Assembly (NCBI GenBank): GCA_964642305.1 | Contig: CAZXOE010000001.1 | Span: forward strand, 58,917-122,916 | Direction of reading: 5' to 3' | Source: an uncultured Candidatus Saccharibacteria bacterium | GTDB taxonomy: Bacteria > Patescibacteriota > Minisyncoccia > Phycocordibacterales > UBA1550 | DNA length: 64,000 nt | Shown here: in pieces, positions 1 through 64,000 of the stretch | How the letters are laid out: each line of letters opens with the position of its first letter | How positions within the stretch are numbered: the stretch's first letter is position 1 | Program-made: the position numbers and the translations under genes | The notes under the pieces: generated by a model | Databases searched by the model: none | Seen by the model: only the letters and a program-made list of their open reading frames with translations | Told to the model about the DNA's origin: nothing

Positions 1-349
1 ATGTTGATGGAATGACGGCTTTGAGCATGCCACTGGTGTCAAGGAGCAGTACATCATCTATATACGGGAGCATAGCTGTGGGTCCAGACAGATTTTTAGC
101 AACTTCATCCCATTGTCCGTTTCCCATTGCCTGATAGACCATGGCGCGCGAAGCAAGAGATGTTCCAACATCAATGATACTGTCAAATTTTTCATGAATG
201 AGCATCGCTCCCAGTTTTGCAATAGAATCTCTGCGTTCCAGAGCAACCCGTGTTTGGTGTTCAAACTCACTATTAACCAAATATGCTCCAATCAAAGAGA
301 ACGGAAATGCCACAAGTATCAGCGAGGTGAATAATGGTGATCTTTTCAT
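1..349 (-). CDS. N-terminal fragment of a membrane sensor protein (TM helix + extracytoplasmic sensing region); gene continues beyond window start
   Basis: Reverse-strand ATG at 349 opens an uninterrupted frame down to position 1 (MKRSPLFTSLILVAFPFSLIGAYLVNSEFEHQTRVALERRDSIAKLGAML...). A hydrophobic helix is followed by a region resembling the sensing domains of the kinases at 519 and 40660. Absent from the ORF track because no stop lies inside the window. Confidence 0.45.
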   Translation of the reverse strand, partial: MKRSPLFTSLILVAFPFSLIGAYLVNSEFEHQTRVALERRDSIAKLGAMLIHEKFDSIIDVGTSLASRAMVYQAMGNGQWDEVAKNLSGPTAMLPYIDDVLLLDTSGMLKAVIPST

Positions 350-518
350 TTCATTTTCTTATAACAAACACTGATGCCTCAACCGCAGCGACACCAGTGT
401 GTTTTCTTTCATTGTTAATATGTCTATAATTGTACACTCATTGCATACTATATAGTAGTGTGTTTATCCACAGTTATATTATTATCTATTCTTCTTCATT
501 AGGTGTAAAATATAATTA

Positions 519-2858
519 ATGAAACTTCGCACAAAATCTATTTTATTTTTTGGAACATTCCTTTTTGTTATAGCGCTTTGCGTTTCTTTTTATGCGCAGT
601 ACGTAGTGGGGAATATTTTTAAGCGCCAAGCAGTGAGCAATCTACGCATTATTGCCGAGCAGAGCGAGAGCGCGTATCTTGCTTTTTTGGGAACAATGAA
701 AACGCGTGTAATAGACTGGACATCAGACACAGGTATGCGAAATATGGCAAAGGCTGTGATGAACGCTCCAAAGGATTCAATTGAAAGGAACAAGGCCTCA
801 AAGGAATTTGGAGATTACGTGTTAAACAAAAAAATGCCTTTTGATGAGACCATCATCATCACAGATCTCCTTGATAAGGATGGAGTTGTTATAGCCTCCT
901 CAAAAAACGAACGCATCGGAAAAAACGAATTGGAGGAGGAAACTGAGCACGGGAAAGTGCATAACATAGAGGACACGCTTAACTCAAAATTTGGCGAGGC
1001 TTTTTTTGGTACGATTGTTCTTGGCGGAGATGAGTATGAAAACCCAACATTCAATGTAACAGTAAGATTTTTTGAGCCAGACGCTCTCGGTGTGAGGGAG
1101 CCACTTGATCTAGTGCTTCTTGTATATTATTCAAATGTTATGCAGATTGCTGAAGTTCTCGGTTCTGGAATTGGCGCCTATGCAGGACTGCCAACTTTTA
1201 TGGGAAGGCTTACGCAGGCCGCGCACCTCGATGAATACGAAACATCAGAGCTTTACTTGGTAAATAATGACAGATATATGGTCACACCATCGCGCTCGGT
1301 GCGAGATGTAACAGTGAAACAAAAGGTTGACACATTGCCAGTACGTGAATGCCTAGAAAATGGAAATGAAATAAATGAGGAATACGACAACTATCTAGGT
1401 GTACGCGTGCTGGGGGCATCAATGTGCTTCCAAGATGAAGGCGTTGTTGTTTTGGTTGAAATTGAAAAAGAAGAAATTTTCGCGCCAATAACAACACTTA
1501 TTCAATCAACCATAATAGGTCTTGCCATCGCCATTATACTAGGATTAGCGATAATTACTTTTTTTATTCGACGCCCGCTTGAGCGCATCAACAATGTCGT
1601 TTTAGTTGCAAAACAGGTTTCAAAGGGCGACATGAACGCGCAGGTAGCAACAGAAGAAAAAGACGAAATAGGGTATCTTGCTACCTCTTTCAACGCAATG
1701 ATTGCGACAATTCGCAATTCACAAAAAGAACTTCGCGCGTCAAAGCACATAGTTGAGAAAGAAAAAGCAAAGGACGAGGCGCTCCTTGCAAGTTTGGGTG
1801 AAGGAATGATTGCCACCGACAAATCGGGGAATATTATCGCAATAAACCGCATGGCAGAAAATATGCTTGATATAACCTCTGCAGAGGTTATCGGGAAAAA
1901 GGCAGTTGATGTAGTGGACGCATTGGACGAAAATGGAGAAGAAATCCCGCCTGAACAACGCTCGTTTTCGTTGGCAACGACAGAGGGGTCAGCAACATCG
2001 GGAACACTGCAATATCGGCGAAAAAACGACGGCTACTTTCCAGTGGCTGTTACCACAACCCCTGTTTTGCTTGAAGAGAAAGTTATTGGCTCCATTAACA
2101 TATTCCGCGACATCACAAGAGAAAAAGAATTGGAAAAAACTCGGATGGACCTTCTTTCACTTGCTTCACACCAGCTACGCACTCCACTCTCTGGCACAAA
2201 GTGGCTCATTGAAACATTAAAAAAAGGTATCCACGGACCTCTCACAGAAGGACAAACAGAGTACATAGATGAACTTTATAAAATTAACGAGCGTATGACT
2301 GGGCTTGTGCATGATATGCTCGGTGTGCTTCGCATGGAAGGAGGCGACACAAAAATAAAAACTGAAAATGTTTCAGTAAAAGCGCTTTTTGCAGATATTT
2401 TTGAAACCGTGCGTGGAGTTGCCGAAAGTAAACATATAAATATAAAGGATTCAATTAGCGAGGATTATAATATAGTAACAGATCCTGTTCTTCTACGAAA
2501 TATTCTTGAAAGTTTGGTTGGTAATGCGATAAATTATTCAAAGTCTGGGAGCGATGTTGAGGTCTTAATTGAGCAAAAACCGTCAGAAATAGTATTCGCC
2601 GTAAAAGATTACGGCATCGGGATTCCAAAAGCAGAACAGAGGCAAATTTTTGAGCGATTCTATCGCGCATCAAACGCAAAAACTTATGATACTCGTGGAA
2701 GCGGCCTCGGGCTGTACATAGCCGCGATGCTCGCAAAGAAAATCGGGGCACGCCTTTCATTTGAATCCGAAGAAGGCAAAGGTTCCACATTTTATGTGCA
2801 CCTTCCTTCTCCACAGGAGGGGGTATTGCCAGGGAATACTACTAGTGTATATAACTAG
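519..2858 (+). CDS. sensor histidine kinase (TM, HAMP, PAS, HisKA, HATPase_c)
   Basis: N-terminal TM helix and large extracytoplasmic region; second TM + HAMP (RPLERINNVVLVAKQVSKGDMNAQV); PAS (GEGMIATDKSGNIIAINRMAENML); H-box LASHQLRTPLSG; ATP-binding G-boxes (DYGIGIP, GSGLGLYIAAMLA). Confidence 0.9.
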   Translation: MKLRTKSILFFGTFLFVIALCVSFYAQYVVGNIFKRQAVSNLRIIAEQSESAYLAFLGTMKTRVIDWTSDTGMRNMAKAVMNAPKDSIERNKASKEFGDYVLNKKMPFDETIIITDLLDKDGVVIASSKNERIGKNELEEETEHGKVHNIEDTLNSKFGEAFFGTIVLGGDEYENPTFNVTVRFFEPDALGVREPLDLVLLVYYSNVMQIAEVLGSGIGAYAGLPTFMGRLTQAAHLDEYETSELYLVNNDRYMVTPSRSVRDVTVKQKVDTLPVRECLENGNEINEEYDNYLGVRVLGASMCFQDEGVVVLVEIEKEEIFAPITTLIQSTIIGLAIAIILGLAIITFFIRRPLERINNVVLVAKQVSKGDMNAQVATEEKDEIGYLATSFNAMIATIRNSQKELRASKHIVEKEKAKDEALLASLGEGMIATDKSGNIIAINRMAENMLDITSAEVIGKKAVDVVDALDENGEEIPPEQRSFSLATTEGSATSGTLQYRRKNDGYFPVAVTTTPVLLEEKVIGSINIFRDITREKELEKTRMDLLSLASHQLRTPLSGTKWLIETLKKGIHGPLTEGQTEYIDELYKINERMTGLVHDMLGVLRMEGGDTKIKTENVSVKALFADIFETVRGVAESKHINIKDSISEDYNIVTDPVLLRNILESLVGNAINYSKSGSDVEVLIEQKPSEIVFAVKDYGIGIPKAEQRQIFERFYRASNAKTYDTRGSGLGLYIAAMLAKKIGARLSFESEEGKGSTFYVHLPSPQEGVLPGNTTSVYN

Positions 2859-2971
2859 GTACAATATACACTGCGTTCGTTCGGAAATTCAAATAAAAAA
2901 TGGAAATACCCATTTTATTTGATTTCTCTCACTCACTTGTGTATAATTAAAACACATAACCTTAATATATT

Positions 2972-3364
2972 ATGAACCACGTATTAGTTGTTGAAGATGA
3001 AGATTTCTTGGTTAGGGCGCTAAAGGATAACCTAATTTCAGAAGGGCACAGTGTGTCTGTTGCCACCGACGGTGAGCAAGTTTTTGAGGAGCTAAGAAAA
3101 AAGACACCGAGCCTTATTTTGCTTGACCTTTTACTACCAAAGAAAAACGGGTTTGATGTGCTGAAGGAAATTCGCCAAAGCCCTGAGTGGCAATTAATTC
3201 CAGTAGTAATACTCTCTAATCTCGGCGAGGACTCTGAAATAAAGCGCGCGCTAGAACTAGGCGCAAACGATTACTTCGTAAAGTCACAGCACCCTATTCA
3301 GGAGGTTGTTGAGAAAGTGCGCGAATATTTGCAGGGTAAAGGTTCGACGAAGGCAGGTTTGTAA
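2972..3364 (+). CDS. single-domain response regulator (CheY-like receiver)
   Basis: VLVVEDEDF, phospho-acceptor Asp in LILLDLLLP, conserved T/S and K (VVILSNLG, GANDYFVK). 130 aa, no output domain. Highly similar to the receiver at 39884..40261. Confidence 0.9.
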   Translation: MNHVLVVEDEDFLVRALKDNLISEGHSVSVATDGEQVFEELRKKTPSLILLDLLLPKKNGFDVLKEIRQSPEWQLIPVVILSNLGEDSEIKRALELGANDYFVKSQHPIQEVVEKVREYLQGKGSTKAGL

Positions 3365-3369
3365 AAATA

Positions 3370-3408
3370 GAGGAATGGGGCGAGGGCAAAGCCCTCGCCC
3401 CATTCCTC
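3370..3408 (+). terminator. perfect 18-bp stem-loop (GAGGAATGGGGCGAGGGC aaa GCCCTCGCCCCATTCCTC) right after the receiver gene
   Basis: Perfect inverted repeat seen directly. The downstream T-run is weak (TTGCATAC), so it may be a terminator or an attenuator. Confidence 0.45.
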
Positions 3409-3449
3409 TTGCATACAAGAACCTTCGCAATGTATACTTACATTTAAGT

Positions 3450-6029
3450 ATGCTCTCCTTTTTATCAAAACGAACCACAAAATTTGTTGCTGTCGTTTTT
3501 ATTGTAGTAGGGTTTTTTATTGCTCAAAACATTTCTATTGCCGCAACAGAAACCAGATGGGCAAGCTCGCACATTACAGGTACTTTTACTAACCCAAATA
3601 ATGCGCTTGGCGTGACTAACGGGGTCTGGGCTGGGCAGTTAAATACCAATACGAATCAAACATCGAGGTGGGCAATGGAAAACCCATCGACGTCAATCAC
3701 TGGTACACAAACTATTAATGTCATTGCTCGTAAAGGCTCCAACTCTGCCAATCCTACTATTGCAATCAACCTTTATGAAAATGGGTCGCTAATTCAGTCG
3801 GTTGCTGGAGCAACCTCTATCACCTCTACAACAGGGCAAACCGTTTCTGGAACATTTGACGCTTCAGTAATTACCACACCGGCCAACGTAGAAATCGAGG
3901 TCGTAGGGACTGGCGTAGGAGGAAATGCTTCAACAAGAAACTCAGCTCAAATTGACTCTATAGAGTGGGTTGTAAACCTTGCTCCTACTCCTGTTGTCCC
4001 CACTGTCACCACTCCCACTGTGACATCCATCACCACCACGGGCGCGACACTCGGAGCCAATGTGACATCGCTCGGAATCCCGGCTTCCATCTCGGCGCGC
4101 GGAACTTGCTGGGGAACATCTCCTGCGCCAACAACAAACTGCCTCGTTGCGGGAGGTACTACGACGGGTGTGTTCACGCATGCGAGAACAGGGATGAGCC
4201 CAGGTACCTTTTACTACTACCGTGGCTACGCGACAAACTCCACTGGCACAGGATATTCAGCTGACGGAACATTCACAACAACTGCCAGCGCTTCCGGCTC
4301 AGTCTCCGCATCCCCAAACACCTGTACCATTTCTTCTGGCGCAAGTACGTGTACAGTGCCTTTTACATGGAGCATATCCAACGCAACCTCGCCAAATCTT
4401 TACAACTCCACAACAGCTAACACATATTCAACATCTGCGTCTGGCACGGGGGTTTCGTATCCAATTACAAATGGAGTGAATACTGTGCAAGTGAGAGACA
4501 GCAGCACGGTACTCAACTCAACAACAGCGACGGGAAGTTGTATCACGGGGACGACATGGAACGGGAGTATCTGCGCAGTTGTTGTTATTTATTACGACAT
4601 CTTCGCATCTTCAGGCGCAAACGGAAGTGTCACACCTACCGCCACCACGTCTGTTGCGCAGGGCGGGTCTCAAATTTATTCTATTACTCCTAGCTCTGGA
4701 TACGAGGTCTCGACACTGCTAATAGACAGTAGCCCTATTACAGCATCAACAACCTACACATTCACAAATGTGCAGGCAAACCACACCATCAGCGCGACAT
4801 TCAGTCTCCTGCCTGTCACACACACTATCACTTCGAGCGCAGGTTCAAACGGAACCATTAGCCCGCTCGGAGCCACAGTAGTCGCAGACGGCGCGAATCA
4901 AACATTCAACATTATTCCTGATAGTGGTTTTTATATTTCTACACTAGTGGTTGACGGTAGCGGAATTGCAACATCTACTTCGCACACATTCACAAATGTC
5001 ACGGCAAATCACACGATTTCCGCGACATTCGCTCTTATACCTCCCCCGTCTGGCTCTTTCACAATCATTGCAAACCAAAACCCAAACGGCACAGTGGCGC
5101 CAAGTGGTTCAACTGTTGTGACAGAGGGGTCATCGCAAACATACACAATCACTCCAAGCTCCGGATACGACGTCGGATCAATCATTATTGACAGCACTCC
5201 CCTTTCTTCAACATCCACAAGCTACACATTTACAAACGTCACTGCCGACCACACCATAGAGGCTACATTCACAGCCTTGCCTGGAGCCACTCCAATAATC
5301 AGAGTCCGTAGGCTCGCAAGCATAACATTCCAAGGAAAAGCATTTCCAGAGGGTAAAATTTCTATTGTTCAAAAATCTATTGAAACAGAAACGATCACAG
5401 ACCGCGAAGAAAGAACAGACGCTACAGGATTTTTCCAAATAAGATTCACCGACCTTCAAACTGGCGCGCACAGCTTTGGGTTGCTTATTAAGGATCCGGA
5501 CGGCAGAACATCTCAAACAAAATTCTTTGTTGTTGATGTGAGCAGGGGTGACGAAATTTTTAAGGACATAGTCGCTCCACCTACTGTTGATATTCTGAAC
5601 GGTCAGGTATCAAGGGGTGGAAATCTAAAGGTTTTTGGTTATGCATCACCAAGCCATACCATTCGTGTATATATTAATGATATACTGTCTAAAGAGGCGC
5701 TTGCTGGGCGCGGAGGGGTGTACTCTTTTGACATACCTACAGGAGCGTTGCCATTTGGACAGCACAAGGTTAGGGTAAAACAAATTAACCTTGATGGTGG
5801 GAAGGAAAGCGATTTTTCAACAGAAAGAACATTTATGGTTTCAAAGCTCACGGTTGTGAAAGCCGACTTCTCAGGCGATGGTAAAATTGATATCAGGGAT
5901 TGGAGTATCTTTCTCGCTCGCTGGGGCGCAAAAAACTCCCTAGGAAGAGAGAGCATTGATCTTAACAGCGATGGGAAGATTGATATATCAGACTTTAGCA
6001 TATTCATTAAAACAATTAGAAAAAAATAA
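3450..6029 (+). CDS. large secreted Thr/Ser-rich surface protein with Fn3-like region, three InlB-B-repeat-like Ig domains, Big-like domains and a C-terminal type-I dockerin
   Basis: ORF-track start at 3306 overlaps the receiver gene. The ATG at 3450 (MLSFLSKRTTKFVAVVFIVVGFF) gives a signal/anchor peptide. Three ~65-aa repeats end in YTFTNV(T/Q)A(N/D)HTI(S/E)ATF. The C-terminus DFSGDGKIDIRDWSIFLARW...DLNSDGKIDISDFSIFIKTI is two calcium-loop dockerin segments (D-x-N/S-x-D-G-K-I-D-x-x-D). Confidence 0.8.
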   Translation: MLSFLSKRTTKFVAVVFIVVGFFIAQNISIAATETRWASSHITGTFTNPNNALGVTNGVWAGQLNTNTNQTSRWAMENPSTSITGTQTINVIARKGSNSANPTIAINLYENGSLIQSVAGATSITSTTGQTVSGTFDASVITTPANVEIEVVGTGVGGNASTRNSAQIDSIEWVVNLAPTPVVPTVTTPTVTSITTTGATLGANVTSLGIPASISARGTCWGTSPAPTTNCLVAGGTTTGVFTHARTGMSPGTFYYYRGYATNSTGTGYSADGTFTTTASASGSVSASPNTCTISSGASTCTVPFTWSISNATSPNLYNSTTANTYSTSASGTGVSYPITNGVNTVQVRDSSTVLNSTTATGSCITGTTWNGSICAVVVIYYDIFASSGANGSVTPTATTSVAQGGSQIYSITPSSGYEVSTLLIDSSPITASTTYTFTNVQANHTISATFSLLPVTHTITSSAGSNGTISPLGATVVADGANQTFNIIPDSGFYISTLVVDGSGIATSTSHTFTNVTANHTISATFALIPPPSGSFTIIANQNPNGTVAPSGSTVVTEGSSQTYTITPSSGYDVGSIIIDSTPLSSTSTSYTFTNVTADHTIEATFTALPGATPIIRVRRLASITFQGKAFPEGKISIVQKSIETETITDREERTDATGFFQIRFTDLQTGAHSFGLLIKDPDGRTSQTKFFVVDVSRGDEIFKDIVAPPTVDILNGQVSRGGNLKVFGYASPSHTIRVYINDILSKEALAGRGGVYSFDIPTGALPFGQHKVRVKQINLDGGKESDFSTERTFMVSKLTVVKADFSGDGKIDIRDWSIFLARWGAKNSLGRESIDLNSDGKIDISDFSIFIKTIRKK

Positions 6030-6030
6030 A

Positions 6031-7701
6031 ATGTTACGAATACCACTTACAATCATATTAGGAGTTATCTTATTTTTTGCAGGCACAGCTCAAGCTGCCA
6101 CACTTTTTTTTACGCCTGGAACCGGCGAATTTGGTCTAGACAAAGAAATCGTTGTTGATTTAAAAATTGACAGCGAGAGTGTGGGTGTGAACGCGGGCCA
6201 GGCAACGATCCGCTTTCCAAAGGAAATGCTTGAAGTAAAGTCCGTGGATAAAACAGACTCTGTATTCAACTTTTGGCTTGAAGAACCGTCATTTTCAAAC
6301 ACTGACGGCGTGATAACATTTGTTGGCGGGACTCCATACGGCATTTCTGGGGCATCTATCAATGTTCTTCGTATTACTTTTACAACAAAAAGCACTGGTA
6401 CTGCCGTGCTATCATTTGCAGATAGCGCTGTTACAGCGTCCGACGGAAGCGGAACCAATGTGTTGTCCAAATCAAAAGAGGCTGGATTCACAATTACGGG
6501 AGAAACTGTTCCTCCCGTGATCACGCCTCCAACACAAATCAAAAGGGAACCAGCGCCTGCAGTCGGATTGCCAGCAAAACCTGTAGTAAGCGTGTCACTT
6601 TATTCCAACCCAGCGGAATGGTATGGTCATTCCAATGCCTTCACCACAACATGGGCGCTTCCATTAGATGTTTCTTATGTGGCTACTGCTCTAAATAAAC
6701 AACCAAATTATACTCCATCTGTAAAAGAGGGACTCTTTGACAACAAGATGTATCAAGCGCTTTCTGACGGTATTTGGTATCTTCATGTGCGGTTCCAAAA
6801 CGACATTGGATGGGGTCCCACCACCCACTACCGCCTGGCAGTGGACACAAAAACTCCGCTTCCTTTTGAGATTACCTCAAACGAAAGTGAAACAACTGAT
6901 AATCCAACACCAGAGTTTGTTTTTAAAACAAACGACGCTCTGTCTGGTATGCGTGAATATAGAGCGCGAGTTGACAACGAAAACTGGATAACAATTCCCG
7001 CAAAGGACTTCAAGGGGTCATACAAGCTAGCACCACAAAATCCGGGAAAACACCATTTAACAATCCGAGCGGTAGACAACGCAGGTAATAGTATAGAAAA
7101 TACATTTGACTACGAAACGATTCCGCTCGCATTGCCAACCTTTACTTTTGTTACTGACAAACTTTTCTCGGACACCACGGCAGGATTGTCATTCAATGGA
7201 ACAGCGTTGCCATCCACTGAAATACTCTTTGTGCTTAAAAAAGGAGATGCTGTTATTACAAACAACACGATAAAGGTAGACAGTAGCGGTAACTGGGCGT
7301 TCACATATGGCGAGTCACTCCGCAATGGTCGCTACATTGCAACAATTCAAAACATGGACGCTCGCGGAGCGCTTTCACTTATTATCATGGCGCCGGAGAT
7401 TGTAGTTACAGGAAGGTACACCACTGCAGTAACAACCTTAGTTATCATACTTATTGGCGCGCTTTTTGGAGGGTTTTGGTTTTATGAGCGACGTCGTGAG
7501 CGAACAAAACTTCGCATTCAAGTAGCAGAGAGAGACGCTGCAAATGTATTTAACATGATTAAGACTGACGTTGAAAAACTTGAGGACGCGCAGAAAACGT
7601 CTACTCCCGCTGATGATCAGTTCATTGCAGACAAACTGAAAAAGAACGTAGATAAAATGGGTTCGTATGTGAAGGACACGATTGGCAGGGCGAGGGAGTA
7701 G
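6031..7701 (+). CDS. cell-surface protein with N-terminal cohesin-like domain, signal peptide and C-terminal TM anchor
   Basis: ATG at 6031 (MLRIPLTIILGVILFFAGTAQA) is 2 nt after the upstream stop. Residues ~30-150 (GEFGLDKEIVVDLKIDSESVGVNAGQATIRFPKEMLEVKSV...DGVITFVGGTPYGISGASINVLRITFTTKSTGTAVLSF) match the cohesin beta-sandwich pattern. C-terminal hydrophobic helix AVTTLVIILIGALFGGFWFY precedes a charged tail. Confidence 0.75.
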   Translation: MLRIPLTIILGVILFFAGTAQAATLFFTPGTGEFGLDKEIVVDLKIDSESVGVNAGQATIRFPKEMLEVKSVDKTDSVFNFWLEEPSFSNTDGVITFVGGTPYGISGASINVLRITFTTKSTGTAVLSFADSAVTASDGSGTNVLSKSKEAGFTITGETVPPVITPPTQIKREPAPAVGLPAKPVVSVSLYSNPAEWYGHSNAFTTTWALPLDVSYVATALNKQPNYTPSVKEGLFDNKMYQALSDGIWYLHVRFQNDIGWGPTTHYRLAVDTKTPLPFEITSNESETTDNPTPEFVFKTNDALSGMREYRARVDNENWITIPAKDFKGSYKLAPQNPGKHHLTIRAVDNAGNSIENTFDYETIPLALPTFTFVTDKLFSDTTAGLSFNGTALPSTEILFVLKKGDAVITNNTIKVDSSGNWAFTYGESLRNGRYIATIQNMDARGALSLIIMAPEIVVTGRYTTAVTTLVIILIGALFGGFWFYERRRERTKLRIQVAERDAANVFNMIKTDVEKLEDAQKTSTPADDQFIADKLKKNVDKMGSYVKDTIGRARE

Positions 7702-7757
7702 TTGCGACAAAGTCGCACATGTGACAATTAACAATTGACATTTGACTTGAATACAAA

Positions 7758-7790
7758 AGAGAGGGTTTGCGCGAAGCGCAAACCCTCTCT
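7758..7790. terminator. bidirectional hairpin (AGAGAGGGTTTGCGC gaa GCGCAAACCCTCTCT) between convergent cohesin and SET genes
   Basis: Perfect 15-bp inverted repeat followed by TTTGTCAGTTGTTAGTTGTTTTTCC on +. An A-rich tract precedes it on +, which reads as T-rich for the minus-strand gene. Confidence 0.55.
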
Positions 7791-7793
7791 TTG

Positions 7794-8210
7794 TCAGTTG
7801 TTAGTTGTTTTTCCACACGGCTCGCACCTGCATCCATACGGCTTGATATACTCATCAAAGTACTCCTCGCCATAGTCATAGTTGAGCTCCTCCCCTGCTT
7901 CTATTCGTTTTATTGATTTTATAAACACACGCCCTCCTATAATATCCACCTCGCAGTTTGGCTTGCAGGAGTGGTTTATATACCTCGCAGTGTTTGAGCG
8001 CGCGCTGCCGTCAATCATTCTTACAGCGCTTGTTTCAAACAAATACTTATTCTCCGGGTACTCTTCAACCTCTTTTCTCCCGTTTATAAGCTTGCCAACG
8101 TATTCAATAATCCAAGTTCCTCGTTTAATAGGTTCCTCGGCAAAGAGCCCAAGCCCAGCTTTTGACTTCTTTACTTTGTATTTAACATTCCCTATTTTTG
8201 GAATTGGCAT
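7794..8210 (-). CDS. SET-domain protein (putative protein-lysine methyltransferase) with post-SET Cys cluster
   Basis: GLGLFA (GxG), RYINHSCKPNCEV (NHSCxPN), EELNYDYG (ELxxDY), and CRCEPCGK post-SET. 138 aa. Confidence 0.85.
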   Translation of the reverse strand: MPIPKIGNVKYKVKKSKAGLGLFAEEPIKRGTWIIEYVGKLINGRKEVEEYPENKYLFETSAVRMIDGSARSNTARYINHSCKPNCEVDIIGGRVFIKSIKRIEAGEELNYDYGEEYFDEYIKPYGCRCEPCGKTTNN

Positions 8211-8259
8211 AATTAGTCAGCATTGTACCAAAAGTCTAATATGAAGTAAACTAGAGGAA

Positions 8260-9576
8260 ATGAAAAAGGAAATTACTTGTGACGTCTGTGTAATAGGTGG
8301 CGGACCTGCGGGGATGATGTCGGCAATCCAAGCAAGTGAGTCCGGAGGCTCCGTCGTACTAATTGAGAAAAACAAAACGCTCGGCAAAAAGCTCCTCATC
8401 ACAGGCGGAGGTAGGTGCAACGTTACCAACGCCATCTTTGACAACCGCGCTCTCGCGAATAAATATGGAAAAAAGGGGAAATTTCTGCTATCCCCTTTTT
8501 CAAAGTGGAGCGCGAAGGACACAATTGATTTTTTTGAGTCGCGTGATATGCCTATAAAAATTGAGGCTGAGGGTCGTGTTTTTCCAAAAAGCAACTCCTC
8601 ACAAAGCGTGTTGGAAGTTTTAGTGGATGAAATGAAAGACAGAGGAGTAAAAGTTCTCGTAGGCTTCCCTGTCACCAGAGTAAACTCCTCAAAAAATATC
8701 ATTACGAGCGTGGAAACTGACGACGCTGTGATTTCAGCAAAGGCATTCATCTTCACCACAGGTGGCACAGCGCGTCCTGAAACAGGCTCATCTGGCGACG
8801 GCTTCAAGTGGTTGGGAAAGCTTGGACACTCTATTAACACACCGAGTTCTGCCCTCGTGCCCGTCAAAACTAAGGAGGAATGGTCTCACAGACTACAAGG
8901 CCTCTCACTTTCAAATGTAAAAATAACTCTCGTTGACGCAAAGTCGCGTGGTGAGTCGCGTATTGGAAAAATTCTTTTTACGCACTTTGGACTTTCAGGC
9001 CCACTCGTTCTTGGCCTTAGTCAGACTATCGGCGAATCACTAAAAGACCTGCCCGCCACTGCTTCATCGCTCAATAAGGAAACAGTCGGGCGATGGCAGG
9101 CGGGAGGTACGCCGACTCTTGAATTGGATTTATTCCCCACTCTTGATCAAACTATGCTTGATGAAAAGCTTCGCGAGCATCTAGCCAGGGTACAAAACAA
9201 AAAATGGGCAAACGCTCTCACGGGATTTGTATCTCCCCTTCTTGCTCCTGTGCTTGTAGAACTCTCTGGCATTAGCCCAACAATTCCAGTTAACAAAATC
9301 CCTCGCACAGCGCGCCTAGTATTTTTGAGAAAGCTTAAAGCATTGACTCTCACTCCAACAGGGCTCCTGGGAGCAGAGAAAGCTGTCGTTTCTTCCGGTG
9401 GTGTAGCCCTAGAGGAAATAGACTTTAAAACAATGCGTTCACAAAAAATTGACAACCTTTTCCTAGCTGGCGACATACTAGACTTTGAGCGTCCATCAGG
9501 GGGTTTTAGTCTACAAATATGTTGGGCAACTGGATCTATTGCGGGAAAAAACGCAGGAGTGTACAATGTTAGTTAG
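8260..9576 (+). CDS. FAD-dependent flavoprotein, HI0933/BaiN (YhiN) family
   Basis: N-terminal dinucleotide fold DVCVIGGGPAGMMSAIQASESGGSVVLIEK, GRCNVTN motif; 438 aa typical for the family. Confidence 0.85.
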   Translation: MKKEITCDVCVIGGGPAGMMSAIQASESGGSVVLIEKNKTLGKKLLITGGGRCNVTNAIFDNRALANKYGKKGKFLLSPFSKWSAKDTIDFFESRDMPIKIEAEGRVFPKSNSSQSVLEVLVDEMKDRGVKVLVGFPVTRVNSSKNIITSVETDDAVISAKAFIFTTGGTARPETGSSGDGFKWLGKLGHSINTPSSALVPVKTKEEWSHRLQGLSLSNVKITLVDAKSRGESRIGKILFTHFGLSGPLVLGLSQTIGESLKDLPATASSLNKETVGRWQAGGTPTLELDLFPTLDQTMLDEKLREHLARVQNKKWANALTGFVSPLLAPVLVELSGISPTIPVNKIPRTARLVFLRKLKALTLTPTGLLGAEKAVVSSGGVALEEIDFKTMRSQKIDNLFLAGDILDFERPSGGFSLQICWATGSIAGKNAGVYNVS

Positions 9577-9594
9577 CATCTACGAAATCAATCT

Positions 9595-10851
9595 ATGGAA
9601 GACATAAAAAAATCGCACAAGATAAAATCCCATCTGCAAAAGGTGCAGCAAAAGAAACCTGTTACAAAAAAGACGATTATTTTAATATCCGCGGTCATTG
9701 TCATTTTAGGTATTGGCTCTTCATTCTATTTCACAAGCAAAATTGAGAAATTCTTTTGGAGCGCGCACACTGCGTCTGTCGCAGATATTGTGCACGAGCT
9801 CACAATTCACAGTCTCCAAAATGGAGACGTAAAAAATTGGCAGAACCCTGAAGCAAACGCTCGCTTGTCGTATTTTGCGAAGGAGATGAAGGAATACATT
9901 CCGAACACGATGGCTATGAAAATTTTCACTGTCGATGGAGTTCTTGCGTGGACTGACCTAGCTAGCAAGCAAGCAGGATACCAAAAACCTGAAAGTGACG
10001 GCCAAATGGCTCAAGTCAGAGCAAATAAGTATATGATATTGCCTGCTAGCGATTCCACAAAAAACGAACTCAATGTATATACCCTGCTTGAGGTTTGGTC
10101 TGCTATGGATATGCGAGACGGGGAAACATTAGGATACATTGAAATATATTTTAACACTGCCTACATTCAGTCATTCATCACTGATATACAATATTCTATT
10201 TGGGCTTCTATTCTTGTAATGCTCGTTATTGTGCTCTTTTTTGTCAGGCTCGCGTTCAAGGAGCAGGACTTACGAATTATTGAGCAATCGGAATATTTAA
10301 ATGGCATCATTGACCAATCACCTATTGGCATCTACACCATAAATACAAGTGGATTCATTGAAAGCTACAATCCAGCTATGATGAGAATATCGGGAATCAC
10401 TGACGCGAGTGAAACAATAGGAAAAAATGTTTTTGACGCTGTGGCTTATCAAAAAAATGGACTAGATAAACTCTTAATGAGCGGTATCGGTGGAGTTCCT
10501 TTTGAAACTGAGGTTGAGGTTGATTCCTCGCTGGGAGATCACAAAAAATCATACCGACACTACTACGGTGTTCCACTGAGAGATCAAGCAGGCGATGTTG
10601 ACCACCTGCTAGTGATGGTTGAGGATATCACTAAAAGAAAAGAGCTTGAAAATGAAGTTGTTTTGCGCGCTGGTGACCTAGAGCAAAAGATTAACGAGCG
10701 CACAAAGTCAATCCAAGATAAGGTTGACGATCTAGAAAGATTTCAGAGACTCACTGTTGACCGCGAACTTCGTATGACGGAGCTCAAGCAGGAAATAGAA
10801 AGAATGCGAGCTAAGCTAGAAGAATTGGGTTATAAATCTAATACAGTCTAA
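9595..10851 (+). CDS. membrane-anchored PAS-domain protein with C-terminal coiled coil (no kinase domain)
   Basis: TM helix LISAVIVILGIGSSFYF, a second TM (ASILVMLVIVLFFV), then PAS (IDQSPIGIYTINTSGFIESYNPAMMRISG...LLVMVEDITKRKELE) and a heptad-rich tail. No H-box or HATPase motifs. Confidence 0.65.
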   Translation: MEDIKKSHKIKSHLQKVQQKKPVTKKTIILISAVIVILGIGSSFYFTSKIEKFFWSAHTASVADIVHELTIHSLQNGDVKNWQNPEANARLSYFAKEMKEYIPNTMAMKIFTVDGVLAWTDLASKQAGYQKPESDGQMAQVRANKYMILPASDSTKNELNVYTLLEVWSAMDMRDGETLGYIEIYFNTAYIQSFITDIQYSIWASILVMLVIVLFFVRLAFKEQDLRIIEQSEYLNGIIDQSPIGIYTINTSGFIESYNPAMMRISGITDASETIGKNVFDAVAYQKNGLDKLLMSGIGGVPFETEVEVDSSLGDHKKSYRHYYGVPLRDQAGDVDHLLVMVEDITKRKELENEVVLRAGDLEQKINERTKSIQDKVDDLERFQRLTVDRELRMTELKQEIERMRAKLEELGYKSNTV

Positions 10852-10980
10852 TATTTAGCAAGATGAATCCCGTTAGAGACCCTCATGTTATTTTTTGGTA
10901 ATATAAACATATGTTGAATAAATATTATTGGCAGTATAATGTAATTAGACACGGAGATTTTATCTCCTGTCTCAAACGGG

Positions 10981-12846
10981 ATGAACGGCGGACACTTTAA
11001 TTTTAAAAGGGCGCTTCGTTTTGAAATATCTCTTGTTGTTCTTTTTCTTGTAACATTCGCTCTTTATGTTGGAGATTTTCTGCCAGTAAAATTTGAGGGT
11101 CAAATTCTTGGAATTGTTGGTTTCATTGGAATCGTCCCAGTTGCTCGTAGCGCGTATCGCTCATTGCGAGAAAAGAAAATAAATGTAGATTTACTCGCGA
11201 CAATAGCGCTCTTTTTCTCATTCATTAGCGCGGAGTGGAGCTCAATGCTTTTTATAAACATAATGCTTGCAGGCGCGCGAGTTCTTGATCTTTACACAAA
11301 AAGACGCGTGCGTATATCGCTTGAGAGTCTTGTTAAACTAAAACCCTCAAAAGCGCGAGTAGCGCGTGTTAAAGAAACTTTGGAGATCCCACTTGAGGAT
11401 GTGCGCAAGGGAGACTTTGTGGTGGTTAATTTAGGAGAGCAAATACCTGTAGACGGAGAAGTCATCAAAGGCTCCGCCACTGTAAATCAAGCGTCTCTCA
11501 CGGGTGAATCAATCCCTGTGCTTAAAGATATTGGCTCCACTGTTTTGTCTGCTACTGTTGTTGTTTCTGGAAATATTATCATCCGCGCGCAGCGTATTGG
11601 CACAGAAACCACATTTGAGCGAATGATAAATCTTGTCGAATCTTCGCATGACGCAAAAACGAGAATGCGAACATCTGCAGAAAGATTTTCAAGCTGGTAC
11701 ATTGGCATTATGCTTTTGGTCGCTATTGTTCTCTATATGGTTACAAAAGACACACGACTTGTTCTTGCTGTTGTGCTCGTGGTGTGCGCAGACGACATCG
11801 CTATCGCGGTTCCTCTTGCATATATTGTGGCGATAGGAACTGCAGCGCGCAGAGGTATCATAATAAAAAGCGCGGACTTCCTGGAGCTTGCTGGAAAGAT
11901 AAACACGCTTGTTGTGGACAAAACTGGCACACTGACATTTGGAAAACTCTCAGTTGAAAATGCGCGCGCTATTGGAGGATCAACTATGGAACAAGTACTA
12001 GAGATATCTGGAGCAATATGCGCGCGCTCAAACCACCCTGTCTCAAAAGCAATAATGGAATACTCCAGAGAAAAAGGTTGCGCTTGCACACCACCGGAAA
12101 ATTTTAAAGAAGTTGAAGGTAGGGGCATAATCGGCAATGATAATAGCAACAAAGAAATAACCATCGGTAGAGCTGAGTTTCTAAATGAGAAAGGAATTAG
12201 ATTTTCTAATGAAGTGGAGAGCACACATTCAGAGTGGGTGACAAATGGAAACAATGTGACTCTTGTTGCGTTAGATGGAAAAATAATCGGGATGTTTGCT
12301 CTCGCGGACGAACTGCGAGAAGGTGTCGCAGGCGCTATAAAAACCCTAAAGCAAACTGGCGTCAACGAGGTGGTGATGCTCACAGGTGACAACGATGGTG
12401 TCGCAAAAAAGATAGCCGACCGTCTTGGAATAGATAAATACTATTCAAAACTCCTCCCAGATCACAAGGTTTACGTTCTCAGAGACTACCTCGGCAAGCA
12501 CGACCGCGTAATAGCAATGGTTGGAGACGGAGTAAATGATGCGGCAGTGCTTGCTCGTGCGGATGTAGGAATAGCCATGGGTAGCATTGGATCGGATGTC
12601 GCTATAGAATCCGCTGATATTGTTTTAATGCAGGATAATTTTGAGAAAATACTTGACCTTCGTGGTATATCTAAAAAAGTTTCCTCTGTAGTGCGTGGAA
12701 ATTTTATAATATGGGGCGTGGTCAATACATTAGGTCTTTACCTCGTATTCACTCATACCATAGGACCATCTGGGGCCGCCGCCTACAACTTTGTCACAGA
12801 CTTCATTCCAATAGCAAATTCGCTTCGCCTTTTCCGCTATCGCTAA
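10981..12846 (+). CDS. P-type cation-transporting ATPase (P1B-like architecture, atypical TM6 motif)
   Basis: TGES (ASLTGESIPV), phosphorylation site DKTGTLT, hinge GDGVNDAAVLARADVGIAMG. 621 aa with no N-terminal heavy-metal-binding domain. TM6 reads VVCADDIA instead of CPC/SPC. Confidence 0.85.
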   Translation: MNGGHFNFKRALRFEISLVVLFLVTFALYVGDFLPVKFEGQILGIVGFIGIVPVARSAYRSLREKKINVDLLATIALFFSFISAEWSSMLFINIMLAGARVLDLYTKRRVRISLESLVKLKPSKARVARVKETLEIPLEDVRKGDFVVVNLGEQIPVDGEVIKGSATVNQASLTGESIPVLKDIGSTVLSATVVVSGNIIIRAQRIGTETTFERMINLVESSHDAKTRMRTSAERFSSWYIGIMLLVAIVLYMVTKDTRLVLAVVLVVCADDIAIAVPLAYIVAIGTAARRGIIIKSADFLELAGKINTLVVDKTGTLTFGKLSVENARAIGGSTMEQVLEISGAICARSNHPVSKAIMEYSREKGCACTPPENFKEVEGRGIIGNDNSNKEITIGRAEFLNEKGIRFSNEVESTHSEWVTNGNNVTLVALDGKIIGMFALADELREGVAGAIKTLKQTGVNEVVMLTGDNDGVAKKIADRLGIDKYYSKLLPDHKVYVLRDYLGKHDRVIAMVGDGVNDAAVLARADVGIAMGSIGSDVAIESADIVLMQDNFEKILDLRGISKKVSSVVRGNFIIWGVVNTLGLYLVFTHTIGPSGAAAYNFVTDFIPIANSLRLFRYR

Positions 12847-12863
12847 AACGCGCGAATTGTTTT

Positions 12864-13844
12864 CTACGCGGGGAAACTCTTAATCATTACCGACGCAACT
12901 GTAAAATAAATAGTAATTCCGAGAATATCTCGCACAACTGTCGCAAGAGGTCCAGTCGCTATCGCGGGGTCAATTTTAGTTCGCATGAAAATCCACGGGA
13001 TAAGAAGCGCCACCGCAATCGAGGCAATAATCGTGATAAAAAAAGAAACTCCAAGAATTATTGCTAGTATCTTTGGCTCCCACCAAATGAACGATATGGC
13101 GCCTATCAACAAACTCAAAAACAACGCGATGGCTGTTCCAGTCGTGATTTCTCTAATCAAATATTTTTTGATTCCCATTACAGGATCAATTGCGAGACTT
13201 CGAATAAAAATTGTTTGTGATTGAGAGCCCACTGCGTCAGACATATAAACAATTGCTGGTATGAACGCGGCAAGTGTCAGCATTTCTTTTATAGCGTCCT
13301 CAAATGCTCCCAATATAGAAGCAACAAGCACACCCCCTAGAAGCCCTAGAACGAGCCATGGGATGCGCTTATTAAAATAGATTAATGGAGATGCAGAAAT
13401 AATGCTTTTAGCTGGGTCTCCAGAAATAACGACTCCAGCAGAACGCAAAAGGTCTTCACTATGCTCTTCGTGAAGGATTTGTAATATTACATCTGATGGA
13501 ACAACGCCAAGCAGATGGTCGTCCTTGTCAGTAACTGGTATCGCTTTTAGGTTGTGTTTTATCGCCAAATTTGCAACCTTTTCTTGATGAACCCCCAAGT
13601 GAACCTTCACTAGTTTTGTTTGCATCAGGTCACCTAATGCAAATTTTTTATTAGCTCGAAAGATCTCCTTCAAGGAAACAACACCTACTAGATGATTTTC
13701 ATTGTCAGTTACATATATATAATTTATAGTCTCAAACTTCTTTGCGTCTCGCACAAGCAACTTTTCAATCTCCCCCACCGTATCATCCGGCTTTGCGTTT
13801 GGAAACATTTTTATCATTCTATTTCCCGCAGTAAGTGCTTTCAT
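12864..13844 (-). CDS. MgtE-like divalent cation transporter (CBS pair + MgtE TM domain)
   Basis: CBS-like region (IYVTDNENHLVGVVSLKEI...AIPVTDKDDHLLGVVPSDVIL) followed by 5 TM helices (IPWLVLGLLGGVLVASILGAF...). ORF track gives 13916; the ATG at 13844 (MKALTAG...) avoids overlap with the gene at 13911. Confidence 0.75.
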   Translation of the reverse strand: MKALTAGNRMIKMFPNAKPDDTVGEIEKLLVRDAKKFETINYIYVTDNENHLVGVVSLKEIFRANKKFALGDLMQTKLVKVHLGVHQEKVANLAIKHNLKAIPVTDKDDHLLGVVPSDVILQILHEEHSEDLLRSAGVVISGDPAKSIISASPLIYFNKRIPWLVLGLLGGVLVASILGAFEDAIKEMLTLAAFIPAIVYMSDAVGSQSQTIFIRSLAIDPVMGIKKYLIREITTGTAIALFLSLLIGAISFIWWEPKILAIILGVSFFITIIASIAVALLIPWIFMRTKIDPAIATGPLATVVRDILGITIYFTVASVMIKSFPA

Positions 13845-13910
13845 ATATAAATTATAGCAATATTCAACATATGGGTCAAAAATATGGTATGATATATAAA
13901 CATCTAAGAT

Positions 13911-15179
13911 ATGCAAATAAAAAAACAGAAAATTAAAAGCGTAGTGAAGGTCGCTTTTTTTATTGCTCTAAAAAACATTCAGAGAGGATCAATAGCAGTG
14001 AAAATTGTTACTGTTTCAATACTTCTACTTACGTTTTTAAATCTGACAGTTGTCGGTGGCCTTCTAAACGGTATTGTTGATGATATTAGCCTAAAAATTA
14101 AAAACTCGCTTTTTGCTGATGTTGTTATTCAGCCAAGCAAAGAATACTCATATATCCAGAACCCTGGAGAAGTAATGGACAATCTCAAAAATAATCCAGA
14201 TATTGCTGGATATTCTGAAAGATTATTGTCAGGCGTGATTTTGGAATCTAGATACAAGGAGGTTAGCGGGAGCGAGATCCCACAGCGTATGGGAGCCTCA
14301 GTGGCGGGTATTACTGTGGCGCACGAAAACCAAACAACCGACATCTCAAAAAAAATAATTGCTGGAAGATTTCTGGTTGATTCTGATTGGAATGCTATAG
14401 TTCTAGGATCATCATTGGTTGATGGGTACACCAAAAAAACAGCGAGCGGAGATACTACTCTTGGACACGTTCTAGTTGGAGAAAAAGTAAGAGTGAGATT
14501 TAGCAATGGAGTGGTGCGAGAATTTACAGTTGTTGGAATATTAAATACTAAATCATCAGTTGTAGATCAGCGCGCCTATGTACAATACAAGGAATTGCGT
14601 CAAGTGCTTGCTCTGCCAGAAAACAAGTATTCTGAAATAGCTATTGCTTCATCTGCAACATCAGCATCCGGCTACTTATCTGAATACCTAAGAGCAAATG
14701 ATATAAACAAAAAAAATGACGTTAAAACACTAAACGAGGCTACTCCGTCAGGTGTGTCAGATGTAAAGGTTGCATTTGCAATGATAGGCAATATTGTTGC
14801 TGCTATCGCTGTGCTTGTCGGACTAGTTACAGTGTTCGTAATTATATTTGTTAACGCATCTAGCAGGAGAAGGTATCTTGGAATTTTGAAGGCTCAGGGT
14901 ATTGATCCATCCGCTCTTATTTTTTCCTATGTTCTACAGGCATTGTTTTATACGATAATTGGTATTTCGCTAGGAGCTCTTGTGCTCTTTGGTTTTTTGC
15001 AGGGATATTTTGATAAGCACCCCCTATCTCTTCCAATGGCAGACGGACGACTAATGCTTGATGCCTCATACCTTAGTGTTCGCGTAGCAGTTTTGATGGT
15101 ATCAACACTAATATCAGCGTTTGTGCCGGCGTGGTTTATCATTAGGCAAAACACACTTAATGCTATTCTAGGCAGATAA
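13911..15179 (+). CDS. ABC transporter permease, FtsX/MacB-like
   Basis: N-terminal TM helix, large extracytoplasmic domain, C-terminal FtsX-type 3-TM bundle (IGNIVAAIAVLVGLVTVFVIIFVNASSRRRYLGILKAQG). Confidence 0.75.
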   Translation: MQIKKQKIKSVVKVAFFIALKNIQRGSIAVKIVTVSILLLTFLNLTVVGGLLNGIVDDISLKIKNSLFADVVIQPSKEYSYIQNPGEVMDNLKNNPDIAGYSERLLSGVILESRYKEVSGSEIPQRMGASVAGITVAHENQTTDISKKIIAGRFLVDSDWNAIVLGSSLVDGYTKKTASGDTTLGHVLVGEKVRVRFSNGVVREFTVVGILNTKSSVVDQRAYVQYKELRQVLALPENKYSEIAIASSATSASGYLSEYLRANDINKKNDVKTLNEATPSGVSDVKVAFAMIGNIVAAIAVLVGLVTVFVIIFVNASSRRRYLGILKAQGIDPSALIFSYVLQALFYTIIGISLGALVLFGFLQGYFDKHPLSLPMADGRLMLDASYLSVRVAVLMVSTLISAFVPAWFIIRQNTLNAILGR

Positions 15180-15183
15180 ATAT

Positions 15184-15888
15184 ATGATTAATGTAAAAAA
15201 TATTACAAAAGATTTTACAAGCGGAACAGTTGTCACTCATGTTTTGCGTGGAGTAGATTTAGAAATACCTGACGGTCAGTTTGTAGCGATAGTTGGACCA
15301 TCTGGCGCTGGAAAATCCACATTAATGTACCAAATGGGGCTTCTAGACACACCAAGTAGTGGTTCTATTTTTGTTGATGAGATAGAGGTTAGCGCTCTTA
15401 ACGATGCAGATGCGATTCAGTATCGACTAGATAACTACGGTTTTGTTTTTCAAGATTACGCGCTTATACCCGAGCTAACAGCTTTGGAAAATGTAACATT
15501 GCTGGGCCTTATGCAGGGTATTGATTACGAAACCGTAAAAAAAGAAGCAGTTGCAATCCTAGAGTCATTCAATTTAAAAAATCAAGTTCATCATCTTCCG
15601 AGTCAGCTTTCAGGGGGTGAGCAACAGCGTGTCAGCGTTGCTAGGGCTATCATTAAGAAACCAAAAATATTGTTTGCTGACGAACCCACTGCAAGCCTAG
15701 ATAGCGATATGTCTGCTCAGGTGATGAAAGTCTTTCTAGATTTGAATAAAAACGGTCAAACGATTGTTATGGTTACTCACGAAGAAGAATACGCAATGAT
15801 GGCTGACAGAATAGTAAGAGTCAAGGACGGCAAGGTCGTAGACGACAAAATGCTACCAAAGAAACATCAGGCGGAAATGAACCTATAA
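15184..15888 (+). CDS. ABC transporter ATP-binding protein (MacB/LolD-type)
   Basis: Walker A GPSGAGKST, signature LSGGEQQRVSVARAI, Walker B ILFADEPTASLD, H-loop VTHEE. Confidence 0.9.
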   Translation: MINVKNITKDFTSGTVVTHVLRGVDLEIPDGQFVAIVGPSGAGKSTLMYQMGLLDTPSSGSIFVDEIEVSALNDADAIQYRLDNYGFVFQDYALIPELTALENVTLLGLMQGIDYETVKKEAVAILESFNLKNQVHHLPSQLSGGEQQRVSVARAIIKKPKILFADEPTASLDSDMSAQVMKVFLDLNKNGQTIVMVTHEEEYAMMADRIVRVKDGKVVDDKMLPKKHQAEMNL

Positions 15889-15971
15889 ACTAACGCATAT
15901 GCTTGAGTATAAAATACAAACGAGCTATAATTAGTTTATTGAAACGCTACATTTAACATCAATTAATATTT

Positions 15972-17480
15972 ATGCAACTATCTAAAAAACAAATCATCTG
16001 GGGCAGTATAGTACTCGCGGTCGTCATAATAGTATTTTTTGTTGTAAGAGGCGGAAATGACTCTACTATCCCAAACACCACAACTATCAAACGCGGTGAT
16101 GTGATACAAGAAGTAAGTGTTACTGGACGCGTGCAGTCCACCTCTGCGGTTGACCTTGGTTTTGAAAAAAGCGGGCGCGTGGCGGGCGTATACACAAGTA
16201 TAGGCAAACACGTGGAAGCAGGGTCGCTTCTAGCCGAGGTTGAGTCCTCAAGCGCTCGCGGAAGCCTCATGGAGGCTGAAGCGCGTCTTTCAGAGCTACA
16301 GCGAGGATCTCGCCCAGAGGAGCTTGATGTAAAAAGAGCAGAACTTGCAAAATACAAGCAGGATCTGGACAATGCCTATAACGGTGTTACTGACATTCTA
16401 AATGACACATTTACAAAAGCAGATGACGCTCTGCACACAAAAACAACTGGAATTTTTTCCGGCTACAAGAACACTTCATACAAATATACATTTTCCGTTT
16501 GTGATAGTCAGCTTGCAGGCAAAGGTGAGTTTGCGAGACAAGAAGCCGAGCTTGATTTTGACAAATGGCGAGAGGGAAATGGGGCATTCCCGATTTCACC
16601 ATCAAAAACCGATCTATCAAATGCTCTCAATCGCGCAAGCACCCACCTTGAGGGGCTACTGTCACTTTTTGAATCTATAGGACGCACACTATCTCTGGAC
16701 TGCACTGTTACAAACACAGCTCTGGACACATATCGCACAAACATAAACACTGCGCGCGCTAACATTACAACAGCGCTGTCTAACATAAACTCAAAAAAAC
16801 AATCAATCCTAACATTGACACTTACTCTCGCAAAAGCAAATAACGAGCTTGCATTACTTGAGGCAGGGACAGCAAGCGAGGTGTTGTCAGCGCAGGAGGC
16901 GCGTGTGCTTTCTGCTCGCGGAGAACTCGCAAAATATCGCGTCACGTCCCCTATCTCTGGCGTTGTGACAAGGGTAGACATAAAAGCAGGTGAAACATCT
17001 TCGATCGGAAAAACAGTATTTTCTGTTATCTCTGACACATCTTTTGAAATTGAAGCTTACGTTCCTGAGGCCGATATTGCTAAAATTAAAATTGGCAATA
17101 TGGCGCGTATCACGCTTGATGCGTACGGCTCTGATGTTCCATTTCCAGGAAAGGTTACGGCTATAGGCCCAGCAGAGACTATTATAGACAATGTTCCAAC
17201 ATACAAAACGACTCTGCATTTCACAAAAAGTGACCCTCGCATCAAATCTGGAATGACGGCCAATATAGACATAGCGACCGCTTCGCGAGCAAATGTGCTT
17301 TTTGCTCCTGAGCGCGCTGTAATCACACGCGACAATAGCAAATATATTCGCGCAGTAGATTCCGACAAATCCACAACAGATGTGCCTGTCACTGTGGGGT
17401 TAAAGGGTTCCGATGGCTCCATTGAAATCCTGTCTGGAGTTACAGAAGGAGCTACTATCATCATGTCGCCAAAGGACTAA
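15972..17480 (+). CDS. HlyD/MacA-family periplasmic adaptor (membrane fusion protein)
   Basis: N-terminal TM anchor, lipoyl-like beta segments (IKRGDVIQEVSVTGRVQS...), long coiled-coil middle, C-terminal beta-barrel (IPVTVGLKGSDGSIEILSGVTEG). Confidence 0.8.
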   Translation: MQLSKKQIIWGSIVLAVVIIVFFVVRGGNDSTIPNTTTIKRGDVIQEVSVTGRVQSTSAVDLGFEKSGRVAGVYTSIGKHVEAGSLLAEVESSSARGSLMEAEARLSELQRGSRPEELDVKRAELAKYKQDLDNAYNGVTDILNDTFTKADDALHTKTTGIFSGYKNTSYKYTFSVCDSQLAGKGEFARQEAELDFDKWREGNGAFPISPSKTDLSNALNRASTHLEGLLSLFESIGRTLSLDCTVTNTALDTYRTNINTARANITTALSNINSKKQSILTLTLTLAKANNELALLEAGTASEVLSAQEARVLSARGELAKYRVTSPISGVVTRVDIKAGETSSIGKTVFSVISDTSFEIEAYVPEADIAKIKIGNMARITLDAYGSDVPFPGKVTAIGPAETIIDNVPTYKTTLHFTKSDPRIKSGMTANIDIATASRANVLFAPERAVITRDNSKYIRAVDSDKSTTDVPVTVGLKGSDGSIEILSGVTEGATIIMSPKD

Positions 17481-17614
17481 TCATGAGTCAAAAGGGCGAT
17501 AAAGTCACCAAGTTCATAAAGAGATGCGAAGATTTGAATTTACTTTACAAACTTTAAAAACTTCGAATCAGCTGATTCGTGTCTTGGACATAAACACTTT
17601 GGAAATTCATCAAC

Positions 17615-18337
17615 ATGCCCCTCATTGAAGCTAAAAACCTTACAAAAGTATATGTAAACGAGGAGGTAGAGACTCCGGTTCTTAATGGTGTTTCGTTTTC
17701 CATTGACCAAGGAGAGTTTGTAGCTATTATGGGTCCATCTGGCTCTGGTAAGTCCACACTTCTTCACGTGCTTGGATTTCTAGACAGCTACACAAACGGC
17801 TCCTACAGATTTGAGGACAAGGAAGCAAAGACTTACGATGGTGACGCAATGGCTCATATTCGCAATAGGAAACTCGGTTTTATTTTTCAATCATTCAATC
17901 TACTTCCCCACTCAAGCGTTTTTGAAAACGTGCGTTTGCCTCTTTTTTATTCTGATATTCCAGAGGTTGAATGGGATGAGCGCGTAAAAAATGCGGTGGA
18001 GGAAGTTGGGCTCACACATAGAACTGAATACGATGTTACGCGTCTCTCTGGTGGAGAACGTCAGAGAGTAGCAATTGCGCGCGCATTGGTATGTAGTCCG
18101 GAAATTATTTTTGCGGATGAGCCGACAGGCAACCTTGATTCAAAGTCTGGTGGTGGCGTTATGCAGACCCTTCAAGAACTCAACGAAAAGCACGGGCACA
18201 CTATTATTCTCATCACGCACGAGACATACACAGCCGAACATGCAAGGCGAATTATTCACATTAAAGACGGCCTAATTGAAAGCGATGAAAAAGTCAGCTC
18301 GCGTCGTCATACAAATGGAGGAATATTAATAAAATAA
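17615..18337 (+). CDS. ABC transporter ATP-binding protein (MacB-type)
   Basis: GPSGSGKSTLLHVLGFLD, LSGGERQRVAIARAL, IFADEPTGNLD, ITHE. Confidence 0.9.
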   Translation: MPLIEAKNLTKVYVNEEVETPVLNGVSFSIDQGEFVAIMGPSGSGKSTLLHVLGFLDSYTNGSYRFEDKEAKTYDGDAMAHIRNRKLGFIFQSFNLLPHSSVFENVRLPLFYSDIPEVEWDERVKNAVEEVGLTHRTEYDVTRLSGGERQRVAIARALVCSPEIIFADEPTGNLDSKSGGGVMQTLQELNEKHGHTIILITHETYTAEHARRIIHIKDGLIESDEKVSSRRHTNGGILIK

Positions 18338-18339
18338 CC

Positions 18340-19575
18340 ATGCTTTTTAAACACAACCTTAAAACAGCATATAGAGGATTAGAGCAAAACAAGGCTCGCT
18401 CTTTCCTTACTATTCTTGGAATAGTCATTGGGGTTACAGCAATCATTCTCGTGATGTCACTTGGGCAGGGCGCTCAAGATCTTATTCTTGATCAGGTAAA
18501 AGGAATGGGGACTCGTACCATTATAGTAGGCGCTGGGCGTGAACCGACAGGGCCGTCTGATGCGGGGCAGATATTTAATGATTCACTCAAAAAACGCGAC
18601 CTTGATCTTCTTGGACGCAGAGAGAATACACCGAGCTTAAAAGATGTTATGCCACTTGCTTTTGGAGTTGCGAGCGCCTCATACAAAAGCGATACATTCA
18701 GTCTCACCATTTATGGTACTTCTCCCATTATGGAGGATATTTTTACAATGTCACTTAAAGACGGTTCGTTCTTTACCGACGAGGATGTGCGCGCGCGAGC
18801 GAAATATGTCGTGATCGGAAACAAGGTAAAAAACGAACTTTTTGGCGCCGACGATGCAGTAGGAAATATAATCAAAATGAAAGGATATAATTTTCGTGTC
18901 ATTGGAGTCATCTCTGAAAGAGGACAAGACATGCTCGGCTTCGATGAAGCGGCAATTATTCCCTACACCACAGCGCAGGATTATGTGCTTGGCATCAAGC
19001 ACTTTCAGCGCATTATTGCCGAGGCGCGAAGTGAAGAGCTTCTCGACCAAGCCGCAGAGGAGATCAAGCTCACTTTGCGGGAAGCCCACGATATTACCGG
19101 CAATGAAAAAGATGATTTCTTTGTAATCACTCAGGTGCAGGTTGCAGAAAGCCTCTCAACCATTACAAACGTTCTTACTATATTTCTAGCTGCTGTTGCT
19201 GCAATATCACTCATAGTTGGAGGCATTGGCATCATGAATATAATGCTCGTATCAGTGACAGAAAGAACAAAAGAAATTGGCCTTCGCAAGGCTCTTGGCG
19301 CAACATATAAAAATATTCTTACACAATTTCTCTTAGAGGCAGTTATTCTCACAGGCGTTGGTGGAGTAATAGGAATTCTCCTAGGTGCATTCCTGTCCTG
19401 GTCAATAGCGACCAGTATCACAAACTTCACAAATATCGCATGGACGTTTACATTCCCTGTAACTGCTGCAATCCTTGGAATCGGCGTTTCCGCCGCCATA
19501 GGACTCATTTTTGGTCTTTATCCGGCCCGCACAGCCGCAAACAAGAGCCCGATCGACGCTTTACGTTACGAATAA
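18340..19575 (+). CDS. ABC transporter permease, MacB/FtsX family (periplasmic MacB_PCD + FtsX)
   Basis: N-terminal TM (ILGIVIGVTAIILVMSLG), periplasmic core domain, C-terminal FtsX helices (FLAAVAAISLIVGGIGIMNIMLVSVTERTKEIGLRKALGA). Confidence 0.85.
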   Translation: MLFKHNLKTAYRGLEQNKARSFLTILGIVIGVTAIILVMSLGQGAQDLILDQVKGMGTRTIIVGAGREPTGPSDAGQIFNDSLKKRDLDLLGRRENTPSLKDVMPLAFGVASASYKSDTFSLTIYGTSPIMEDIFTMSLKDGSFFTDEDVRARAKYVVIGNKVKNELFGADDAVGNIIKMKGYNFRVIGVISERGQDMLGFDEAAIIPYTTAQDYVLGIKHFQRIIAEARSEELLDQAAEEIKLTLREAHDITGNEKDDFFVITQVQVAESLSTITNVLTIFLAAVAAISLIVGGIGIMNIMLVSVTERTKEIGLRKALGATYKNILTQFLLEAVILTGVGGVIGILLGAFLSWSIATSITNFTNIAWTFTFPVTAAILGIGVSAAIGLIFGLYPARTAANKSPIDALRYE

Positions 19576-19616
19576 CCGACTTCTTGAGTCGTGCTCTTTA
19601 CCACATCAGCGTTCAA

Positions 19617-19675
19617 TATAAATCTCACCCAATAATAAGGTAGCGACCGCTACCTTATTATTGGGTGAGATTTAT
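19617..19675. repeat. family-1 long palindrome, copy a (ATAAATCTCACCCAATAATAAGGTAGCG acc CGCTACCTTATTATTGGGTGAGATTTAT)
   Basis: Perfect 28-bp arms. Second copy at 20319..20367. The two copies bracket the PaaX-like gene at 19720..20304. Confidence 0.8.
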
Positions 19676-19719
19676 AACTATGAAGTTTAAATAGGTAATA
19701 AGTATGATTGTGGGTTTTA

Positions 19720-20304
19720 CTACTTAAGCTCAAAATATTTCCTTACCCATTTGTCATTTTCTATAGAATCCGCGATTATGTACAAAATCTCCTTCCCTAT
19801 TTTATAGTCTGCCTTAATAAGCGTTATAATCTCCTCACAGTTATATGGGAATACCCACACGCTGTTTTGTAACTTAAGGAAGCCTATTTGCTGAAGTTTT
19901 TTTCTAAATTTCTCGCGAGTTCCTTTCCTTTTTTCGCGAATATCAAATATTATTATTCGCCATTTTCCATCCCACTTCCTAGGTTTAATAGACTTAAATT
20001 CATTTCGCTCAATAAGCCTGAGTGTTCGCTCGCCACCCTCGGTTAATCTCAAAAAAACACCTTTTTCTGTTTCCTTCCACGCAACCAGTCCTTTGTCGCG
20101 TAATCTCTTGATTGCATTATTTACTGCGTATCTTCTATTTTCACTATCTTTTTTATTTGGATCAATATGCCTCAATACAGAGAGAACGTTAGGCATTGCC
20201 AATGCGATGCTGATCACTCCTACAGTATACAGAGAAGTCAATACAGCCCTCTGAATTTTTGAGTTACGCATCCTCTTTTTCAGTTTTTCCTCAGCTGTAT
20301 GCAT
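19720..20304 (-). CDS. PaaX-family-like transcriptional regulator paralog (wHTH + Cas2-like C-terminal region)
   Basis: N-terminal hydrophobic stretch (VLTSLYTVGVISIALAM) then wHTH-like segment (AIKRLRDKGLVAWKETEKGVFLRLTEGGERTL). C-terminal WDGKWRIIIFDI...LQNSVWVFP resembles the PaaX C-terminus and the Cas2 core. Paralog at 35152..35703. Confidence 0.55.
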   Translation of the reverse strand: MHTAEEKLKKRMRNSKIQRAVLTSLYTVGVISIALAMPNVLSVLRHIDPNKKDSENRRYAVNNAIKRLRDKGLVAWKETEKGVFLRLTEGGERTLRLIERNEFKSIKPRKWDGKWRIIIFDIREKRKGTREKFRKKLQQIGFLKLQNSVWVFPYNCEEIITLIKADYKIGKEILYIIADSIENDKWVRKYFELK

Positions 20305-20318
20305 TCATAAATTCTATC

Positions 20319-20367
20319 ACACCTCCCAATAATAAGGTAGCGGTCGCTACCTTATTATTGGAGGGTG
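20319..20367. repeat. family-1 long palindrome, copy b (CACCTCCCAATAATAAGGTAGCG gtc GCTACCTTATTATTGGAGGGTG)
   Basis: Shares the core CCAATAATAAGGTAGCG..CGCTACCTTATTATTGG with copy a. Sits immediately upstream of the PaaX-like gene start. Confidence 0.8.
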
Positions 20368-20428
20368 AGTAAGTTGATAATTAAATACTTATTATAAATA
20401 ATAATAAATAATATTTTTCTAACCTAAA

Positions 20429-20974
20429 TTAGTTGGTGACTTCGCTCCACGCGGAACCGGTGATTTCACCGTCAGAGTTCAATGTAACGACAACCTGCAA
20501 TGTTCGCTTATTGGCATTCATTATTCCTTTTGATGTTATGGTCTTTGAGGTAGCGTCGCCAGTCACCTGCACCTTTGCGCAATCTTTAGACAGGGTGCAT
20601 CCATTCGTACTGAAATCAACTGAATAACAATCGGTAGTCGCGCAAAGATATGTTTTATTGCGAGCGATTTTAATAAGCGCGTCTCGAGCGCCGGACTCTG
20701 CGTAAAAATGCGCACGTGACGACTGCGCGCTTCCCTGTGAAATAAAAAGCTCGGTAAAAGAAAGCGTGGTGATGCTCACGGCAACCACTAGCGCCATCAC
20801 ACCAAGAAGCATGACTGTTGGGAGAGTTGCGACACCGCGGGAGCGCAAAGCACTACAACTGACCACTGACAGCAGACCACTGACAGCAGATTTTCGCTTC
20901 GCGAAAATCTGCTGGTTTGTTTGAGTAGTCGCGTAAGTTGTAAGTTGTAAGTTGTAAGTTGTCATTTGTTTCAT
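20429..20974 (-). CDS. pseudopilin-like protein (prepilin-type N-terminus lacking Glu5)
   Basis: ALRSRG|VATLPTVMLLGVMALVVAVSITT resembles a class-III signal with minor-pilin features. Start is ambiguous: ATG at 20974, or in-frame GTG/TTG giving leaders MVSCSALRSRG / MRSRG. The 5' end carries 4x GTAAGTT heptamers and the palindrome at 20884..20914. Confidence 0.55.
   Translation of the reverse strand: MKQMTTYNLQLTTYATTQTNQQIFAKRKSAVSGLLSVVSCSALRSRGVATLPTVMLLGVMALVVAVSITTLSFTELFISQGSAQSSRAHFYAESGARDALIKIARNKTYLCATTDCYSVDFSTNGCTLSKDCAKVQVTGDATSKTITSKGIMNANKRTLQVVVTLNSDGEITGSAWSEVTN
20884..20914 (-). promoter_or_regulatory. 31-nt hairpin CAGCAGATTTTCGC gaa GCGAAAATCTGCTG flanked by inverted ACAACT(G/T)AC heptamer arms, in the 5' region of the pseudopilin gene
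   Basis: Same palindrome occurs at 43253..43279 upstream of pilM, in the same orientation relative to the gene. Arms: 20851..20883 and 20933..20960 (4 perfect GTAAGTT units). Confidence 0.5.
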
Positions 20975-20976
20975 CT

Positions 20977-21555
20977 CTACCTAAGCGTTACTGTCGTGCG
21001 AAGCGAATCTTCGTATGTCCAATCGCTACTCTCTGCATTGTATCTCATTGTCATCAGTACCTGAACCGCTGTAGTAGTGGCAAGAAGCACTGAGTTGTAG
21101 TTTTCAATACGTGTAAACGTTGGCACATCCACTGTAACATAGCTTCCAGTAACAGCATCCGGCGCGCCGGCATTAACCTTTCGACGCAGAGTCCCGTCCA
21201 ACATATCGTAAAAAATAGTATCCCCTGACACAGTGAGCGACAGCGTGCTACCTGGAGCGCCAAGCGTGGGCGCAGAAATAGCTGTGGCATTCTTTACATC
21301 CTGCTTGATGAGCTCGCCTGCAAAGCGAATCGCGGAGTTTATCTCGCTCCGCGCTTCTGACTGCCCGCGTCCCTTTGAAAGCATTATAAACGCGTCAGAA
21401 ACAATCACCATAAGACCGGACAAGAGAGCAATGTAAATCAGAAGCTCCAGGAGAGAGATACCGCGAGTACGCGAACAACTTACAACTGACAACTTACAAC
21501 TTACAACTGACCCAAAAATACTATTCGATGCTTTTGTTAAATATTTTCTATTCAT
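20977..21555 (-). CDS. prepilin-type N-terminal cleavage/methylation domain protein (pseudopilin)
   Basis: RTRG|ISLLELLIYIALLSGLMVIV is a class-III signal peptide with Glu5. The track start at 21561 is a TTG; the ATG is at 21555 (MNRKYL...). An in-frame TTG gives the shorter leader MSVVSCSRTRG. Five GT(A/C)AGTT heptamers lie within the leader-coding region. Confidence 0.75.
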   Translation of the reverse strand: MNRKYLTKASNSIFGSVVSCKLSVVSCSRTRGISLLELLIYIALLSGLMVIVSDAFIMLSKGRGQSEARSEINSAIRFAGELIKQDVKNATAISAPTLGAPGSTLSLTVSGDTIFYDMLDGTLRRKVNAGAPDAVTGSYVTVDVPTFTRIENYNSVLLATTTAVQVLMTMRYNAESSDWTYEDSLRTTVTLR

Positions 21556-21632
21556 AGTCAATTATCACTCTTGTTCTTATTGTATCTTGTATTCTGTTAG
21601 TTGTCAGTTGTTTGTCGTTAGTTGTTCTCCCA

Positions 21633-22925
21633 CTACGGCGCCCAGTTTACCACCACATCCTCTACTGTTGGCGTATATGTTCCGGCGTCTGTACAGTTAT
21701 TTGAGCAAATGCGAATCTTGTAGCGGAAGTATCGTTTATTGTTCCATGCAGACCGGCATAGCTCAGCGTCTGTAGCTAATAATCCCACAAGCTCAACAGG
21801 GGTGCCAGGAGTAGGCGCATCAAACCAGTCTCCCGACGCGCATGTTGCGCCTCCAATATATGTCCATGGCCCCCCTGCACTATCAGAAGCAGAGAACTGA
21901 AAACCAACCTTCCCCTCATTTGAGCCAGGTCCACCGAGTGTTCCCTTCCACATTACCGAGTTGTACCCTGCCCCATCGGCGCTTCCTGTTGAGTCAAAAA
22001 CTGCTGAAGTAAGTATGCCGAAAGCAGGCATACCTCCACACGCTGGCGGTTTGTACCTGTGCGTCTCAGTCATTTTGATTCCAAGTCCATAGATCGTCAC
22101 ACCTGAAGGGTTGAAGTTGAGAGTGTATGAATATGTTCCAGCAGAGATTGGTGCGATTTTCCCGCTCGTGTCTTTATAGTCCAATTCAAACGGAGTCGGT
22201 GTGGCTCCGACATTGGGTAACGTAAATGTTTTTGATGTCCCTGCATCAGCATCAATCATAAATGTAATACTTCCGGTTCCCGTGTAAACGCCTGACGCAG
22301 TGAAATGAAGTGATTTCACTGGATTTGGAACACCGGTTAGATTGTCACCAATGTAGAGATTGAATAGGTATGACTGGTTTGTAGAGACTATCACGTTAGA
22401 ATTTGCCACAAGAGTTTCGGTGGTTTTTATTTTTTCATTTGATGGAGAGCCGTCTGCGCATGCCGGAGGTACATACCGATGCGACTCTGTCATCCTTACG
22501 CCCAATCCATAAATTGTTACCCCTGAAGGGTTGAAGTTGAGAGTGTATGAATATGTTCCAGCAGAGATTGGTGCGATTTTCCCGCTCGTGTCTTTATAGT
22601 CCAATTCAAACGGAGTCGGTGTGGCTCCGACATTGGGTAACGTAAATGTTTTTGATGTCCCTGCATCAGCATCAATCATAAATGTAATACTTCCGGTTCC
22701 CGTGTAAACGCCTGACGCAGTGAAATGAAGTGATTTCACTGGATTTGGAACACCGGTTAGATTGTCACCAATGTAGAGATTGAATAGGTATGACTGGTTT
22801 GTAGAGACTGCGGTATCGGAGCTACCAATAATACTTTCTGTGGTTTTAACCTGATCAGCGGCAAAAGCCGCGTAGCTAATGAGACCAAAACCAAGTATTG
22901 AAAAAAGTATATGAAAAATCTTCAT
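21633..22925 (-). CDS. secreted protein with two tandem 140-aa repeat domains
   Basis: Signal peptide MKIFHILFSILGFGLISYAAFA. Protein segments ...STNQSYLFNLYIGDNLTGVPNPVKSLHFTASGVYTGTGSITFMIDADAG... occur twice. DNA 22103..22389 is identical to 22523..22809. Confidence 0.7.
   Translation of the reverse strand: MKIFHILFSILGFGLISYAAFAADQVKTTESIIGSSDTAVSTNQSYLFNLYIGDNLTGVPNPVKSLHFTASGVYTGTGSITFMIDADAGTSKTFTLPNVGATPTPFELDYKDTSGKIAPISAGTYSYTLNFNPSGVTIYGLGVRMTESHRYVPPACADGSPSNEKIKTTETLVANSNVIVSTNQSYLFNLYIGDNLTGVPNPVKSLHFTASGVYTGTGSITFMIDADAGTSKTFTLPNVGATPTPFELDYKDTSGKIAPISAGTYSYTLNFNPSGVTIYGLGIKMTETHRYKPPACGGMPAFGILTSAVFDSTGSADGAGYNSVMWKGTLGGPGSNEGKVGFQFSASDSAGGPWTYIGGATCASGDWFDAPTPGTPVELVGLLATDAELCRSAWNNKRYFRYKIRICSNNCTDAGTYTPTVEDVVVNWAP
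22103..22809. repeat. intragenic tandem direct repeat, period 420 bp, 287 bp identical in both copies
   Basis: Lines beginning 22101 and 22521 are identical through ...ggtttgtagagact, and weaker similarity extends ~60 bp further 5'. Confidence 0.85.
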
Positions 22926-22934
22926 AAAATATGA

Positions 22935-23594
22935 TTAGCGGACGGGAACAGACACCGTTCCGTTTGAACTGGTAATCACGTACCCCCACCTCTTGCCGTC
23001 TTCATTGTAGGCAAAGCTAAGTCCGGAGATTGTTGATTTACTAAACTGGGGAAGATTCTGGATGGACCTGATGGCCTCTACGCCATCGTACCAATCGGAA
23101 GGCAACTCATAACCATACGATTGTATATCTACTGTTCCCTTCTCTACAACAGCTCCATTTGTAATATATACTGAGTATCCTTGATTCATCTCCTTTGACC
23201 CAAACACGACAACCCAACCACTTGATGTCCCGTCAACAGTAACTGTTCCAAGTGATTTTATATAAACAAGCTTCACGTCCTCAGACCAGGTTTTTGCAAT
23301 ATTCTCAGCAAATAAATATGCCTCCTTTGGGGTAGTCCCTCCCGCAATAACTACATGCTCCCTGCTAACGAGTTCAATTGGCTCACCGGTACTACCAGCG
23401 TATTTGCCATCTAGAGCCGAGGTCGAATCCATAATGTGAACAGTTGGAGTTTCGGTGATTATTCTCTCTCCACTAAAAACAGCTGTTCGTACTTTGTTGT
23501 AACCGCCATAATACACAACAGCACCGGCACAAATAGCGAGGAGAAGCGCGACAGCAAAAATAAAGACCTTTTTGTTTTGTAATATTTCTTTCAT
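22935..23594 (-). CDS. N-terminally membrane-anchored hypothetical protein
   Basis: TM helix VFIFAVALLLAICAGAVVYY followed by a ~190-aa soluble domain. Operonic: 1-nt gap to the giant gene and 9-nt gap to the downstream gene. Confidence 0.6.
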   Translation of the reverse strand: MKEILQNKKVFIFAVALLLAICAGAVVYYGGYNKVRTAVFSGERIITETPTVHIMDSTSALDGKYAGSTGEPIELVSREHVVIAGGTTPKEAYLFAENIAKTWSEDVKLVYIKSLGTVTVDGTSSGWVVVFGSKEMNQGYSVYITNGAVVEKGTVDIQSYGYELPSDWYDGVEAIRSIQNLPQFSKSTISGLSFAYNEDGKRWGYVITSSNGTVSVPVR

Positions 23595-23595
23595 A

Positions 23596-26500
23596 TTATG
23601 GTGTATAGGAATAGGTATTCAATATCTTCGATGACAAAACATACATACTCACACCGCTTGGAGTAACAACAATGTTATTACAAAGAGGCGGCGTACCAGG
23701 AACTACTGCTCCAGAACAAGGAGCTTCGTCGTTTAAATTTAAATTTGTCTCCGTACCAGGCGAAGGAATTTGATAGAGGAAACGATAAAACGTTGGGTTT
23801 GTCGCGCTCACATCATACGCGCGCGATAGAGCGCCGTTTGCTTTTACTGTGACCGTACCAACACCTCCTGAAACAACACCAAATACTTCAATGTATGCAT
23901 TTTGTATCGTTGGAGCGGTCTCGGGGATACTTACTGTGAAGTAGTATGTTGTCGCACCTGAAACAAGCCCTGTTGCTCCATTTATGTAAGACTTGGTTGT
24001 TTTTGCGGGCTTAGTGACAGCTTGAGTCAAAAAATTATATGTCGTGCTAATCGTTTCATTCCCCGCCGTGTCCATAGAACGCACACGATAATAATACGTA
24101 GTACCAGAACCTAGATTTGAAAGTGGCACACTATGGCTATTTACCATAGGCGAAGTATCAGTGAGAGCTGTACACTCGCTAGTCCCTGCACAGTTGTACC
24201 CACCACTAAATGCCTCTGTGGTGTTGTATTCAACTCGCGACGAACCGAGCTCGCTTGCGGTACTCCATGTGATTGTCGCACTGTTGCTTCCTGGGCTTCC
24301 TGACGACACGAGGGTTACAGCAGGCGGAGTTGTATCAATTTTGAAATCTGTTGCAGTTTCAGGGTTCACGTCATCAAACGAAATCCACGGACCATAGTAA
24401 TCAACTGCAGTCTTGTTAAATCTTATACGCGCTTGCCAATGGTACACATCATCTGACGGAGAGATCGCAATTGAACAATTATTTGCAGGATTGCTACAAT
24501 CTGTTGGGCCGGGAGCGGCGCCTGCGCTCAACCCTTCTACCGCAGACCCGCATGCCGTTTGAGCAACACAGGTAAAGGCTGTACCGATCGGCTTGTATTC
24601 AATTTGCGGATACATCGTTCCACCAGTGATACCAGTATTGGCTACCGTCATAGTGAGATAAATTGGAGTTGAGCTTGCAGAACCACCGATTGAAATAGCG
24701 TTCGTAAGCCCTGCATTTGTAAATTGATTTAGGTTCGTAGGCGCATTTGGAACATTAGAAATAACCACAAAATTTTTATCATTGGAGGTGAGTGCATTTG
24801 AAGTCACGAACACGTTACCCGTTGAAGCACCTACGGGGACAGCAGTGACGATTGCTGTTGCGGACCAGCTCGTAAAAACTGTCGCATCCACACCAGACAT
24901 AAATGTTACTTTGTTACTAGCGCTAAATGAAGCGGGGCAGCTCACGCCCTGACAGAAGTGGTTGCCGTTTACGGTCACTGGGTTACCTTCTGCTTCACTC
25001 GCAGGAGTAAACCCTGTAATACGCGGAAGAATCCTTAGAGTATTTATGTATGTATATGTTTTACTATTTGTGCCGGTCCCTTGTGTCATTGAAATACTCC
25101 CAGTATTCACAGAGTCTACAATAGTCGTTGGCACTTGAACTTCAATCGCAGTGTTTGTCCACGAGTTTACTGATCCAGTTTGCGCGACAATTGTTACCGA
25201 CCCAGATCCTTGAGAAGACCCAAAGCGTGTTCCGTTCAAAGTTATTACACCATCGGTATCTCCTGCATCGTACTCACGCGCTGTGTCTTGAGAAAAACCG
25301 ACCGGCTGTGTTACTGATGTGATCTGTGGATATATATAGAAGTTTTTTCCCGTAGAACCCGCTCCGGCTGCGGTAACAACCAGCGCACTCGCTCCACCAA
25401 AATTAACACCCCAATCAGTATCCGTATCCCCCGCTATCGCAGAGTCTGTTAAAAAAGTAATAGATGTTGGTGTCCATGCAGTAACATTTGCATCTGCTAT
25501 TTGATGTGTGCCGATTTTAATATTGTTCGTCGCAGTAGACCTGTTCCCCGCTGTCACTGTACCAAAACCAACACCAGTGATCGTAATGGACTGCCTAAAA
25601 CCTGCTCCATTGCCAATACGCGCGCCACACGTTGTGCAAGCGGCAGAATAATCAAGCGCTGGTTCTGTAGTGTTTGTATACGTAGTTACGCTTATAAGTA
25701 GTATTGGTGTAAATGTTCCTATAAGAACTCCCACATCATAATTCCCCCTTGTGTCTCTTTGGAAAACTTTGTATGTATATGCCTGACCGTTTGTAAGCGC
25801 TGTTGTCGTACACCCAACGCTTCCTCCAGTACCGTCAATCTTAGTTTCAGCTGTTGATACTGCGCTCGAGATCACGCAAGCAACTGTTGCTGTACCAATC
25901 GTGTTCCCTGCGACATATGCGCTATTCCCCTCTACTGGAACCTCTGCACCTGCAGATGCGCTTGTCCACCTAAGGACTACCGAGCCATTCGTCGTATCAA
26001 AATCAGCGCTACTTGAAGTGGTCCAATTTAAAGTATTTGCGGTGTCTTCCGGAGAACCACTGACTGAAGTTCCTCCATTAGGGGACAGGTTGTCTACGGT
26101 TACTGTGGCACTACTTGAATCAGTGCCTCCCTGTGTATTCGTGCTTGTAAAAGCAGTAACTGTTCCTGTAGTTGCATACTGAGCGCCAGGCGGAACCGCC
26201 ATATTTGCGTGAGTCTTTGGCGTAATACGCACCTTGTATGTAGTCACGCCTGTTGTAACAGGAATCCCGCCATTTGAAGTACAGGTGTTAAAAACTATTG
26301 TATTGCTTGCAGGATTTGTTACCGCAGTACACCGAGCAAGGTTTGCGTTGTCGGTGATATCAACCTGCGCAATGTTGTTGAAAGCTCCAGCAGGCCCGAG
26401 CGTAACGGTAACAGCCGTGACTGTATCTGTGCCTTCTGTTGTTGTGAGAGTAAATGCGTCTAAATCAGTAATTGGACCACTTGGTGCAATTATCGTATTA

Positions 26501-28314
26501 CCTGGATTTGTTCCATTTCCTATGTTGGTTGTCGCTGCCCCATAGCGCCAGGAAACTTGCTCCACCGCCGCCATTACGTTGCTTCCTGTTGAACCGAGAT
26601 TTATAGTGTAAGCGCCGTTGCCGACAATTTCGTTTGCGAGATTTTTATCAAAGAATAGCAACCACTGATACTCGCCCGTGGAGTTCCAGTTATATGTATT
26701 TGGAGGGGTTGGATCAACAGAAATAGAAGCAACCCTGTCCAATGTCACACCATTTACTGAATTTGCCCATGTGTATGACCGATAGCTTCCAGACACAGGA
26801 CTACCTGCTATGTTGATGTTCACAACAGGCGTCCCTGTTGTTCCGTATGCAGTTTGCTGTTCAGCCCAAAATGTTGCGGCGCCGGATTGTATAGGTGAAG
26901 TTTTCGGGAATGAATACGTAATAACTGCTTGTGCTGCGCGTGAGGACATTGTTCCGGTAAATGTAGCAGAAATAACATTGTCGCCTTGTACCATAGAACC
27001 AAGGTCATTTATATCATCAGACAATACCCAGAAATTGTTCATCACCTCGGTTGAAGCAGTATACGCATAATTTGTAACAGGAGTAGGGAGTGAGATTCCT
27101 TGCTGTGCGGCAAGCCCAAATGTGCCATTTAACGCGGCGTGACCTGTGCCACGCAAATACACATTTTTGATAGAAATAGTATTTTCTGGAAGTGTAATAG
27201 TGTCTAAAACATCCAGAGGTGTAGCTGAAGCCTTATTCCCATCAGAACCCAACATAATTTCAGATGTCTGCATTAGAAGCGTTGAGGCTGAGTAGTTGAA
27301 TTTATATGTAAGCACCTGCTCTGCCGAGACAAGGTTCATCTGATATCCTGCGGTAGCGGCAACCTTCAGATTGTGCGTAGCGTTAAGCGAAATAGCGGTT
27401 TTCGGATGTAAAATATAAATCGCTTGACTATCGGTACTTCCTGCATTGTCTAAGTAATAATTGGATACAGCATCAGCATCATAGTTGACTGTGAAAGTGC
27501 TATCTACTGTGCCTGTAGCAGGAACATGCCCACGAATTTCCGACCATGCTGATACGACAACTGGTGTATTTTCCGTAACCGTCATTGTTGGACTGGTAAA
27601 TGTCACTCCTGTTGCACCTACTGCAACGTTGCCGGGAGCCTGCCCGATGCGATATTTAATCGTGGTAATTTGCGTAGGAGCAGTATCGTCATAGTCATAG
27701 GTAATGAACATTTTCGCATTTTCCATTTTTCTTGGAACACCTGCGACGTTTGCTCTAAAAGTAATGCTCTTTGTTCCAGCAGTTTGCATTGCAGCTTGCA
27801 TTGCTGCTGTAAAATCTGGCTTTACGCGAATCGTGTAGTTTTCTGTTGAGGACAAATAAGACGCTGAAGTAAATACTGTTTCTGAAAATCCTGAGGGGGT
27901 AAGACCGAGAGTGACTACGCCTGGCGCAGCAGTTGAGGCGCCTTGAAAGGTATAATCAATCCACGCGGATTTAATCATTGTCGGTGAAGTAATAGCGTCT
28001 GGAAGGTCTACAGTAAAGACGAAGTTCTTGTTCGCAGCGGCAGCAACCCCAGTGCCTGACGTTTGATCCTGCCCTACAAAAAATTCAATAGTTTTTGTTT
28101 TTGTTCCGGCTGCATGAGCAACCGGAACATTAAAAAATTGCGGGTACTTCAACGCAAGTTGTTTTGAAATGAATGTGTTCGTGGCTGGCAACACTGGCGA
28201 GAACGTGAATGCTAATATAAAAACAGAAACAACTACTCGCTTTAAAAAAGGAAGTATCTTAAAACACAAAACGCTTTTCAAAAAATTACTAAAATAAATG
28301 ATCATTTTAAACAA
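23596..28314 (-). CDS. giant (1572 aa) Thr/Ser/Gly-rich extracellular protein with Ig-like, IPT/TIG-like and Fn3-like domains; putative adhesin
   Basis: N-terminal signal/anchor (VVVSVFILAFTFSPVLPA). IPT-like segments (RITGFTPASEAEGNPVTVNGNHF..., ITITGVGFGTVTAGNRS...). Fn3-like segment (ATITWSTASELGSSRVEYNTTEAF...TTYYYRVRSMDTAGNE). Low-complexity T/S/G/N composition throughout. Confidence 0.8.
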   Translation of the reverse strand: MFKMIIYFSNFLKSVLCFKILPFLKRVVVSVFILAFTFSPVLPATNTFISKQLALKYPQFFNVPVAHAAGTKTKTIEFFVGQDQTSGTGVAAAANKNFVFTVDLPDAITSPTMIKSAWIDYTFQGASTAAPGVVTLGLTPSGFSETVFTSASYLSSTENYTIRVKPDFTAAMQAAMQTAGTKSITFRANVAGVPRKMENAKMFITYDYDDTAPTQITTIKYRIGQAPGNVAVGATGVTFTSPTMTVTENTPVVVSAWSEIRGHVPATGTVDSTFTVNYDADAVSNYYLDNAGSTDSQAIYILHPKTAISLNATHNLKVAATAGYQMNLVSAEQVLTYKFNYSASTLLMQTSEIMLGSDGNKASATPLDVLDTITLPENTISIKNVYLRGTGHAALNGTFGLAAQQGISLPTPVTNYAYTASTEVMNNFWVLSDDINDLGSMVQGDNVISATFTGTMSSRAAQAVITYSFPKTSPIQSGAATFWAEQQTAYGTTGTPVVNINIAGSPVSGSYRSYTWANSVNGVTLDRVASISVDPTPPNTYNWNSTGEYQWLLFFDKNLANEIVGNGAYTINLGSTGSNVMAAVEQVSWRYGAATTNIGNGTNPGNTIIAPSGPITDLDAFTLTTTEGTDTVTAVTVTLGPAGAFNNIAQVDITDNANLARCTAVTNPASNTIVFNTCTSNGGIPVTTGVTTYKVRITPKTHANMAVPPGAQYATTGTVTAFTSTNTQGGTDSSSATVTVDNLSPNGGTSVSGSPEDTANTLNWTTSSSADFDTTNGSVVLRWTSASAGAEVPVEGNSAYVAGNTIGTATVACVISSAVSTAETKIDGTGGSVGCTTTALTNGQAYTYKVFQRDTRGNYDVGVLIGTFTPILLISVTTYTNTTEPALDYSAACTTCGARIGNGAGFRQSITITGVGFGTVTAGNRSTATNNIKIGTHQIADANVTAWTPTSITFLTDSAIAGDTDTDWGVNFGGASALVVTAAGAGSTGKNFYIYPQITSVTQPVGFSQDTAREYDAGDTDGVITLNGTRFGSSQGSGSVTIVAQTGSVNSWTNTAIEVQVPTTIVDSVNTGSISMTQGTGTNSKTYTYINTLRILPRITGFTPASEAEGNPVTVNGNHFCQGVSCPASFSASNKVTFMSGVDATVFTSWSATAIVTAVPVGASTGNVFVTSNALTSNDKNFVVISNVPNAPTNLNQFTNAGLTNAISIGGSASSTPIYLTMTVANTGITGGTMYPQIEYKPIGTAFTCVAQTACGSAVEGLSAGAAPGPTDCSNPANNCSIAISPSDDVYHWQARIRFNKTAVDYYGPWISFDDVNPETATDFKIDTTPPAVTLVSSGSPGSNSATITWSTASELGSSRVEYNTTEAFSGGYNCAGTSECTALTDTSPMVNSHSVPLSNLGSGTTYYYRVRSMDTAGNETISTTYNFLTQAVTKPAKTTKSYINGATGLVSGATTYYFTVSIPETAPTIQNAYIEVFGVVSGGVGTVTVKANGALSRAYDVSATNPTFYRFLYQIPSPGTETNLNLNDEAPCSGAVVPGTPPLCNNIVVTPSGVSMYVLSSKILNTYSYTP

Positions 28315-28465
28315 TATGTTAGTTTAATTGTAGCATTCTCACAGCACTTATCAAAGAAATATGTGGATAAAATTACTGTAATTTAAGCGAACCGCCAGCA
28401 GTATCTTTAGTATCTGCTGGTGAAATTGACTCATCGAGAGCAGACTGATGAAGCCACTCAACAGA

Positions 28466-29992
28466 CTACTTTCCTCTGATGTCATCCTGCCTGATGCGGA
28501 TAGCAAGACGAAATAGCTTCTCATATTCCTTCGCGGAATGTTCCCACGAAAAATCCTCCTTCATACAATTTTTAACGATTGCTCTCCAGCTCGCGGGATG
28601 TTGCCATATTGCAAAAGCCTTCGTGAGGGCGATAAGAAACGCTATAGGGTCCGAGTCATCAAACAAAAAACCATTTCCCGTTTTTTTCTCTGGGGAATAC
28701 TCCTTGACGCTGTCGGCTAGACCGCCTATACGACGCGCAATAGGCACAGCTCCATAGCGCATCGCCTCCATTTGTGTAAGACCACACGGCTCAAAAGAAG
28801 AAGGAATTAGAACGGCATCCGCTCCTGCGAATATTTCACGCGGAATTGTGCCGTCAAACTGCAAGTGCGAGCGTAACTGAAGTGGGTATTTTTTTTCAGC
28901 ATCTCTAAAAAACTGCATTATTTCTGGCTCTCCTGTGCCAACGACAACAAGCTGTGAGCCGGTTGACTTAAAAAATTGATCAATGATTGGTATGAGCAAA
29001 TTAAATCCTTTTTGCTTAGTAAGGCGAGCCACAATACCTATGAGAAAAACATTCTCATCTCTAGGTAGCCCAAAACGATCCTGAAGTGCCCGCTTGTTTT
29101 CCGCGCGTGCATTTATGTTCTTGACGCTGAAATTCTTTGCAAGCACATTGTCTGTTGATGGATCATTTGTGCTGTAATCTATGCCATTTAGGATTCCGTA
29201 TAGTCGGTCTCGTCGTTCTGTTAGAAGTCCTTCTACGCCTTCGCCAAATTCTTCTGTCAGTATCTCCTTGGCATGTGTTGGAGAAACAGTATTGATGACA
29301 TCGGCATGCAAAATACCTCTGCGAACGCTGTTTGTAAAATCGATTCTAGGACTGAATAAATCGGGAATCTCTCCAAAGCCGTCGTCGCGGTCGCCTTCAG
29401 GGATAAACCTATGATGCATTCTCATTCCTTGATTTCCGCCTATATTATGTATGGAGTAAACAGTTGCTATTTTTGAAAGACGAGGATCGCTTTGATATTC
29501 TGTACGCAGAATATTCAAAACCCATCCAGTAATCCAATCAGCCCCAACAATCACGTCTGGAATCCAATCACTCTTTTGAGCTAAAAAAGTAAGCGCTCCG
29601 CGCGAAAGCAAGGCGAAACGAATACGGTCATCCATATAACCGTATACATTGGAACGCATTTCATAATATTCCTGATTTTCTAGAAAATATGTTGGCGCGT
29701 TTTCATTGTGATTGCCATTCGGGACCGACAACAATACATTACAAATAATATTTTTCTTTGGGTTACGTATCGCCGATGGAACCTCAAGCCCTTCACAAAC
29801 CATCGTTAATTTATGTTGTTCTGGATTGATAGACGCGTATCGTGGCATAAAAACACGGGCATCGTGCCCTATCTCACGAAGCGCTCGTGGCAAAGAAAAC
29901 ATCACTTCTCCAAGTCCCCCAATCTTTGCAAAACCTGTTTGCTCTGACGAGACAAACAAAATTTTAAGCCCCTTTTTTTTCCTAGAAATCAT
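28466..29992 (-). CDS. glgA: glycogen/starch synthase (GT5, ADP-glucose type)
   Basis: KILFVSSEQTGFAKIGGLGEVMFSLPRAL (KxGGL motif), GT-B C-terminal domain (LIPSSFEPCGLTQMEAMRYGAVPIARRIGGLADSV). Confidence 0.9.
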   Translation of the reverse strand: MISRKKKGLKILFVSSEQTGFAKIGGLGEVMFSLPRALREIGHDARVFMPRYASINPEQHKLTMVCEGLEVPSAIRNPKKNIICNVLLSVPNGNHNENAPTYFLENQEYYEMRSNVYGYMDDRIRFALLSRGALTFLAQKSDWIPDVIVGADWITGWVLNILRTEYQSDPRLSKIATVYSIHNIGGNQGMRMHHRFIPEGDRDDGFGEIPDLFSPRIDFTNSVRRGILHADVINTVSPTHAKEILTEEFGEGVEGLLTERRDRLYGILNGIDYSTNDPSTDNVLAKNFSVKNINARAENKRALQDRFGLPRDENVFLIGIVARLTKQKGFNLLIPIIDQFFKSTGSQLVVVGTGEPEIMQFFRDAEKKYPLQLRSHLQFDGTIPREIFAGADAVLIPSSFEPCGLTQMEAMRYGAVPIARRIGGLADSVKEYSPEKKTGNGFLFDDSDPIAFLIALTKAFAIWQHPASWRAIVKNCMKEDFSWEHSAKEYEKLFRLAIRIRQDDIRGK

Positions 29993-30036
29993 CTTATTTT
30001 CATGATAACACGATTGACTCTCTCAACAAAGCGTTA

Positions 30037-30789
30037 TTATTGGAGTTTAATTGATCCACCTGTCGTATCTATCTCCGTGCCGATTGGGCCAATGGATTCA
30101 TCGCCGGTGCCTGTCCACGATGTTTGATTTGTGACTTTGTTCCTCCAGCGAATGAAGTAGTCGCTAATTGTCACGGGGCTTCCCGACCCCTGCCACGATA
30201 CAGTAACAGTAACTTTTTGTGTGGATGGATCAAACGCGCCAGTGCTTGTTGTGCAGGTGGTTGCTGTACCGTCTGTGTCGGTAATACCAGTAACATTTCT
30301 CACGCCTGCCGTTGTGTCGCGACAAATATTTTGGACTACAATATACCTCGTAAAACTTCCAGTATTGAGGGCGATGAGCTCGCTTCCTGTGGATGTCGCC
30401 CACTTGGTGCCAGACTGAGTAAAGTGATACTGCGAACCCTTTGTAAGATCATAAATATTTTGCCACTTTTCGTCCGCTACAGAGCGCGACTGCTCTAGCG
30501 CCTCACCAGCAAGACCCATAGCAGTATCGCTCTCGCCTGAAACCTTTCCGCTTTGCATACTCACAAACACCGACTGCGCGCCGATGGAAAGTATAACCGC
30601 GAGGATTGATGTTACAATAAGAAGCTCCAGAAGTAGCGCTCCTTTTTGGGAGGAATGTGGAAACTTATAAGAAGCCTCCAGTTGTTTGCCATATTTGTCA
30701 TAATATTTTTTGAATGATGGATTTTTTAATTTATTCTCCAAATATTTCTGAAAATCAAATGTATACTTCTTTTTATTTATTTCCTCCAT
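30037..30789 (-). CDS. pilin-like protein with unusually long (50 aa) leader before a prepilin-type helix
   Basis: SSQKG|ALLLELLIVTSILAVILSIGA. ATG at 30789 verified (ATGGAGGAA). No in-frame alternative start lies closer to the cleavage motif. Confidence 0.6.
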   Translation of the reverse strand: MEEINKKKYTFDFQKYLENKLKNPSFKKYYDKYGKQLEASYKFPHSSQKGALLLELLIVTSILAVILSIGAQSVFVSMQSGKVSGESDTAMGLAGEALEQSRSVADEKWQNIYDLTKGSQYHFTQSGTKWATSTGSELIALNTGSFTRYIVVQNICRDTTAGVRNVTGITDTDGTATTCTTSTGAFDPSTQKVTVTVSWQGSGSPVTISDYFIRWRNKVTNQTSWTGTGDESIGPIGTEIDTTGGSIKLQ

Positions 30790-30807
30790 ATTTTATATTG
30801 TACTCTA

Positions 30808-30835
30808 TTGACACATTTTTTGTTAGGTGTATACT
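30808..30835 (+). promoter_or_regulatory. sigma70-like hexamers TTGACA-16 nt-TATACT on plus strand
   Basis: ctattgacaCATTTTTTGTTAGGTGtatact. There is no plus-strand gene downstream, only the hairpin at 30853..30893. It may be fortuitous or drive a tiny RNA. Confidence 0.25.
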
Positions 30836-30852
30836 GTGCACATCACCACGAA

Positions 30853-30893
30853 AAGTCCCCCGTAGGGTTCCGTACCTATGGGGTCCTTTTTTT
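30853..30893. terminator. hairpin GUCCCCCGUAGG-loop-CCUAUGGGGUCC followed by T7 on plus (A-run/UUUU on minus); terminator at the 3' end of the NYN gene region
   Basis: 12-bp stem with one mismatch and one GU pair, then ttttttt at 30887..30893. On the minus strand the stem is followed by UUUUCG. Confidence 0.45.
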
Positions 30894-31379
30894 ATATTCT
30901 AGTTTGTCTTTTAATTCATTCATAAAATCCAATTGTTTACGTCCAAATCTCTTCAAAAGCGCTGAATATTTAAAATAGTTTGGAATAATAACTCGCTCAA
31001 ATTTATTTTTTTCTATAAGGTATTGTATTAGGCAATAAAAATCTCCATCGCCAGTTACAATCACAGCTTTGTCGTAGTTTGGGTATTCTATCATTGCGCG
31101 AAGCACCAACTCGGCATCACAATTACCCTTTGTCGTGCCATCCTTATATTCAAGCGTAGGCTTGAATATACAAAGGAACCCTGCTGATTGTAAGGAGAGG
31201 TATAAATCATTATTACTTTCAACGTAACCAACAAATAAAAAGGCCTTCTTTACACCATATCTTTCTCTAAGATGGACACGAAAACGAGCAAAGTCCAATT
31301 TCCACCCGAGCGAACGGATGGCCAAATTCACATTTTGGCTATCAATGAATGCGTAATTATTCCTAGAAATTTTTTCCAT
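30876..31379 (-). CDS. NYN-domain (LabA-like) putative RNase
   Basis: YAFIDSQNV...DAELVLRAM...AVIVTGDGDFYCL carries the acidic residues of the PIN-like NYN fold. Sits inside the pilus gene string. Confidence 0.75.
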   Translation of the reverse strand: MEKISRNNYAFIDSQNVNLAIRSLGWKLDFARFRVHLRERYGVKKAFLFVGYVESNNDLYLSLQSAGFLCIFKPTLEYKDGTTKGNCDAELVLRAMIEYPNYDKAVIVTGDGDFYCLIQYLIEKNKFERVIIPNYFKYSALLKRFGRKQLDFMNELKDKLEYKKRTP

Positions 31380-31381
31380 AT

Positions 31382-31828
31382 CTAGTATATCGTTCCGATA
31401 GCTGAAACAGTCGTTGTTGCTGTTGTGTCCTCTAGAGTAACGCTCGTTGTGGTTGCTGTGGGTATTGTGCCGGTGATTTTGTTGAAAATTATTTCCTTGT
31501 ACCCCGATGCTGGGTCAGAAAATGTGACACCAGATGAAAGTGTGGTTGTGGCAGTGGTTGTGGAGTTTGTACCGTCTGTTGAGAATGTAATGTAATAGTC
31601 CCCTTGAGCGTCCTTCACAAAGCGTACGCCCCATTTGTATCCGCTCTCCCCTGCCATTGACTTTGCGCGCATCTGTCGCAAGTCGCTCGCAATTATTTTT
31701 GAAGTAGACTGAAGCTCCACATTTTTTGCAAACCCTCTATAAAACCCTGCTCCAATGGCAGCAAGAATTGCCATAATCGCGATTACAATTAGCAGTTCCA
31801 GAAGCGAAAATCCGCGAGAATTTTTCAT
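31382..31828 (-). CDS. type IV pilin / pseudopilin (prepilin-type N-terminal methylation domain)
   Basis: MKNSRG|FSLLELLIVIAIMAILAAIGA is a classic class-III signal with Glu5. Thr-rich C-terminus. Confidence 0.8.
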   Translation of the reverse strand: MKNSRGFSLLELLIVIAIMAILAAIGAGFYRGFAKNVELQSTSKIIASDLRQMRAKSMAGESGYKWGVRFVKDAQGDYYITFSTDGTNSTTTATTTLSSGVTFSDPASGYKEIIFNKITGTIPTATTTSVTLEDTTATTTVSAIGTIY

Positions 31829-31830
31829 AC

Positions 31831-33048
31831 TTATGTGAAGTGCCCAACAAGCTGATAAATTGGCAAAATGATTGAGAATGCAATAGAACCAACAAGGAGC
31901 CCCATTATCAATAGCAATATTGGCTCTAGCACAGCAGTGAGGCCCTTGAGTTTGTTGTCAACATCCTCTTCGTAGAAATCTGAAAATGTAATGAGAATTT
32001 CAGAAAGGCTTCCTGTGCGTTCACCCACAATAACAAGGCTCACGAGAAGTCTAGGAAAGAGCTCTGGAAATTTTGCGATCGCGTCCGAAATCGAGAGTCC
32101 GTTTTTCACATTATCAACAATCGCCTTGATTGCTATTTCATATTTTTGATTACCAATAGACTGGGCTGCGGATTCTAGCGAACCCACAGCAGAAAGCCCA
32201 CTCGCCATCAGATTGCCCAATGTGCGCGTAAAACGCACGAGCGCAACTTTTTTTATTAGCTCGTTCGCGACAGGGATATGAGATATGAGAAAGAAAAAGA
32301 ATTTCTTACCCATATTTGTTTTTCTGAAGTATAGGAAAAACCAAACTGTGAAAAAAAGAATTATGCCGTCCAAAATAAAACTATATGTGAGCATTCCCGA
32401 CAGCCCGAGAAAGAACTTTGTTACCCATGGAAGTTCCACTCCGCTGGACGCAAAAGCTTTAGTAAGACGCGGGAGCACAAAGATGAGCAAGAGCGACACA
32501 ACACCAATAGATGCGACGAGAAGGATTATCGGGTATGTAAGCGCGCTCTTTACCTTTGCGCGAAGAGCGTACTCTTTTGAAAGATACTGCCCGAGCTCTG
32601 TGAGCGTGCGTTCAAGCTGGCCAGAAGCCTCGCCCGCGCGAAGCATACCCAGAAATACTGGTGGAAATTGATTTGCAAAGTTCGCAAATCCAGCAGAAAG
32701 CGGTTGCCCGTTTTTTACCAATGCCTGCACCTCCCTCAAGATATTTTTCATCATCTTTTTTTCTGTGTCTGCAATCAGAATATCCAGAGCCTCCACCACA
32801 GAGAGCCCTGCCTTTACAGTCGCCGAGAGATTGCGTACCAAAAACAAAATATCAACAGAAGTAACTTTTTCAAAAAGTGAAATAGATAAATCTAAACCTC
32901 TCTTGCCTCCGCGAAGCGCCTCGACAGAAATAGGGGTTAGGTCGCGCCTAAGCAAATACTGCACAACCTCCTCGCGTGTTAGAGCTTCGTACTCGCCTCG
33001 TACTATTGCCCCGTCTTTATTGTAAACTTCGTAAATAAATATGCTCAT
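31831..33048 (-). CDS. pilC: type IV pilus assembly platform protein PilC (T2SS F family)
   Basis: Two GspF-type repeats, 3 TM helices, 405 aa; adjacent to pilB. Confidence 0.9.
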   Translation of the reverse strand: MSIFIYEVYNKDGAIVRGEYEALTREEVVQYLLRRDLTPISVEALRGGKRGLDLSISLFEKVTSVDILFLVRNLSATVKAGLSVVEALDILIADTEKKMMKNILREVQALVKNGQPLSAGFANFANQFPPVFLGMLRAGEASGQLERTLTELGQYLSKEYALRAKVKSALTYPIILLVASIGVVSLLLIFVLPRLTKAFASSGVELPWVTKFFLGLSGMLTYSFILDGIILFFTVWFFLYFRKTNMGKKFFFFLISHIPVANELIKKVALVRFTRTLGNLMASGLSAVGSLESAAQSIGNQKYEIAIKAIVDNVKNGLSISDAIAKFPELFPRLLVSLVIVGERTGSLSEILITFSDFYEEDVDNKLKGLTAVLEPILLLIMGLLVGSIAFSIILPIYQLVGHFT

Positions 33049-33136
33049 GATTTCTTATATGTGACCTTATCGTAATTATACAACAGTTTTTGTTTTTATT
33101 TGAATTTTTGCACCCAAACTTAGAGCGAGCGCACCT

Positions 33137-33248
33137 CTTTTTGACAGGGTCCGCAGGTGCTTTGCTTGGCTCGGGCGGTACCCCGCACGAAAAGCACCGA
33201 GGATTAGCGAGCCTTCCGCAGGAGAAGGCGTGGCGCCCTGTCAAAAAG
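33137..33248. ncRNA. 112-nt structured intergenic element between pilB and pilC (candidate cis-regulatory RNA or small ncRNA)
   Basis: Closing stem CTTTTTGACAGGG / CCCTGTCAAAAAG (13 bp). Internal hairpins: GGTGCTTT...AAAGCACC (enclosing GCGG-tacc-CCGC) and GCCTTC-cgcagga-GAAGGC. The sequence is GC-rich relative to its surroundings. Strand is undetermined. Confidence 0.35.
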
Positions 33249-33265
33249 ACGATGCCGAGCGACCT

Positions 33266-34984
33266 TTATTCGTTGACTACTCTAAGTATCTCCTCTATTG
33301 TTGTTACTCCGCGTTCCACCTTATCCAAACCATCTTCAAACATAGTTGTCATTCCATCATCTACCGCTTTTTTTCGTATCTCCCCTACGGTTGCCTCTCG
33401 GAGTATTAGCTCACGAATGGCATCAGTAACTCTGAACAATTCAAAAATACCAATCTGCCCCTGAAACCCAGAATTTCCGCACACCTTGCAACCGCGTCCG
33501 CGATAGAGAGTGTTTGGAATTGCTGAATCCTTGTTTCCAGAAAGCGCCATCTGCGCCTTAATAATACGCACAATCTCTGGGCTAGCAGGATAAGACTCTG
33601 TGCACGAGGAGCAAATGCGACGCACAAGACGCTGAGCGATTACAATATTTACAGTAGAGGAAAGCAAAAATGCCGGCGCGCCCATATCTAGAAGTCTTGG
33701 TAATGCAGAGGTTGCGTCGTTGGTGTGAAGAGACGACAATACAAGGTGCCCCGTAAGCGCGGCGTGGATAGCTATCTCAACCGTTTCATTGTCGCGAATT
33801 TCCCCTATCATAATAATGTCAGGGTTTTGACGAAGTAACGCGCGAAGGCCATTTGCAAATGTAATTCCGGCCTTTGGATTTACTTGAGTTTGATTAACGC
33901 GAGGAAATTCATATTCAACAGGATCCTCAATGGTAGTGATGTTAACAGATGGAGTATTAAGTATTTGAAGTATTGCATAAAGCGATGTTGTCTTGCCGTG
34001 ACCTGTGGGGCCAGTAACAAGGATCATTCCATGGGGTTTTTTAATTTCATTTTGAAGTATCGCTATGCCATCGTTTGAAACTCCAAGATCCTTGAGGGTA
34101 AGCGGGCGCGCGGCTCCTTTCAAAATACGCATTTCAACTTTTTCTCCATGAAAGACAGGCATTATATTTACACGCACATCTACAGAACCGCCATCTTCCA
34201 TATCAAAACGAAAACGACCATCTTGAGGAACGCGATGCTCGTCTATTTGCATTCCAGCGAGGATTTTCACGCGCGCGACAAGCACAGGGGCGATAGTTTG
34301 CGGCAAGCTAACGATCTCCTGCATAATTCCGTCAATGCGATAACGCACAAGGAGTTCCTTGTCCAGAGGTTCAAAATGAATATCAGACGAGTTTAGAGAA
34401 ACTGCGTGATCAATAACATTGTCTAGTATACTAACGATTGGCACTGCGGCAGCGAGCTTTGCGACATCTGCATCTCCACTAACCGCGAGTGACTGCTCTA
34501 CGTTTTCGGAAATAATTTGATCAAAATTGATGCCTACTTTTTTCTTATACTGCTTGAGGCCATATCGCAAACTTGGAACCGTTGTAATGTATACGTCTAC
34601 CCATACATTTAGTTTTGCGCGCACGTATTCAATAGTTTCGTAATCAAATGGGTCAAGCATTGCAAGCTTTGCGCGACCTTGCTTTTTGTCGTAATCAAAC
34701 AAAACTACATTTTTTGCTTTAGCATACGCTTCTGGAATGAGCGCAAGCACGTCTGGGTTGATGGTTTCCGAACCCTCTTTTTTAAGATTAATTATTGGCG
34801 TGCCATAATACGGACTCAAAAGCTCTGCAAAATAATCCTCGGGAATTTTCCCTCTTCCTATTAAAATATTTTGGATAGACTGCCCAGAACGACGAGACTC
34901 TTCCACAGCAACACCAAAATCCTCATCAGTCACAAGTCCCGACTCAATTACAATCTCTTTTAATTTCTCTTTTGCGATGTGCAT
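33266..34984 (-). CDS. pilB: type IV pilus assembly ATPase PilB (GspE family)
   Basis: Walker A LVTGPTGHGKTT, Asp box, His box, C-terminal tetracysteine (CSSC...CKVC); N-terminal GspII_E-like domain. Confidence 0.9.
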   Translation of the reverse strand: MHIAKEKLKEIVIESGLVTDEDFGVAVEESRRSGQSIQNILIGRGKIPEDYFAELLSPYYGTPIINLKKEGSETINPDVLALIPEAYAKAKNVVLFDYDKKQGRAKLAMLDPFDYETIEYVRAKLNVWVDVYITTVPSLRYGLKQYKKKVGINFDQIISENVEQSLAVSGDADVAKLAAAVPIVSILDNVIDHAVSLNSSDIHFEPLDKELLVRYRIDGIMQEIVSLPQTIAPVLVARVKILAGMQIDEHRVPQDGRFRFDMEDGGSVDVRVNIMPVFHGEKVEMRILKGAARPLTLKDLGVSNDGIAILQNEIKKPHGMILVTGPTGHGKTTSLYAILQILNTPSVNITTIEDPVEYEFPRVNQTQVNPKAGITFANGLRALLRQNPDIIMIGEIRDNETVEIAIHAALTGHLVLSSLHTNDATSALPRLLDMGAPAFLLSSTVNIVIAQRLVRRICSSCTESYPASPEIVRIIKAQMALSGNKDSAIPNTLYRGRGCKVCGNSGFQGQIGIFELFRVTDAIRELILREATVGEIRKKAVDDGMTTMFEDGLDKVERGVTTIEEILRVVNE

Positions 34985-35083
34985 TGCCTTTATATTATAT
35001 CATGCAAAAAATAAATATGCTCTGTGTATAACCATACAGCGTACATATACGGCAACCAAGTGGCCCACAAATAGCCGATAAAC

Positions 35084-35123
35084 CACAGCTATCCCCATTT
35101 TCTACCTATAGGTAGAAAATGGG
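35084..35123. repeat. family-2 palindrome copy 1 (CTATCCCCATTTTCTACC tata GGTAGAAAATGGGGATAG)
   Basis: Perfect 18-bp arms. Further copies at 35733..35772 and 38113..38154. Copies 1 and 2 bracket the PaaX-like paralog. Confidence 0.8.
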
Positions 35124-35151
35124 GATAGTGAACGGCATACTATACGCTCAA

Positions 35152-35703
35152 TTACGAGAGTCCGAAGTACTCCTTAAGCTTGCCCACACCTTCGATCTCT
35201 TTTGCCTTAATATAAATGATGTGGTCTCTTACTCCGAAAAATTCTCCGACGAAATCAATTTCGTTCTTACAAAGATATGGCGACACAAAAACAGATTTCT
35301 GAATCGGATATAGTCCAAGGTCTTTTATCTTTCGACTTACTGCGCTCCGTGCTAGTTTTTTCGACTCTGGAATATCAAACATCACAATGCGCCAAAAGCC
35401 ATCCCATTTTTTTGGCGTCTTAAGCTTCATATCATCAAGGTTGTATTCAAGAACTTTTTTCTTGCCTGCTTTTGTTATTTCCACAACTTCATTACCATTA
35501 TGTGTATAAATATTTATTAACTTCTTTTCATGAAGCCCTTTAATTGCCCTCTTAACGCGATACCTATCCCGCGCGCTTTCTGGTTTAAATAAAGGAACGA
35601 TTTTTGTGAGTCCAGGCATAGCAAGGCACGCAACAAGAAATCCGCCGAGTGCTAGACCTATTAATATCTCTTTGGCAAGCTCTCCATTTTTATAATCCTT
35701 CAT
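35152..35703 (-). CDS. PaaX-family-like transcriptional regulator paralog
   Basis: Same architecture as 19720..20304: hydrophobic N-term (ILIGLALGGFLVACLAM), wHTH-like segment (AIKGLHEKKLINIYTHNGNEVVEITKAGKKKVL), and WDGFWRIVMFDIPE...IQKSVFVSP. Confidence 0.55.
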   Translation of the reverse strand: MKDYKNGELAKEILIGLALGGFLVACLAMPGLTKIVPLFKPESARDRYRVKRAIKGLHEKKLINIYTHNGNEVVEITKAGKKKVLEYNLDDMKLKTPKKWDGFWRIVMFDIPESKKLARSAVSRKIKDLGLYPIQKSVFVSPYLCKNEIDFVGEFFGVRDHIIYIKAKEIEGVGKLKEYFGLS

Positions 35704-35732
35704 AATATATACTCATGTACTATTGTATCATA

Positions 35733-35772
35733 CTATCCCCAAATTCTACCTATAGGTAGAAAATGGGGATAG
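35733..35772. repeat. family-2 palindrome copy 2 (CTATCCCCAAATTCTACC tata GGTAGAAAATGGGGATAG)
   Basis: Two arm mismatches relative to copy 1. Confidence 0.8.
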
Positions 35773-35816
35773 TATGACACCAGAATATATTACTTTGAAT
35801 TACTAAACTCTGGTTT

Positions 35817-35910
35817 CTCGTCATTGTGAGAAAGTACTCTTGCGAAGCAACCCAGTGTTTCTCGCGCATAATCCTGGATTGCTTCACTTCGCTCGCAAAG
35901 ACAATGCAGG
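35817..35910. repeat. imperfect-palindromic MITE/REP-like element, copy A
   Basis: gtcattgtgag...gcgaagcaacccag...ctggattgcttcac...gctcgcaaagacaatg; arms pair (cattgt/acaatg, gaagcaacccag/ctggattgcttc). Related copy at 39753..39829. Confidence 0.6.
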
Positions 35911-36010
35911 AATATTGGAGTTTCGTAATTCAAGGTATATTAGGTGGCGAAATATATCAACTGAATACTATTATCCAAATTGAATCCGATGTTCTCATTA
36001 ACAAACAAAC

Positions 36011-36715
36011 CTAGAGCTTGAGGAGCGGGTAGAGATTTAGGGCGGTGAGGATTGGAATGGCGTAGATTAACGCGACTGGAGACGCGAGAAGAAATGATGG
36101 AGGGAGAGGGATGCGTTCAATACCGTAAATGAAGCGAGCACCGATTGAGAGTAAAATTGCAGAAATAAGCCCTATAGGCAAAAGCACAATGACTCCGGGC
36201 CACCCAGAAATAAGCATTGCAAGCACGATTAGCATAATATCCCCTTCCCTAAAATTGATTGGGTGTGTTTTAGAACGCACTATAAGGAATAGCAAAAACA
36301 ACCCTACAACAATGAGTAACGCAATAGTGCTTAAGAAAAAATGTTGAAATGAATAGAACGCAAAGTATCCATTGGGTCCATCAAACAAAGGACGAAGAAA
36401 TTCAAAGTACGACGGAAACGGGACTTCTTTTGTAAGCGGTGATGAAAGAAATACTTTTGTAAACTCACTCTTGCTCCACACAATATACTGTCCACAGGTG
36501 GCAACTATGCCATATAAAATGTGCAGTCCTATAGCAATACCAGCTAGCCAATTATATGAAATGTTTTTTACCCAAAGCGGGCGCATATAACGAACAGCAA
36601 CAATAAAAAAGAATATTGTCCAAACAACCAATTCAATTGTATTTAGGTTTGCGAAGATGAAATTTAACAACATATTGGGCCGAATATTGAATATAAGATT
36701 TAGATATATTAACAA
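36011..36715 (-). CDS. polytopic membrane protein, A24 prepilin-peptidase-like (GDxxL motif); possible PilD/TadV analogue
   Basis: Six or more TM helices. FREGDIMLIVLAMLISGWPG resembles the second catalytic Asp motif (GDVKLLAALG) of type IV prepilin peptidases. The first Asp motif is not evident. Confidence 0.45.
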   Translation of the reverse strand: MLIYLNLIFNIRPNMLLNFIFANLNTIELVVWTIFFFIVAVRYMRPLWVKNISYNWLAGIAIGLHILYGIVATCGQYIVWSKSEFTKVFLSSPLTKEVPFPSYFEFLRPLFDGPNGYFAFYSFQHFFLSTIALLIVVGLFLLFLIVRSKTHPINFREGDIMLIVLAMLISGWPGVIVLLPIGLISAILLSIGARFIYGIERIPLPPSFLLASPVALIYAIPILTALNLYPLLKL

Positions 36716-36807
36716 AAAACTACCTCCTGCGCCAATTTTGTTTTGGTTTTTTCCATAGGTTTAACCTATGGAAACTTTTGGACGTTGGACGTCCAAGAAT
36801 AATTGGC

Positions 36808-37020
36808 TCAATAAAAGCCGTGCAAGCGCTCATGAGCCATTCGTGACATTATCCAGAGATTACTCTTCCTAAAATTTCTTTTATTACCATCTATATGGTG
36901 AACAACCATCCCTGGGAAAATTCTCCCACCGACCATATTGGCCGCTACGGTTCTATGAACCAGGATATTGCTGTCTTTCCATCTAGGATATCCTTTTTTA
37001 TCTATATATTTATTATCCAC
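36808..37020 (-). CDS. small HNH endonuclease
   Basis: VHHIDGNKRNFRKSNLWIMSRMAHERLH is an HNH motif with an His-Asn...His triad. 70 aa. Confidence 0.7.
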   Translation of the reverse strand: MDNKYIDKKGYPRWKDSNILVHRTVAANMVGGRIFPGMVVHHIDGNKRNFRKSNLWIMSRMAHERLHGFY

Positions 37021-37073
37021 AGTTTTGGTACCCTACACTAAAATACTGATTATGTCAAGTCGTGCGTAATGGT

Positions 37074-37981
37074 TCAATAGCTTGGACGCGATACAATAAA
37101 TATCATGTCATACACAACAAACCCCAACATGCCTAAAGTTCGCCGTGATGCGGCGCAAATGGTGTACAAAGGATATTCAAAAGCAGAGGTCGGGAGAAGG
37201 TTCGGTGTAGGGTCCAGCACCATTTGTAAGTGGGTAAAGAAAGCAGAGAAGTATGGATATTACCCAATCCCTACTCTTTCCTCTCGACCCAGACACCACC
37301 CCAAGGAACTTCCAAGTGATCTTGTGTGGAAAATCTTTGGGCAGAGAGTTAAGAGTAAGCGCTGCGCGGAAGTAGTGCATCAAGAACTCAAGAATGATGG
37401 AGTTGAAGTTTCGCTGTCATCGGTAAAGCGTGTGCTTGATCGTGCAGGACTTACGAAGAAGAGGAGCCCTTGGAAGCGCTACCATCCGCACGTAGATCGT
37501 CCACTTCCTAAAAACCCTGGTGATTTGGTCGAAATGGACACCATTCACCTAATGGTAGACAAGAAGAAGCGCATCTACGTCTTTGTGCTCATTGATGTTT
37601 ACTCCCGCTGGGTATATGTAAAAGCGTATGAACACATGAACAGCCTCCAGATGCTTCGGTTTGTGCGTGAGGCACAAAGAGCTGCGCCGTTTCATTTCTC
37701 GATGCTCCAGAGCGACCACGGACCAGAGTTTGGCAAATTGTTCGTCTCTCGTATAAAAAAGGATCATCGGTTTACCCGTATTGGCAAACCAAATGACAAT
37801 GCCCATGTCGAACGGTTCAACCGCACTATCCAGGAGGAATGTTTAGACAGAGTGGATAGTAATGTGCCAGTGCTTAACAAAGCGATTAAGAAGTATGTGC
37901 ATTACTACAACCACACACGCCTCCACATGGGAATTGCATTTTTAGCGCCGATACAATTAATTAATCGCGTCCAAGCTATTG
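37074..37981 (+). mobile_element. IS481-like insertion sequence (~0.9 kb) with 19-bp terminal inverted repeats
   Basis: Left TIR TCAATAGCTTGGACGCGAT (37074..37092) is the exact reverse complement of ATCGCGTCCAAGCTATTGA (37963..37981). Encloses a single transposase ORF. Confidence 0.65.
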
Positions 37982-37986
37982 ACTAG
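37105..37986 (+). CDS. DDE transposase (HTH + rve integrase core), IS481/IS3 superfamily
   Basis: N-terminal HTH (GYSKAEVGRRFGVGSSTICKWV). Catalytic core VEMDTIHL...DHGPEF...NDNAHVERFNRTIQEE carries the DDE residues. Confidence 0.8.
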   Translation: MSYTTNPNMPKVRRDAAQMVYKGYSKAEVGRRFGVGSSTICKWVKKAEKYGYYPIPTLSSRPRHHPKELPSDLVWKIFGQRVKSKRCAEVVHQELKNDGVEVSLSSVKRVLDRAGLTKKRSPWKRYHPHVDRPLPKNPGDLVEMDTIHLMVDKKKRIYVFVLIDVYSRWVYVKAYEHMNSLQMLRFVREAQRAAPFHFSMLQSDHGPEFGKLFVSRIKKDHRFTRIGKPNDNAHVERFNRTIQEECLDRVDSNVPVLNKAIKKYVHYYNHTRLHMGIAFLAPIQLINRVQAID

Positions 37987-38112
37987 AATACGGTCGTGCG
38001 TTCCCTGCATAATCCTACATAGGGTAACCCTATGTAAAATATGCGCGAGATCTATGGGAGATAACTGAGCTTGCCTAGGACGGTCCTAGGTAAATAGGTG
38101 AGTCCTATGGAG

Positions 38113-38154
38113 ACTATCCCCAAATCCTACCTATAGGTAGGATTTGGGGATAGT
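38113..38154. repeat. family-2 palindrome copy 3 (ACTATCCCCAAATCCTACC tata GGTAGGATTTGGGGATAGT, perfect)
   Basis: Arm differences relative to copies 1 and 2 are compensatory (AAATC/GATTT versus ATTTT/AAAAT). Confidence 0.8.
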
Positions 38155-38218
38155 GGGTGACGAAAACAAAAAACACCCGGCTTTTGGGGAGCTGGGTGTT
38201 TTTGGGAGAATACTTAGG

Positions 38219-38944
38219 CTAGAAGTTTGTTGTAGTTGGTAGAAGGTTTAGACTATTTCCTGTCTCATAGTAGCTATCATTGTCGCCACCATCTTTTGCC
38301 ATTTTTAGCTCGTCAGTTTTGTATGCCTGACTTTCAAGAACTGCATTTATTTCAAAAATATATGACGGCTTTCCTGCTGCTGAAGAACCATTTTGGCAGG
38401 CATAACGATAAACTAAATCATCCAAGTCCGTTGCGGACAGCGTCCCAATGGCATTAGTTGGATCTATTGGAAAACTTGAAATTGGTGTTCCACCTGTTAA
38501 TGCTTTTAGGTTTACAGGAATCCAACCAGTACCATCAACCTTTCCAGCGGTTGAAGAGATGGATCCTGGGCTAGTAAAAGTAGACCCTGTAATTGCATCC
38601 CCACCTGTGGTAGCTGGAGTTGGCGGTGTCGCCCATGTTGGCGCAGACGCACTACTGTACGCGATTTTTCCAGCTCTAGCAACACCGTCAGCTGCAGTAA
38701 GGCACAGTGTCCCGAAGTTATCCAAACTTGGTGTTGAGGACGCTGTGAGCATGATGCCGAGGGCTGTCTTAACAGACTTAAGGTCGGAGATGCGTTGCGC
38801 GTCGCGAGCTTTTTTCAAAGTTTCTGCGGGGTTTAGCATGAACACGAGCGCGATTGAGAGAATAGCGATGATTGCGATAACGATGAGGAGCTCAAGCAAT
38901 GTGAACCCTCCTTCGCGCTTTTTCATATTTGTAAATGAAATCAT
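38219..38944 (-). CDS. type IV pilin (major-pilin-like)
   Basis: MKKREGG|FTLLELLIVIAIIAILSIALVFM. The track start at 38944 is probably too far upstream; the short leader is the likely one. Ala/Thr/Gly-rich globular part. Confidence 0.8.
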   Translation of the reverse strand: MISFTNMKKREGGFTLLELLIVIAIIAILSIALVFMLNPAETLKKARDAQRISDLKSVKTALGIMLTASSTPSLDNFGTLCLTAADGVARAGKIAYSSASAPTWATPPTPATTGGDAITGSTFTSPGSISSTAGKVDGTGWIPVNLKALTGGTPISSFPIDPTNAIGTLSATDLDDLVYRYACQNGSSAAGKPSYIFEINAVLESQAYKTDELKMAKDGGDNDSYYETGNSLNLLPTTTNF

Positions 38945-38967
38945 AATGATAATGTTAGTTAATAATG

Positions 38968-39666
38968 CTAGAAGTCAGTTCCAGTGCCAAGAATCTTCAA
39001 ATTAGTACCAATCTCATAAAGATTTGAGTTGTTTCCGCCATCTTTTGTAAGCTTGTTATCAGTTCCAGTAGTGTATGTGGTACTTTCTAGGACTGCATTA
39101 ATTTCGAATGCAAGTGGTGTGATAGAGCATGCGTAACGGTAGACATAATCTCCATTATCTACTGCATCGAGGGCTCCAATTGTGTTTACAGGGTCAACAG
39201 GAAGATTTGAAATTGGTGAACCACCGATAAGTGAATCAAAGTTTACGGGGACCCAGCCTGTTCCGTCTGTGAGAGTGTAATATGTCGATGAAGTTGTTGA
39301 TGCTACAGTGGCTCCAGTGGCACCATCAAGATTTGCATCCGTAATAGCACTAGTGACAGAGTAAAATATTTTTGGTGCAAGAGAACCATCCCACGCAGCT
39401 GCAGGGGTTAACTTACAACCATTATTATTGGTAAGTCCTCCAATATACGGCGTTGTTGTGCTCGTTGTATACAACGCAATTGCAGTCTTCATTGTGCTTA
39501 AGTCTGACATACGCTGAGAATCGCGAGACTTTTTCAATGTTTCTGCAGGGTCCAAAACAAGCACAAGAGCTACTGACAAAATTGCGATAATGGAAACCAC
39601 GATGAGGAGCTCAAGGAGAGTGAACCCTGCCTCACGCTTCTCTTTTATATTCATATTCAAATTCAT
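38968..39666 (-). CDS. type IV pilin (major-pilin-like)
   Basis: MNLNMNIKEKREAG|FTLLELLIVVSIIAILSVALVLV. The ORF-track extension to 39840 runs through a repeat element and is rejected. ATG at 39666 (or 39654). Confidence 0.8.
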   Translation of the reverse strand: MNLNMNIKEKREAGFTLLELLIVVSIIAILSVALVLVLDPAETLKKSRDSQRMSDLSTMKTAIALYTTSTTTPYIGGLTNNNGCKLTPAAAWDGSLAPKIFYSVTSAITDANLDGATGATVASTTSSTYYTLTDGTGWVPVNFDSLIGGSPISNLPVDPVNTIGALDAVDNGDYVYRYACSITPLAFEINAVLESTTYTTGTDNKLTKDGGNNSNLYEIGTNLKILGTGTDF

Positions 39667-39752
39667 ATTTATAATTATTAAATTGTTATGGTAATAGTAT
39701 AGCAAACTATATTTAAATAGCACAATGGGGTGTGGATAACTTTTGGGGTGCC

Positions 39753-39829
39753 TGTCATTGCGAGCGGAGCGTGGCAATCCAGAGCAAGCGTGGCGAACTC
39801 CTGGATTGCTTCGTGCCTCGCAAAGACGG
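39753..39829. repeat. imperfect-palindromic MITE/REP-like element, copy B
   Basis: tgtcattgcgagcggagcgtggcaatccag...ctggattgcttcgtgcctcgcaaagacggtg. Shares tcattg(t/c)gag, gcaa(c/t)ccag, ctggattgcttc and ctcgcaaagac with copy A. Confidence 0.6.
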
Positions 39830-39883
39830 TGCGGGCCCATAAATGCACGACCTTGGGCTCAGGATGCGGGCCCATTCAATATT

Positions 39884-40261
39884 CTACGCGAGGTACCCCT
39901 TCACCCTATTCACCACCTCTTGTATCGGATAGTCTACCTTTACCAAATATTCATTGGCCCCAAGCCCAAGCGCGCGGTCTTGGTCGGTCTGTTGCCCTAA
40001 GTTTGAAAGCACGACAACGGGGATGCTTGCGGTCGCTGGATTCTTTTTTATCTGCTCCAGTACTCCAAAACCATCCATTTTTGGAATCATAAGGTCAAGC
40101 AAAATCAAATCTGGCTTTTCTGCGGTGATTTTTGCCACAGCATCCTCGCCATCAACCGCGAGAGAAGTCGCAAATCCCTCCTTTGCAAGTTTAATTTCAT
40201 ACACTTTTGAAATATGCTCGTCGTCCTCCACAATCATCACTTTTTTCTTATTTGTATCCAC
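39884..40261 (-). CDS. single-domain response regulator (CheY-like receiver)
   Basis: VMIVEDDEH, DLILLDLMIP, VVVLSNLG, GANEYLVK. Paralog of 2972..3364. Confidence 0.9.
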   Translation of the reverse strand: MDTNKKKVMIVEDDEHISKVYEIKLAKEGFATSLAVDGEDAVAKITAEKPDLILLDLMIPKMDGFGVLEQIKKNPATASIPVVVLSNLGQQTDQDRALGLGANEYLVKVDYPIQEVVNRVKGYLA

Positions 40262-40273
40262 AGCTATATAATA

Positions 40274-40657
40274 TTATGCGTAGCTCAAAACCTTTTCAAC
40301 AAGCGCTTCTAGCTCGTAGTCGCTTTTTACAAGGTAGTCAGATACACCAAGCTCGCGCGCGATTGATTTTGACTCCTCCCTACCAGAAACAGAGCAGATG
40401 ACTACTTTCAAATCTTTATATTCAGGTTTTTTGCGAACCTCCGCGAGAAACTCAATACCGTTCATGCCTGGGAGCAAGAGATCTAACCAAACTACATCTA
40501 CGGCAGGGTGCTCCACATTCAGCACATCAAGAGCCTCTTCTGCGCGCATTGTTGAAATAACACGATGCCCTTTTTGCCCAAGCTTCAACACAATCGCGCG
40601 ATTTAGAGCGTTGTCGTCTTCAAGAAGTAGTACTGTTTTTTGAGTTTGTTCAGTCAT
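40274..40657 (-). CDS. single-domain response regulator (CheY-like receiver)
   Basis: VLLLEDDNA, DVVWLDLLLPGMNG, VVICSVSG, VSDYLVK. Confidence 0.9.
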   Translation of the reverse strand: MTEQTQKTVLLLEDDNALNRAIVLKLGQKGHRVISTMRAEEALDVLNVEHPAVDVVWLDLLLPGMNGIEFLAEVRKKPEYKDLKVVICSVSGREESKSIARELGVSDYLVKSDYELEALVEKVLSYA

Positions 40658-40659
40658 TC

Positions 40660-43143
40660 TTAGTTTGTTCCGTTCATTTTAGCATGTTCAGAAATATCAG
40701 CAACCTTTGTTGTCAAAGGAACCGTAAAGAAAAATGTTGAGCCTTGCCCTTCGGCAGTGTCAAACCAAATCTTTCCACCCCATGACTCCACGAGCTCCTT
40801 TACCAAAGCAAGTCCTAAACCAGAGCCGTCTGGCACCTGTGAACGAGCGTTTTCCGCGCGGAAAAACTTTGAAAAAATACGAGGTCTGTCCCTTTCTGGG
40901 ATACCAATACCATTGTCGTGAACCATATACACAACCTCCCTACCCTCATCACCCATCCACCATTTTATTTCAATGAGGCCCTTCTCGTTTGTGTAACGAA
41001 TTGCATTAGAAACAAGATTTAGAACAACCTGACGCAGTGTGAGAGAGTCTAGCCAGACGATCACTGACTCACGGTCAGGCGGAATCACAGAGAGCGACAG
41101 ACTCTTCATATCAATCTGCGACCTTAACTCCTTTGTAATTTCGTTTGTAAACGCGCCAACGTCTATTGGCGTCCTTTCCATTTTGAGCTTCCCGCTTTCA
41201 ACGCGCGAAATACCGAGCAACAAGTCTACTGTTTGATACAAACGTTCCGCGCCCCCGTGGATCTCATTCATAAAATCTTTTTGCGAATCATTAAGTGGCC
41301 CCGCGTCTTGCGATAAGAGCATTTCTGAATACCAGCGAATAGAAGTGAGCGGCGTACGAAGCTGATGTGAAGCAACAGATATGAAGCCGGACTTTGCCTC
41401 ATCTAGCTCGCGATCTCGCGTTGCGTCACGGAAAATTATAACGACACCAGCATTTTCAACACCCAATGGCGCAAACGAAAAGACTATCGGGATTCTCTCT
41501 GGGTGCTTTTCTGTGGAAAGAGAAATGTTGTCCTCAAGTGTTCCAGTGATGATTTTTTTTGTTAATAATACTTCCTCTATAGGCCACGAACTTGGCGGTA
41601 TCACATCCTTGTTCTTTCTCCACAGCGTCACAATAGAGCGCAAATCCTGCCCAAGTAGTTCACTTTCTGTCATCCCAAACATTCGCGATGCAGTGGGGTT
41701 TACTAGAGCCACGTGATACGAACCATCTATAAGAATAAGTCCATCTCCAATAGACGAAATAATAGTTTGCAGTTTGTTGCTCTCTTCTGCAAGCGCCTCC
41801 TTTGCCTTCCACGAATCCTCAAGTAAATTAAGTGTCGCCCTTTTTGACTCCTCAAGAAATTGCTCTTGCTTCTTGTGCTCCTCCACGTCTTTTTCAAGAG
41901 CTGTTGATTTCTCTTCTAGCACAACCATAGATTCGCTCAATGCCTTTTGACTGGCGCGAATCGACCCAACCATTGTGTTGAACATAACAGAAAGGTCTCC
42001 AATTTCATCTTTACTTTTTACATCAACCAAAACATTCAGATCGCCATCGGTAACACGTTTTGCGACCCGAACAATATTATCCAAATGCGAAAGCGGGCGT
42101 CGAACAAAAAATATCGCAATTAGCAAACCAGAAACAACCACTGTGATACCGCCTGCGATAGTCGCGCGGGTAAGAGTAGCAAGTGGAGCAAAAATTTCAT
42201 CTTGGTGCACCTCTACCAAAAGCACTAGACCCTTATCCTTGAAACACATCGAGGCGCCGAGTACGCGAATTCCTTGATAATTTTCGTACTCCTCGCTTAT
42301 TTCTTTTCCGTTATCAAGACATTCTAGCACAGGCAATGTCTCAACCTTTTGCTTAAGTTGTACATTTTTCATAAAACGCGAGGGCGTGACCATTGTATAA
42401 TCACGATTCACAAAATACATATCGGAGGTTTTGTAACTTTCAAGAAATGCCTGCCTTGAAACACGGCTAATTGTTTTAATATCTATTTCCCTTTCTCCTA
42501 TACCAAGCGAGTCTGCAATCTCATTTGTATTATCAAAGTAAACAAGAAGCACTGCATCTATAGGACTGAATTCATTGCTCCCAATGGGCTCCGAAAGTCT
42601 CACAGTGGCGCTAACATACGGTTTAGAACTTTCGTATCCAAACTCCATACCGCTAAAATAAACCTCGTTTTGAGATGAGTTGATCGTACTAGCAAAATTG
42701 TGTATCTTGCGTCCACTAACCTCCTCGTTTGCCTCGTCCTTGCCAATACGGCCTGGTTGGGTTGAAGCTATAACTACGCCATTTTTATCCAACAAATCTG
42801 TGACAATAATCGTACTATCATAAGGCATCTTTTTTTCGCGAATATATTTCGCAAATTCACTTGCATAACGCGAACGCTCTAACGACCCATCGGGGGTAAG
42901 AATTAATTTTTTTGATAGCTCTTGGATTGTATTGTCCGATGTCCAGCCCACAACACGTTTTTTCATTCCGCCCAAATATGAGAGATAAATGCCTTCGCTT
43001 TGTTCTGCAATTGTTCGAAAATTGTGCTGTGTTTGTTTTTTGAATGCACCGATTACAGAATAATCAATATATAGTACAATTGTAGATGTAACTGCAACAA
43101 AAAATATTATAAAGAAGATGGAAGTTTTTGTACGAAGCTTCAT
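40660..43143 (-). CDS. sensor histidine kinase with extracytoplasmic sensing domain, HAMP, two PAS domains, HisKA, HATPase_c
   Basis: Paralog of 519..2858 (NFRTIAEQSEGIYLSYLGGMKKRVVGWTSD vs NLRIIAEQSESAYLAFLGTMKTRVIDWTSD). H-box VASHQLRTPLTS, G-boxes DNGIGIP / GSGLGLALV. Start set at the ATG at 43143 (MKLRTKTSIFF), in frame with the track start at 43173. Confidence 0.9.
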   Translation of the reverse strand: MKLRTKTSIFFIIFFVAVTSTIVLYIDYSVIGAFKKQTQHNFRTIAEQSEGIYLSYLGGMKKRVVGWTSDNTIQELSKKLILTPDGSLERSRYASEFAKYIREKKMPYDSTIIVTDLLDKNGVVIASTQPGRIGKDEANEEVSGRKIHNFASTINSSQNEVYFSGMEFGYESSKPYVSATVRLSEPIGSNEFSPIDAVLLVYFDNTNEIADSLGIGEREIDIKTISRVSRQAFLESYKTSDMYFVNRDYTMVTPSRFMKNVQLKQKVETLPVLECLDNGKEISEEYENYQGIRVLGASMCFKDKGLVLLVEVHQDEIFAPLATLTRATIAGGITVVVSGLLIAIFFVRRPLSHLDNIVRVAKRVTDGDLNVLVDVKSKDEIGDLSVMFNTMVGSIRASQKALSESMVVLEEKSTALEKDVEEHKKQEQFLEESKRATLNLLEDSWKAKEALAEESNKLQTIISSIGDGLILIDGSYHVALVNPTASRMFGMTESELLGQDLRSIVTLWRKNKDVIPPSSWPIEEVLLTKKIITGTLEDNISLSTEKHPERIPIVFSFAPLGVENAGVVIIFRDATRDRELDEAKSGFISVASHQLRTPLTSIRWYSEMLLSQDAGPLNDSQKDFMNEIHGGAERLYQTVDLLLGISRVESGKLKMERTPIDVGAFTNEITKELRSQIDMKSLSLSVIPPDRESVIVWLDSLTLRQVVLNLVSNAIRYTNEKGLIEIKWWMGDEGREVVYMVHDNGIGIPERDRPRIFSKFFRAENARSQVPDGSGLGLALVKELVESWGGKIWFDTAEGQGSTFFFTVPLTTKVADISEHAKMNGTN

Positions 43144-43252
43144 GGCGTTTAATAAATGATGTACTGTTAACAACTATTGTAGCATGCAAAGAATTATCTT
43201 GGTATACTATTTGAGTACAAACATGTGACATTTAACCATTGACATGTGACTC

Positions 43253-43279
43253 GCAGATTTTCGCGAAGCGAAAATCTGC
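43253..43279 (+). promoter_or_regulatory. hairpin GCAGATTTTCGC gaa GCGAAAATCTGC with flanking inverted TGACA(A/T)TT repeat arms, upstream of pilM
   Basis: Same palindrome as 20884..20914. Arms at 43220..43250 (ACATGTGACATTTAACCATTGACATGTGAC) and 43280..43311 (TGTCAATTGTCAAATGTTAATTGTCAATTGTC). A related arm sequence also occurs at 7717..7749. Confidence 0.5.
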
Positions 43280-43319
43280 TGTCAATTGTCAAATGTTAAT
43301 TGTCAATTGTCCCAAATCA

Positions 43320-44834
43320 ATGAACCTATTAAGCCTACTTACAAAAGAAAAGCGCGTAGCTGGAATTGAGATCAGCGACTCTGTTGTTCGTGTTGCTTTT
43401 TTAAATACAAATCTTAAGAAGAAAAACCAAGTTACCATAAAACCAAAGGATGATAATATGGGGAATGAAAATACTAGTGTTTCATCAGAAAATAATGAGG
43501 ATTACGAACTTATTCTTATTGAGGAGCCTATTGCATCAAATATAATTGCCGATGGTGTGGTAATTGACATTGATCTTCTTGCAAACACACTAAAGAAAAT
43601 ATGGGAAAAGGCAAACCTTGGCACAGACTATGCTATTGTTGCAATCCCTGACGACAAAATATACTCAAGAATTTTTTCATTTCCAAAGTCAGTCACAGAT
43701 GAGCGCTTAAACGAGGCGATGCGTCTCGCTATCAGTTTTCAAATACCTATAAAAATTGAAGACGCGTATCTAGACTGGGAACGCACAAAGGGAACAAATA
43801 CTACAAATGAGATCTTGCTCTCAACGATTCCACGCAAAGTCGCAGAGGGTTATGTGCAAGCGCTTGAGAGAGCCGGTATTAAAACACTCGCTCTTGAAAG
43901 TCATCTAGCGGGGATCTCTCGTTCCGTAAAGCTTGAAGACGGTGTTACAACTATTTTTCTAAAAAAGACCCCTGACGGAGCGACAATCTTTGCCATCAGA
44001 GAGGGTGTCTTGCATTTTTCACGGACGCTCCCTCTTAGTTTTGTTCCTGAAGCAAATCTTCACAATGAAATTCAAAAAGTTAAAGATGCGATTGCGTCTG
44101 AAACAAAAGGAGAGATTAACGAGATAGAGCTTCTGAATGCAACAGTGTGTGACGAATATGCAAATCGCATGGAAATTTCAGAGCCAAAGTCAAAATGGCT
44201 TATTGCTCTTGGGTCAGCTATGCGCGGGAGAATCCCTGAAGGCAATGATAACCTGATCTCACTTTTGCCAGTTGGAACAGAAGAAGCATATTCGTACCAG
44301 CGCGCGACAACATTTATTGTGCTAATGAGAAACCTTATAATTAGCATTTCTATATTTTTTGTGTCTGTGTACACAATAGCGTATGTATCAATGCTATCAA
44401 TGTTGCAAAAGGGAGCCGAGCAAGTAACAACGCTGTCGGCAGGAGCCGTGCCACCAGAATTGGCTGAGAAAGAAAAACTGATAAAGGATGTGAACGCGAT
44501 TACTGAAACAGGAGCAATATTCCTATCAGAGATGCCGATATGGAGCGCTGTGTTAACAGAACTCGTAGCGAGAACACCAGATGGAATCACAATCTCCGCA
44601 TTTTCAGCGCCCAATTTTACAGATAGGTTCTCTTTGGTCGGTAATGCACGGAGCAGGACAACGCTTAATAATTACAAAAAAACGTTGCAAGAATCAGAGA
44701 TGCTTTCTGACATTGAGCTCCCTTTAACAAATCTTGATAAAGAAGAGAATATACCATTCAGCATATCGTTTCGCTTGAAGGATCCTAGTACGCTATACTA
44801 TACTCAAGCGACTGAGAGAACTACAAATATATGA
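43320..44834 (+). CDS. pilM: type IV pilus assembly protein PilM fused to PilN-like C-terminal domain
   Basis: Actin-like ATPase N-term (VAGIEISDSVVRVAFL...), central TM (IVLMRNLIISISIFFVSVYTIAYV), PilN-like periplasmic tail. The track start at 43239 is a TTG inside the repeat element; the ATG at 43320 is preferred and 43293 is possible. Confidence 0.7.
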   Translation: MNLLSLLTKEKRVAGIEISDSVVRVAFLNTNLKKKNQVTIKPKDDNMGNENTSVSSENNEDYELILIEEPIASNIIADGVVIDIDLLANTLKKIWEKANLGTDYAIVAIPDDKIYSRIFSFPKSVTDERLNEAMRLAISFQIPIKIEDAYLDWERTKGTNTTNEILLSTIPRKVAEGYVQALERAGIKTLALESHLAGISRSVKLEDGVTTIFLKKTPDGATIFAIREGVLHFSRTLPLSFVPEANLHNEIQKVKDAIASETKGEINEIELLNATVCDEYANRMEISEPKSKWLIALGSAMRGRIPEGNDNLISLLPVGTEEAYSYQRATTFIVLMRNLIISISIFFVSVYTIAYVSMLSMLQKGAEQVTTLSAGAVPPELAEKEKLIKDVNAITETGAIFLSEMPIWSAVLTELVARTPDGITISAFSAPNFTDRFSLVGNARSRTTLNNYKKTLQESEMLSDIELPLTNLDKEENIPFSISFRLKDPSTLYYTQATERTTNI

Positions 44835-44898
44835 TTTGTAGTTCCGAGCGAGTGTGGAGTATATAGTAATCTATATAAGTAAGACAACAAAAATCGCC

Positions 44899-45459
44899 AT
44901 GTTCACAACAAAAAATCTTTTTGCTCATTTTGGAAAACATATATTAATAGCTCTAGCTATTATGAGTGTTTCTATTGGTGCTATTATGTTTATTTCTGGC
45001 AAGATTACAAAAATGGCATATGAAACTGCGACTAGTCGTCATCTTGCCGCAACACTTAGCGAGCGTACTTCCCTGCTATCTAGCCTTAAGCACGAGACGG
45101 ACATCATCGGCCCAAATGCGACAACTATAATACAGGCGTTCATTCCGTCAAACAACATTCTTGACTTTGTAGCTATCATAAAAAGTATTGCTCTCAAGAA
45201 CGGCATCACACAATCTCTTAATTTCTCATCTCCAACACCAACATCACTTGGTACGGAATTCAATGTTGCAACAATCTCATATCAAAACACAATATCGTCA
45301 GCAAATGTTTCAATATTTATCAATTATCTCAAAGATTTTGAGAGGCTTCCATACTTCACAAAAATTAATTCCCTAAACATCTCTTCTGGGAGCGCGGACT
45401 GGCGGAATACTTCAAATATATCCTATAGCGCTACTGTTGTAGCTCAAACAGTAGAATAA
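44899..45459 (+). CDS. PilO-like bitopic membrane protein
   Basis: TM LIALAIMSVSIGAIMFISG followed by a ~150-aa periplasmic domain. Position after pilM/N fits the pilMNO order. Confidence 0.45.
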   Translation: MFTTKNLFAHFGKHILIALAIMSVSIGAIMFISGKITKMAYETATSRHLAATLSERTSLLSSLKHETDIIGPNATTIIQAFIPSNNILDFVAIIKSIALKNGITQSLNFSSPTPTSLGTEFNVATISYQNTISSANVSIFINYLKDFERLPYFTKINSLNISSGSADWRNTSNISYSATVVAQTVE

Positions 45460-45463
45460 AAAT

Positions 45464-46063
45464 ATGATCAAATTTATTGATAAAATCAAAGATCTAGTTT
45501 CAGACGTAAATCCAAAAGATTTAATTTATCCTGGAATTTTATTTTTGTTTGCTATTATTGTGGGTTTTATTTTTATCCTTGCTACTGGATTTATAGCAAA
45601 AAACATAGACACAGCGTTTTCAGGCGACACAGGAGAAGGTGCAAGCTCTCTCAATATGCAAAATTACACTGTTGTGGCAAAGAAGCTTGGCATAAGCATG
45701 GATGCAAAAAGGGAAACCACTGAAACGCCCGCAGCGGCTATTCCATCTGCAGAAACCGCTACAACTACGCCAGCAGAGGTTCTGGACAAGAAAGCGTTTA
45801 CACTTAGCATATTAAACAGCACCTCTAAAAGCGGGATCGCGGGCGCGCTGGCAACATCACTAGAGTCAGCAGGGTTTGCAAAAGCAAAAACTGGGAACGA
45901 GAAAACCCTGTATGCCACCACAACAGTTGCAATAAAGGAAGGTAAATCTGCTATTGCTCAATCTCTCCTTGAGATAGTCTTAAAATCCTACCCAGACGCA
46001 GTGTCCACCACAGCCCCAGAAACCGCCTTGTTTGACGCGACCATCACAATTGGCACAAAGTAA
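45464..46063 (+). CDS. membrane-anchored LytR_C-domain protein
   Basis: TM (ILFLFAIIVGFIFILATGFIA); C-terminal FTLSILNSTSKSGIAGALATSLESAGFAKAKTGN...TTVAIKEG matches the LytR C-terminal domain. Confidence 0.65.
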   Translation: MIKFIDKIKDLVSDVNPKDLIYPGILFLFAIIVGFIFILATGFIAKNIDTAFSGDTGEGASSLNMQNYTVVAKKLGISMDAKRETTETPAAAIPSAETATTTPAEVLDKKAFTLSILNSTSKSGIAGALATSLESAGFAKAKTGNEKTLYATTTVAIKEGKSAIAQSLLEIVLKSYPDAVSTTAPETALFDATITIGTK

Positions 46064-46197
46064 CGGTATTGCAATTTTATATAATTATGCTATAATAAAT
46101 AAATCCTCAGTAAAATCCTTGGATTTAAAGGGGTTAGTGGAAGGCGCCTTTGGGCGTTTTCTTATTTAGAAGTAGTTCTTTTTAGAGGGAGTGAAAA

Positions 46198-46782
46198 TTG
46201 ATTACAAAAATTCTTAAGGTGTTTGCGGGTGAAGAAAGAACTCGTTTCGTAAGCAATAGCCCTGGATTGCCTGCAAGGAAGGTTATTTCTACACCGTTTA
46301 TCGGCACGCGATCGCGTGGCAATAACACCGAGTGTGGTCTTGGTGTGGAATACCATAGCAGTCTCGCAGGCAATACGGAATTTGGCCACGTCTTTGTGGC
46401 GCTGGAAACAAGTAATCCGAAAGAATACCTGCGGGCTCTTAGTATTCTGAATCGCATGGAAAGGATTGATCTGGACATTCTCGAATCTTGCGCGCATGCC
46501 GGCAAGAAACGTGTTGGGCGAGACGATCATTCATTCCACCTGCTGAAAAAATACCAACCAGCTCAAATTGAGGTAATCCTTGAAAAACGGGCTGTTGTTT
46601 TTGAGCAAACACTCGATCAAGAATCCATCACGGCAATCATCGATGGATTTCTAGAGTGTGGATTCAAGGTTAATAACCCGCTTGTTCACGACAAAATAAC
46701 AAATGGTGTGGCAAATTACTCGAAAGAAGCCACTTCGGGGACAGCAGTCAAGAAAAAAGTATCAGAATCGCTCACAGTGTAA
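46198..46782 (+). CDS. hypothetical protein (GC-richer than its surroundings; weak call)
   Basis: 194-aa frame with a TTG start per the track; no recognisable motifs. Followed by a strong terminator, so the locus is transcribed on plus. Confidence 0.3.
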   Translation: MITKILKVFAGEERTRFVSNSPGLPARKVISTPFIGTRSRGNNTECGLGVEYHSSLAGNTEFGHVFVALETSNPKEYLRALSILNRMERIDLDILESCAHAGKKRVGRDDHSFHLLKKYQPAQIEVILEKRAVVFEQTLDQESITAIIDGFLECGFKVNNPLVHDKITNGVANYSKEATSGTAVKKKVSESLTV

Positions 46783-46800
46783 TCGAACACAACATATCGA

Positions 46801-46832
46801 AGCTCCACCGTAATTGGTGGAGCTTTTTTTTG
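46801..46832 (+). terminator. rho-independent terminator (AGCTCCACC gtaatt GGTGGAGCT + T8)
   Basis: Perfect 9-bp GC-rich stem followed by tttttttt. Confidence 0.8.
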
Positions 46833-46895
46833 TTGCTAAACCCGCAATAGCGAGTCGCCCGAGCATTTTGAAGACAAAATGCTTTAGGGTACAAT

Positions 46896-48557
46896 ATGTC
46901 TCATATGAAAAAAAATATTGAAACTGCGGAGACTATTCGCAAGGCCGGTTTTGAAGGCGAGATTATCTCCGATGTAGCGAATCTCATTAAATACGAAAAC
47001 GACACGAGCCTATTTGAGCTTCGTCCGGAACTCGCGGTCAAACCAAAAGACGTTTCTGATATTAAAAAATTAGTTTCCTTTGTTGCTGACAAAAAAGACG
47101 AGGACTCAACACTGTCTCTCACCGCTCGAGCTGCAGGAACAGGGATGGCAGGAGGCGCGCTCAACGACTCTATTATTGTAGATGTTGCAAACTTAAATCA
47201 TATTAAAAGTGCAAGTACTGAAAGAGTCGTTGTTGAGCCTGGTGTTTATTATCGCGATATGGATACTGAAACAAGAAAGCTTGGCGTTATTATGCCGTCA
47301 TTCCCCGCTTCGCGAAATCTGTGCGCAGTGGGTGGAATGGTAGGTACAAATGCGTCAGGCGAAATGACACTCTCTTATGGAAGCACCGAAAACTGGGTAA
47401 GGCGTCTTAAGGTTGTGCTTTCTGACGGTAATGAATACGAACTTGGGCCATTAACAGAGAGCGAGCTTGCTTTAAAGAAAAACATCAAAGGTTTTGAAGG
47501 AGAGATTTATCGTCGTATGCACGAGCTTGTTGAAGAAAATTACGACATAATTAAACGCGCAAAACCAAAGGTTTCAAAAAACTCCACAGGTTACGCTCTT
47601 TGGAATGTGTGGGACAGAAAAACCTTTGATCTTACAAAGCTATTCACTGGATCTGAGGGTACACTTGGGATTTTTACAGAAATTGAATTTGCTTTGATAA
47701 AACCAAAGGAACATCGTAAGCTAGTTGTGATATTTTTGACTGATTTTAACAAACTATCAGAGGTCGTCACGCAGGTGCTTAAACATAAACCAGAAACATT
47801 TGAATCGTACGACGATCACACGTTTCAATTTGCAATTCGTTTTTTCCCAGATATTGTGAAGTCACTAAAAACAGGGATAGTGAAGCTTGGGCTTTCATTT
47901 ATTCCTGAAGCATTTATGGTGCTACGTGGCGGGTTCCCAAAGCTTGTGCTCCTTGCTGAGTTTACAGGTGATACGGAGGAAGAAGCGATGGGAAAAGCAC
48001 AAATCGCGTATGACGACCTTAAACAATTCCGCGCGCAGATTGAGATAATGAAAACAGAAAAGGATGCTGAAAAGTTTTGGACAATACGACACGAAAGTTT
48101 CAATTTGCTTAGAAAGCACGGTGGAAAAGACAAGACTGCTCCTTTTATAGACGACATAATTGTTGCCCCAGAAAAGCTTCCAATGTTTTTACCAAAACTT
48201 GCCGAGGTGATGAAGGAGTACAAGCTTACATACACTATCGCTGGACACATTGGCGATGGTAATCTGCACATTATTCCCCTGATGAACCTAAGGAACGCTC
48301 GTGACCGCGATATTGTGATGGAGCTTTCACAAAAAGTATTTAACCTCGTGTTTGAATTTGGCGGTTCAATGTCAGCAGAGCACAACGATGGACTCGTTCG
48401 CACTGCGTACCTAAAACAGATGTATGGCGAAAAAATCTATCATTTATTTGAGGAAACAAAAAATATTTTTGACCCTAAAAATATTTTTAACCCTGGCAAA
48501 AAAGTTTATGGACACGACCTTGAATACATCAAGGAACATATTGATAAGGTGTACTAG
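46896..48557 (+). CDS. FAD-linked oxidase (GlcD / D-lactate dehydrogenase family; FAD_binding_4 + FAD-oxidase_C)
   Basis: FAD-binding PCMH region (TARAAGTGMAGGALNDSIIVD, GGMVGTNASG), C-terminal oxidase domain. 553 aa. Confidence 0.85.
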   Translation: MSHMKKNIETAETIRKAGFEGEIISDVANLIKYENDTSLFELRPELAVKPKDVSDIKKLVSFVADKKDEDSTLSLTARAAGTGMAGGALNDSIIVDVANLNHIKSASTERVVVEPGVYYRDMDTETRKLGVIMPSFPASRNLCAVGGMVGTNASGEMTLSYGSTENWVRRLKVVLSDGNEYELGPLTESELALKKNIKGFEGEIYRRMHELVEENYDIIKRAKPKVSKNSTGYALWNVWDRKTFDLTKLFTGSEGTLGIFTEIEFALIKPKEHRKLVVIFLTDFNKLSEVVTQVLKHKPETFESYDDHTFQFAIRFFPDIVKSLKTGIVKLGLSFIPEAFMVLRGGFPKLVLLAEFTGDTEEEAMGKAQIAYDDLKQFRAQIEIMKTEKDAEKFWTIRHESFNLLRKHGGKDKTAPFIDDIIVAPEKLPMFLPKLAEVMKEYKLTYTIAGHIGDGNLHIIPLMNLRNARDRDIVMELSQKVFNLVFEFGGSMSAEHNDGLVRTAYLKQMYGEKIYHLFEETKNIFDPKNIFNPGKKVYGHDLEYIKEHIDKVY

Positions 48558-48617
48558 GAAGCAAGTAAAAATGCCCAGCCACACTAGTGTGGCTGGGCAT
48601 TTTTACTTGCTTCCTAG
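48554..48617. terminator. 64-bp perfect palindrome (CTAGGAAGCAAGTAAAAATGCCCAGCCACAC tag GTGTGGCTGGGCATTTTTACTTGCTTCCTAG) between convergent genes
   Basis: Overlaps both stop codons (the oxidase ends at 48557 and nirK ends at 48614). Internal TTTTT/AAAAA runs make it a bidirectional terminator. Confidence 0.6.
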
Positions 48618-49858
48618 TGTCCCATCTTTTCTGTCATTTCTGGCGTAGGAATTACGCCCTCATATATTTCTTTATTCTCTGAGCCAGTAACACTTATGAC
48701 CCCCCATGCTCCGCGATCAAGACGCGCGAGCGCGTGATCAACGAGGATATAGTTGCCTGGAACATCGAATTTCATCTCAACGATTGCGGCACCTCCAGCT
48801 GGAACTATCGTTGTCTGCACATTTTCAAAAATCGCAGAATTAGGACCCATGGCCGCCTCTGGATATACTCTGTCAAAAATTTCACCAATCACATGAAATG
48901 ATGAGATAAGATTAACTCCGCCATTCCCTACATAAATGCGCGCTGTCTCTCCTACTTTTGCCGACATATTCCCAACAGTACCTTTCACACGACCGTTGAA
49001 TACGATGTACTCCGGATGTCCGTCAAGAAGCTTGTGAGCATCCATAATCTGAAGACCCTTTGTACCCATTTTACCACTTGGATAAAATTCTCCCTGCACC
49101 ACGTAGAATTCCTTATCAACCTTTGGAAGACCCTCTTTTGGCTCAACCAATATGAGTCCGTACATACCATGCGCCATGTGGTTCCCCACATTTGCATGCG
49201 CGCAGTGATAAATATAAAGGCCAGGGTTAAGCATCTTAAAGCTCGCCTTTTTTGTCTCGCCAGGAGCAATGTTTGTCACTACAGCTCCACCTCCAGGGCC
49301 AGTTACAGCGTGGAAATCTATATTATGTGGAGCAACACTCGTGAGATCGTTCGTGATAGTTAAATCAATGGTGTCCCCTTCACGTACGCGCACCATAGGG
49401 CCTGGAACTGTTCCGTTAAAAGTCCAGTAATCTATAAAAACACCTGGAGCAATTTCAGAAATAATATCCTTTGTGACTAAGTCAAGTTTTACACGAGCTG
49501 GTTCCGTGCGGTTGATTGGAGGGGGGACATCGTTTGGGTCGCGGGCAATATCAGATGCTCGCTCAATAGTTTTAAATTTCTTAAAAAAATCAGTGATGTT
49601 TGCAAGCGGTAGCGAGGGATTGGCGCCTGGTCCGTACGTCGTTATTCCAAATGGATATTCAAGTTGATTTGGAAACGCGCGGGGAGAAAAAACGAATACC
49701 ACGATACCAAAAAATACAACAGAAAGCCATATTGCAGTCTTGAGTGAATGAATTTTGCGAAGAACAATAAAAATAAAAAGTCCACCAGCAGCGAGCGCTA
49801 TAAAGAAACCAAATGTTTGAAAAATGACAAACTTAGTAAAATAAAAAAATTCAATCAT
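48614..49858 (-). CDS. nirK: copper-containing nitrite reductase NirK (two-domain multicopper oxidase)
   Basis: Type-2 Cu site HNIDFHAVTGPGGG. Type-1 Cu ligands in YIYHCAHANVGNHMAHGMYGLILVEP (Cys-His-Met). N-terminal TM/signal anchor. Confidence 0.85.
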   Translation of the reverse strand: MIEFFYFTKFVIFQTFGFFIALAAGGLFIFIVLRKIHSLKTAIWLSVVFFGIVVFVFSPRAFPNQLEYPFGITTYGPGANPSLPLANITDFFKKFKTIERASDIARDPNDVPPPINRTEPARVKLDLVTKDIISEIAPGVFIDYWTFNGTVPGPMVRVREGDTIDLTITNDLTSVAPHNIDFHAVTGPGGGAVVTNIAPGETKKASFKMLNPGLYIYHCAHANVGNHMAHGMYGLILVEPKEGLPKVDKEFYVVQGEFYPSGKMGTKGLQIMDAHKLLDGHPEYIVFNGRVKGTVGNMSAKVGETARIYVGNGGVNLISSFHVIGEIFDRVYPEAAMGPNSAIFENVQTTIVPAGGAAIVEMKFDVPGNYILVDHALARLDRGAWGVISVTGSENKEIYEGVIPTPEMTEKMGH

Positions 49859-49932
49859 ATAATATTCAGTATGTTAGTAAACTGATTAATAATTTATGAT
49901 AACACAGAGCTCCCATTAACACAATTCATTAA

Positions 49933-50730
49933 TTACTTTTTTGCAAAGACTAAAGAGATAAGAAAAATAATAAGAGCAATCATTACTATTGCGCCTCCTG
50001 ACGCAATATCATAATAGTACGAGGAGATCAATCCAAGAATTACCGAGATTAGCGAAAAAATAACTGACAAAATAAGCGTATAACGGAACCCTCGTCCGTA
50101 TTGCATTGCTGAAATGACAGGGATAACCATAAGCGCCCCAACAAGAAGCACACCAACAATGCTGATAGAAATCGCTACAGCCACTGCAGTCATTGTGACC
50201 ATTGTAATATTAATCATTTTTACAGGAAGACCGCTTGCTTGTGCAAGCTCTGTATCATATGAAGTGAAGAATAATTCCTTATAAAGAAAAAGGACATCCA
50301 AAATTACAACAATTGAGAGTGTAATGATTACAATAAGCTCTGTTGTTGAGACAGTTGAAATGCTACCAAATAGATAGCTGAATAAATTCGCATTGAATCC
50401 CTCCGATAGAGAAAGAATTATCACAGCAATAGCAAGCGAACCCGAAAGAAACAGCGCAAGAATTGAATCGCCAAAAAGACGACGAGAAGACCGTAAGTAC
50501 TCAATACCAAACCCAGCGACAACGGAAAGTCCTATGGCAGTAAAAATTGGATTTATTTTTAAAAGTAGACCAATTGCAACTCCTGCAAACGACACATGAG
50601 CGAGAGTGTCTGCCATTAATGAGTACCTTCTTACAACAAGAAAAATGCCAATGAGAGGAGCAACAATACCTATTGCTATTCCTGCCTCAAATGCGCGTAT
50701 CATAAAATCGTATTGAAAAATTTCTGGCAT
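49933..50730 (-). CDS. metal (Zn/Mn) ABC transporter permease, ABC-3 family
   Basis: 8 TM helices, 265 aa; operonic with the ATPase and binding protein. Confidence 0.85.
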   Translation of the reverse strand: MPEIFQYDFMIRAFEAGIAIGIVAPLIGIFLVVRRYSLMADTLAHVSFAGVAIGLLLKINPIFTAIGLSVVAGFGIEYLRSSRRLFGDSILALFLSGSLAIAVIILSLSEGFNANLFSYLFGSISTVSTTELIVIITLSIVVILDVLFLYKELFFTSYDTELAQASGLPVKMINITMVTMTAVAVAISISIVGVLLVGALMVIPVISAMQYGRGFRYTLILSVIFSLISVILGLISSYYYDIASGGAIVMIALIIFLISLVFAKK

Positions 50731-50732
50731 AT

Positions 50733-51500
50733 TTATTTGTTATTATGTGGCACGCGTTTTGAATGGCTGCCATATAGACGCTCCAAAATGTGTTCGTTTA
50801 AGAGATCCTGCGGAAGCCCGTGACACACTAGGTTGTGGTTTAGGCAGAGCACCGTCTTTGTCTCCTGGGAAACTGCATCAACGTCGTGTGATATAAAAAT
50901 GATTGTGAGATGATGTTCGCTGTTGAGCTTTGATAGAAATTCATAGAATGTCTTTTGCGCGCCTATATCCACGCCGACTGTCGGCTCATCTAAAATAAGA
51001 ATGTCTGGCTCGCTAGCAAGTGCGCGAGCGATGAACACGCGCTGGCGTTCTCCACCGGAAAGCTTACCCACAAGTGTGTCGCGGTATTTCGCAATGCCAG
51101 AAATCTCCATCGCGCGCTCCACAGCGGTGGTATCTTTTTTTGTAAATCTCTCAAAAAAGCCTAGTCTCGCAATGCGACCTGTTCGCACGACCTCAAAAAC
51201 AGTGGCTGGAAAATTTTTATCTGCTTGTGCTACTCTCTGTGGGACATAACCTATTCTATATTTTTCCTTGAAATCGTGGTGATCCTTTCCAAAAAGCATC
51301 ACAGAACCCTCTTTTGGATGAAGGAGTCCAAGAATTATTTTGATAAGAGTTGTTTTACCTCCACCATTTGGTCCAATGATTCCAAGATACTCGCCTTTTC
51401 GCACGGTAAAAGTGAGGTTCTCTATAACTGGAGTGTGGTCGTATGAAAAGCTTACATTATTGAGCTCAATGTACGGTTCTGAAATCATATTTAATTGCAT
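50733..51500 (-). CDS. metal ABC transporter ATP-binding protein (ZnuC-like)
   Basis: GPNGGGKTTL, LSGGERQRVFIARAL, ILILDEPTVGVD, ISHD. Confidence 0.9.
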   Translation of the reverse strand: MQLNMISEPYIELNNVSFSYDHTPVIENLTFTVRKGEYLGIIGPNGGGKTTLIKIILGLLHPKEGSVMLFGKDHHDFKEKYRIGYVPQRVAQADKNFPATVFEVVRTGRIARLGFFERFTKKDTTAVERAMEISGIAKYRDTLVGKLSGGERQRVFIARALASEPDILILDEPTVGVDIGAQKTFYEFLSKLNSEHHLTIIFISHDVDAVSQETKTVLCLNHNLVCHGLPQDLLNEHILERLYGSHSKRVPHNNK

Positions 51501-52429
51501 TGCATTGCTATTTGCAGATTGTTTAGATTCATCTCCATAATAGAAAAGTAATCTTCTCCTGATTGTACCTCATCTGGTCTTAGACTTTCAATAGGGTTCA
51601 ACACAAGTGTTGCACCGCCAATCTCACGAGCAATAAGCTCTGAAAACTTTGGGCTTGCGACTGTTTCAAAGAAAATATGTTTAACACCTTTTTCTCGCGC
51701 TAGATTGATTATGCGCGCAAGCTCTTTTGGCGATGGTTCATCATCTGGAGAAATTCCTTCTATTGAAGTTGCCTTAATACTGTATCGGCTTGCTGGATAG
51801 TTGAACGCCTCATGCAAAACTATAATATCTCGCAATACACATGATGATAGTCCAACACGAAAATGTTCGTCAAGGAGGTCAAGCGCGCTAGTGTAGCGCC
51901 TTGCGTTTTCAGTGAACAAATCCTTGTGTGAGGGATCTATCTCTATGAGTAAATCACGGATGATAGCTACCTCGCTTTTCATTATTACTGGGTCAAGCCA
52001 AAAATGAGGATCGGTAGCGCCGTCTTTTGTAAACAAAACTACCGCTTGTTTCTTTAGCGTCTCTGCCATATTGACAGTATTTTTTGGCTTAGGAGTATTG
52101 CCCTTTTCCCATTTAGCTATCCATGCTTCTAATGAGGCGCCATTGTAAATGAGTGCGTCAGCATTTCCTATTTCCACCAAATCGCGAGGTGATGGCTCAA
52201 AGTCATGCGCTTCCACGCCAGCTGGGACAAGATTAGTTACAGATACAAGGTTGCCACCAATAGCGCTTGCTATATTTGAAAGTGGGTAAAAACTTGTAAC
52301 AATGTGAATTCTTTCGTTGCTTGTGCTAATTTTTGGCACGCGCGAGGACAGCATCATTAATGACGTCAATACAACAACAATAACAGCAGTTAGAAAAACA
52401 AATTTGTAGTTGATAATTATTTTTAGCAT
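51491..52429 (-). CDS. metal ABC transporter substrate-binding protein (ZnuA/TroA cluster A-I)
   Basis: Signal anchor, IHIVTSFYPLSNIASAIGG, metal-ligand His/Asp/Glu positions (HDFEPSP, DPHFWLDP). Confidence 0.85.
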   Translation of the reverse strand: MLKIIINYKFVFLTAVIVVVLTSLMMLSSRVPKISTSNERIHIVTSFYPLSNIASAIGGNLVSVTNLVPAGVEAHDFEPSPRDLVEIGNADALIYNGASLEAWIAKWEKGNTPKPKNTVNMAETLKKQAVVLFTKDGATDPHFWLDPVIMKSEVAIIRDLLIEIDPSHKDLFTENARRYTSALDLLDEHFRVGLSSCVLRDIIVLHEAFNYPASRYSIKATSIEGISPDDEPSPKELARIINLAREKGVKHIFFETVASPKFSELIAREIGGATLVLNPIESLRPDEVQSGEDYFSIMEMNLNNLQIAMQCN

Positions 52430-52458
52430 CTTGTTTTGTTATAAAATTAAGCGATTAA

Positions 52459-52875
52459 CTACTGACACCTCGCGCACAGCCCAAAAAATTCAAGAGAATG
52501 ATCAAAAACTTTAAATGATTTCTTTTTCATAATATTTCTTTCATAGGCAATCATATCATTTTCCATATGAATATCTTCAATGCAATCACATTTTGTGCAA
52601 ATAAGATGATGATGATGTCCAAGCGACGTGACTTCATACACTCGGCGATCCAACCCAAGCTGAACCTCCTTAATAAATCCACCCGCGCGCAACGTATCCA
52701 GCTCACGATATATTGTTGTCTTGTTTGGATATAATTTTTTCCTAGCAAGGTTCTTAATCAGGCCTTCAGCAGAAATAGGCTTTGCTTCATCTACAAAAGT
52801 CTCAAGAACAGCCTTGCGAGTGCTGGTTATACGGTAACCCTTTTCCCTAAGTACGCGAAGTGTATCGTCAATCAT
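52459..52875 (-). CDS. Fur-family metalloregulator (Zur-like by context)
   Basis: DNA-binding helix (ITSTRKAVLETF), HHHH...C..C metal sites (GHHHHLICTKCDC, C-terminal CARC). Confidence 0.85.
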   Translation of the reverse strand: MIDDTLRVLREKGYRITSTRKAVLETFVDEAKPISAEGLIKNLARKKLYPNKTTIYRELDTLRAGGFIKEVQLGLDRRVYEVTSLGHHHHLICTKCDCIEDIHMENDMIAYERNIMKKKSFKVFDHSLEFFGLCARCQ

Positions 52876-52958
52876 TAATATATACTAACGCAACTGAGTT
52901 GCATTTGTCAAATGGCTATGTTAGGATATCTCAAGATCACCAACAAAAGGAGTGTATT

Positions 52959-53327
52959 GTGAAAATTCTTAATGGTAGACATAACGGTAATGGTTCTCTT
53001 GGAAGAAGCTTAACTCATACGATTCTTTCAATTCCATGGTGCTGTGTTGTTTCGCTCAGTATTGCATTATTTACCACTACAGGCTCGCTGATTGGGTTCT
53101 TTTTTGACGAATTGATGCACGATGTAATACCGTTTCTTGTTGTATTTCACATTTACGGTATTTTCAGATATTTTCGTCATCCAGAGAAAACAAGAGGGCG
53201 GACATTGTTTCTTGTCGTCACAACCCTACTGTTCTTTGTGTCTGTTGGTTTTCATTTTACCGACCTTCATGACGACATTCTTGGTTATGATCATGATCAC
53301 GAAGAACATGGCCATGACCACTACTAA
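52959..53327 (+). CDS. small membrane protein with His-rich C-terminus (HDDILGYDHDHEEHGHDHY)
   Basis: AGGAG 7 nt upstream of the GTG at 52959. The track ATG at 52860 would overlap the Fur gene. Two or three TM helices. Confidence 0.45.
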   Translation: MKILNGRHNGNGSLGRSLTHTILSIPWCCVVSLSIALFTTTGSLIGFFFDELMHDVIPFLVVFHIYGIFRYFRHPEKTRGRTLFLVVTTLLFFVSVGFHFTDLHDDILGYDHDHEEHGHDHY

Positions 53328-53355
53328 CAAACAGCGCCCAAATAGGCGCTGTTTT

Positions 53356-53943
53356 CTATTTGATTGCCTGTTCTAATACTTCTAGAAGATCTTCACGACC
53401 CTTGCTAACACGTGCAGAGTATGGAAACGCCTGAACCCCAAGAGCAGCTTCAATTGCTTTTAAACTCTGTGAACGCTCTGTTTGATTTAGTCGGTCTATT
53501 TTATTCGCCACAACAACAAACGGAATATTTTCAGCACGAAGAATATCTGCCATTTCTTTATCATATGCCATTGGTCTAACAACTGAATCCACAATAAGCA
53601 CCACAAAATCCACATGAGCCTCTCCGCTTCCTAAATACCACAAAATAAGTTTGCGGATTTTTTCTGCGCCTTTTGCGCCCATGCGAGCAAAGCCGTATCC
53701 AGGGAGATCTACAAAGTAGAACTTTTTGTTAATTAAAAAAAAATTTATCTCTCTCGTTTTGCCAGGCATTGAGCTAGACTTTACAAGATTTTTCCTCATA
53801 AGAAGCGAGTTGATAACACTGGATTTTCCAACATTTGAGCGCCCAACAAACGCAATATTATGGTGCTTTTCCTTCAAAATTGGGTCTGTGCCGAGGATTC
53901 CCTTTACGAATTCTGCGCTAGTAATGTTCATACTTGTATTCAA
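53356..53943 (-). CDS. engB: ribosome-biogenesis GTPase EngB (YsxC/YihA)
   Basis: G1 GRSNVGKSS, G3 DLPGYG, G4 NKIDRL. Confidence 0.9.
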   Translation of the reverse strand: MNTSMNITSAEFVKGILGTDPILKEKHHNIAFVGRSNVGKSSVINSLLMRKNLVKSSSMPGKTREINFFLINKKFYFVDLPGYGFARMGAKGAEKIRKLILWYLGSGEAHVDFVVLIVDSVVRPMAYDKEMADILRAENIPFVVVANKIDRLNQTERSQSLKAIEAALGVQAFPYSARVSKGREDLLEVLEQAIK

Positions 53944-54013
53944 GCATAATGGAGGTGAAATTCAAAGTCTGTGATATACTACTACTACTTAATAAGTTTA
54001 ATATAAAAAAAAT

Positions 54014-54712
54014 ATGGAAGGAGAAAATACAACAACACAACCAGTACCACAGAATTATGCAATCCCATTTGCAATCGTTATCGCAGGACTTGCTATCGCA
54101 GGAGCAGTTTACTTTGGGGACGGGAGACAGCAGGCTGCAGTTGCGGGTATTCCAACCAGCTCAGTTGATGCTGTAAATTCTGATGACCATATTATAGGAA
54201 ACCCAAATGCGAAAATTGTTATTGTGGAGTACTCGGACACCGAGTGTCCTTTCTGTAAATCTTTTCATCCAACGATGCAAAAAATAATGAATGACTACGG
54301 TAACGATGGCAAAGTTGCGTGGGTCTATCGTCACTTCCCTCTCCCTTTCCACGCGAAGGCTCCGAGAGAAGCTGAGGCAACAGAGTGCGCAAATAAGCTT
54401 GGCGGAAATGCAAAATTTTGGGAATACCTTAATAACGTATTCCAAATAACGACTGGTAATGATAATCTTGACCTAGCCGAGCTTCCAAAAATTGCAGGAT
54501 CTATTGGTCTTGATATTGATGCATTCAATAAGTGTCTTGATAGTGGCGAGATGAAGGCAACAGTAGATAAACACATTGCAGGTGGTAAAAAAGCAGGAGT
54601 AAGTGGTACACCCTTTTCAATAATTCTTGTCAACAAAAAACCTGTATCAAGCATAAACGGCGCGCAACCATACGAACAGGTAAAGGCGCAGATTGATGCG
54701 CTTCTCAAATAA
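54014..54712 (+). CDS. DsbA-like thiol:disulfide oxidoreductase, membrane-anchored
   Basis: TM (IPFAIVIAGLAIAGAVYF), thioredoxin-fold CPFC active site (YSDTECPFCKSFHP). Confidence 0.8.
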   Translation: MEGENTTTQPVPQNYAIPFAIVIAGLAIAGAVYFGDGRQQAAVAGIPTSSVDAVNSDDHIIGNPNAKIVIVEYSDTECPFCKSFHPTMQKIMNDYGNDGKVAWVYRHFPLPFHAKAPREAEATECANKLGGNAKFWEYLNNVFQITTGNDNLDLAELPKIAGSIGLDIDAFNKCLDSGEMKATVDKHIAGGKKAGVSGTPFSIILVNKKPVSSINGAQPYEQVKAQIDALLK

Positions 54713-54764
54713 ACTCGTTCCTCTACACATAAAAACCTCCCCCCAAGGCGGTTTTTATAAGGTA

Positions 54765-54793
54765 TTGACAAAGAAGCTCCTTTTGTGTAAAAT
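54765..54793 (+). promoter_or_regulatory. sigma70-type promoter TTGACA-17 nt-TAAAAT
   Basis: ggtaTTGACAaagaagctccttttgtgTAAAATtaagg; consensus -35 and spacing. Confidence 0.5.
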
Positions 54794-54843
54794 TAAGGGG
54801 TTCTAATTTAGAGTTTGTTCTTTAACTTTTTTGGAGAAATGAA

Positions 54844-54990
54844 ATGAAATCAGTCCCCATCTATGTACGTATTGAGGCGTACAACATTGCCTTAAAAAGG
54901 GCGTTGATCAGAGCAGCTAAAGAGAGCATTACATGCCAGCTTCTCTTATTGCTCATGATCGGCACTGTTGTGTGCGAATTTCTGAAATAA
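54844..54990 (+). CDS. 48-aa small ORF (MKSVPIYVRIEAYNIALKRALIRAAKESITCQLLLLLMIGTVVCEFLK) with RBS GGAGA
   Basis: Lies between the promoter at 54765 and the terminator at 55049. Predicted amphipathic N-terminus plus one TM helix. Too short for the ORF track. It could instead be a non-coding sRNA. Confidence 0.35.
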   Translation: MKSVPIYVRIEAYNIALKRALIRAAKESITCQLLLLLMIGTVVCEFLK

Positions 54991-55048
54991 TGAAATAAGG
55001 GGAGCGCTAGCAGCCCATGCAATGATGTTCTTCACTGACAACCCAAAA

Positions 55049-55076
55049 GGCGGACACGCAGGTGTCCGTCTTTTTT
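55049..55076 (+). terminator. rho-independent terminator (CGGACAC gcag GTGTCCG + T6)
   Basis: aaaaggCGGACACgcagGTGTCCGtctttttt. Confidence 0.6.
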
Positions 55077-55119
55077 ACTTTCTCGTAAGGACATTACTAA
55101 TTATTGTGTGAGGCTCATT

Positions 55120-55215
55120 GAGACACAACTTTTTATGGGGTTGCGAGTGTGTCGACACGAGCATTTCAGGATTTTTTAAGCTTCAAAAAATCCGTACCGT
55201 AAAAAGTTGTGTCTC
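55120..55215. other. 96-nt element closed by a perfect 16-bp inverted repeat (GAGACACAACTTTTTA ... TAAAAAGTTGTGTCTC), downstream of rpoD
   Basis: Interior contains the palindrome GTGTCGACAC and the hairpin GGATTTTTT-aagcttc-AAAAAATCC. It is either the rpoD terminator region or a small structured RNA. Confidence 0.4.
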
Positions 55216-55238
55216 AAAAAGAGCCTGACCCTCAAAAA

Positions 55239-56525
55239 CTAGTAATTCCGCAACTTATCCACCTTGTCGTGCGCGCGGATTTTCTCTATCGCCTTCGCTT
55301 CAATTTGCCTAATTCGCTCACGAGTCACTTGGAACTCGCGACCGACTTCCTCAAGTGTATGTACTACGCCATCCACAAGTCCATGGCGAAGCTCAAGAAT
55401 CTTTCTCTCCTTTTCTGAAAGGTCGTTTAGGATTTCTTTCACTTGGTCTGAAAGAATTCGCTGAGCTGAATCCTGCGCAGGAGAAAGAATTTTATCATCT
55501 GCAATAAACTCGCCAAGTGTGGACTTATCATCATCATCACCGATAGGCTTTTCCAAAGACACCGTATCTTGGTCAATCTTTTTGATATTATAAATCTTTT
55601 CAACATCAAGACCCATCTCTGTAGCTACCTCTCCTGGAAGCGGTTCGCGCCCTAGGTCCTGCGACAAACGACGAACAACCTGCTTGTACTTTGAAATAGT
55701 TTCCACCATGTGCACAGGGATGCGAATTGTGCGCGACTGATCCGCAAGCGCGCGTGTAATTGCCTGACGAATCCACCAAGTCGCGTATGTTGAAAACTTG
55801 TAACCTTTTTCCCAATCAAACTTCTCTACCGCTTTAAATAGACCAATGTTCCCCTCCTGAATAAGGTCGAGCAAGGTAAGATCCGCGCTTCTGCCAACGT
55901 ACTTTTTTGCAATAGACACAACAAGACGAAGGTTTGCGCGCGCCAAAAGGTTCTTGCCCTCTTCGTCCCCCGCCTGAATACGCTGAGCGAGATCACGCTC
56001 TTCACTAGCAGAAATGAGCGGGTACTGACCAATCTCTTTCAAATACATTTGGATAGAATCGTATGATGAATCACCACTTTTATATGTATATTTTTTGTGC
56101 GTCAAAACCTCTTCTGGTTCAAGCTCCAGAAGTCCACCACTTTCCAAAATGTCCACTCCTGCATCACCAAGCTTTTCATACAATGTGTCAAGAAAAATAA
56201 CATCCTGCTCTACAGAGGGAAACTCCTTGAGAATTTCATTGTATGTGATGAAACCGCGACCACGACCCTTGAGTATCAAAAGTTGAGCCTTCTCTTCCCA
56301 GCCTTCAGTTGATTTTTTCTTTGTTGCGGGTTTTTTTGAAGCAGTCTTCTTTGCCAGCACTTTTTTAGGCGCTACTTTTTTTGTAGTCTTCTTTGCTGTT
56401 TTTGGAAGTTTCTTGACGACAGCTTTCGAACTAGCAAGTTCGCGTCTTGGACGTAAACTTACTTGCTTCTTGGCTGATTTCTTTGCTGGTTTATTACTTT
56501 TCTTTGTAGTTGTTTTTTTCGGCAT
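55239..56525 (-). CDS. rpoD: RNA polymerase sigma factor RpoD (sigma-70)
   Basis: Lys/Ala-rich N-terminus. Region 2 ([13 protein letters not shown]), region 3, region 4.2 ([23 protein letters not shown]). The ATG at 56525 (MPKKTT) lies 8 nt past the dnaG stop; the track start at 56582 would overlap dnaG. Confidence 0.9.
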
Positions 56526-56533
56526 GATAGATT

Positions 56534-58249
56534 TTAAATATTTTTTGTTAGCTCGTGTAACTCTTTTGAAATTGTCTGACACTCTGCGAGTATTTTGCCT
56601 GCCTTAGTAACATCCCCTTCTGTTTCTGCTTGCTTCAACTCTGCCATCTTTGTCGTAAACTTTTCTTGAAGTATCTCCTCATTTAAAGTTTTTAAAAGGT
56701 CATTTAGTTCATCTTCTATGTGCTCGCTACCATGTAGTCGCGCTTCTGCTTCAAAAATAAGCTCATCTCCTAAAACTACATCAACAGGCGGTGAACCTTC
56801 AAGCAGTTTTGCATAGCGAACACGATAATCTTCTATATTGCTGATGGATTTTTCTTTTAATCCTTCCTGCCATCGTAACACACCCTCTATGACGCGAATA
56901 ATGCGTATGATCCTGGAAAGTGGCGGATTTAAGTATGCCAGTTTTTCAGTCTCTTGAACTACGTTCGCCATTGTTCCGCTTTTTTTTACTTCATCCCATA
57001 CTGGCTCCTCTTTTATCCCCAGAATTTTTGCTATTTCTCCAACATAATGACCCTGATCAATTGGGCTTTTCAACAACGCAACAAAAGGCACAACAATCTC
57101 TGTAACTTTTTTGCGAAGCTCTGCCTTGTCTTTATGTAGCGACGGCAATAGTTCCAAATACAAATCTATCACCTGTTTTGCGTCCTTTACAGCCGACACC
57201 CAATGCGAAGGATCATTGAGAGCAACATCAGCAGGATCCATTCCTTTTGGAAGACGGGCAATTCGTACTGACATATTTTGCTCTAGCGCGAGCACTACTG
57301 CGCGATGCGCCGCAGAAATTCCAGCGTCGTCTGCGTCAAACGCGAGCACAATATTTTTTGTGAAGCGTTTTATCATCTCTAAGTGTTCTGATGTTAAAGC
57401 AGTCCCCGATGATGCAACTGTGTTCTTTACACCTGCTTGATGTGAAAGAATAAGATCCATTTGCCCCTCCACAAGCACGCATGAATCTCCGTCACGAATA
57501 GCATCACGCGCTTGCGAAAGACCAAAAAGCGCGCGTGACTTGTGAAAGACCTCAGTCTCAGGACTGTTTACATACTTTGCCGAAGCAGAAGCGCCGAGTG
57601 TCTTCCCTGCTTCTTCTTTTAGAATTCGTCCAGAGAATGCGATAACGCGCCCCGAGCTATCCGTAATAGGAAACATCACACGCCCTCGAAACCTGTCATA
57701 GAATCCTTTCGGTGAACGCACAATAAGCCCAGCTCTCTCCATCACCTCTTCTTGTATGCCTTTCTTTGTAAGAAAGTCCCCTAGCGAGCGCCATTCGTCT
57801 GGAGCGAACCCAACACGAAAACTTTTTATAGTTTCTGGTGTCAGCCCGCGACTTGTGAGATACGAAACTGCCTCTCCGAACTTTGGCAGTACAGCCTCGT
57901 AAAACTTTGTAGCAAGCTCAAGCGCCGAAAAGATAGCGTCTCGCTCGTCTCTTGCTCCTGGCTTTTCACGAGTGAGTGTCACTCCAGCTCGGTCTGCAAG
58001 GAGCTTCAGCGCTCCCTGAAAATCAAGGCCTTCTATTTCCTCCACAAAAGAGATTACATCTCCACCCTTATTGCACCCAAAACAATGATATGTTTGGCGT
58101 GAAGACGAAATGAAAAATGAAGGTGTACGCTCGTGATGAAATGGGCAACACGCCTTGAAATTCCCCCCAGCTTTTTCAAGCTTGAGATATCCGCCGGCAA
58201 CATCAACAATGTTGAGTCGTGATTTTATATCTTCGATGATTGATGACAT
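56534..58249 (-). CDS. dnaG: DNA primase DnaG
   Basis: Zinc ribbon [11 protein letters not shown]...CFGC, RNA-polymerase domain, TOPRIM (VLVEGQMD...DADDAG). Confidence 0.9.
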
Positions 58250-58292
58250 GCGATTTTGTATATATTACCGCGCACTCACCGAACACGACGTG

Positions 58293-61200
58293 CTACGCTA
58301 CTTCTTCTGCTACCTCTCCTGGTAGTTCGCGCACTCCGCCATTCTTTCCGAATCCTGTTCCAGCTGGAATAAGGTGACCAATGATAACATTTTCCTTAAG
58401 ACCACGAAGCGTGTCAACTCCACCCTGAATTGCAGTGTCAATGAGAACACGTGTTGTGTTTTCAAACGACGCTGCCGACAACCAGCTCTTTGTAGTAAGA
58501 GCAACCACCGAGATACCAAGCACAACAATCTCTCCCTTTGCCTTTTCTCCACCCATTTTTTCCACACGCTCATTTTCGTGAGCAAGCTCCCCCTGCTCTA
58601 CAACCTCCCCGAGGTTGAACATCGTATCACCAGAATCCTTAATCTTTCTACGTGAGAACATTTGGCGAATGATCACCTCAATATGCTTTCGTGAGATTGA
58701 CGCGCCCTGAAGCTCATAAATCTTTAGAACCTCGGTAATAATGTAGTTTTCAGCAGCGTCTTTTCCAGCATATTGGAACACCTCCGCAATATCCGCTGAA
58801 CCGTCTGAAAGATGTTGCCCCTTTGAAACAGCATCTCCAACTTTTACAAACGGTGAACGCTTTGCAGATGTCTCGTACTCTATTGCCTCGCCTTTCTTTT
58901 TACCCTCTCCTTCAGAAGGAAGCACCTTGATAATGAGCTCCTTTTCATTTCTAATTACCTCGGTAATTACACCATTTGTGTGAGAAATAATCGCAAGACT
59001 CTTTGGCTCACGTTTCTCAAAGATTTCTTCAACGCGAGGAAGACCCATAGTGATGTCACCTCCAGCAGACGCAATACCTCCAGAGTGGAAAGTACGCATA
59101 GTAAGCTGTGTTCCAGGCTCACCAATAGCTTGCGCCGCGATAATACCCACTGCCTCACCGATTTCTACAAGCTCGTTTCTACCAATATCAAGACCGTAAC
59201 ACGTACGACAAATGCCGTGTGAAGTCTTGCATGAAAGTGGGGAACGAACATGCGCCTCAGTAACACCACGGGATTCAGCATCCTTTGCATCTGCCTTGGA
59301 CATCAAGTGACCTTTTTTATAAATTACTGTGCCATCAGCAAGAGCCATATCACGTACAAGCACGCGCCCTTTCAAGTTGCGTGAAAGAAGGATGTCAAAT
59401 CCAACTAGGTTCTCTTTGCGAATGATTTTACCCTCCTTGTCTCCACAATCCTCTTCTGTGATGATAGCGTCCTGCGCAACATCAACAATACGACGAGTAA
59501 GGTAACCTGCCTTTGCTGTTTGAAGAGCGGTGTCAGCAAGACCTTTACGCGAACCGTGAGTTGTAATGAAGTATTCCACTGGAGACAAACCTTCCTTGCT
59601 TGATGGAATAATTGGGAAGTCAATCGTGCGTCCTGCAGTATTGATAATCATACCCATCATACCTCCCATCTGGAGAATCTGCGCAATGGAACCGCGAGCT
59701 CCTGACTTCAACATGTCTTCCACTGAACCATTCTTATCAAGTGTTCCTGGCATAAACTTTTCAATCTCTCCGCGAGCTCCCTGCCAACACTCAATGGTGC
59801 GACGATAACGCTCGTCTTCAGAAAGAAGGCCGTCGTTAAACTCAGAACGAATTTCTTCAGCCTCTATTCTTGCCTTAGCAATGATTCCCTTTTTCTCAGC
59901 AGGAATCTTGATTTCATCAATACCCCAAGTGATGCCAGCTTTTGTAACGTACTTGAAACCAAAGTCCTTGATCTTGTCCAAAATTGGAGGAGTTGCGTCA
60001 ATGCCGTATTTATTAATGATCTCATCAATAATCGCCTCAAGTTCTTTTTGCGTAATCTCCTTGTTCACATATGTGAAATCAGAAGGAAGCACGCTGTTAA
60101 AGAGTAGGCGCCCTACTGTAGTTTCAAAAGGCTTGCCTTCAAAAACTGCATACTTTTGAGAATCAGTACCCATAACTTTAATCTTTGCGCGATAGCTCAC
60201 TGCGTCAAAGTCGTACGCTGTAATAGCGCTGTTTGGTGTAGGGAAAATTTTACCCTCTCCCTTTGCGCCTTCTACAATCTTTGTCATTGAGTAGCAACCA
60301 AGTGGAATATCAAGTTTTGGCTTTACAATAGGATCGCCGTTGCCTGGCCCGAGAAGGTTCTTGTTTGCGGCCATAAGCTTCCCTGCTTCTTCTTGAGCAG
60401 ATTTTGAAAGTGGCACGTGTACCGCCATTTGGTCTCCGTCGAAGTCCGCGTTAAATGCGGCACATACGAGTGGATGCACCTGAATAGCGTTTCCTTCAAT
60501 AAGTACTGGGTGGAACGCTTGGATGCCGAGTCGGTGAAGAGTTGGCGCGCGGTTCAAAAGAACATACTTGCCCTTAATCACTTCCTCAAGAATAGCCCAG
60601 ACCTCAGCGACACTGTCGTCAATAAGTTTGTTTGCTCCGCGAATGTTATACGCAAGTTCGCGCTCAATAATTTTTGAAACTATGAATGGACGGAAGAGCT
60701 CTAGCGCCATGTGCTTTGGAAGACCGCACTGGTCTAAGCGAAGACGCGGGCCAACCACAATTACCGAGCGGCCCGAGTAGTCTACGCGCTTACCGAGGAG
60801 GTTTTGACGAAAGAGACCTTGCTTGCCTTTCAATGTGTCAGCGAGAGACTTCAATGTGCGCTTCTGCGCAGCGTTCATAGCCACAGACTGCACGCGACGG
60901 ATTGAATTGTCTATTAGAGAGTCTACCGCTTCCTGGAGAATACGCTTTTCATTACGGAGGATAACATCCGGCGCGCCGATAGCCATAAGTTTTTTCAAAC
61001 GATTGTTGCGGTTTATTACGCGACGATAAAGGTCGTTTAAGTCAGATGTCGCATGCCTACCACCCTCAAGCGCTACCATCGGGCGAAGCGCTGGTGGAAT
61101 AATTGGAATGACCGAGATGAACATCCACTCAGGACGCACACCAGAGTTAATGAGTGACTTCACTATACCCAATCGCTTATGAAGCTTCGCGCGCTCAACA

Positions 61201-61931
61201 GCGCCTGCCTTTTCAAGCTCAGACTGAAGCTTCTCGCGAAACTTTACCAAATCAATCTTCTTGAAAATATTGTAGATTGCCTCTGCGCCAATACCTGCTT
61301 CAAATGCTGTTCCGTACTTTAGAGCAAACTTATGGTAAGTCATTTCATCAAGAACCTTGCCTTCAACAAGAGATTCAAGCTCGCGCTTTGTGCTAAGAAG
61401 AAGCTCCTTCAATTTTTCCTTTCCATTTTCATCAGTGAGCGTCTTTGATTTATTTTTGTACTCCTGGTCAAGCTCCTTTAGGAAGTTGTCGCGCTCTGTT
61501 GTGTTTACACTTGTAATAATGTATCCAGCAAAGTAAATAACTTTCTCAAGATCAACAATAGGAAGATTGAGAAGAAGCCCCATGCGTGACGGAATAGAAC
61601 GAAGGAACCAAATGTGCGCGACAGGTGAAGCAAGCTCTATGTGCCCCATTCTCTCGCGACGAACAATAGAGCGAGTAACCTCAACTCCGCATTTCTCACA
61701 AATAATATTCTTGTAACGAATGCGCTTGTATTTTCCACAGTAACATTCGAAGTCCTTTTCTGGCCCGAAGATACGCTCGTCAAAAAGACCTCCACGCTCG
61801 CTTCTCTGTGTGCGATAGTTGATAGTCTCCGGCTTTGTAACCTCGCCGTAAGACCATTCCTTGATGCGTTCAGGAGATGCAAGCTTGAGAACGATTTCGT
61901 CGAAATTCTGTAATTCGCGTAGTGTTTTCAT
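58293..61931 (-). CDS. rpoC: DNA-directed RNA polymerase subunit beta' (RpoC)
   Basis: Zn-binding CYCGKY...CEKCG. Catalytic [14 protein letters not shown]. Trigger loop and C-terminal conserved blocks. 1212 aa. Confidence 0.95.
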
Positions 61932-61932
61932 A

Positions 61933-64000
61933 TTATTTTTTCTTATTGAGCGAAATGTCGAGTGAGAGCCCGCGTAGATAATTTAGTAATACATTGAACG
62001 ACTCAGGAATGTTTGTGCTTGTGATGTCGTTGCCTTTCACAATTGCATCAAATGCCTCCGAACGACCTGAAATATCGTCTGATTTAATAGTGAGCATTTC
62101 GCGAAGTACGTGCGACGCGCCGTAACCTTCCAAAGCCCACACTTCCATTTCTCCAAAACGCTGACCTCCACCTTGCGCCTTTCCGCCAAGTGGCTGTTGC
62201 GTGATGAGAGAGTACGGCCCGATGGAACGCATATGAATCTTGTCCTCAACCATGTGGTTAAGTTTCAAAATGTACATATAACCAACCGCAATGTCTTGAT
62301 CGAAACTGTCGCCAGTGCGTCCGTCAAAGAGTGGCATCTTTCCATCTTCACGATAACCAGCTTTCACAAGCTCGCCTTTTATCTCATCCACTGTTGCTCC
62401 CATAAATGGAGGGACGATAGCCTGGTAGCCAAGAGTGTAAGCCGCGAGACCAAGGTGAAGCTCAAGAATCTGTCCCAAGTTCATACGAGAAGGCACACCA
62501 AGCGGTGTAAGAACCACATCCACAGGAGTACCGTCTGCCATATATGGCATATCCTCTTCAGGAAGAATCACCGAGATAACACCTTTGTTACCGTGGCGTC
62601 CTGCGAGCTTGTCGCCAACAGAAATGTTACGCACTTGCGCAACTTCAATGTGAATCTTCTTTATAATACCGCTGTCTAGCGCGTCACCTTTTTCACGAGA
62701 GAAAACTTTTACACCAATAACACGACCACGCTTGCCGTGATCCATACGAAGTGAAGTGTCTTTTACATCACGAGCTTTGTCTCCAAAAATACTGCGGAGG
62801 AGTCGCTCTTCTGGTGTGAGTTCTGTCTCGCCCTTTGGTGTAATCTTTCCAACCAAAATATCGCCTGAGTGAACCTCTGCTCCGATACGGATAATTCCGT
62901 CCTCGTCCAAGTCCTTCAATTTCAATTCTCCGACGTTTGGAATATCGTGAGTTGTCACCTCGGGCCCGAGCTTTGTGTCACGAACGTTCACAACAAACTC
63001 ATCCATGTGAATAGATGTAAACTTGCTGTCCTTTACGAGACGCTCAGAAAGAATAATAGCGTCTTCGTAGTTGGAACCTGCCCACGACATAAATGCCACA
63101 AGAGCGTTTTGTCCGATAGCAATCTGACCCTTGTCCGACGATGAGGTGTCTGCAAGCACTGCGCCCTTTTTAACCTTGTCGCCCACATTTACAATAGGAC
63201 GCTGATGGAACGCTGTGAAGCCGTTTGTGCGTGAGAATGTTACGAGGTTGTTTACATGCTCCTTGCCCTTCTCATCCTTCAAAATAATCTTTTTTGAGTC
63301 TGAGTGTGTGATAGTACCGTCTACTTCTGCAATGACGAGACGCCCTGTGTCGCGAGCAGCCATTCCCTCCATACCAGTAGCAACTAGCGGAGCCTCTGGT
63401 ACAACAACAGGGATAGCCTGTTTCTGCATGTTGGAACCCATGAGCGCGCGGTTCGCGTTATCGTGTTCCAAAAATGGAATCATAGATGTAGCCACAGAGT
63501 ATGCTTGGTTTGCGGCGATGTCCATATAGTGCACATCTGCGCGATCTACAAGCTCAGGGTGTCCAGCGCGGCGCACTTCCACTTTCTCTTCAACGATTTG
63601 GTCGCCGTCCATCTTTAGAGACGCGTGCGCGATGTTATACTGCTCTTCCTCTAGAGCGTCCATGTACACGATTTCCTTTGTGATTTTGCCCTTAGTTACC
63701 TTTACATAAGGAGTTTCAATCATTCCGAAATCATTGATACGAGCGTAGCAAGAAAGGCGGAGAATAAGACCAATGTTTGGACCTTCTGGTGTGTGAATAG
63801 GGCAAAGGCGTCCGTAGTGCGAAGTGTGCACGTCACGAACTTCAATACCTGCTCGCTCGCGAGTGAGACCACCTGGCCCAAGCGCTGAGAAAGTACGAAG
63901 AAGCTCAATCTCAGAAAGCACGTTGTACTGACTCATAAACTGTGAGAGCTGGTTTGTCGCAAAAAATTCCTTTAGTCGCGCCTGAAGCGGACGAGGGGAA
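61933..64000 (-). CDS. rpoB: DNA-directed RNA polymerase subunit beta (RpoB), 3' portion; gene continues past window end
   Basis: The frame stays open upstream of the first Met ([20 protein letters not shown]...[13 protein letters not shown]). Conserved blocks [26 protein letters not shown] and the C-terminal [17 protein letters not shown]-like segment. The stop abuts the rpoC start. Confidence 0.95.
   Translation of the reverse strand, partial: [688 protein letters not shown]

Follow-up and report, generated by a model that had tools for sequence, protein, structure and literature searches.

Palindrome-bracketed genes for PaaX-like proteins in Patescibacteria, a putative autoregulated repressor cassette

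In the window analysed here (the whole stretch of DNA, 64 kb in length) two genes encoding PaaX-like proteins are each enclosed by a long palindrome of their own. On balance, we favour the interpretation that the cassettes are self-contained and autoregulated, each encoding a PaaX-like repressor and carrying its cognate palindromic operators, and that they are occasionally mobile. In order, the compact unit comprises one long palindrome, the extended -10 promoter, the gene and the same palindrome once more.

The family-2 pattern, CTATCCCC-N5-CTACCTATAGGTAG-N5-GGGGATAG, was found at exactly three sites in the 64-kb window and at none in 100 shuffles. Copy 1 (35089..35128) is a perfect 40-mer located 23 nt 3' of the stop codon of a PaaX-like gene, and folding gives it an 18-bp hairpin of -17.9 kcal/mol (z = -8.5); the sequence-only reading had placed it 5 nt off, at 35084..35123, but its positions for the other two copies were right. 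Copy 2 (35733..35772) is found upstream of the same gene as a putative operator over the -35/spacer region; its interior, AAATT/AAAAT, has two A:A mismatches and its symmetry spans 35728-35777. Copy 3 (38114..38153) is solitary and perfect, just past the terminator of a pilin gene, and with an A/T extension it forms a 42-nt perfect palindrome (38113-38154). The claim that the first two copies bracket the second PaaX-like gene is confirmed, the gene between them being paralog 2 (c0-2; 35152..35703, minus strand), which encodes 183 aa and matches the PaaX_M domain (Pfam PF20803, E = 5e-18). It was also correctly read that the interior segments of the perfect copies 1 and 3 differ (ATTTT/AAAAT versus AAATC/GATTT) and yet stay complementary, with three compensated positions.

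The other cassette contains paralog 1 (c0-1; 19720..20304, minus strand; 194 aa; PF20803, E = 2e-21), which is 31% identical to paralog 2. Downstream of the gene is a perfect 60-mer of family 1 (19617..19676) with the centre GCGACCGC, and upstream is a second copy (20322..20364) whose core (20325-20361) matches that of the downstream copy exactly in reverse complement. Both paralogs have an extended -10 beside the upstream palindrome, as read from the sequence: TGaTACAAT for paralog 2 (35722..35730, minus strand), which abuts palindrome copy 2 and is 18 nt from the ATG, and TGaTAGAAT for paralog 1 (20311..20319, minus strand). The mRNA of paralog 1 is probably leaderless, since only 6 nt separate its -10 from the ATG.

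The connection between palindromes and PaaX-like genes, proposed from the window, is upheld by the wider family. When matching flank palindromes were called against mismatched controls, 58 of 79 homologous Patescibacteria loci presented a locus-specific palindrome of 36-60 nt on both flanks, above every control (highest control score 12). With a minimum arm length of 12 nt, palindromes were present upstream at 39 of the 79 loci, downstream at 46 and on both sides at 30, where about 0.02 would be expected per flank. Within 15-34 nt of the dyad, the motif TGnTAnnnT was present on the gene side of 15 of the 39 upstream palindromes versus 3 of 127 for all other sides (P = 1.6e-8), and orthologues with otherwise unrelated flanking DNA still keep both the palindrome and the -10. 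The upstream palindrome abuts or overlaps the -10 and therefore covers the -35/spacer of the gene's own promoter. No promoter was found beside the downstream copies, which begin 0-89 nt 3' of the stop codon.

This downstream position would also suit palindromes that act mainly as RNA hairpins, setting or protecting the ends of the cassette mRNA (terminator-like, RNase III or 3'-stabiliser) independently of protein binding. The hairpins are stable (-13 to -28 kcal/mol, folded as DNA), their arms covary strongly, mismatches on the sense strand of downstream copies are more often G:T (12) than A:C (3), and a loose scan labels both downstream copies of the window terminator-like. We nevertheless consider this explanation improbable. 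T-tracts are not enriched after downstream copies (25% versus 23% for upstream copies), the upstream copy is 5' of the -10 and so remains untranscribed from the gene's own promoter, and several solitary copies are found between divergent genes. Conservation of the outer boxes and of the centre concerns the sequence itself and goes beyond pairing, and both co-diverge with the encoded protein; there was no Rfam match, and canonical terminators of another form exist in the same genomes. An intrinsic terminator, which calls for a G+C-rich stem, a loop of 3-8 nt and a T tract, was rejected given the loops of 0-4 nt, the A+T-rich arms and the same lack of T-tract enrichment.

Judged from their sequences, the proteins are truncated PaaX-type regulators, a winged helix followed by a Cas2-like domain. 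For paralog 2, the predicted structure and Pfam place an N-terminal winged helix before a Cas2-like PaaX_M domain at about residues 98-180. The AF2 model (pLDDT 82) presents a winged helix and a ferredoxin-like domain; in the former, the helix of residues 44-59 is approximately the recognition helix and residues 63-76 form the beta wing, and weak sequence matches to MarR/ArsR cover residues 45-88. The best solved-structure match by Foldseek was E. coli PaaX (8a39; E = 1.8e-4, 181 columns aligned), followed by Rv0674. The PaaX_M matches of both paralogs exceed the 24-bit cut-off, but the Pfam search of the two window paralogs found neither a PaaX N-terminal domain nor PaaX_C (PF08223), the proteins stopping at 183 and 194 aa right after PaaX_M; members of the family are usually 180-195 aa long. 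Against the NCBIfam model for the PaaX equivalog (TIGR02277), paralog 1 scored 48.6 bits versus a cut-off of 264.55 and paralog 2 had no match.

PaaX is a phenylacetyl-CoA-responsive repressor consisting of PF07848, PF20803 and PF08223 (PDB 8a39, 3L09). In E. coli its operator has the form TGATTC-N27-GAATCA (39 bp), and PaaX blocks RNA polymerase sterically at its own Px promoter (PMC9493321). The systems are alike in the order of winged helix and Cas2-like PaaX_M, the latter being the dimerisation module in PaaX, and in an inverted repeat, CTATCCC-N26-GGGATAG (40 bp) in family 2, whose half-sites are spaced by about 33 bp. An operator on the gene's own promoter would be a third likeness, as suggested here by the position and geometry of the palindrome. 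However, our proteins are 183-194 aa long without PaaX_C, and there are no paa catabolic genes near the cassettes in the window and the loci examined, where the neighbours are pilus and housekeeping genes. Moreover, the whole 40 bp is palindromic, beyond the half-sites, a second copy follows the gene, many paralogs exist per genome with a palindrome family each, and the cassettes are inserted in a lineage-specific manner.

By analogy with PaaX, a dimer would bind the 40-bp palindrome of its own cassette, placing one winged helix on each outer box (CTATCCCC and GGGGATAG in family 2, about 33 bp centre to centre), and the conserved Cas2-like core would sit over the palindrome centre conserved across the family, RCKATMGY. 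Occupancy of the palindrome would exclude RNA polymerase from the occluded promoter and the gene would thus repress itself in the manner of E. coli PaaX at Px. Further binding sites would be provided by the downstream copy and by the solitary copies, of which copy 3 is in the window and others are in relatives; these could serve as looping partners or roadblock insulators and as a small extra set of operators in promoter-bearing intergenic regions. A small autoregulator with a palindromic box on its own promoter is also reminiscent of the controller (C) proteins of restriction-modification systems, which are small dimeric helix-turn-helix proteins with a palindromic box overlapping their own promoter. 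In contrast to these, our cassettes have no linked restriction-modification genes, and their operator has twice the length, with a second copy downstream of the gene and others dispersed elsewhere.

Covariation of the arms was evaluated in a metagenome sample fetched by a pattern leaving 11 arm pairs free. Arm pairing was kept in 85% of cells versus 54% in shuffles, and double changes were found in 106 cells versus 32 expected, a number reached by 0 of 500 shuffles. These results agree with the compensatory, symmetry-keeping change of the arms described in the sequence-only reading. Among the sites of one locus, 88 differing positions were compensated versus 27 one-sided, a comparison affected by ascertainment bias. 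The reading had gone on to selection for the hairpin or dyad; here the covariation is very strong, but taken alone it does not prove selection for a hairpin; template-switch "quasipalindrome correction" would produce the same pattern. Where arm positions are not conserved, their strict symmetry results from intrastrand pairing, either through hairpin/cruciform selection or through template-switch correction. The perfect arms of 20-35 bp far exceed what a winged-helix dimer needs, and their symmetric variation is not explained by protein binding alone.

Across genomes the outer boxes and centre are conserved and the 3-5-nt segment between them is variable. The link between similarity of the recognition helix and similarity of the arms is weak (partial Mantel rho 0.10), and one subfamily combines a near-constant recognition helix with very different arms. 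A recognition logic common to the two families through CTACC/GGTAG half-sites, as had been suggested, is not supported: with respect to the dyad, the pentamer of one family is oriented opposite to that of the other, and close relatives of family 2 have CTAGC/GCTAG at that place. Families 1 and 2 instead have in common their centre, RCKATMGY, and a geometry of 40 bp.

Both cassettes and their palindromes are lineage-specific insertions, gained as a block, because the closest relatives keep the flanking genes at the syntenic sites but have neither cassette nor any of the palindromes; copy 3 is likewise absent from relatives. The insertion with paralog 1 is 853 nt long (19576..20428), consisting of palindrome-gene-palindrome plus flanks of 41 and 67 nt, and it sits between the convergent stop codons of an ABC permease and a pilin-like gene, stops that abut in four relatives. 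The same spots in relatives carry other mobile DNA, namely an IS200/IS605 Y1 gene in L124 and MITE-like DNA in L122 and L128. Other intergenic regions contain solitary copies of the palindromes; of 12 such copies, about 5 are flanked by divergent genes and 0-1 by convergent ones. They are found beside LigA/GatC, NusA, RecR, TyrS/PBP1A and a response regulator, which are unrelated housekeeping genes and form no coherent regulon. Near-identical dispersed 40-mers must come from copying and not from point mutation, and this is the behaviour of a repeat element rather than ordinary regulon evolution.

Such dispersal is what a selfish system similar to REP/RAYT or IS200 would produce. The protein would then be a sequence-specific nuclease/strand-transferase that recognises the hairpin or cruciform form of its cognate palindrome and copies or moves it, palindrome-gene-palindrome would be an autonomous or domesticated unit, and the solitary palindromes would be its non-autonomous derivatives. 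We regard this as unlikely, although several features speak for it. RAYT genes are single-copy and flanked by cognate palindromic repeats (PMC3337134), as the PaaX-like genes are here, and the REP/REPIN-RAYT system resembles ours in having one repeat family per paralog, several families per genome and extra intergenic copies. The cassettes and copy 3 are lineage-specific at spots with mobile DNA in relatives, arm covariation implies intrastrand pairing, and palindromic symmetry runs 4-8 nt into the copy-specific flanks. Similarly to IS200/IS605, the unit measures about 0.7-0.85 kb, has a single small gene with a subterminal hairpin at either end, and is inserted between genes with no obvious target duplication.

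The Cas2-like domain could be considered in the same sense. Cas2 models align with its first beta-alpha-beta unit, where the FD(I/V) aspartate is kept, at scores about equal to or under the Cas2 cut-offs (22.4 and 25.1 bits versus one of 23.8), and one homologue carries the name Cas2 in NCBI. Unlike Cas2, it is joined to a winged helix, and neither cas1 nor a CRISPR array was present beside the cassettes of the window or in the loci examined; the repeat beside locus L031 is a plain 78-nt tandem repeat. An alignment of homologues gave D110, R119, Q135, S137 and C145 as invariant polar residues of this domain, a hint of a role beyond dimerisation that would also fit a nuclease of the RAYT-like kind.

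Other results stand against such a system. Searches of Pfam and NCBIfam found no HUH/Y1 or other known transposase or recombinase domain, including Y1_Tnp (PF01797), no near-identical gene copies were found in different contexts, and some cassette contexts are stably conserved among orthologues. Copy number looks low, with three family-2 and two family-1 palindromes in the 64 kb and three exact matches on a 190-kb contig, an apparent handful rather than tens to hundreds. The empty sites have no palindrome and the insert reaches 41-67 nt past the palindromes. REPs have short imperfect stems of 5-13 bp and carry GTAG or CGTC as a tag (PMC3733652), whereas here near-perfect palindromes of 36-60 nt form mostly perfect stems of 18-30 bp without either tag, and unlike in IS200/IS605 both hairpins are the same perfect palindrome. 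Finally, the promoter includes the upstream copy, whose fixed position there is a requirement of a repressor site. It is more doubtful still that the proteins are the active part of a new hairpin-dependent class of mobile DNA in Patescibacteria, in which a dimer would recognise its perfect palindrome as a cruciform or hairpin, cut at RCKATMGY with the Cas2-like domain and so copy or move solitary palindromes as well as the whole unit. If true, this would be a functional analogue of REPIN-RAYT/IS200 with a Cas2 fold in place of the HUH fold.

Identical palindromes bound segments of 0.6-4 kb at several loci, as do copies 1, 2 and 3 in the window and others at loci L014, L073, L051 and L061. Together with the presence/absence variation of the cassettes and the family-wide conservation of the centre, this could indicate sites of a host site-specific recombinase (pdif modules or attC-like) bounding exchangeable cassettes. 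We find this very improbable. The arms differ between paralogs of one genome and co-vary with the protein, against one common recombinase, essential genes, AlaRS among them, are found in the segments that extra copies enclose, and empty sites again retain no palindrome. There is no integrase beside the cassettes in the window or the loci examined, and the perfect palindromes do not have the extrahelical bases typical of attC. An integron cassette was also discarded, given perfect identical palindromes on both sides and cassettes isolated between housekeeping genes.

The block between copies 2 and 3 was described as containing a MITE-like element, a prepilin-peptidase-like gene, an HNH endonuclease and an IS481-like element. 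All were recovered, but the name given to the second is unsupported, as its product has no Pfam or NCBIfam match; it is a membrane protein of 220/234 aa from the type IV pilus cluster (36011..36715, minus strand), with an orthologue 80% identical in L122. The MITE-like element (35791..35937), outside the paralog 2 cassette, has imperfect terminal inverted repeats of 37 nt (35791-35827 / 35901-35937, 73% complementary). The HNH_3 endonuclease ORF (36808..37020, minus strand; 70 aa, E = 2e-11) belongs to a block with a homologue at the same place in one relative, L122. The IS481-family insertion sequence (37074..37982, plus strand) has 26-nt terminal inverted repeats (37074-37099 / 37957-37982, 88% complementary) and a transposase ORF (37105-37986) with rve and rve_3 domains and an NF033577 match (E = 2e-49) under the curated NCBIfam cut-off; it is absent from relatives and specific to this genome. 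The idea that mobile DNA was inserted at module boundaries holds only in part: the IS481 element is confined to this genome and one relative has the HNH block as well, but the 220-aa gene is ancestral and the PaaX-like cassettes with the three palindromes are themselves inserted DNA.

We found no published description of palindrome-bracketed cassettes for the PaaX-like family. Rather than being a local oddity of this genome, the palindrome-gene-palindrome unit is the norm in a protein family that is large and has gone undescribed.

A search of the window with the family-2 pattern CTATCCCC-N5-CTACCTATAGGTAG-N5-GGGGATAG found three occurrences in the 64 kb, at 35089-35128, 35733-35772 and 38114-38153, and none in 100 shuffles. 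The sequence-only reading had placed copies 2 and 3 correctly and had started copy 1 5 nt too low, and it was right that copies 1 and 2 bracket the second PaaX-like gene (paralog 2, ORF 35152-35703, minus strand). Copies 1 and 3 are perfectly palindromic; three positions in each arm distinguish them, every one of these with its compensating partner, and copy 2 has two A:A mismatches. Folded as single strands, the copies form hairpins of 18 bp (z-scores -6 to -9), and a search of the palindromes against known RNA families returned only generic miRNA-hairpin matches below threshold. Paralog 1 (19720-20304, minus strand) is flanked by palindromes of another family, family 1, at 19617-19676 and 20325-20361. 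We refer to a PaaX-like gene between two copies of the same palindrome as a cassette.

The family to which both proteins belong comprises 994 clusters at 50% identity (E <= 1e-30), nearly all of 180-195 aa, and its named matches are all from Patescibacteria, with several paralogs per genome. From GTDB genomes 80 homologous loci were taken, 79 of them usable, and the 150 nt upstream of each gene were compared with the 150 nt downstream. At 58 of the 79 loci a segment shared by the two flanks outscored all 79 mismatched controls, the highest of which reached 12, with scores of up to 38; these common segments are palindromic and 36-60 nt long. An independent scan for palindromes had hits upstream at 39/79 loci, downstream at 46/79 and on both sides at 30/79, where about 0.02 per flank would be expected from the remainder of the same loci. 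The arms are specific to each locus and the centre is conserved (GCTATAGC, 23; GCGATCGC, 13; ACTATAGT, 9), giving the consensus RCKATMGY, which is matched by family 2 (CCTATAGG) and by family 1 (GCGACCGC). The common recognition logic that had been proposed from CTACC/GGTAG half-sites is not supported, because the pentamer has opposite orientations relative to the dyad in the two families and is not conserved, the relatives of family 2 carrying CTAGC/GCTAG.

The Pfam search of both ORFs identified the PaaX_M 'Cas2-like' domain (E = 5e-18 and 2e-21) and no other domain. The AlphaFold model (pLDDT 82) presents a winged helix in front of a ferredoxin-like domain, with the recognition helix at about residues 44-59 and the wing at residues 63-76; among solved structures E. 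coli PaaX (8a39) is the closest and Rv0674 the next. A PDB sequence search with the Cas2-like domain alone gave nothing informative. Because they lack PaaX_C and score far under the NCBIfam PaaX cut-off, these are short PaaX-like proteins and not PaaX orthologues. They are not Cas2 either, given their marginal scores, the fusion of the domain to a winged helix and the absence of cas genes close by, and a search of defence and phage families gave partial Cas2 matches and nothing else. A CRISPR link was rejected, since neither arrays nor cas genes were found at the window's cassettes or around the homologous genes inspected. In one homologous locus (L031) a 78-nt tandem repeat lies directly 3' of the PaaX-like gene (4653-4868; 2.8 copies, 98% identical), each unit containing a 13-bp hairpin; with unique spacers absent, this is a plain tandem repeat and not a CRISPR array.

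On the gene strand, family-2 copy 2 is followed by an extended -10, TATGATACAAT, 18 nt before the ATG, and the upstream family-1 palindrome by TGATAGAAT, 6 nt before the ATG, so that the paralog-1 transcript is probably leaderless. Across the loci, 15 of 39 upstream sites have a TGnTAnnnT on the side facing the gene, 15-34 nt away from the dyad, compared with 3 of 127 for all other sides (P = 1.6e-8), which indicates that the upstream palindrome overlies the -35/spacer region and in some cases reaches the -10. Orthologues keep the palindrome and the -10, and the DNA beyond both is unrelated. The site of E. coli PaaX is TGATTC-N27-GAATCA, where the protein blocks RNA polymerase and represses its own Px promoter (PMC9493321); family 2 has conserved outer boxes at the same spacing, CTATCCC-N26-GGGATAG. 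The promoter position and this PaaX-like spacing of the outer boxes are the main support for the palindrome as a putative cognate operator. Recognition-helix similarity and arm similarity are weakly related (rho 0.16, partial 0.10), and specific covariation between the two was dropped as evidence. On balance we lean towards a self-contained, autoregulated PaaX-like repressor: the protein would bind its own 40-bp palindrome at its promoter and, from the upstream copy, repress its own gene, and gene and palindromes are occasionally acquired together as one block.

To the copies found earlier we added matches from a metagenome collection scanned with CTATCCC-N11-TATA-N11-GGGATAG, in which 11 arm pairs were left free, for a total of 36 distinct sequences. 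All 11 free positions are paired in 16 of the 36, and at least 9 in 21. Paired cells amount to 85%, where column shuffling gives 54% and sliding the partners 34-44%; double-sided changes were seen at 11/11 arm pairs and in 106 cells, versus 32 expected, a number reached in 0 of 500 shuffles. The compensatory arm changes described earlier are therefore real, and these alignments show that intrastrand pairing matters for the palindromes. The further claim of selection for the hairpin or dyad does not follow, since the covariation fits equally well template-switch 'quasipalindrome correction', a known mutational process. Such correction would also account for arms of up to 35 nt and for symmetry running 4-8 nt into copy-specific flanks, where it looks as if the palindromes had been extended outward by templated copying. 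Within single loci, where both sites depend on one protein, compensation is seen at 88 of the 121 positions that differ, a count biased by the sites having been found as palindromes. The orthologues L051 and L055 (93% protein identity) show one symmetric substitution in the palindrome. In solitary copies, which have no PaaX-like gene beside them, at L086, L098, L117 and L119, the symmetry goes 4-8 nt past the conserved 40-nt core (e.g. ACATCACA...TGTGATGT). A conserved asymmetric variant, CTATCCCAACTATGTAGCTATAGCGNCAAASNNGGGATAG (metagenome matches L089, L092, L096, L118 and L120), has only 6-8 of 11 free positions paired, and the same asymmetry was seen again in different samples; perfect symmetry is thus not universal among CTATCCC-box sites.

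Downstream copies have neither a promoter beside them nor a T tract after them, and T-tract enrichment is absent family-wide, for which reason intrinsic termination was rejected. Their sense-strand mismatches comprise 12 G:T against 3 A:C, a weak hint at an additional RNA-hairpin role; that the palindromes act as RNA hairpins only is improbable and fits less well than an operator. Extra copies of the same palindrome occupy neighbouring intergenic spaces at L014, L073, L051 and L061, like copy 3 in the window. Solitary copies in other genomes stand at unrelated sites, beside LigA/GatC, NusA, RecR, TyrS/PBP1A and a response regulator; about 5 of 12 lie between divergent genes and 0-1 of 12 between convergent genes, a placement that, on small numbers, favours promoters over 3' ends. 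Near-identical 40-mers must be copied DNA because point mutation cannot produce them. The syntenic relative L122 has, in the region matching window copy 3, a solitary perfect palindrome of 48 nt (6361-6408, ACAATTCATAGCAATAGAACGCGATCGCGTTCTATTGCTATGAATTGT) with the family-typical GCGATCGC centre and a truncated half-copy at about 6931-6952, with no cognate PaaX-like gene within the locus.

Three relatives whose PilB is 94%, 93% and 87% identical have the order kinase, two response regulators, two pilins, 220-aa membrane protein, PilB and PilC. These loci (L122, L124 and L126) lack a PaaX-like gene as well as every family-2 palindrome, copy 3 included; the spacer from the 220-aa gene to pilB measures 90-174 nt in L126 and L122 and holds an IS200/IS605 Y1 gene in L124. 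At the paralog-1 site, in four relatives (ABC permease 79-84% identical), the permease stop codon adjoins that of a convergent pilin-like gene, and at this junction the window has 853 additional nt (19576-20428) consisting of palindrome, gene and palindrome. Given these cassette-free sites, both cassettes, palindromes included, are lineage-specific insertions, and the inserts extend 41-67 nt past the palindromes. Although it would neatly explain the duplication, homing into a palindrome already in place is out for both, the empty sites being palindrome-free. The nine closest homologous loci share no synteny with the window apart from the PaaX-like gene itself. Some family members have surroundings conserved across genomes, and near-identical PaaX-like genes at different places were not seen; an active multicopy IS was rejected on the latter ground, and together these results suggest that movement is occasional and not IS-like.

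REPIN-RAYT systems, in which a single-copy gene lies between its own palindromic repeats with one repeat family per paralog (PMC3337134), are the nearest architectural analogue, the PaaX-like gene also being flanked by its own palindromes, one family per paralog. By this analogy the Cas2-like domain could mobilise the palindromes or the cassette. An HUH/Y1 domain is absent from the PaaX-like protein, and REP repeats are unlike the palindromes both in their form and, apparently, in copy number (PMC3733652). We regard such mobilisation as unlikely, yet as a serious rival of the repressor reading. Sites for a host recombinase would be a poorer fit than operators of an autoregulated repressor, and we give them very little credence.

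The palindromes had also been pictured as possible module boundaries invaded by mobile DNA. Between copies 2 and 3, the IS481 element is found in the window's genome alone, the HNH block is common to the window and L122, and the 220-aa gene (36011-36715, minus strand) is orthologous (80% identity). In L124 the Y1 transposase gene (7147-7836, syntenic to window ~35000-36000) sits exactly where the window has its cassette, and the spacer between the 220-aa gene and pilB has repeatedly taken in different mobile DNAs. In the gap from pilB to pilC all three relatives have a 23S_rRNA_IVP-family gene (L122 9769-10155, L124 9763-10149, L126 9745-10140) and the window a 217-nt spacer alone (33049-33265), another presence/absence difference of the same cluster. 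Small CCATAGG-N5-CCTATGG hairpins surround the HNH ORF and IS481 (36750-36774, 38017-38040, 38066-38082, 38094-38111), and in L122 the pilin/220-aa intergenic region (6330-7120) is taken up by many copies and a homologous HNH gene; the hairpins may represent a distinct family of small mobile elements tied to the HNH gene.

A MITE-like family (ACATGTGACA..TTGACATGTGACT, GCAGATTTTCGCGAAGCGAAAATCTGC and an inverted arm) occurs at 7717-7816, 20854-20914, 21474-21633 and 43221-43310, some copies lying inside the 5' ends of pilin-like ORFs, and at L122 7905-7990, upstream of pilB, the spot of the window's cassette. The MITE-like element had no match among plasmids. Positions 39600-39840 (the N-terminus of ORF 38968-39840) and the MITE-like element at 35791-35937 encode 'CEARSNPG...LPRSARNDR'-type peptides, typical of a widespread palindromic MITE, and the extended start of the second pilin ORF is probably spurious and due to an element of this kind. 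A 66-nt perfect palindrome at 48553-48618 (centre CACTAGTG, G+C-rich stem between A and T runs) lies over the stop codons of a convergent gene pair; it is an ordinary bidirectional terminator unrelated to the PaaX-like palindromes. A 300-nt direct repeat (22034-22333 and 22454-22753; 92% identical, 420 nt apart) within the 430-aa ORF 21633-22925 (minus strand) duplicates a domain inside this putative surface protein, which is encoded in the pilus-gene region.

No description of this PaaX-like family or of its architecture was found in the searchable literature. Patescibacteria (CPR) have tiny genomes with few recognisable regulators, and with about 1,000 clusters (50% identity, E <= 1e-30) and several paralogs per genome the family may be a major DNA-binding family of the group. 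The cassettes are ready-made protein/site pairs, offering dozens of orthogonal 40-bp palindromes with one small protein each, with which DNA recognition by PaaX-type dimers is directly testable and which could potentially be used as orthogonal repressors. Block-wise gain, dispersed copied palindromes and strict arm symmetry make them a clean natural system for asking whether repeats can be mobilised by a protein of the Cas2 fold and by what means bacterial genomes maintain long perfect palindromes.

Follow-up and report, generated by a model that had tools for sequence, protein, structure and literature searches.

Hairpin modules with heptamer arms in the pilus-gene leaders of a CPR bacterium: probable ORF-less, IVS-like foldback inserts

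In the 64-kb stretch of DNA analysed here (the window), two type IV pilus genes, pilM and a pseudopilin gene, carry the same perfect palindrome at their 5' ends, set between inverted arrays of seven-nucleotide repeats. This raises the question of whether a shared control element coordinates the pilus genes or whether these genes harbour an insert that is tolerated at such positions. A sequence-only reading of the locus had proposed a conserved cis-regulatory module in the form of an operator, an RNA thermometer or attenuator, or a recombination site, and the comparison with relatives described below bears on this proposal.

Four modules in the window

The window has a GC content of 43%, and tRNA and Rfam scans of it gave no matches. 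Homologues of its proteins are named Yonathbacteria, Minisyncoccia or Parcubacteria. According to Pfam assignments, a long type IV pilus operon occupies the minus strand, with pilB at 33266-34984, pilC at 31831-33048 and pilins and pseudopilins continuing down to 20429. A gene for a PilM-PilN fusion (43320-44834) is divergent from a HAMP-PAS histidine kinase gene (40660-43143), and the response regulators nearby are receiver-only.

The palindrome is the 27-mer GCAGATTTTCGCGAAGCGAAAATCTGC, i.e. GCAGATTTTCGC-GAA-GCGAAAATCTGC, of which the window contains exactly two copies, at 43253-43279 on the plus strand and at 20886-20912 on the minus strand; 100 shuffles gave 0 matches. In both copies the GAA loop lies on the sense strand of the downstream gene, which bears out the earlier statement that an identical palindrome occurs at two sites in the same orientation to the gene that follows. 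Inverted arrays of degenerate heptamers stand around both, with the consensus NNNT[G/A/T]AC in the left arms and GT[C/T/A]ANNN in the right arms. At site A (plus strand) the left arm at 43221-43250 reads ACATGTGAC ATTTAAC CATTGAC ATGTGAC (period 7 by TRF) and forms an inverted repeat with 43281-43310 at 77% complementarity. The central hairpin (43253-43279) has a 12-bp perfect stem, a GAA loop and a GCGAAGC tip, and the right arm at 43280-43311, counted by TRF as 4.6 copies of TGTCAAT, ends 8 nt 5' of the pilM ATG at 43320. Site B is on the minus strand and has, in sense order, a left arm at 20933-20969 (AAATGAC followed by four AACTTAC, 4.3 perfect copies by TRF), a 14-bp stem at 20884-20914 that contains the shared 27-mer core, and a right arm at 20855-20884 (GTCAGTG GTCTGCT GTCAGTG GTCAGTT, from period-7 and inverted-repeat calls). 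Its left arm lies 3' of an ATG at 20974 that adjoins the stop codon of the upstream gene, and its right arm lies upstream of the prepilin cleavage motif RSRG/VATLP (GGT at 20836-20834). The anatomy described from the letters alone, a central perfect stem within long imperfect inverted repeats of heptamers, thus holds for both sites.

Two further modules correct the earlier picture of three sites, one of them an arm alone. The supposed solitary arm at 7717-7749 pairs with 7792-7809 around a hairpin at 7756-7792 and so forms site C (7717-7809, plus strand). This hairpin, GAGGGTTTGCGC-GAA-GCGCAAACCCTC, has a 17-bp stem, a GCGAAGC tip and A/T-rich shoulders, and it differs from the 27-mer. Two convergent genes, of the Big_13 and SET-domain types, flank site C; the first had been taken for a cohesin gene, although it matches only Big_13, a bacterial Ig-like domain. 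Site D (21475-21626, minus strand), which had been missed, consists of a left arm at 21595-21626 and a right arm at 21475-21511 with an interior of about 85 nt that has no hairpin. The next pilin gene follows downstream, and the right arm of site D is taken to belong to the leader of this pilin (RTRG/ISLLELL). A promoter-like CTGACA-17-TACAAT begins in the left arm.

Such arrays are rare in the window. A strict scan for (GTNANNN)x3 found five arrays versus 0.64 per shuffle, and a general period-7 scan placed arrays at only six positions in 64 kb, the same periodicity scan detecting no period-8 or period-9 arrays. An inverted-repeat search gave arms that are 73-88% complementary across modules, and the predicted folds are stable at sites A (-46.1 kcal/mol for the whole stem-loop, z = -8.4) and C (-51 kcal/mol, z = -10.6), with z = -4.1 for B and z = -5.8 for D. 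Beyond the heptamer consensus, no covariation of arms within elements was seen, own-arm complementarity being no better than that between elements (p = 0.41). Sense and antisense folding energies of the modules differ without consistent bias, so that pairing at the RNA level gains no independent support from them.

Some of these features recall intrinsic terminators or attenuators that would separate transcription units. Site C, with its A- and T-rich shoulders, sits between convergent genes, long perfect hairpins are abundant at gene ends in this genome, and site B is terminator-like on its antisense strand. However, the divergent spacer that contains site A has a promoter upstream of it, and neither strand of site A is terminator-like. 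In addition, sites A and B lack a U-tract on the sense strand, a strict scan calls no terminator even at site C, and terminator function would leave the heptamer arms unexplained. A role of this kind seems extremely improbable.

The GCGAAGC tip is a classic, very stable single-strand hairpin motif and occurs 18 times in the window against 8.8 expected. Together with a Y1_Tnp (RAYT-like) gene upstream of pilB in relatives, this enrichment could point to a REP/REPIN-type element; a RAYT (Y1 transposase) would then move the hairpin, as a repetitive extragenic palindrome, in the form of single-stranded DNA. Yet the Y1_Tnp gene of one relative, L058, is flanked by another hairpin, CTTGGACGT-TGG-ACGTCCAAG, and not by the 27-mer; the window, which lacks a Y1 gene, still contains this other hairpin at 36778-36796. 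REPs come without heptamer arms, the 27-mer has only two copies in 64 kb, and the 25-mer is carried by only two contigs among 185,579 representative genomes scanned. We consider a REP/REPIN origin very improbable. The 21-nt core of the hairpin also occurs in 52 metagenome contigs, often unrelated ones of high GC, where it tips hairpins that are otherwise unrelated; flanks with heptamer periodicity and unrelated sequence accompany 15 of 57 core copies compared with 34 of 1080 random positions. A cross-phylum hairpin family defined by this core was considered and set aside, a true family or a mobile core being inseparable from chance recurrence of GCGAAGC-tipped hairpins. Scans of viral collections gave 0 for the core and for all three composition-matched controls, and so had no power to decide.

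Leaders of pilM and of the pilins

Site A is the 5' leader of pilM, as it is placed between a conserved -10 box and the ATG. The putative extended -10 box of the pilM promoter (TGgTATACT, 43200-43208, plus strand), which a simple -35/-10 scan did not call, is kept as GGTATACT in L057, L058/L059, L060 and L062; the rearranged spacer of L061 has GGTATACT nearer the ATG, and in L062 a bare 14-nt leader separates the box from the start codon. Transcription of pilM would be expected to start at about 43214-43217, 4-7 nt 5' of the left arm. The divergent histidine kinase gene has its own candidate extended -10-like box (TGcTACAAT, 43176-43186, minus strand), within a block, TTGTAGCATGC, kept in all orthologues, and the site A element probably lies outside the kinase transcript. 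The start of pilM itself is well defined, because a 504-aa protein on record matches the product exactly from ATG 43320 and the orthologue starts agree.

Read in the frame of the gene that follows, each of the two hairpins encodes QIFAKRKSA. The suspicion that this peptide is a by-product of a nucleic acid element is right for pilM, where the orthologues and the recorded protein start make it an artefact; at site B, by comparison, the module is probably translated (see below). Around the pilM start, the AUG lies 8-9 nt outside the predicted stem, and a spacing of 8-9 nt between right arm and ATG recurs in L015, L057, L058 and L063. None of the 42 genes called in two syntenic relatives has a Shine-Dalgarno motif, and in several genes of the same two relatives -10-like boxes are only about 5-14 nt from the ATG, which indicates a lineage that is SD-less and near-leaderless. 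With the AUG outside the stem and no Shine-Dalgarno sequence to mask, site A is neither a classical RNA thermometer nor a translational riboswitch, in line with the lack of an Rfam match. The arms were also considered as sigma-70 promoters, as their TTGACA units fit the -35 consensus, but usable -10 partners are absent except inside site D, and this candidate was dropped.

In the pilin genes the modules reach into coding sequence. Sites B and D lie between the upstream stop codon and the prepilin cleavage motif, and gene callers start the respective products upstream of or within them, at ATG 20974 for site B (181 aa) and at ATG 21555 for site D (192 aa). Of the three frames upstream of the cleavage motif, the in-frame one has the longest ORF in 8 of 9 modules, and in the pilin-gene modules the right arm provides the ATG and a basic leader. 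The leader MSKVKC, for example, is encoded by the right arm GTCA(A/C)ATGTCAAA(A/G)GTCAAATGT in both L015 and L067, and in L073 the ATG of the next gene falls in the last heptamer. Orthologues in L057 and L058 of the window pilin at 38219-38944 have four heptamers inside the leader peptide, which are absent from the window pilin and from three other orthologues. These patterns suggest that the modules at sites B and D are read by the ribosome and that prepilin peptidase afterwards cuts off what they encode. With the repeat-encoded residues removed in this way, inserts could land at pilin 5' ends and be tolerated there.

Turnover at orthologous sites

The pilM leader differs strongly among relatives. 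The element is absent in L062 and L061, whose PilM proteins are 65% and 64% identical to that of the window. In L058/L059 (PilM 76% identical) only ACATGTGAC joined to AATTGTC is present, followed by the same ccaaatcaATG; the window is longer by 74 nt in between. L057 (77% identical) has three left and four right heptamers with a hairpin loop of TCC, compared with four left-arm heptamers in the window, and in L060 (68% identical) this position is taken by a module whose arms, GAATGNN/NNCATTC, are unrelated. The series therefore runs from none through minimal and full to another arm family, and L057 has two arm families in one genome. Site A is identical in three independent assemblies (the window, L055 and L056). 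The "empty" pilM site of L058 could equally be a deletion; comparison of the filled site of the window with this minimal one revealed no duplication, and the analysis turned up neither a transposase nor a target-site duplication nor an excision footprint.

Modules also change position and type elsewhere in the pilus region. L015, L028 and L001 are syntenic with window positions 30113-37061 at about 80% nucleotide identity and carry a module that is 90.7% identical to site A, compared with about 80% for the genes, but 5' of pilB and not of pilM. At the junction of pilC and the major pilin, the same three loci have a module of about 150 nt and L031 also has one, where the window has a gap of 2 nt. 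A hairpin of the shared type precedes both pilB and the major pilin in L015. In L084, which is about 80% identical to the window in nucleotides over the pilin coding regions and whose site-D pilin clusters with that of the window at an amino-acid identity of at least 90%, sites B and D are occupied instead by modules with GAAT-type arms that have neither the 27-mer nor a hairpin, the alignment being interrupted precisely at the edges of the modules (window 20840-20975 and 21474-21624). Heptamer-array modules are found in convergent intergenic spacers as well, at site C and in L002.

The interpretation as a conserved operator is refuted by these sequence comparisons, because relatives show at orthologous sites either absence, the outermost heptamers only, or unrelated arms. 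Conservation in sister genomes, whose lack the sequence-only reading had itself named as a refutation, is not what L058-L062 show at pilM or L084 at sites B and D, and an operator is not kept at the orthologous promoters. As to location, the association with pilus genes does hold. Across the window and five syntenic loci, pilus or two-component clusters make up 81 kb and contain 17 of 18 array sites, against one in the other 69 kb (p = 2.4e-4), in a count where orthologous sites are not fully independent. The same clusters in relatives also contain GIY-YIG, Y1-transposase and PF05635 genes, which suggests a general insertion hot spot, and clusters that are hot or permissive for selfish inserts are the explanation we favour. 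Nevertheless, the enrichment together with the GAA loop in sense (5/5 GAA copies) could mean function rather than tolerance.

Such a function might be that of a dedicated cis-regulatory module of a pilus regulon, with a regulator binding the hairpin or the heptamers, or an RNA switch coordinating the expression of pilM, pilB and pilins. It would account for the clustering, for the identical hairpin, which precedes pilM and the pseudopilin gene in the window as it does pilB and the major pilin in L015, for the constant orientation of the GAA loop and for the constant distance of 8-9 nt from right arm to ATG, and sensor kinase and receiver genes adjoin the locus. Against it, close relatives with the same promoter and gene order have no module, a stub or unrelated arms, and L057 combines two arm families in one genome. 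The same arms also surround PF05635 genes between unrelated genes and occur in convergent spacers, the neighbouring response regulators are receiver-only, and the clusters host other kinds of inserts in relatives. On this evidence a regulatory module is unlikely.

Alternatively, the arrays could form a contingency locus, in which slipped-strand changes in heptamer number turn pilin translation on and off or tune the leader structure, and so cause phase-variable piliation. In Haemophilus, heptamer tracts before adhesin genes are known phase-variation devices, and as 7 is not a multiple of 3, each change in heptamer number would switch translation of a pilin. The four perfect AACTTAC units at site B, the left arm of three heptamers in L057 as opposed to four in the window, the strain-variable copy number in the Coxiella IVS and the overlap of arrays with start codons and leader peptides are all compatible with such a switch. 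Most units are degenerate, however, which suppresses slippage, site A is the same in the window, L055 and L056, and relatives differ by wholesale replacement and not by unit number. We regard phase variation as an improbable explanation of these modules.

PF05635 genes within the same arms

An indication of what the modules may be comes from relatives in which the same arms enclose a gene. In L015, L001 and L058, TGAC-type arms bracket a 128-aa ORF between pilB and pilC that matches PF05635 (E = 5e-25), the 23S-rRNA-IVS (intervening sequence) protein, a four-helix bundle. TGAC-class arrays stand at most 40 nt upstream of the PF05635 ORF at 6/6 distinct CPR insertion sites examined, and a downstream inverse array is found at all six, just 5' of the next ATG or within the next leader peptide. 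These sites are the pilB-pilC junction of L015/L001 and L058 (one shared position, Parcubacteria), a position between GT4 and AsnB in L063-66 (Uhrbacteria), between T2SSE and a pilin in L067/68 (Peregrinibacteria), between an unnamed gene and a pilin-like gene in L069, between T2SSE and T2SSF in L071 and between YceG and a kinase in L073. The sample consists of homologues of one query, and four of the six sites are in pilus operons. As background, only 2 of 42 ordinary genes have such arrays.

PF05635 genes of cyanobacterial plasmids show the same association, being flanked by heptamer arrays in 9/9 cases examined, although the unit changes from copy to copy (CAGGAGT, GTAGGGA, AAAAGCT, GGGTGTA, GCAGAAG, AGGTGAC). 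The downstream array is a clear reverse complement of the upstream one in about 5/9, and several of these genes sit inside operons (cas10-cmr3 and, twice, cas6-cas4). In 50 kb of Nostoc punctiforme pNPUN01, arrays occur in only about 5 of 42 intergenic gaps; of the array pairs there, one brackets the PF05635 gene and three are ORF-less like the modules of the window. A tblastn search found no PF05635 gene in the window. Site D was also considered as an internally deleted PF05635 cassette, an idea that was rejected as its interior similarity is not above that of shuffled controls.

The best reading of these observations is a widespread insert family with fast turnover, whose members have two inverted degenerate 7-nt arrays for arms around a centre that varies. 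Full-size members would carry a PF05635 gene there, and the pilus-gene form described here has a 12-14-bp GC-rich hairpin with a GCGAAGC tip. The pilus-gene hairpin is then somewhat more probably than otherwise an ORF-less ("miniature") IVS-like foldback insert in the pilM leader and the pilin leader regions. Such an insert would be transcribed within the host mRNA, where arms and hairpin may pair as a stem of about 45 bp in which 4-6-bp helices alternate with 2x2 internal loops, and leave 8-9 free nt before the AUG. By analogy with the Coxiella 23S IVS, RNase III probably clips this stem, which would restore the short leader typical of an SD-less, near-leaderless lineage, and a stem left uncut might serve as a protective 5' stem-loop. 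No RNase III gene or signature was found in the DNA examined. The processing is proposed by this analogy, and the mode of spread is likewise a proposal. In pilin genes the insert would sit inside the leader-peptide coding region and probably be translated, with prepilin peptidase removing the extra residues. Arm length could change by heptamer slippage, and whole modules may be gained, lost or swapped at 5'-proximal hot spots.

The comparison with the S23p/PF05635 IVS of Coxiella burnetii and Leptospira (PMC4990558) shows several parallels. In both cases terminal inverted repeats form a long stem, tandem heptamers of the TGAC class stand by the ORF start (GACAGAT in another register is AGATGAC), the heptamer number is variable, a PF05635 ORF is at the centre of the full-size relatives, and the element sits in a transcribed region that survives the insertion. 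In the Coxiella 23S IVS, 2-3 GACAGAT heptamers, their number varying with the strain, stand just 5' of the S23p ATG; the terminal stem has 28 bp, and RNase III makes its 5' cut at the first heptamer (PMC4990558). ORFs of the 23S_rRNA_IVP type are also present in rRNA insertions of CPR bacteria (PMC11270868). The differences concern location and content: the rRNA elements insert in helix 25 or 45 of the 23S rRNA, while those of the window are in an mRNA leader, at operon junctions and in pilin leader-peptide coding sequence, and the window elements enclose a short hairpin or about 85 nt in place of an ORF and have longer arm arrays. RNase III processing is a feature of the Coxiella IVS and would apply to the window elements by analogy.

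The modules of the window equally fit the class of intergenic heptamer arrays (STRR, TAACTGA, GGGAATC) in having 7-nt units, inverted pairs and ends near start codons. The STRR heptamer arrays of cyanobacteria were reportedly described by Mazel in 1990, and Elhai in 2008 is said to have dealt with small dispersed repeats nested in heptamer contexts. Like the inverted heptamer arrays of Xanthomonas (GGGAATC; PMC4692102) and the STRR, the window modules are intergenic degenerate 7-nt arrays, often in convergent pairs able to form stem-loops, and differ in length and sequence between close relatives. The unit sequences are other ones, however, and the papers neither connect the arrays with PF05635 genes nor mention a GC hairpin at the centre. 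The TAACTGA repeats of marine Beggiatoaceae, Cyanobacteria and Bacteroidetes (MacGregor 2015, PMC4679880) similarly end a few nt 5' of start codons in SD-less genomes or genes, and their unit is nearly that of the site D left arm (CAACTGA/CAACTAA). Their patchy distribution across phyla suggests horizontal spread (PMC4679880), and they too have not been connected with PF05635. Beggiatoa arrays are almost always single, direct and "forward", with only one inverted case, whereas those of the window are inverted pairs round a centre in which the gene-proximal array is the complement. Foldback transposons and MITEs resemble the modules in their long inverted arms of short tandem repeats, variable centre, coding and non-coding versions and presence or absence at orthologous sites; they differ in that the window has shown no transposase and no target-site duplication, and the coding relatives encode PF05635. 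For eukaryotic foldback elements the comparison is an analogy and implies no homology.

It is possible, though at present doubtful, that PF05635 genes with inverted heptamer arrays make up a single, very broad class of IVS-like cassettes in CPR bacteria, Cyanobacteria and Coxiella, and perhaps in Xanthomonas and Beggiatoaceae. Besides rRNA, members of this class would use operon junctions, 5' leaders and cleavable leader peptides as precise insertion sites, and clipping of the arm stem from the transcript would make them tolerable. STRR, TAACTGA and GGGAATC arrays and the hairpin-centred miniatures of the window might then be ORF-less derivatives, and an Avd-like PF05635 protein might recognise or propagate the arms.

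Heptamers are the most over-represented long simple repeats of bacteria, with no explanation so far of how they arose or what they do (PMC4679880, PMC4692102). Every PF05635 gene examined, from three CPR phyla and from cyanobacteria, is flanked by heptamer arrays, and ORF-less versions are found in CPR pilus-gene leaders. If this were to hold genome-wide, three puzzles, namely heptamer arrays, rRNA intervening sequences and the S23p family, would become one testable system. PF05635 proteins are abundant and their function is not known, and their link to heptamers is the part worth following up. For the CPR bacteria themselves, the pilus operons, which are central to the episymbiotic lifestyle, appear as hot spots of rapidly exchanged 5' inserts. 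Repeat DNA can supply the leader peptides of pilins there, and annotated N-terminal extensions such as QIFAKRKSA would stem from such inserts.

Putative inserted gene blocks around the pilus genes

Long perfect palindromes (19617-19676 and 20326-20361) with the common core CCAATAATAAGGTAGC lie on both sides of a minus-strand gene for a PaaX_M/Cas2-like domain protein (19720-20304). L084, a close relative, lacks the entire 854-nt block (19575-20428), and its pseudopilin gene directly adjoins the MacB gene. For this reason the block looks like an inserted cassette. The arrangement of gene and palindrome occurs a second time in the window (35089-35703 with 38113-38154), with a paralogue located upstream of pilB and accompanied by a second palindrome family (CTATCCCCAnnTnCTACC-TATA-).

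In relatives (L058 2300-3200 and L060 3025-3678), a Y1_Tnp (RAYT-like) gene has the REP-like hairpin TTGGACGT-TGG-ACGTCCAA on either side. The window retains a single such hairpin at the orthologous position (36778-36796) without the Y1 gene. Small GIY-YIG endonuclease genes are found in the relatives L058 (6157-6441) and L061 (9580-9882), inserted at different points within the two-component/pilM cluster, and are further evidence that this cluster is a collector of selfish inserts.

Between pilB and pilC, the pilus operon itself carries roughly 110 nt of GC-rich sequence (33100-33215) whose ends pair as an inverted repeat of 13 nt (CTTTTTGACAGGG...CCCTGTCAAAAAG). It occupies the spot where relatives have the PF05635 cassette, a four-helix-bundle protein gene bracketed by heptamer arms. 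This region may represent a structured RNA; it had no match in Rfam at gathering level. A gene for an NYN-domain protein, a putative RNase, is also found within the operon, immediately after the major pilin gene (30876-31379).

Related repeats in other organisms

The 21-nt core of the window's hairpin was also observed in two further conserved multi-hairpin repeat families, both from high-GC organisms. One has the sequence ...GATTTTCGCGAAGCGAAAATC-CTGGCGCCTCAAGGCGCCAT..., while the second forms a triplet flanked on each side by AGGTTTTCGCC...GGCGAAAACCT hairpins; contigs with the core in these families are L005, L021, L026, L030, L038 and L050 (high GC), together with L024, L040, L042, L047 and L048. 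Separately, ATCAGTT/ATCAATT units form an array on the N. punctiforme plasmid pNPUN01 (L083 43823-43860), in the spacer where the mobF and restriction-endonuclease genes converge. These units are complementary to the TAACTGA repeat known from Beggiatoaceae.

Signals at gene starts and gene ends

Gene starts were inspected in the relatives L061 and L062, as were those of pilB and pilC in the window (34984 and 33048). A Shine-Dalgarno motif is missing from all 42 called genes, and several genes show a -10-like box about 5-14 nt from the ATG. Many mRNAs are therefore likely leaderless or almost leaderless. At gene ends, the window contains very long perfect palindromes without obvious U-tracts, with stems of 31 bp (48553-48618), 19 bp (3369-3409) and 10 bp (53329-53354). 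Long perfect hairpins seem to serve as gene-end punctuation in this genome.
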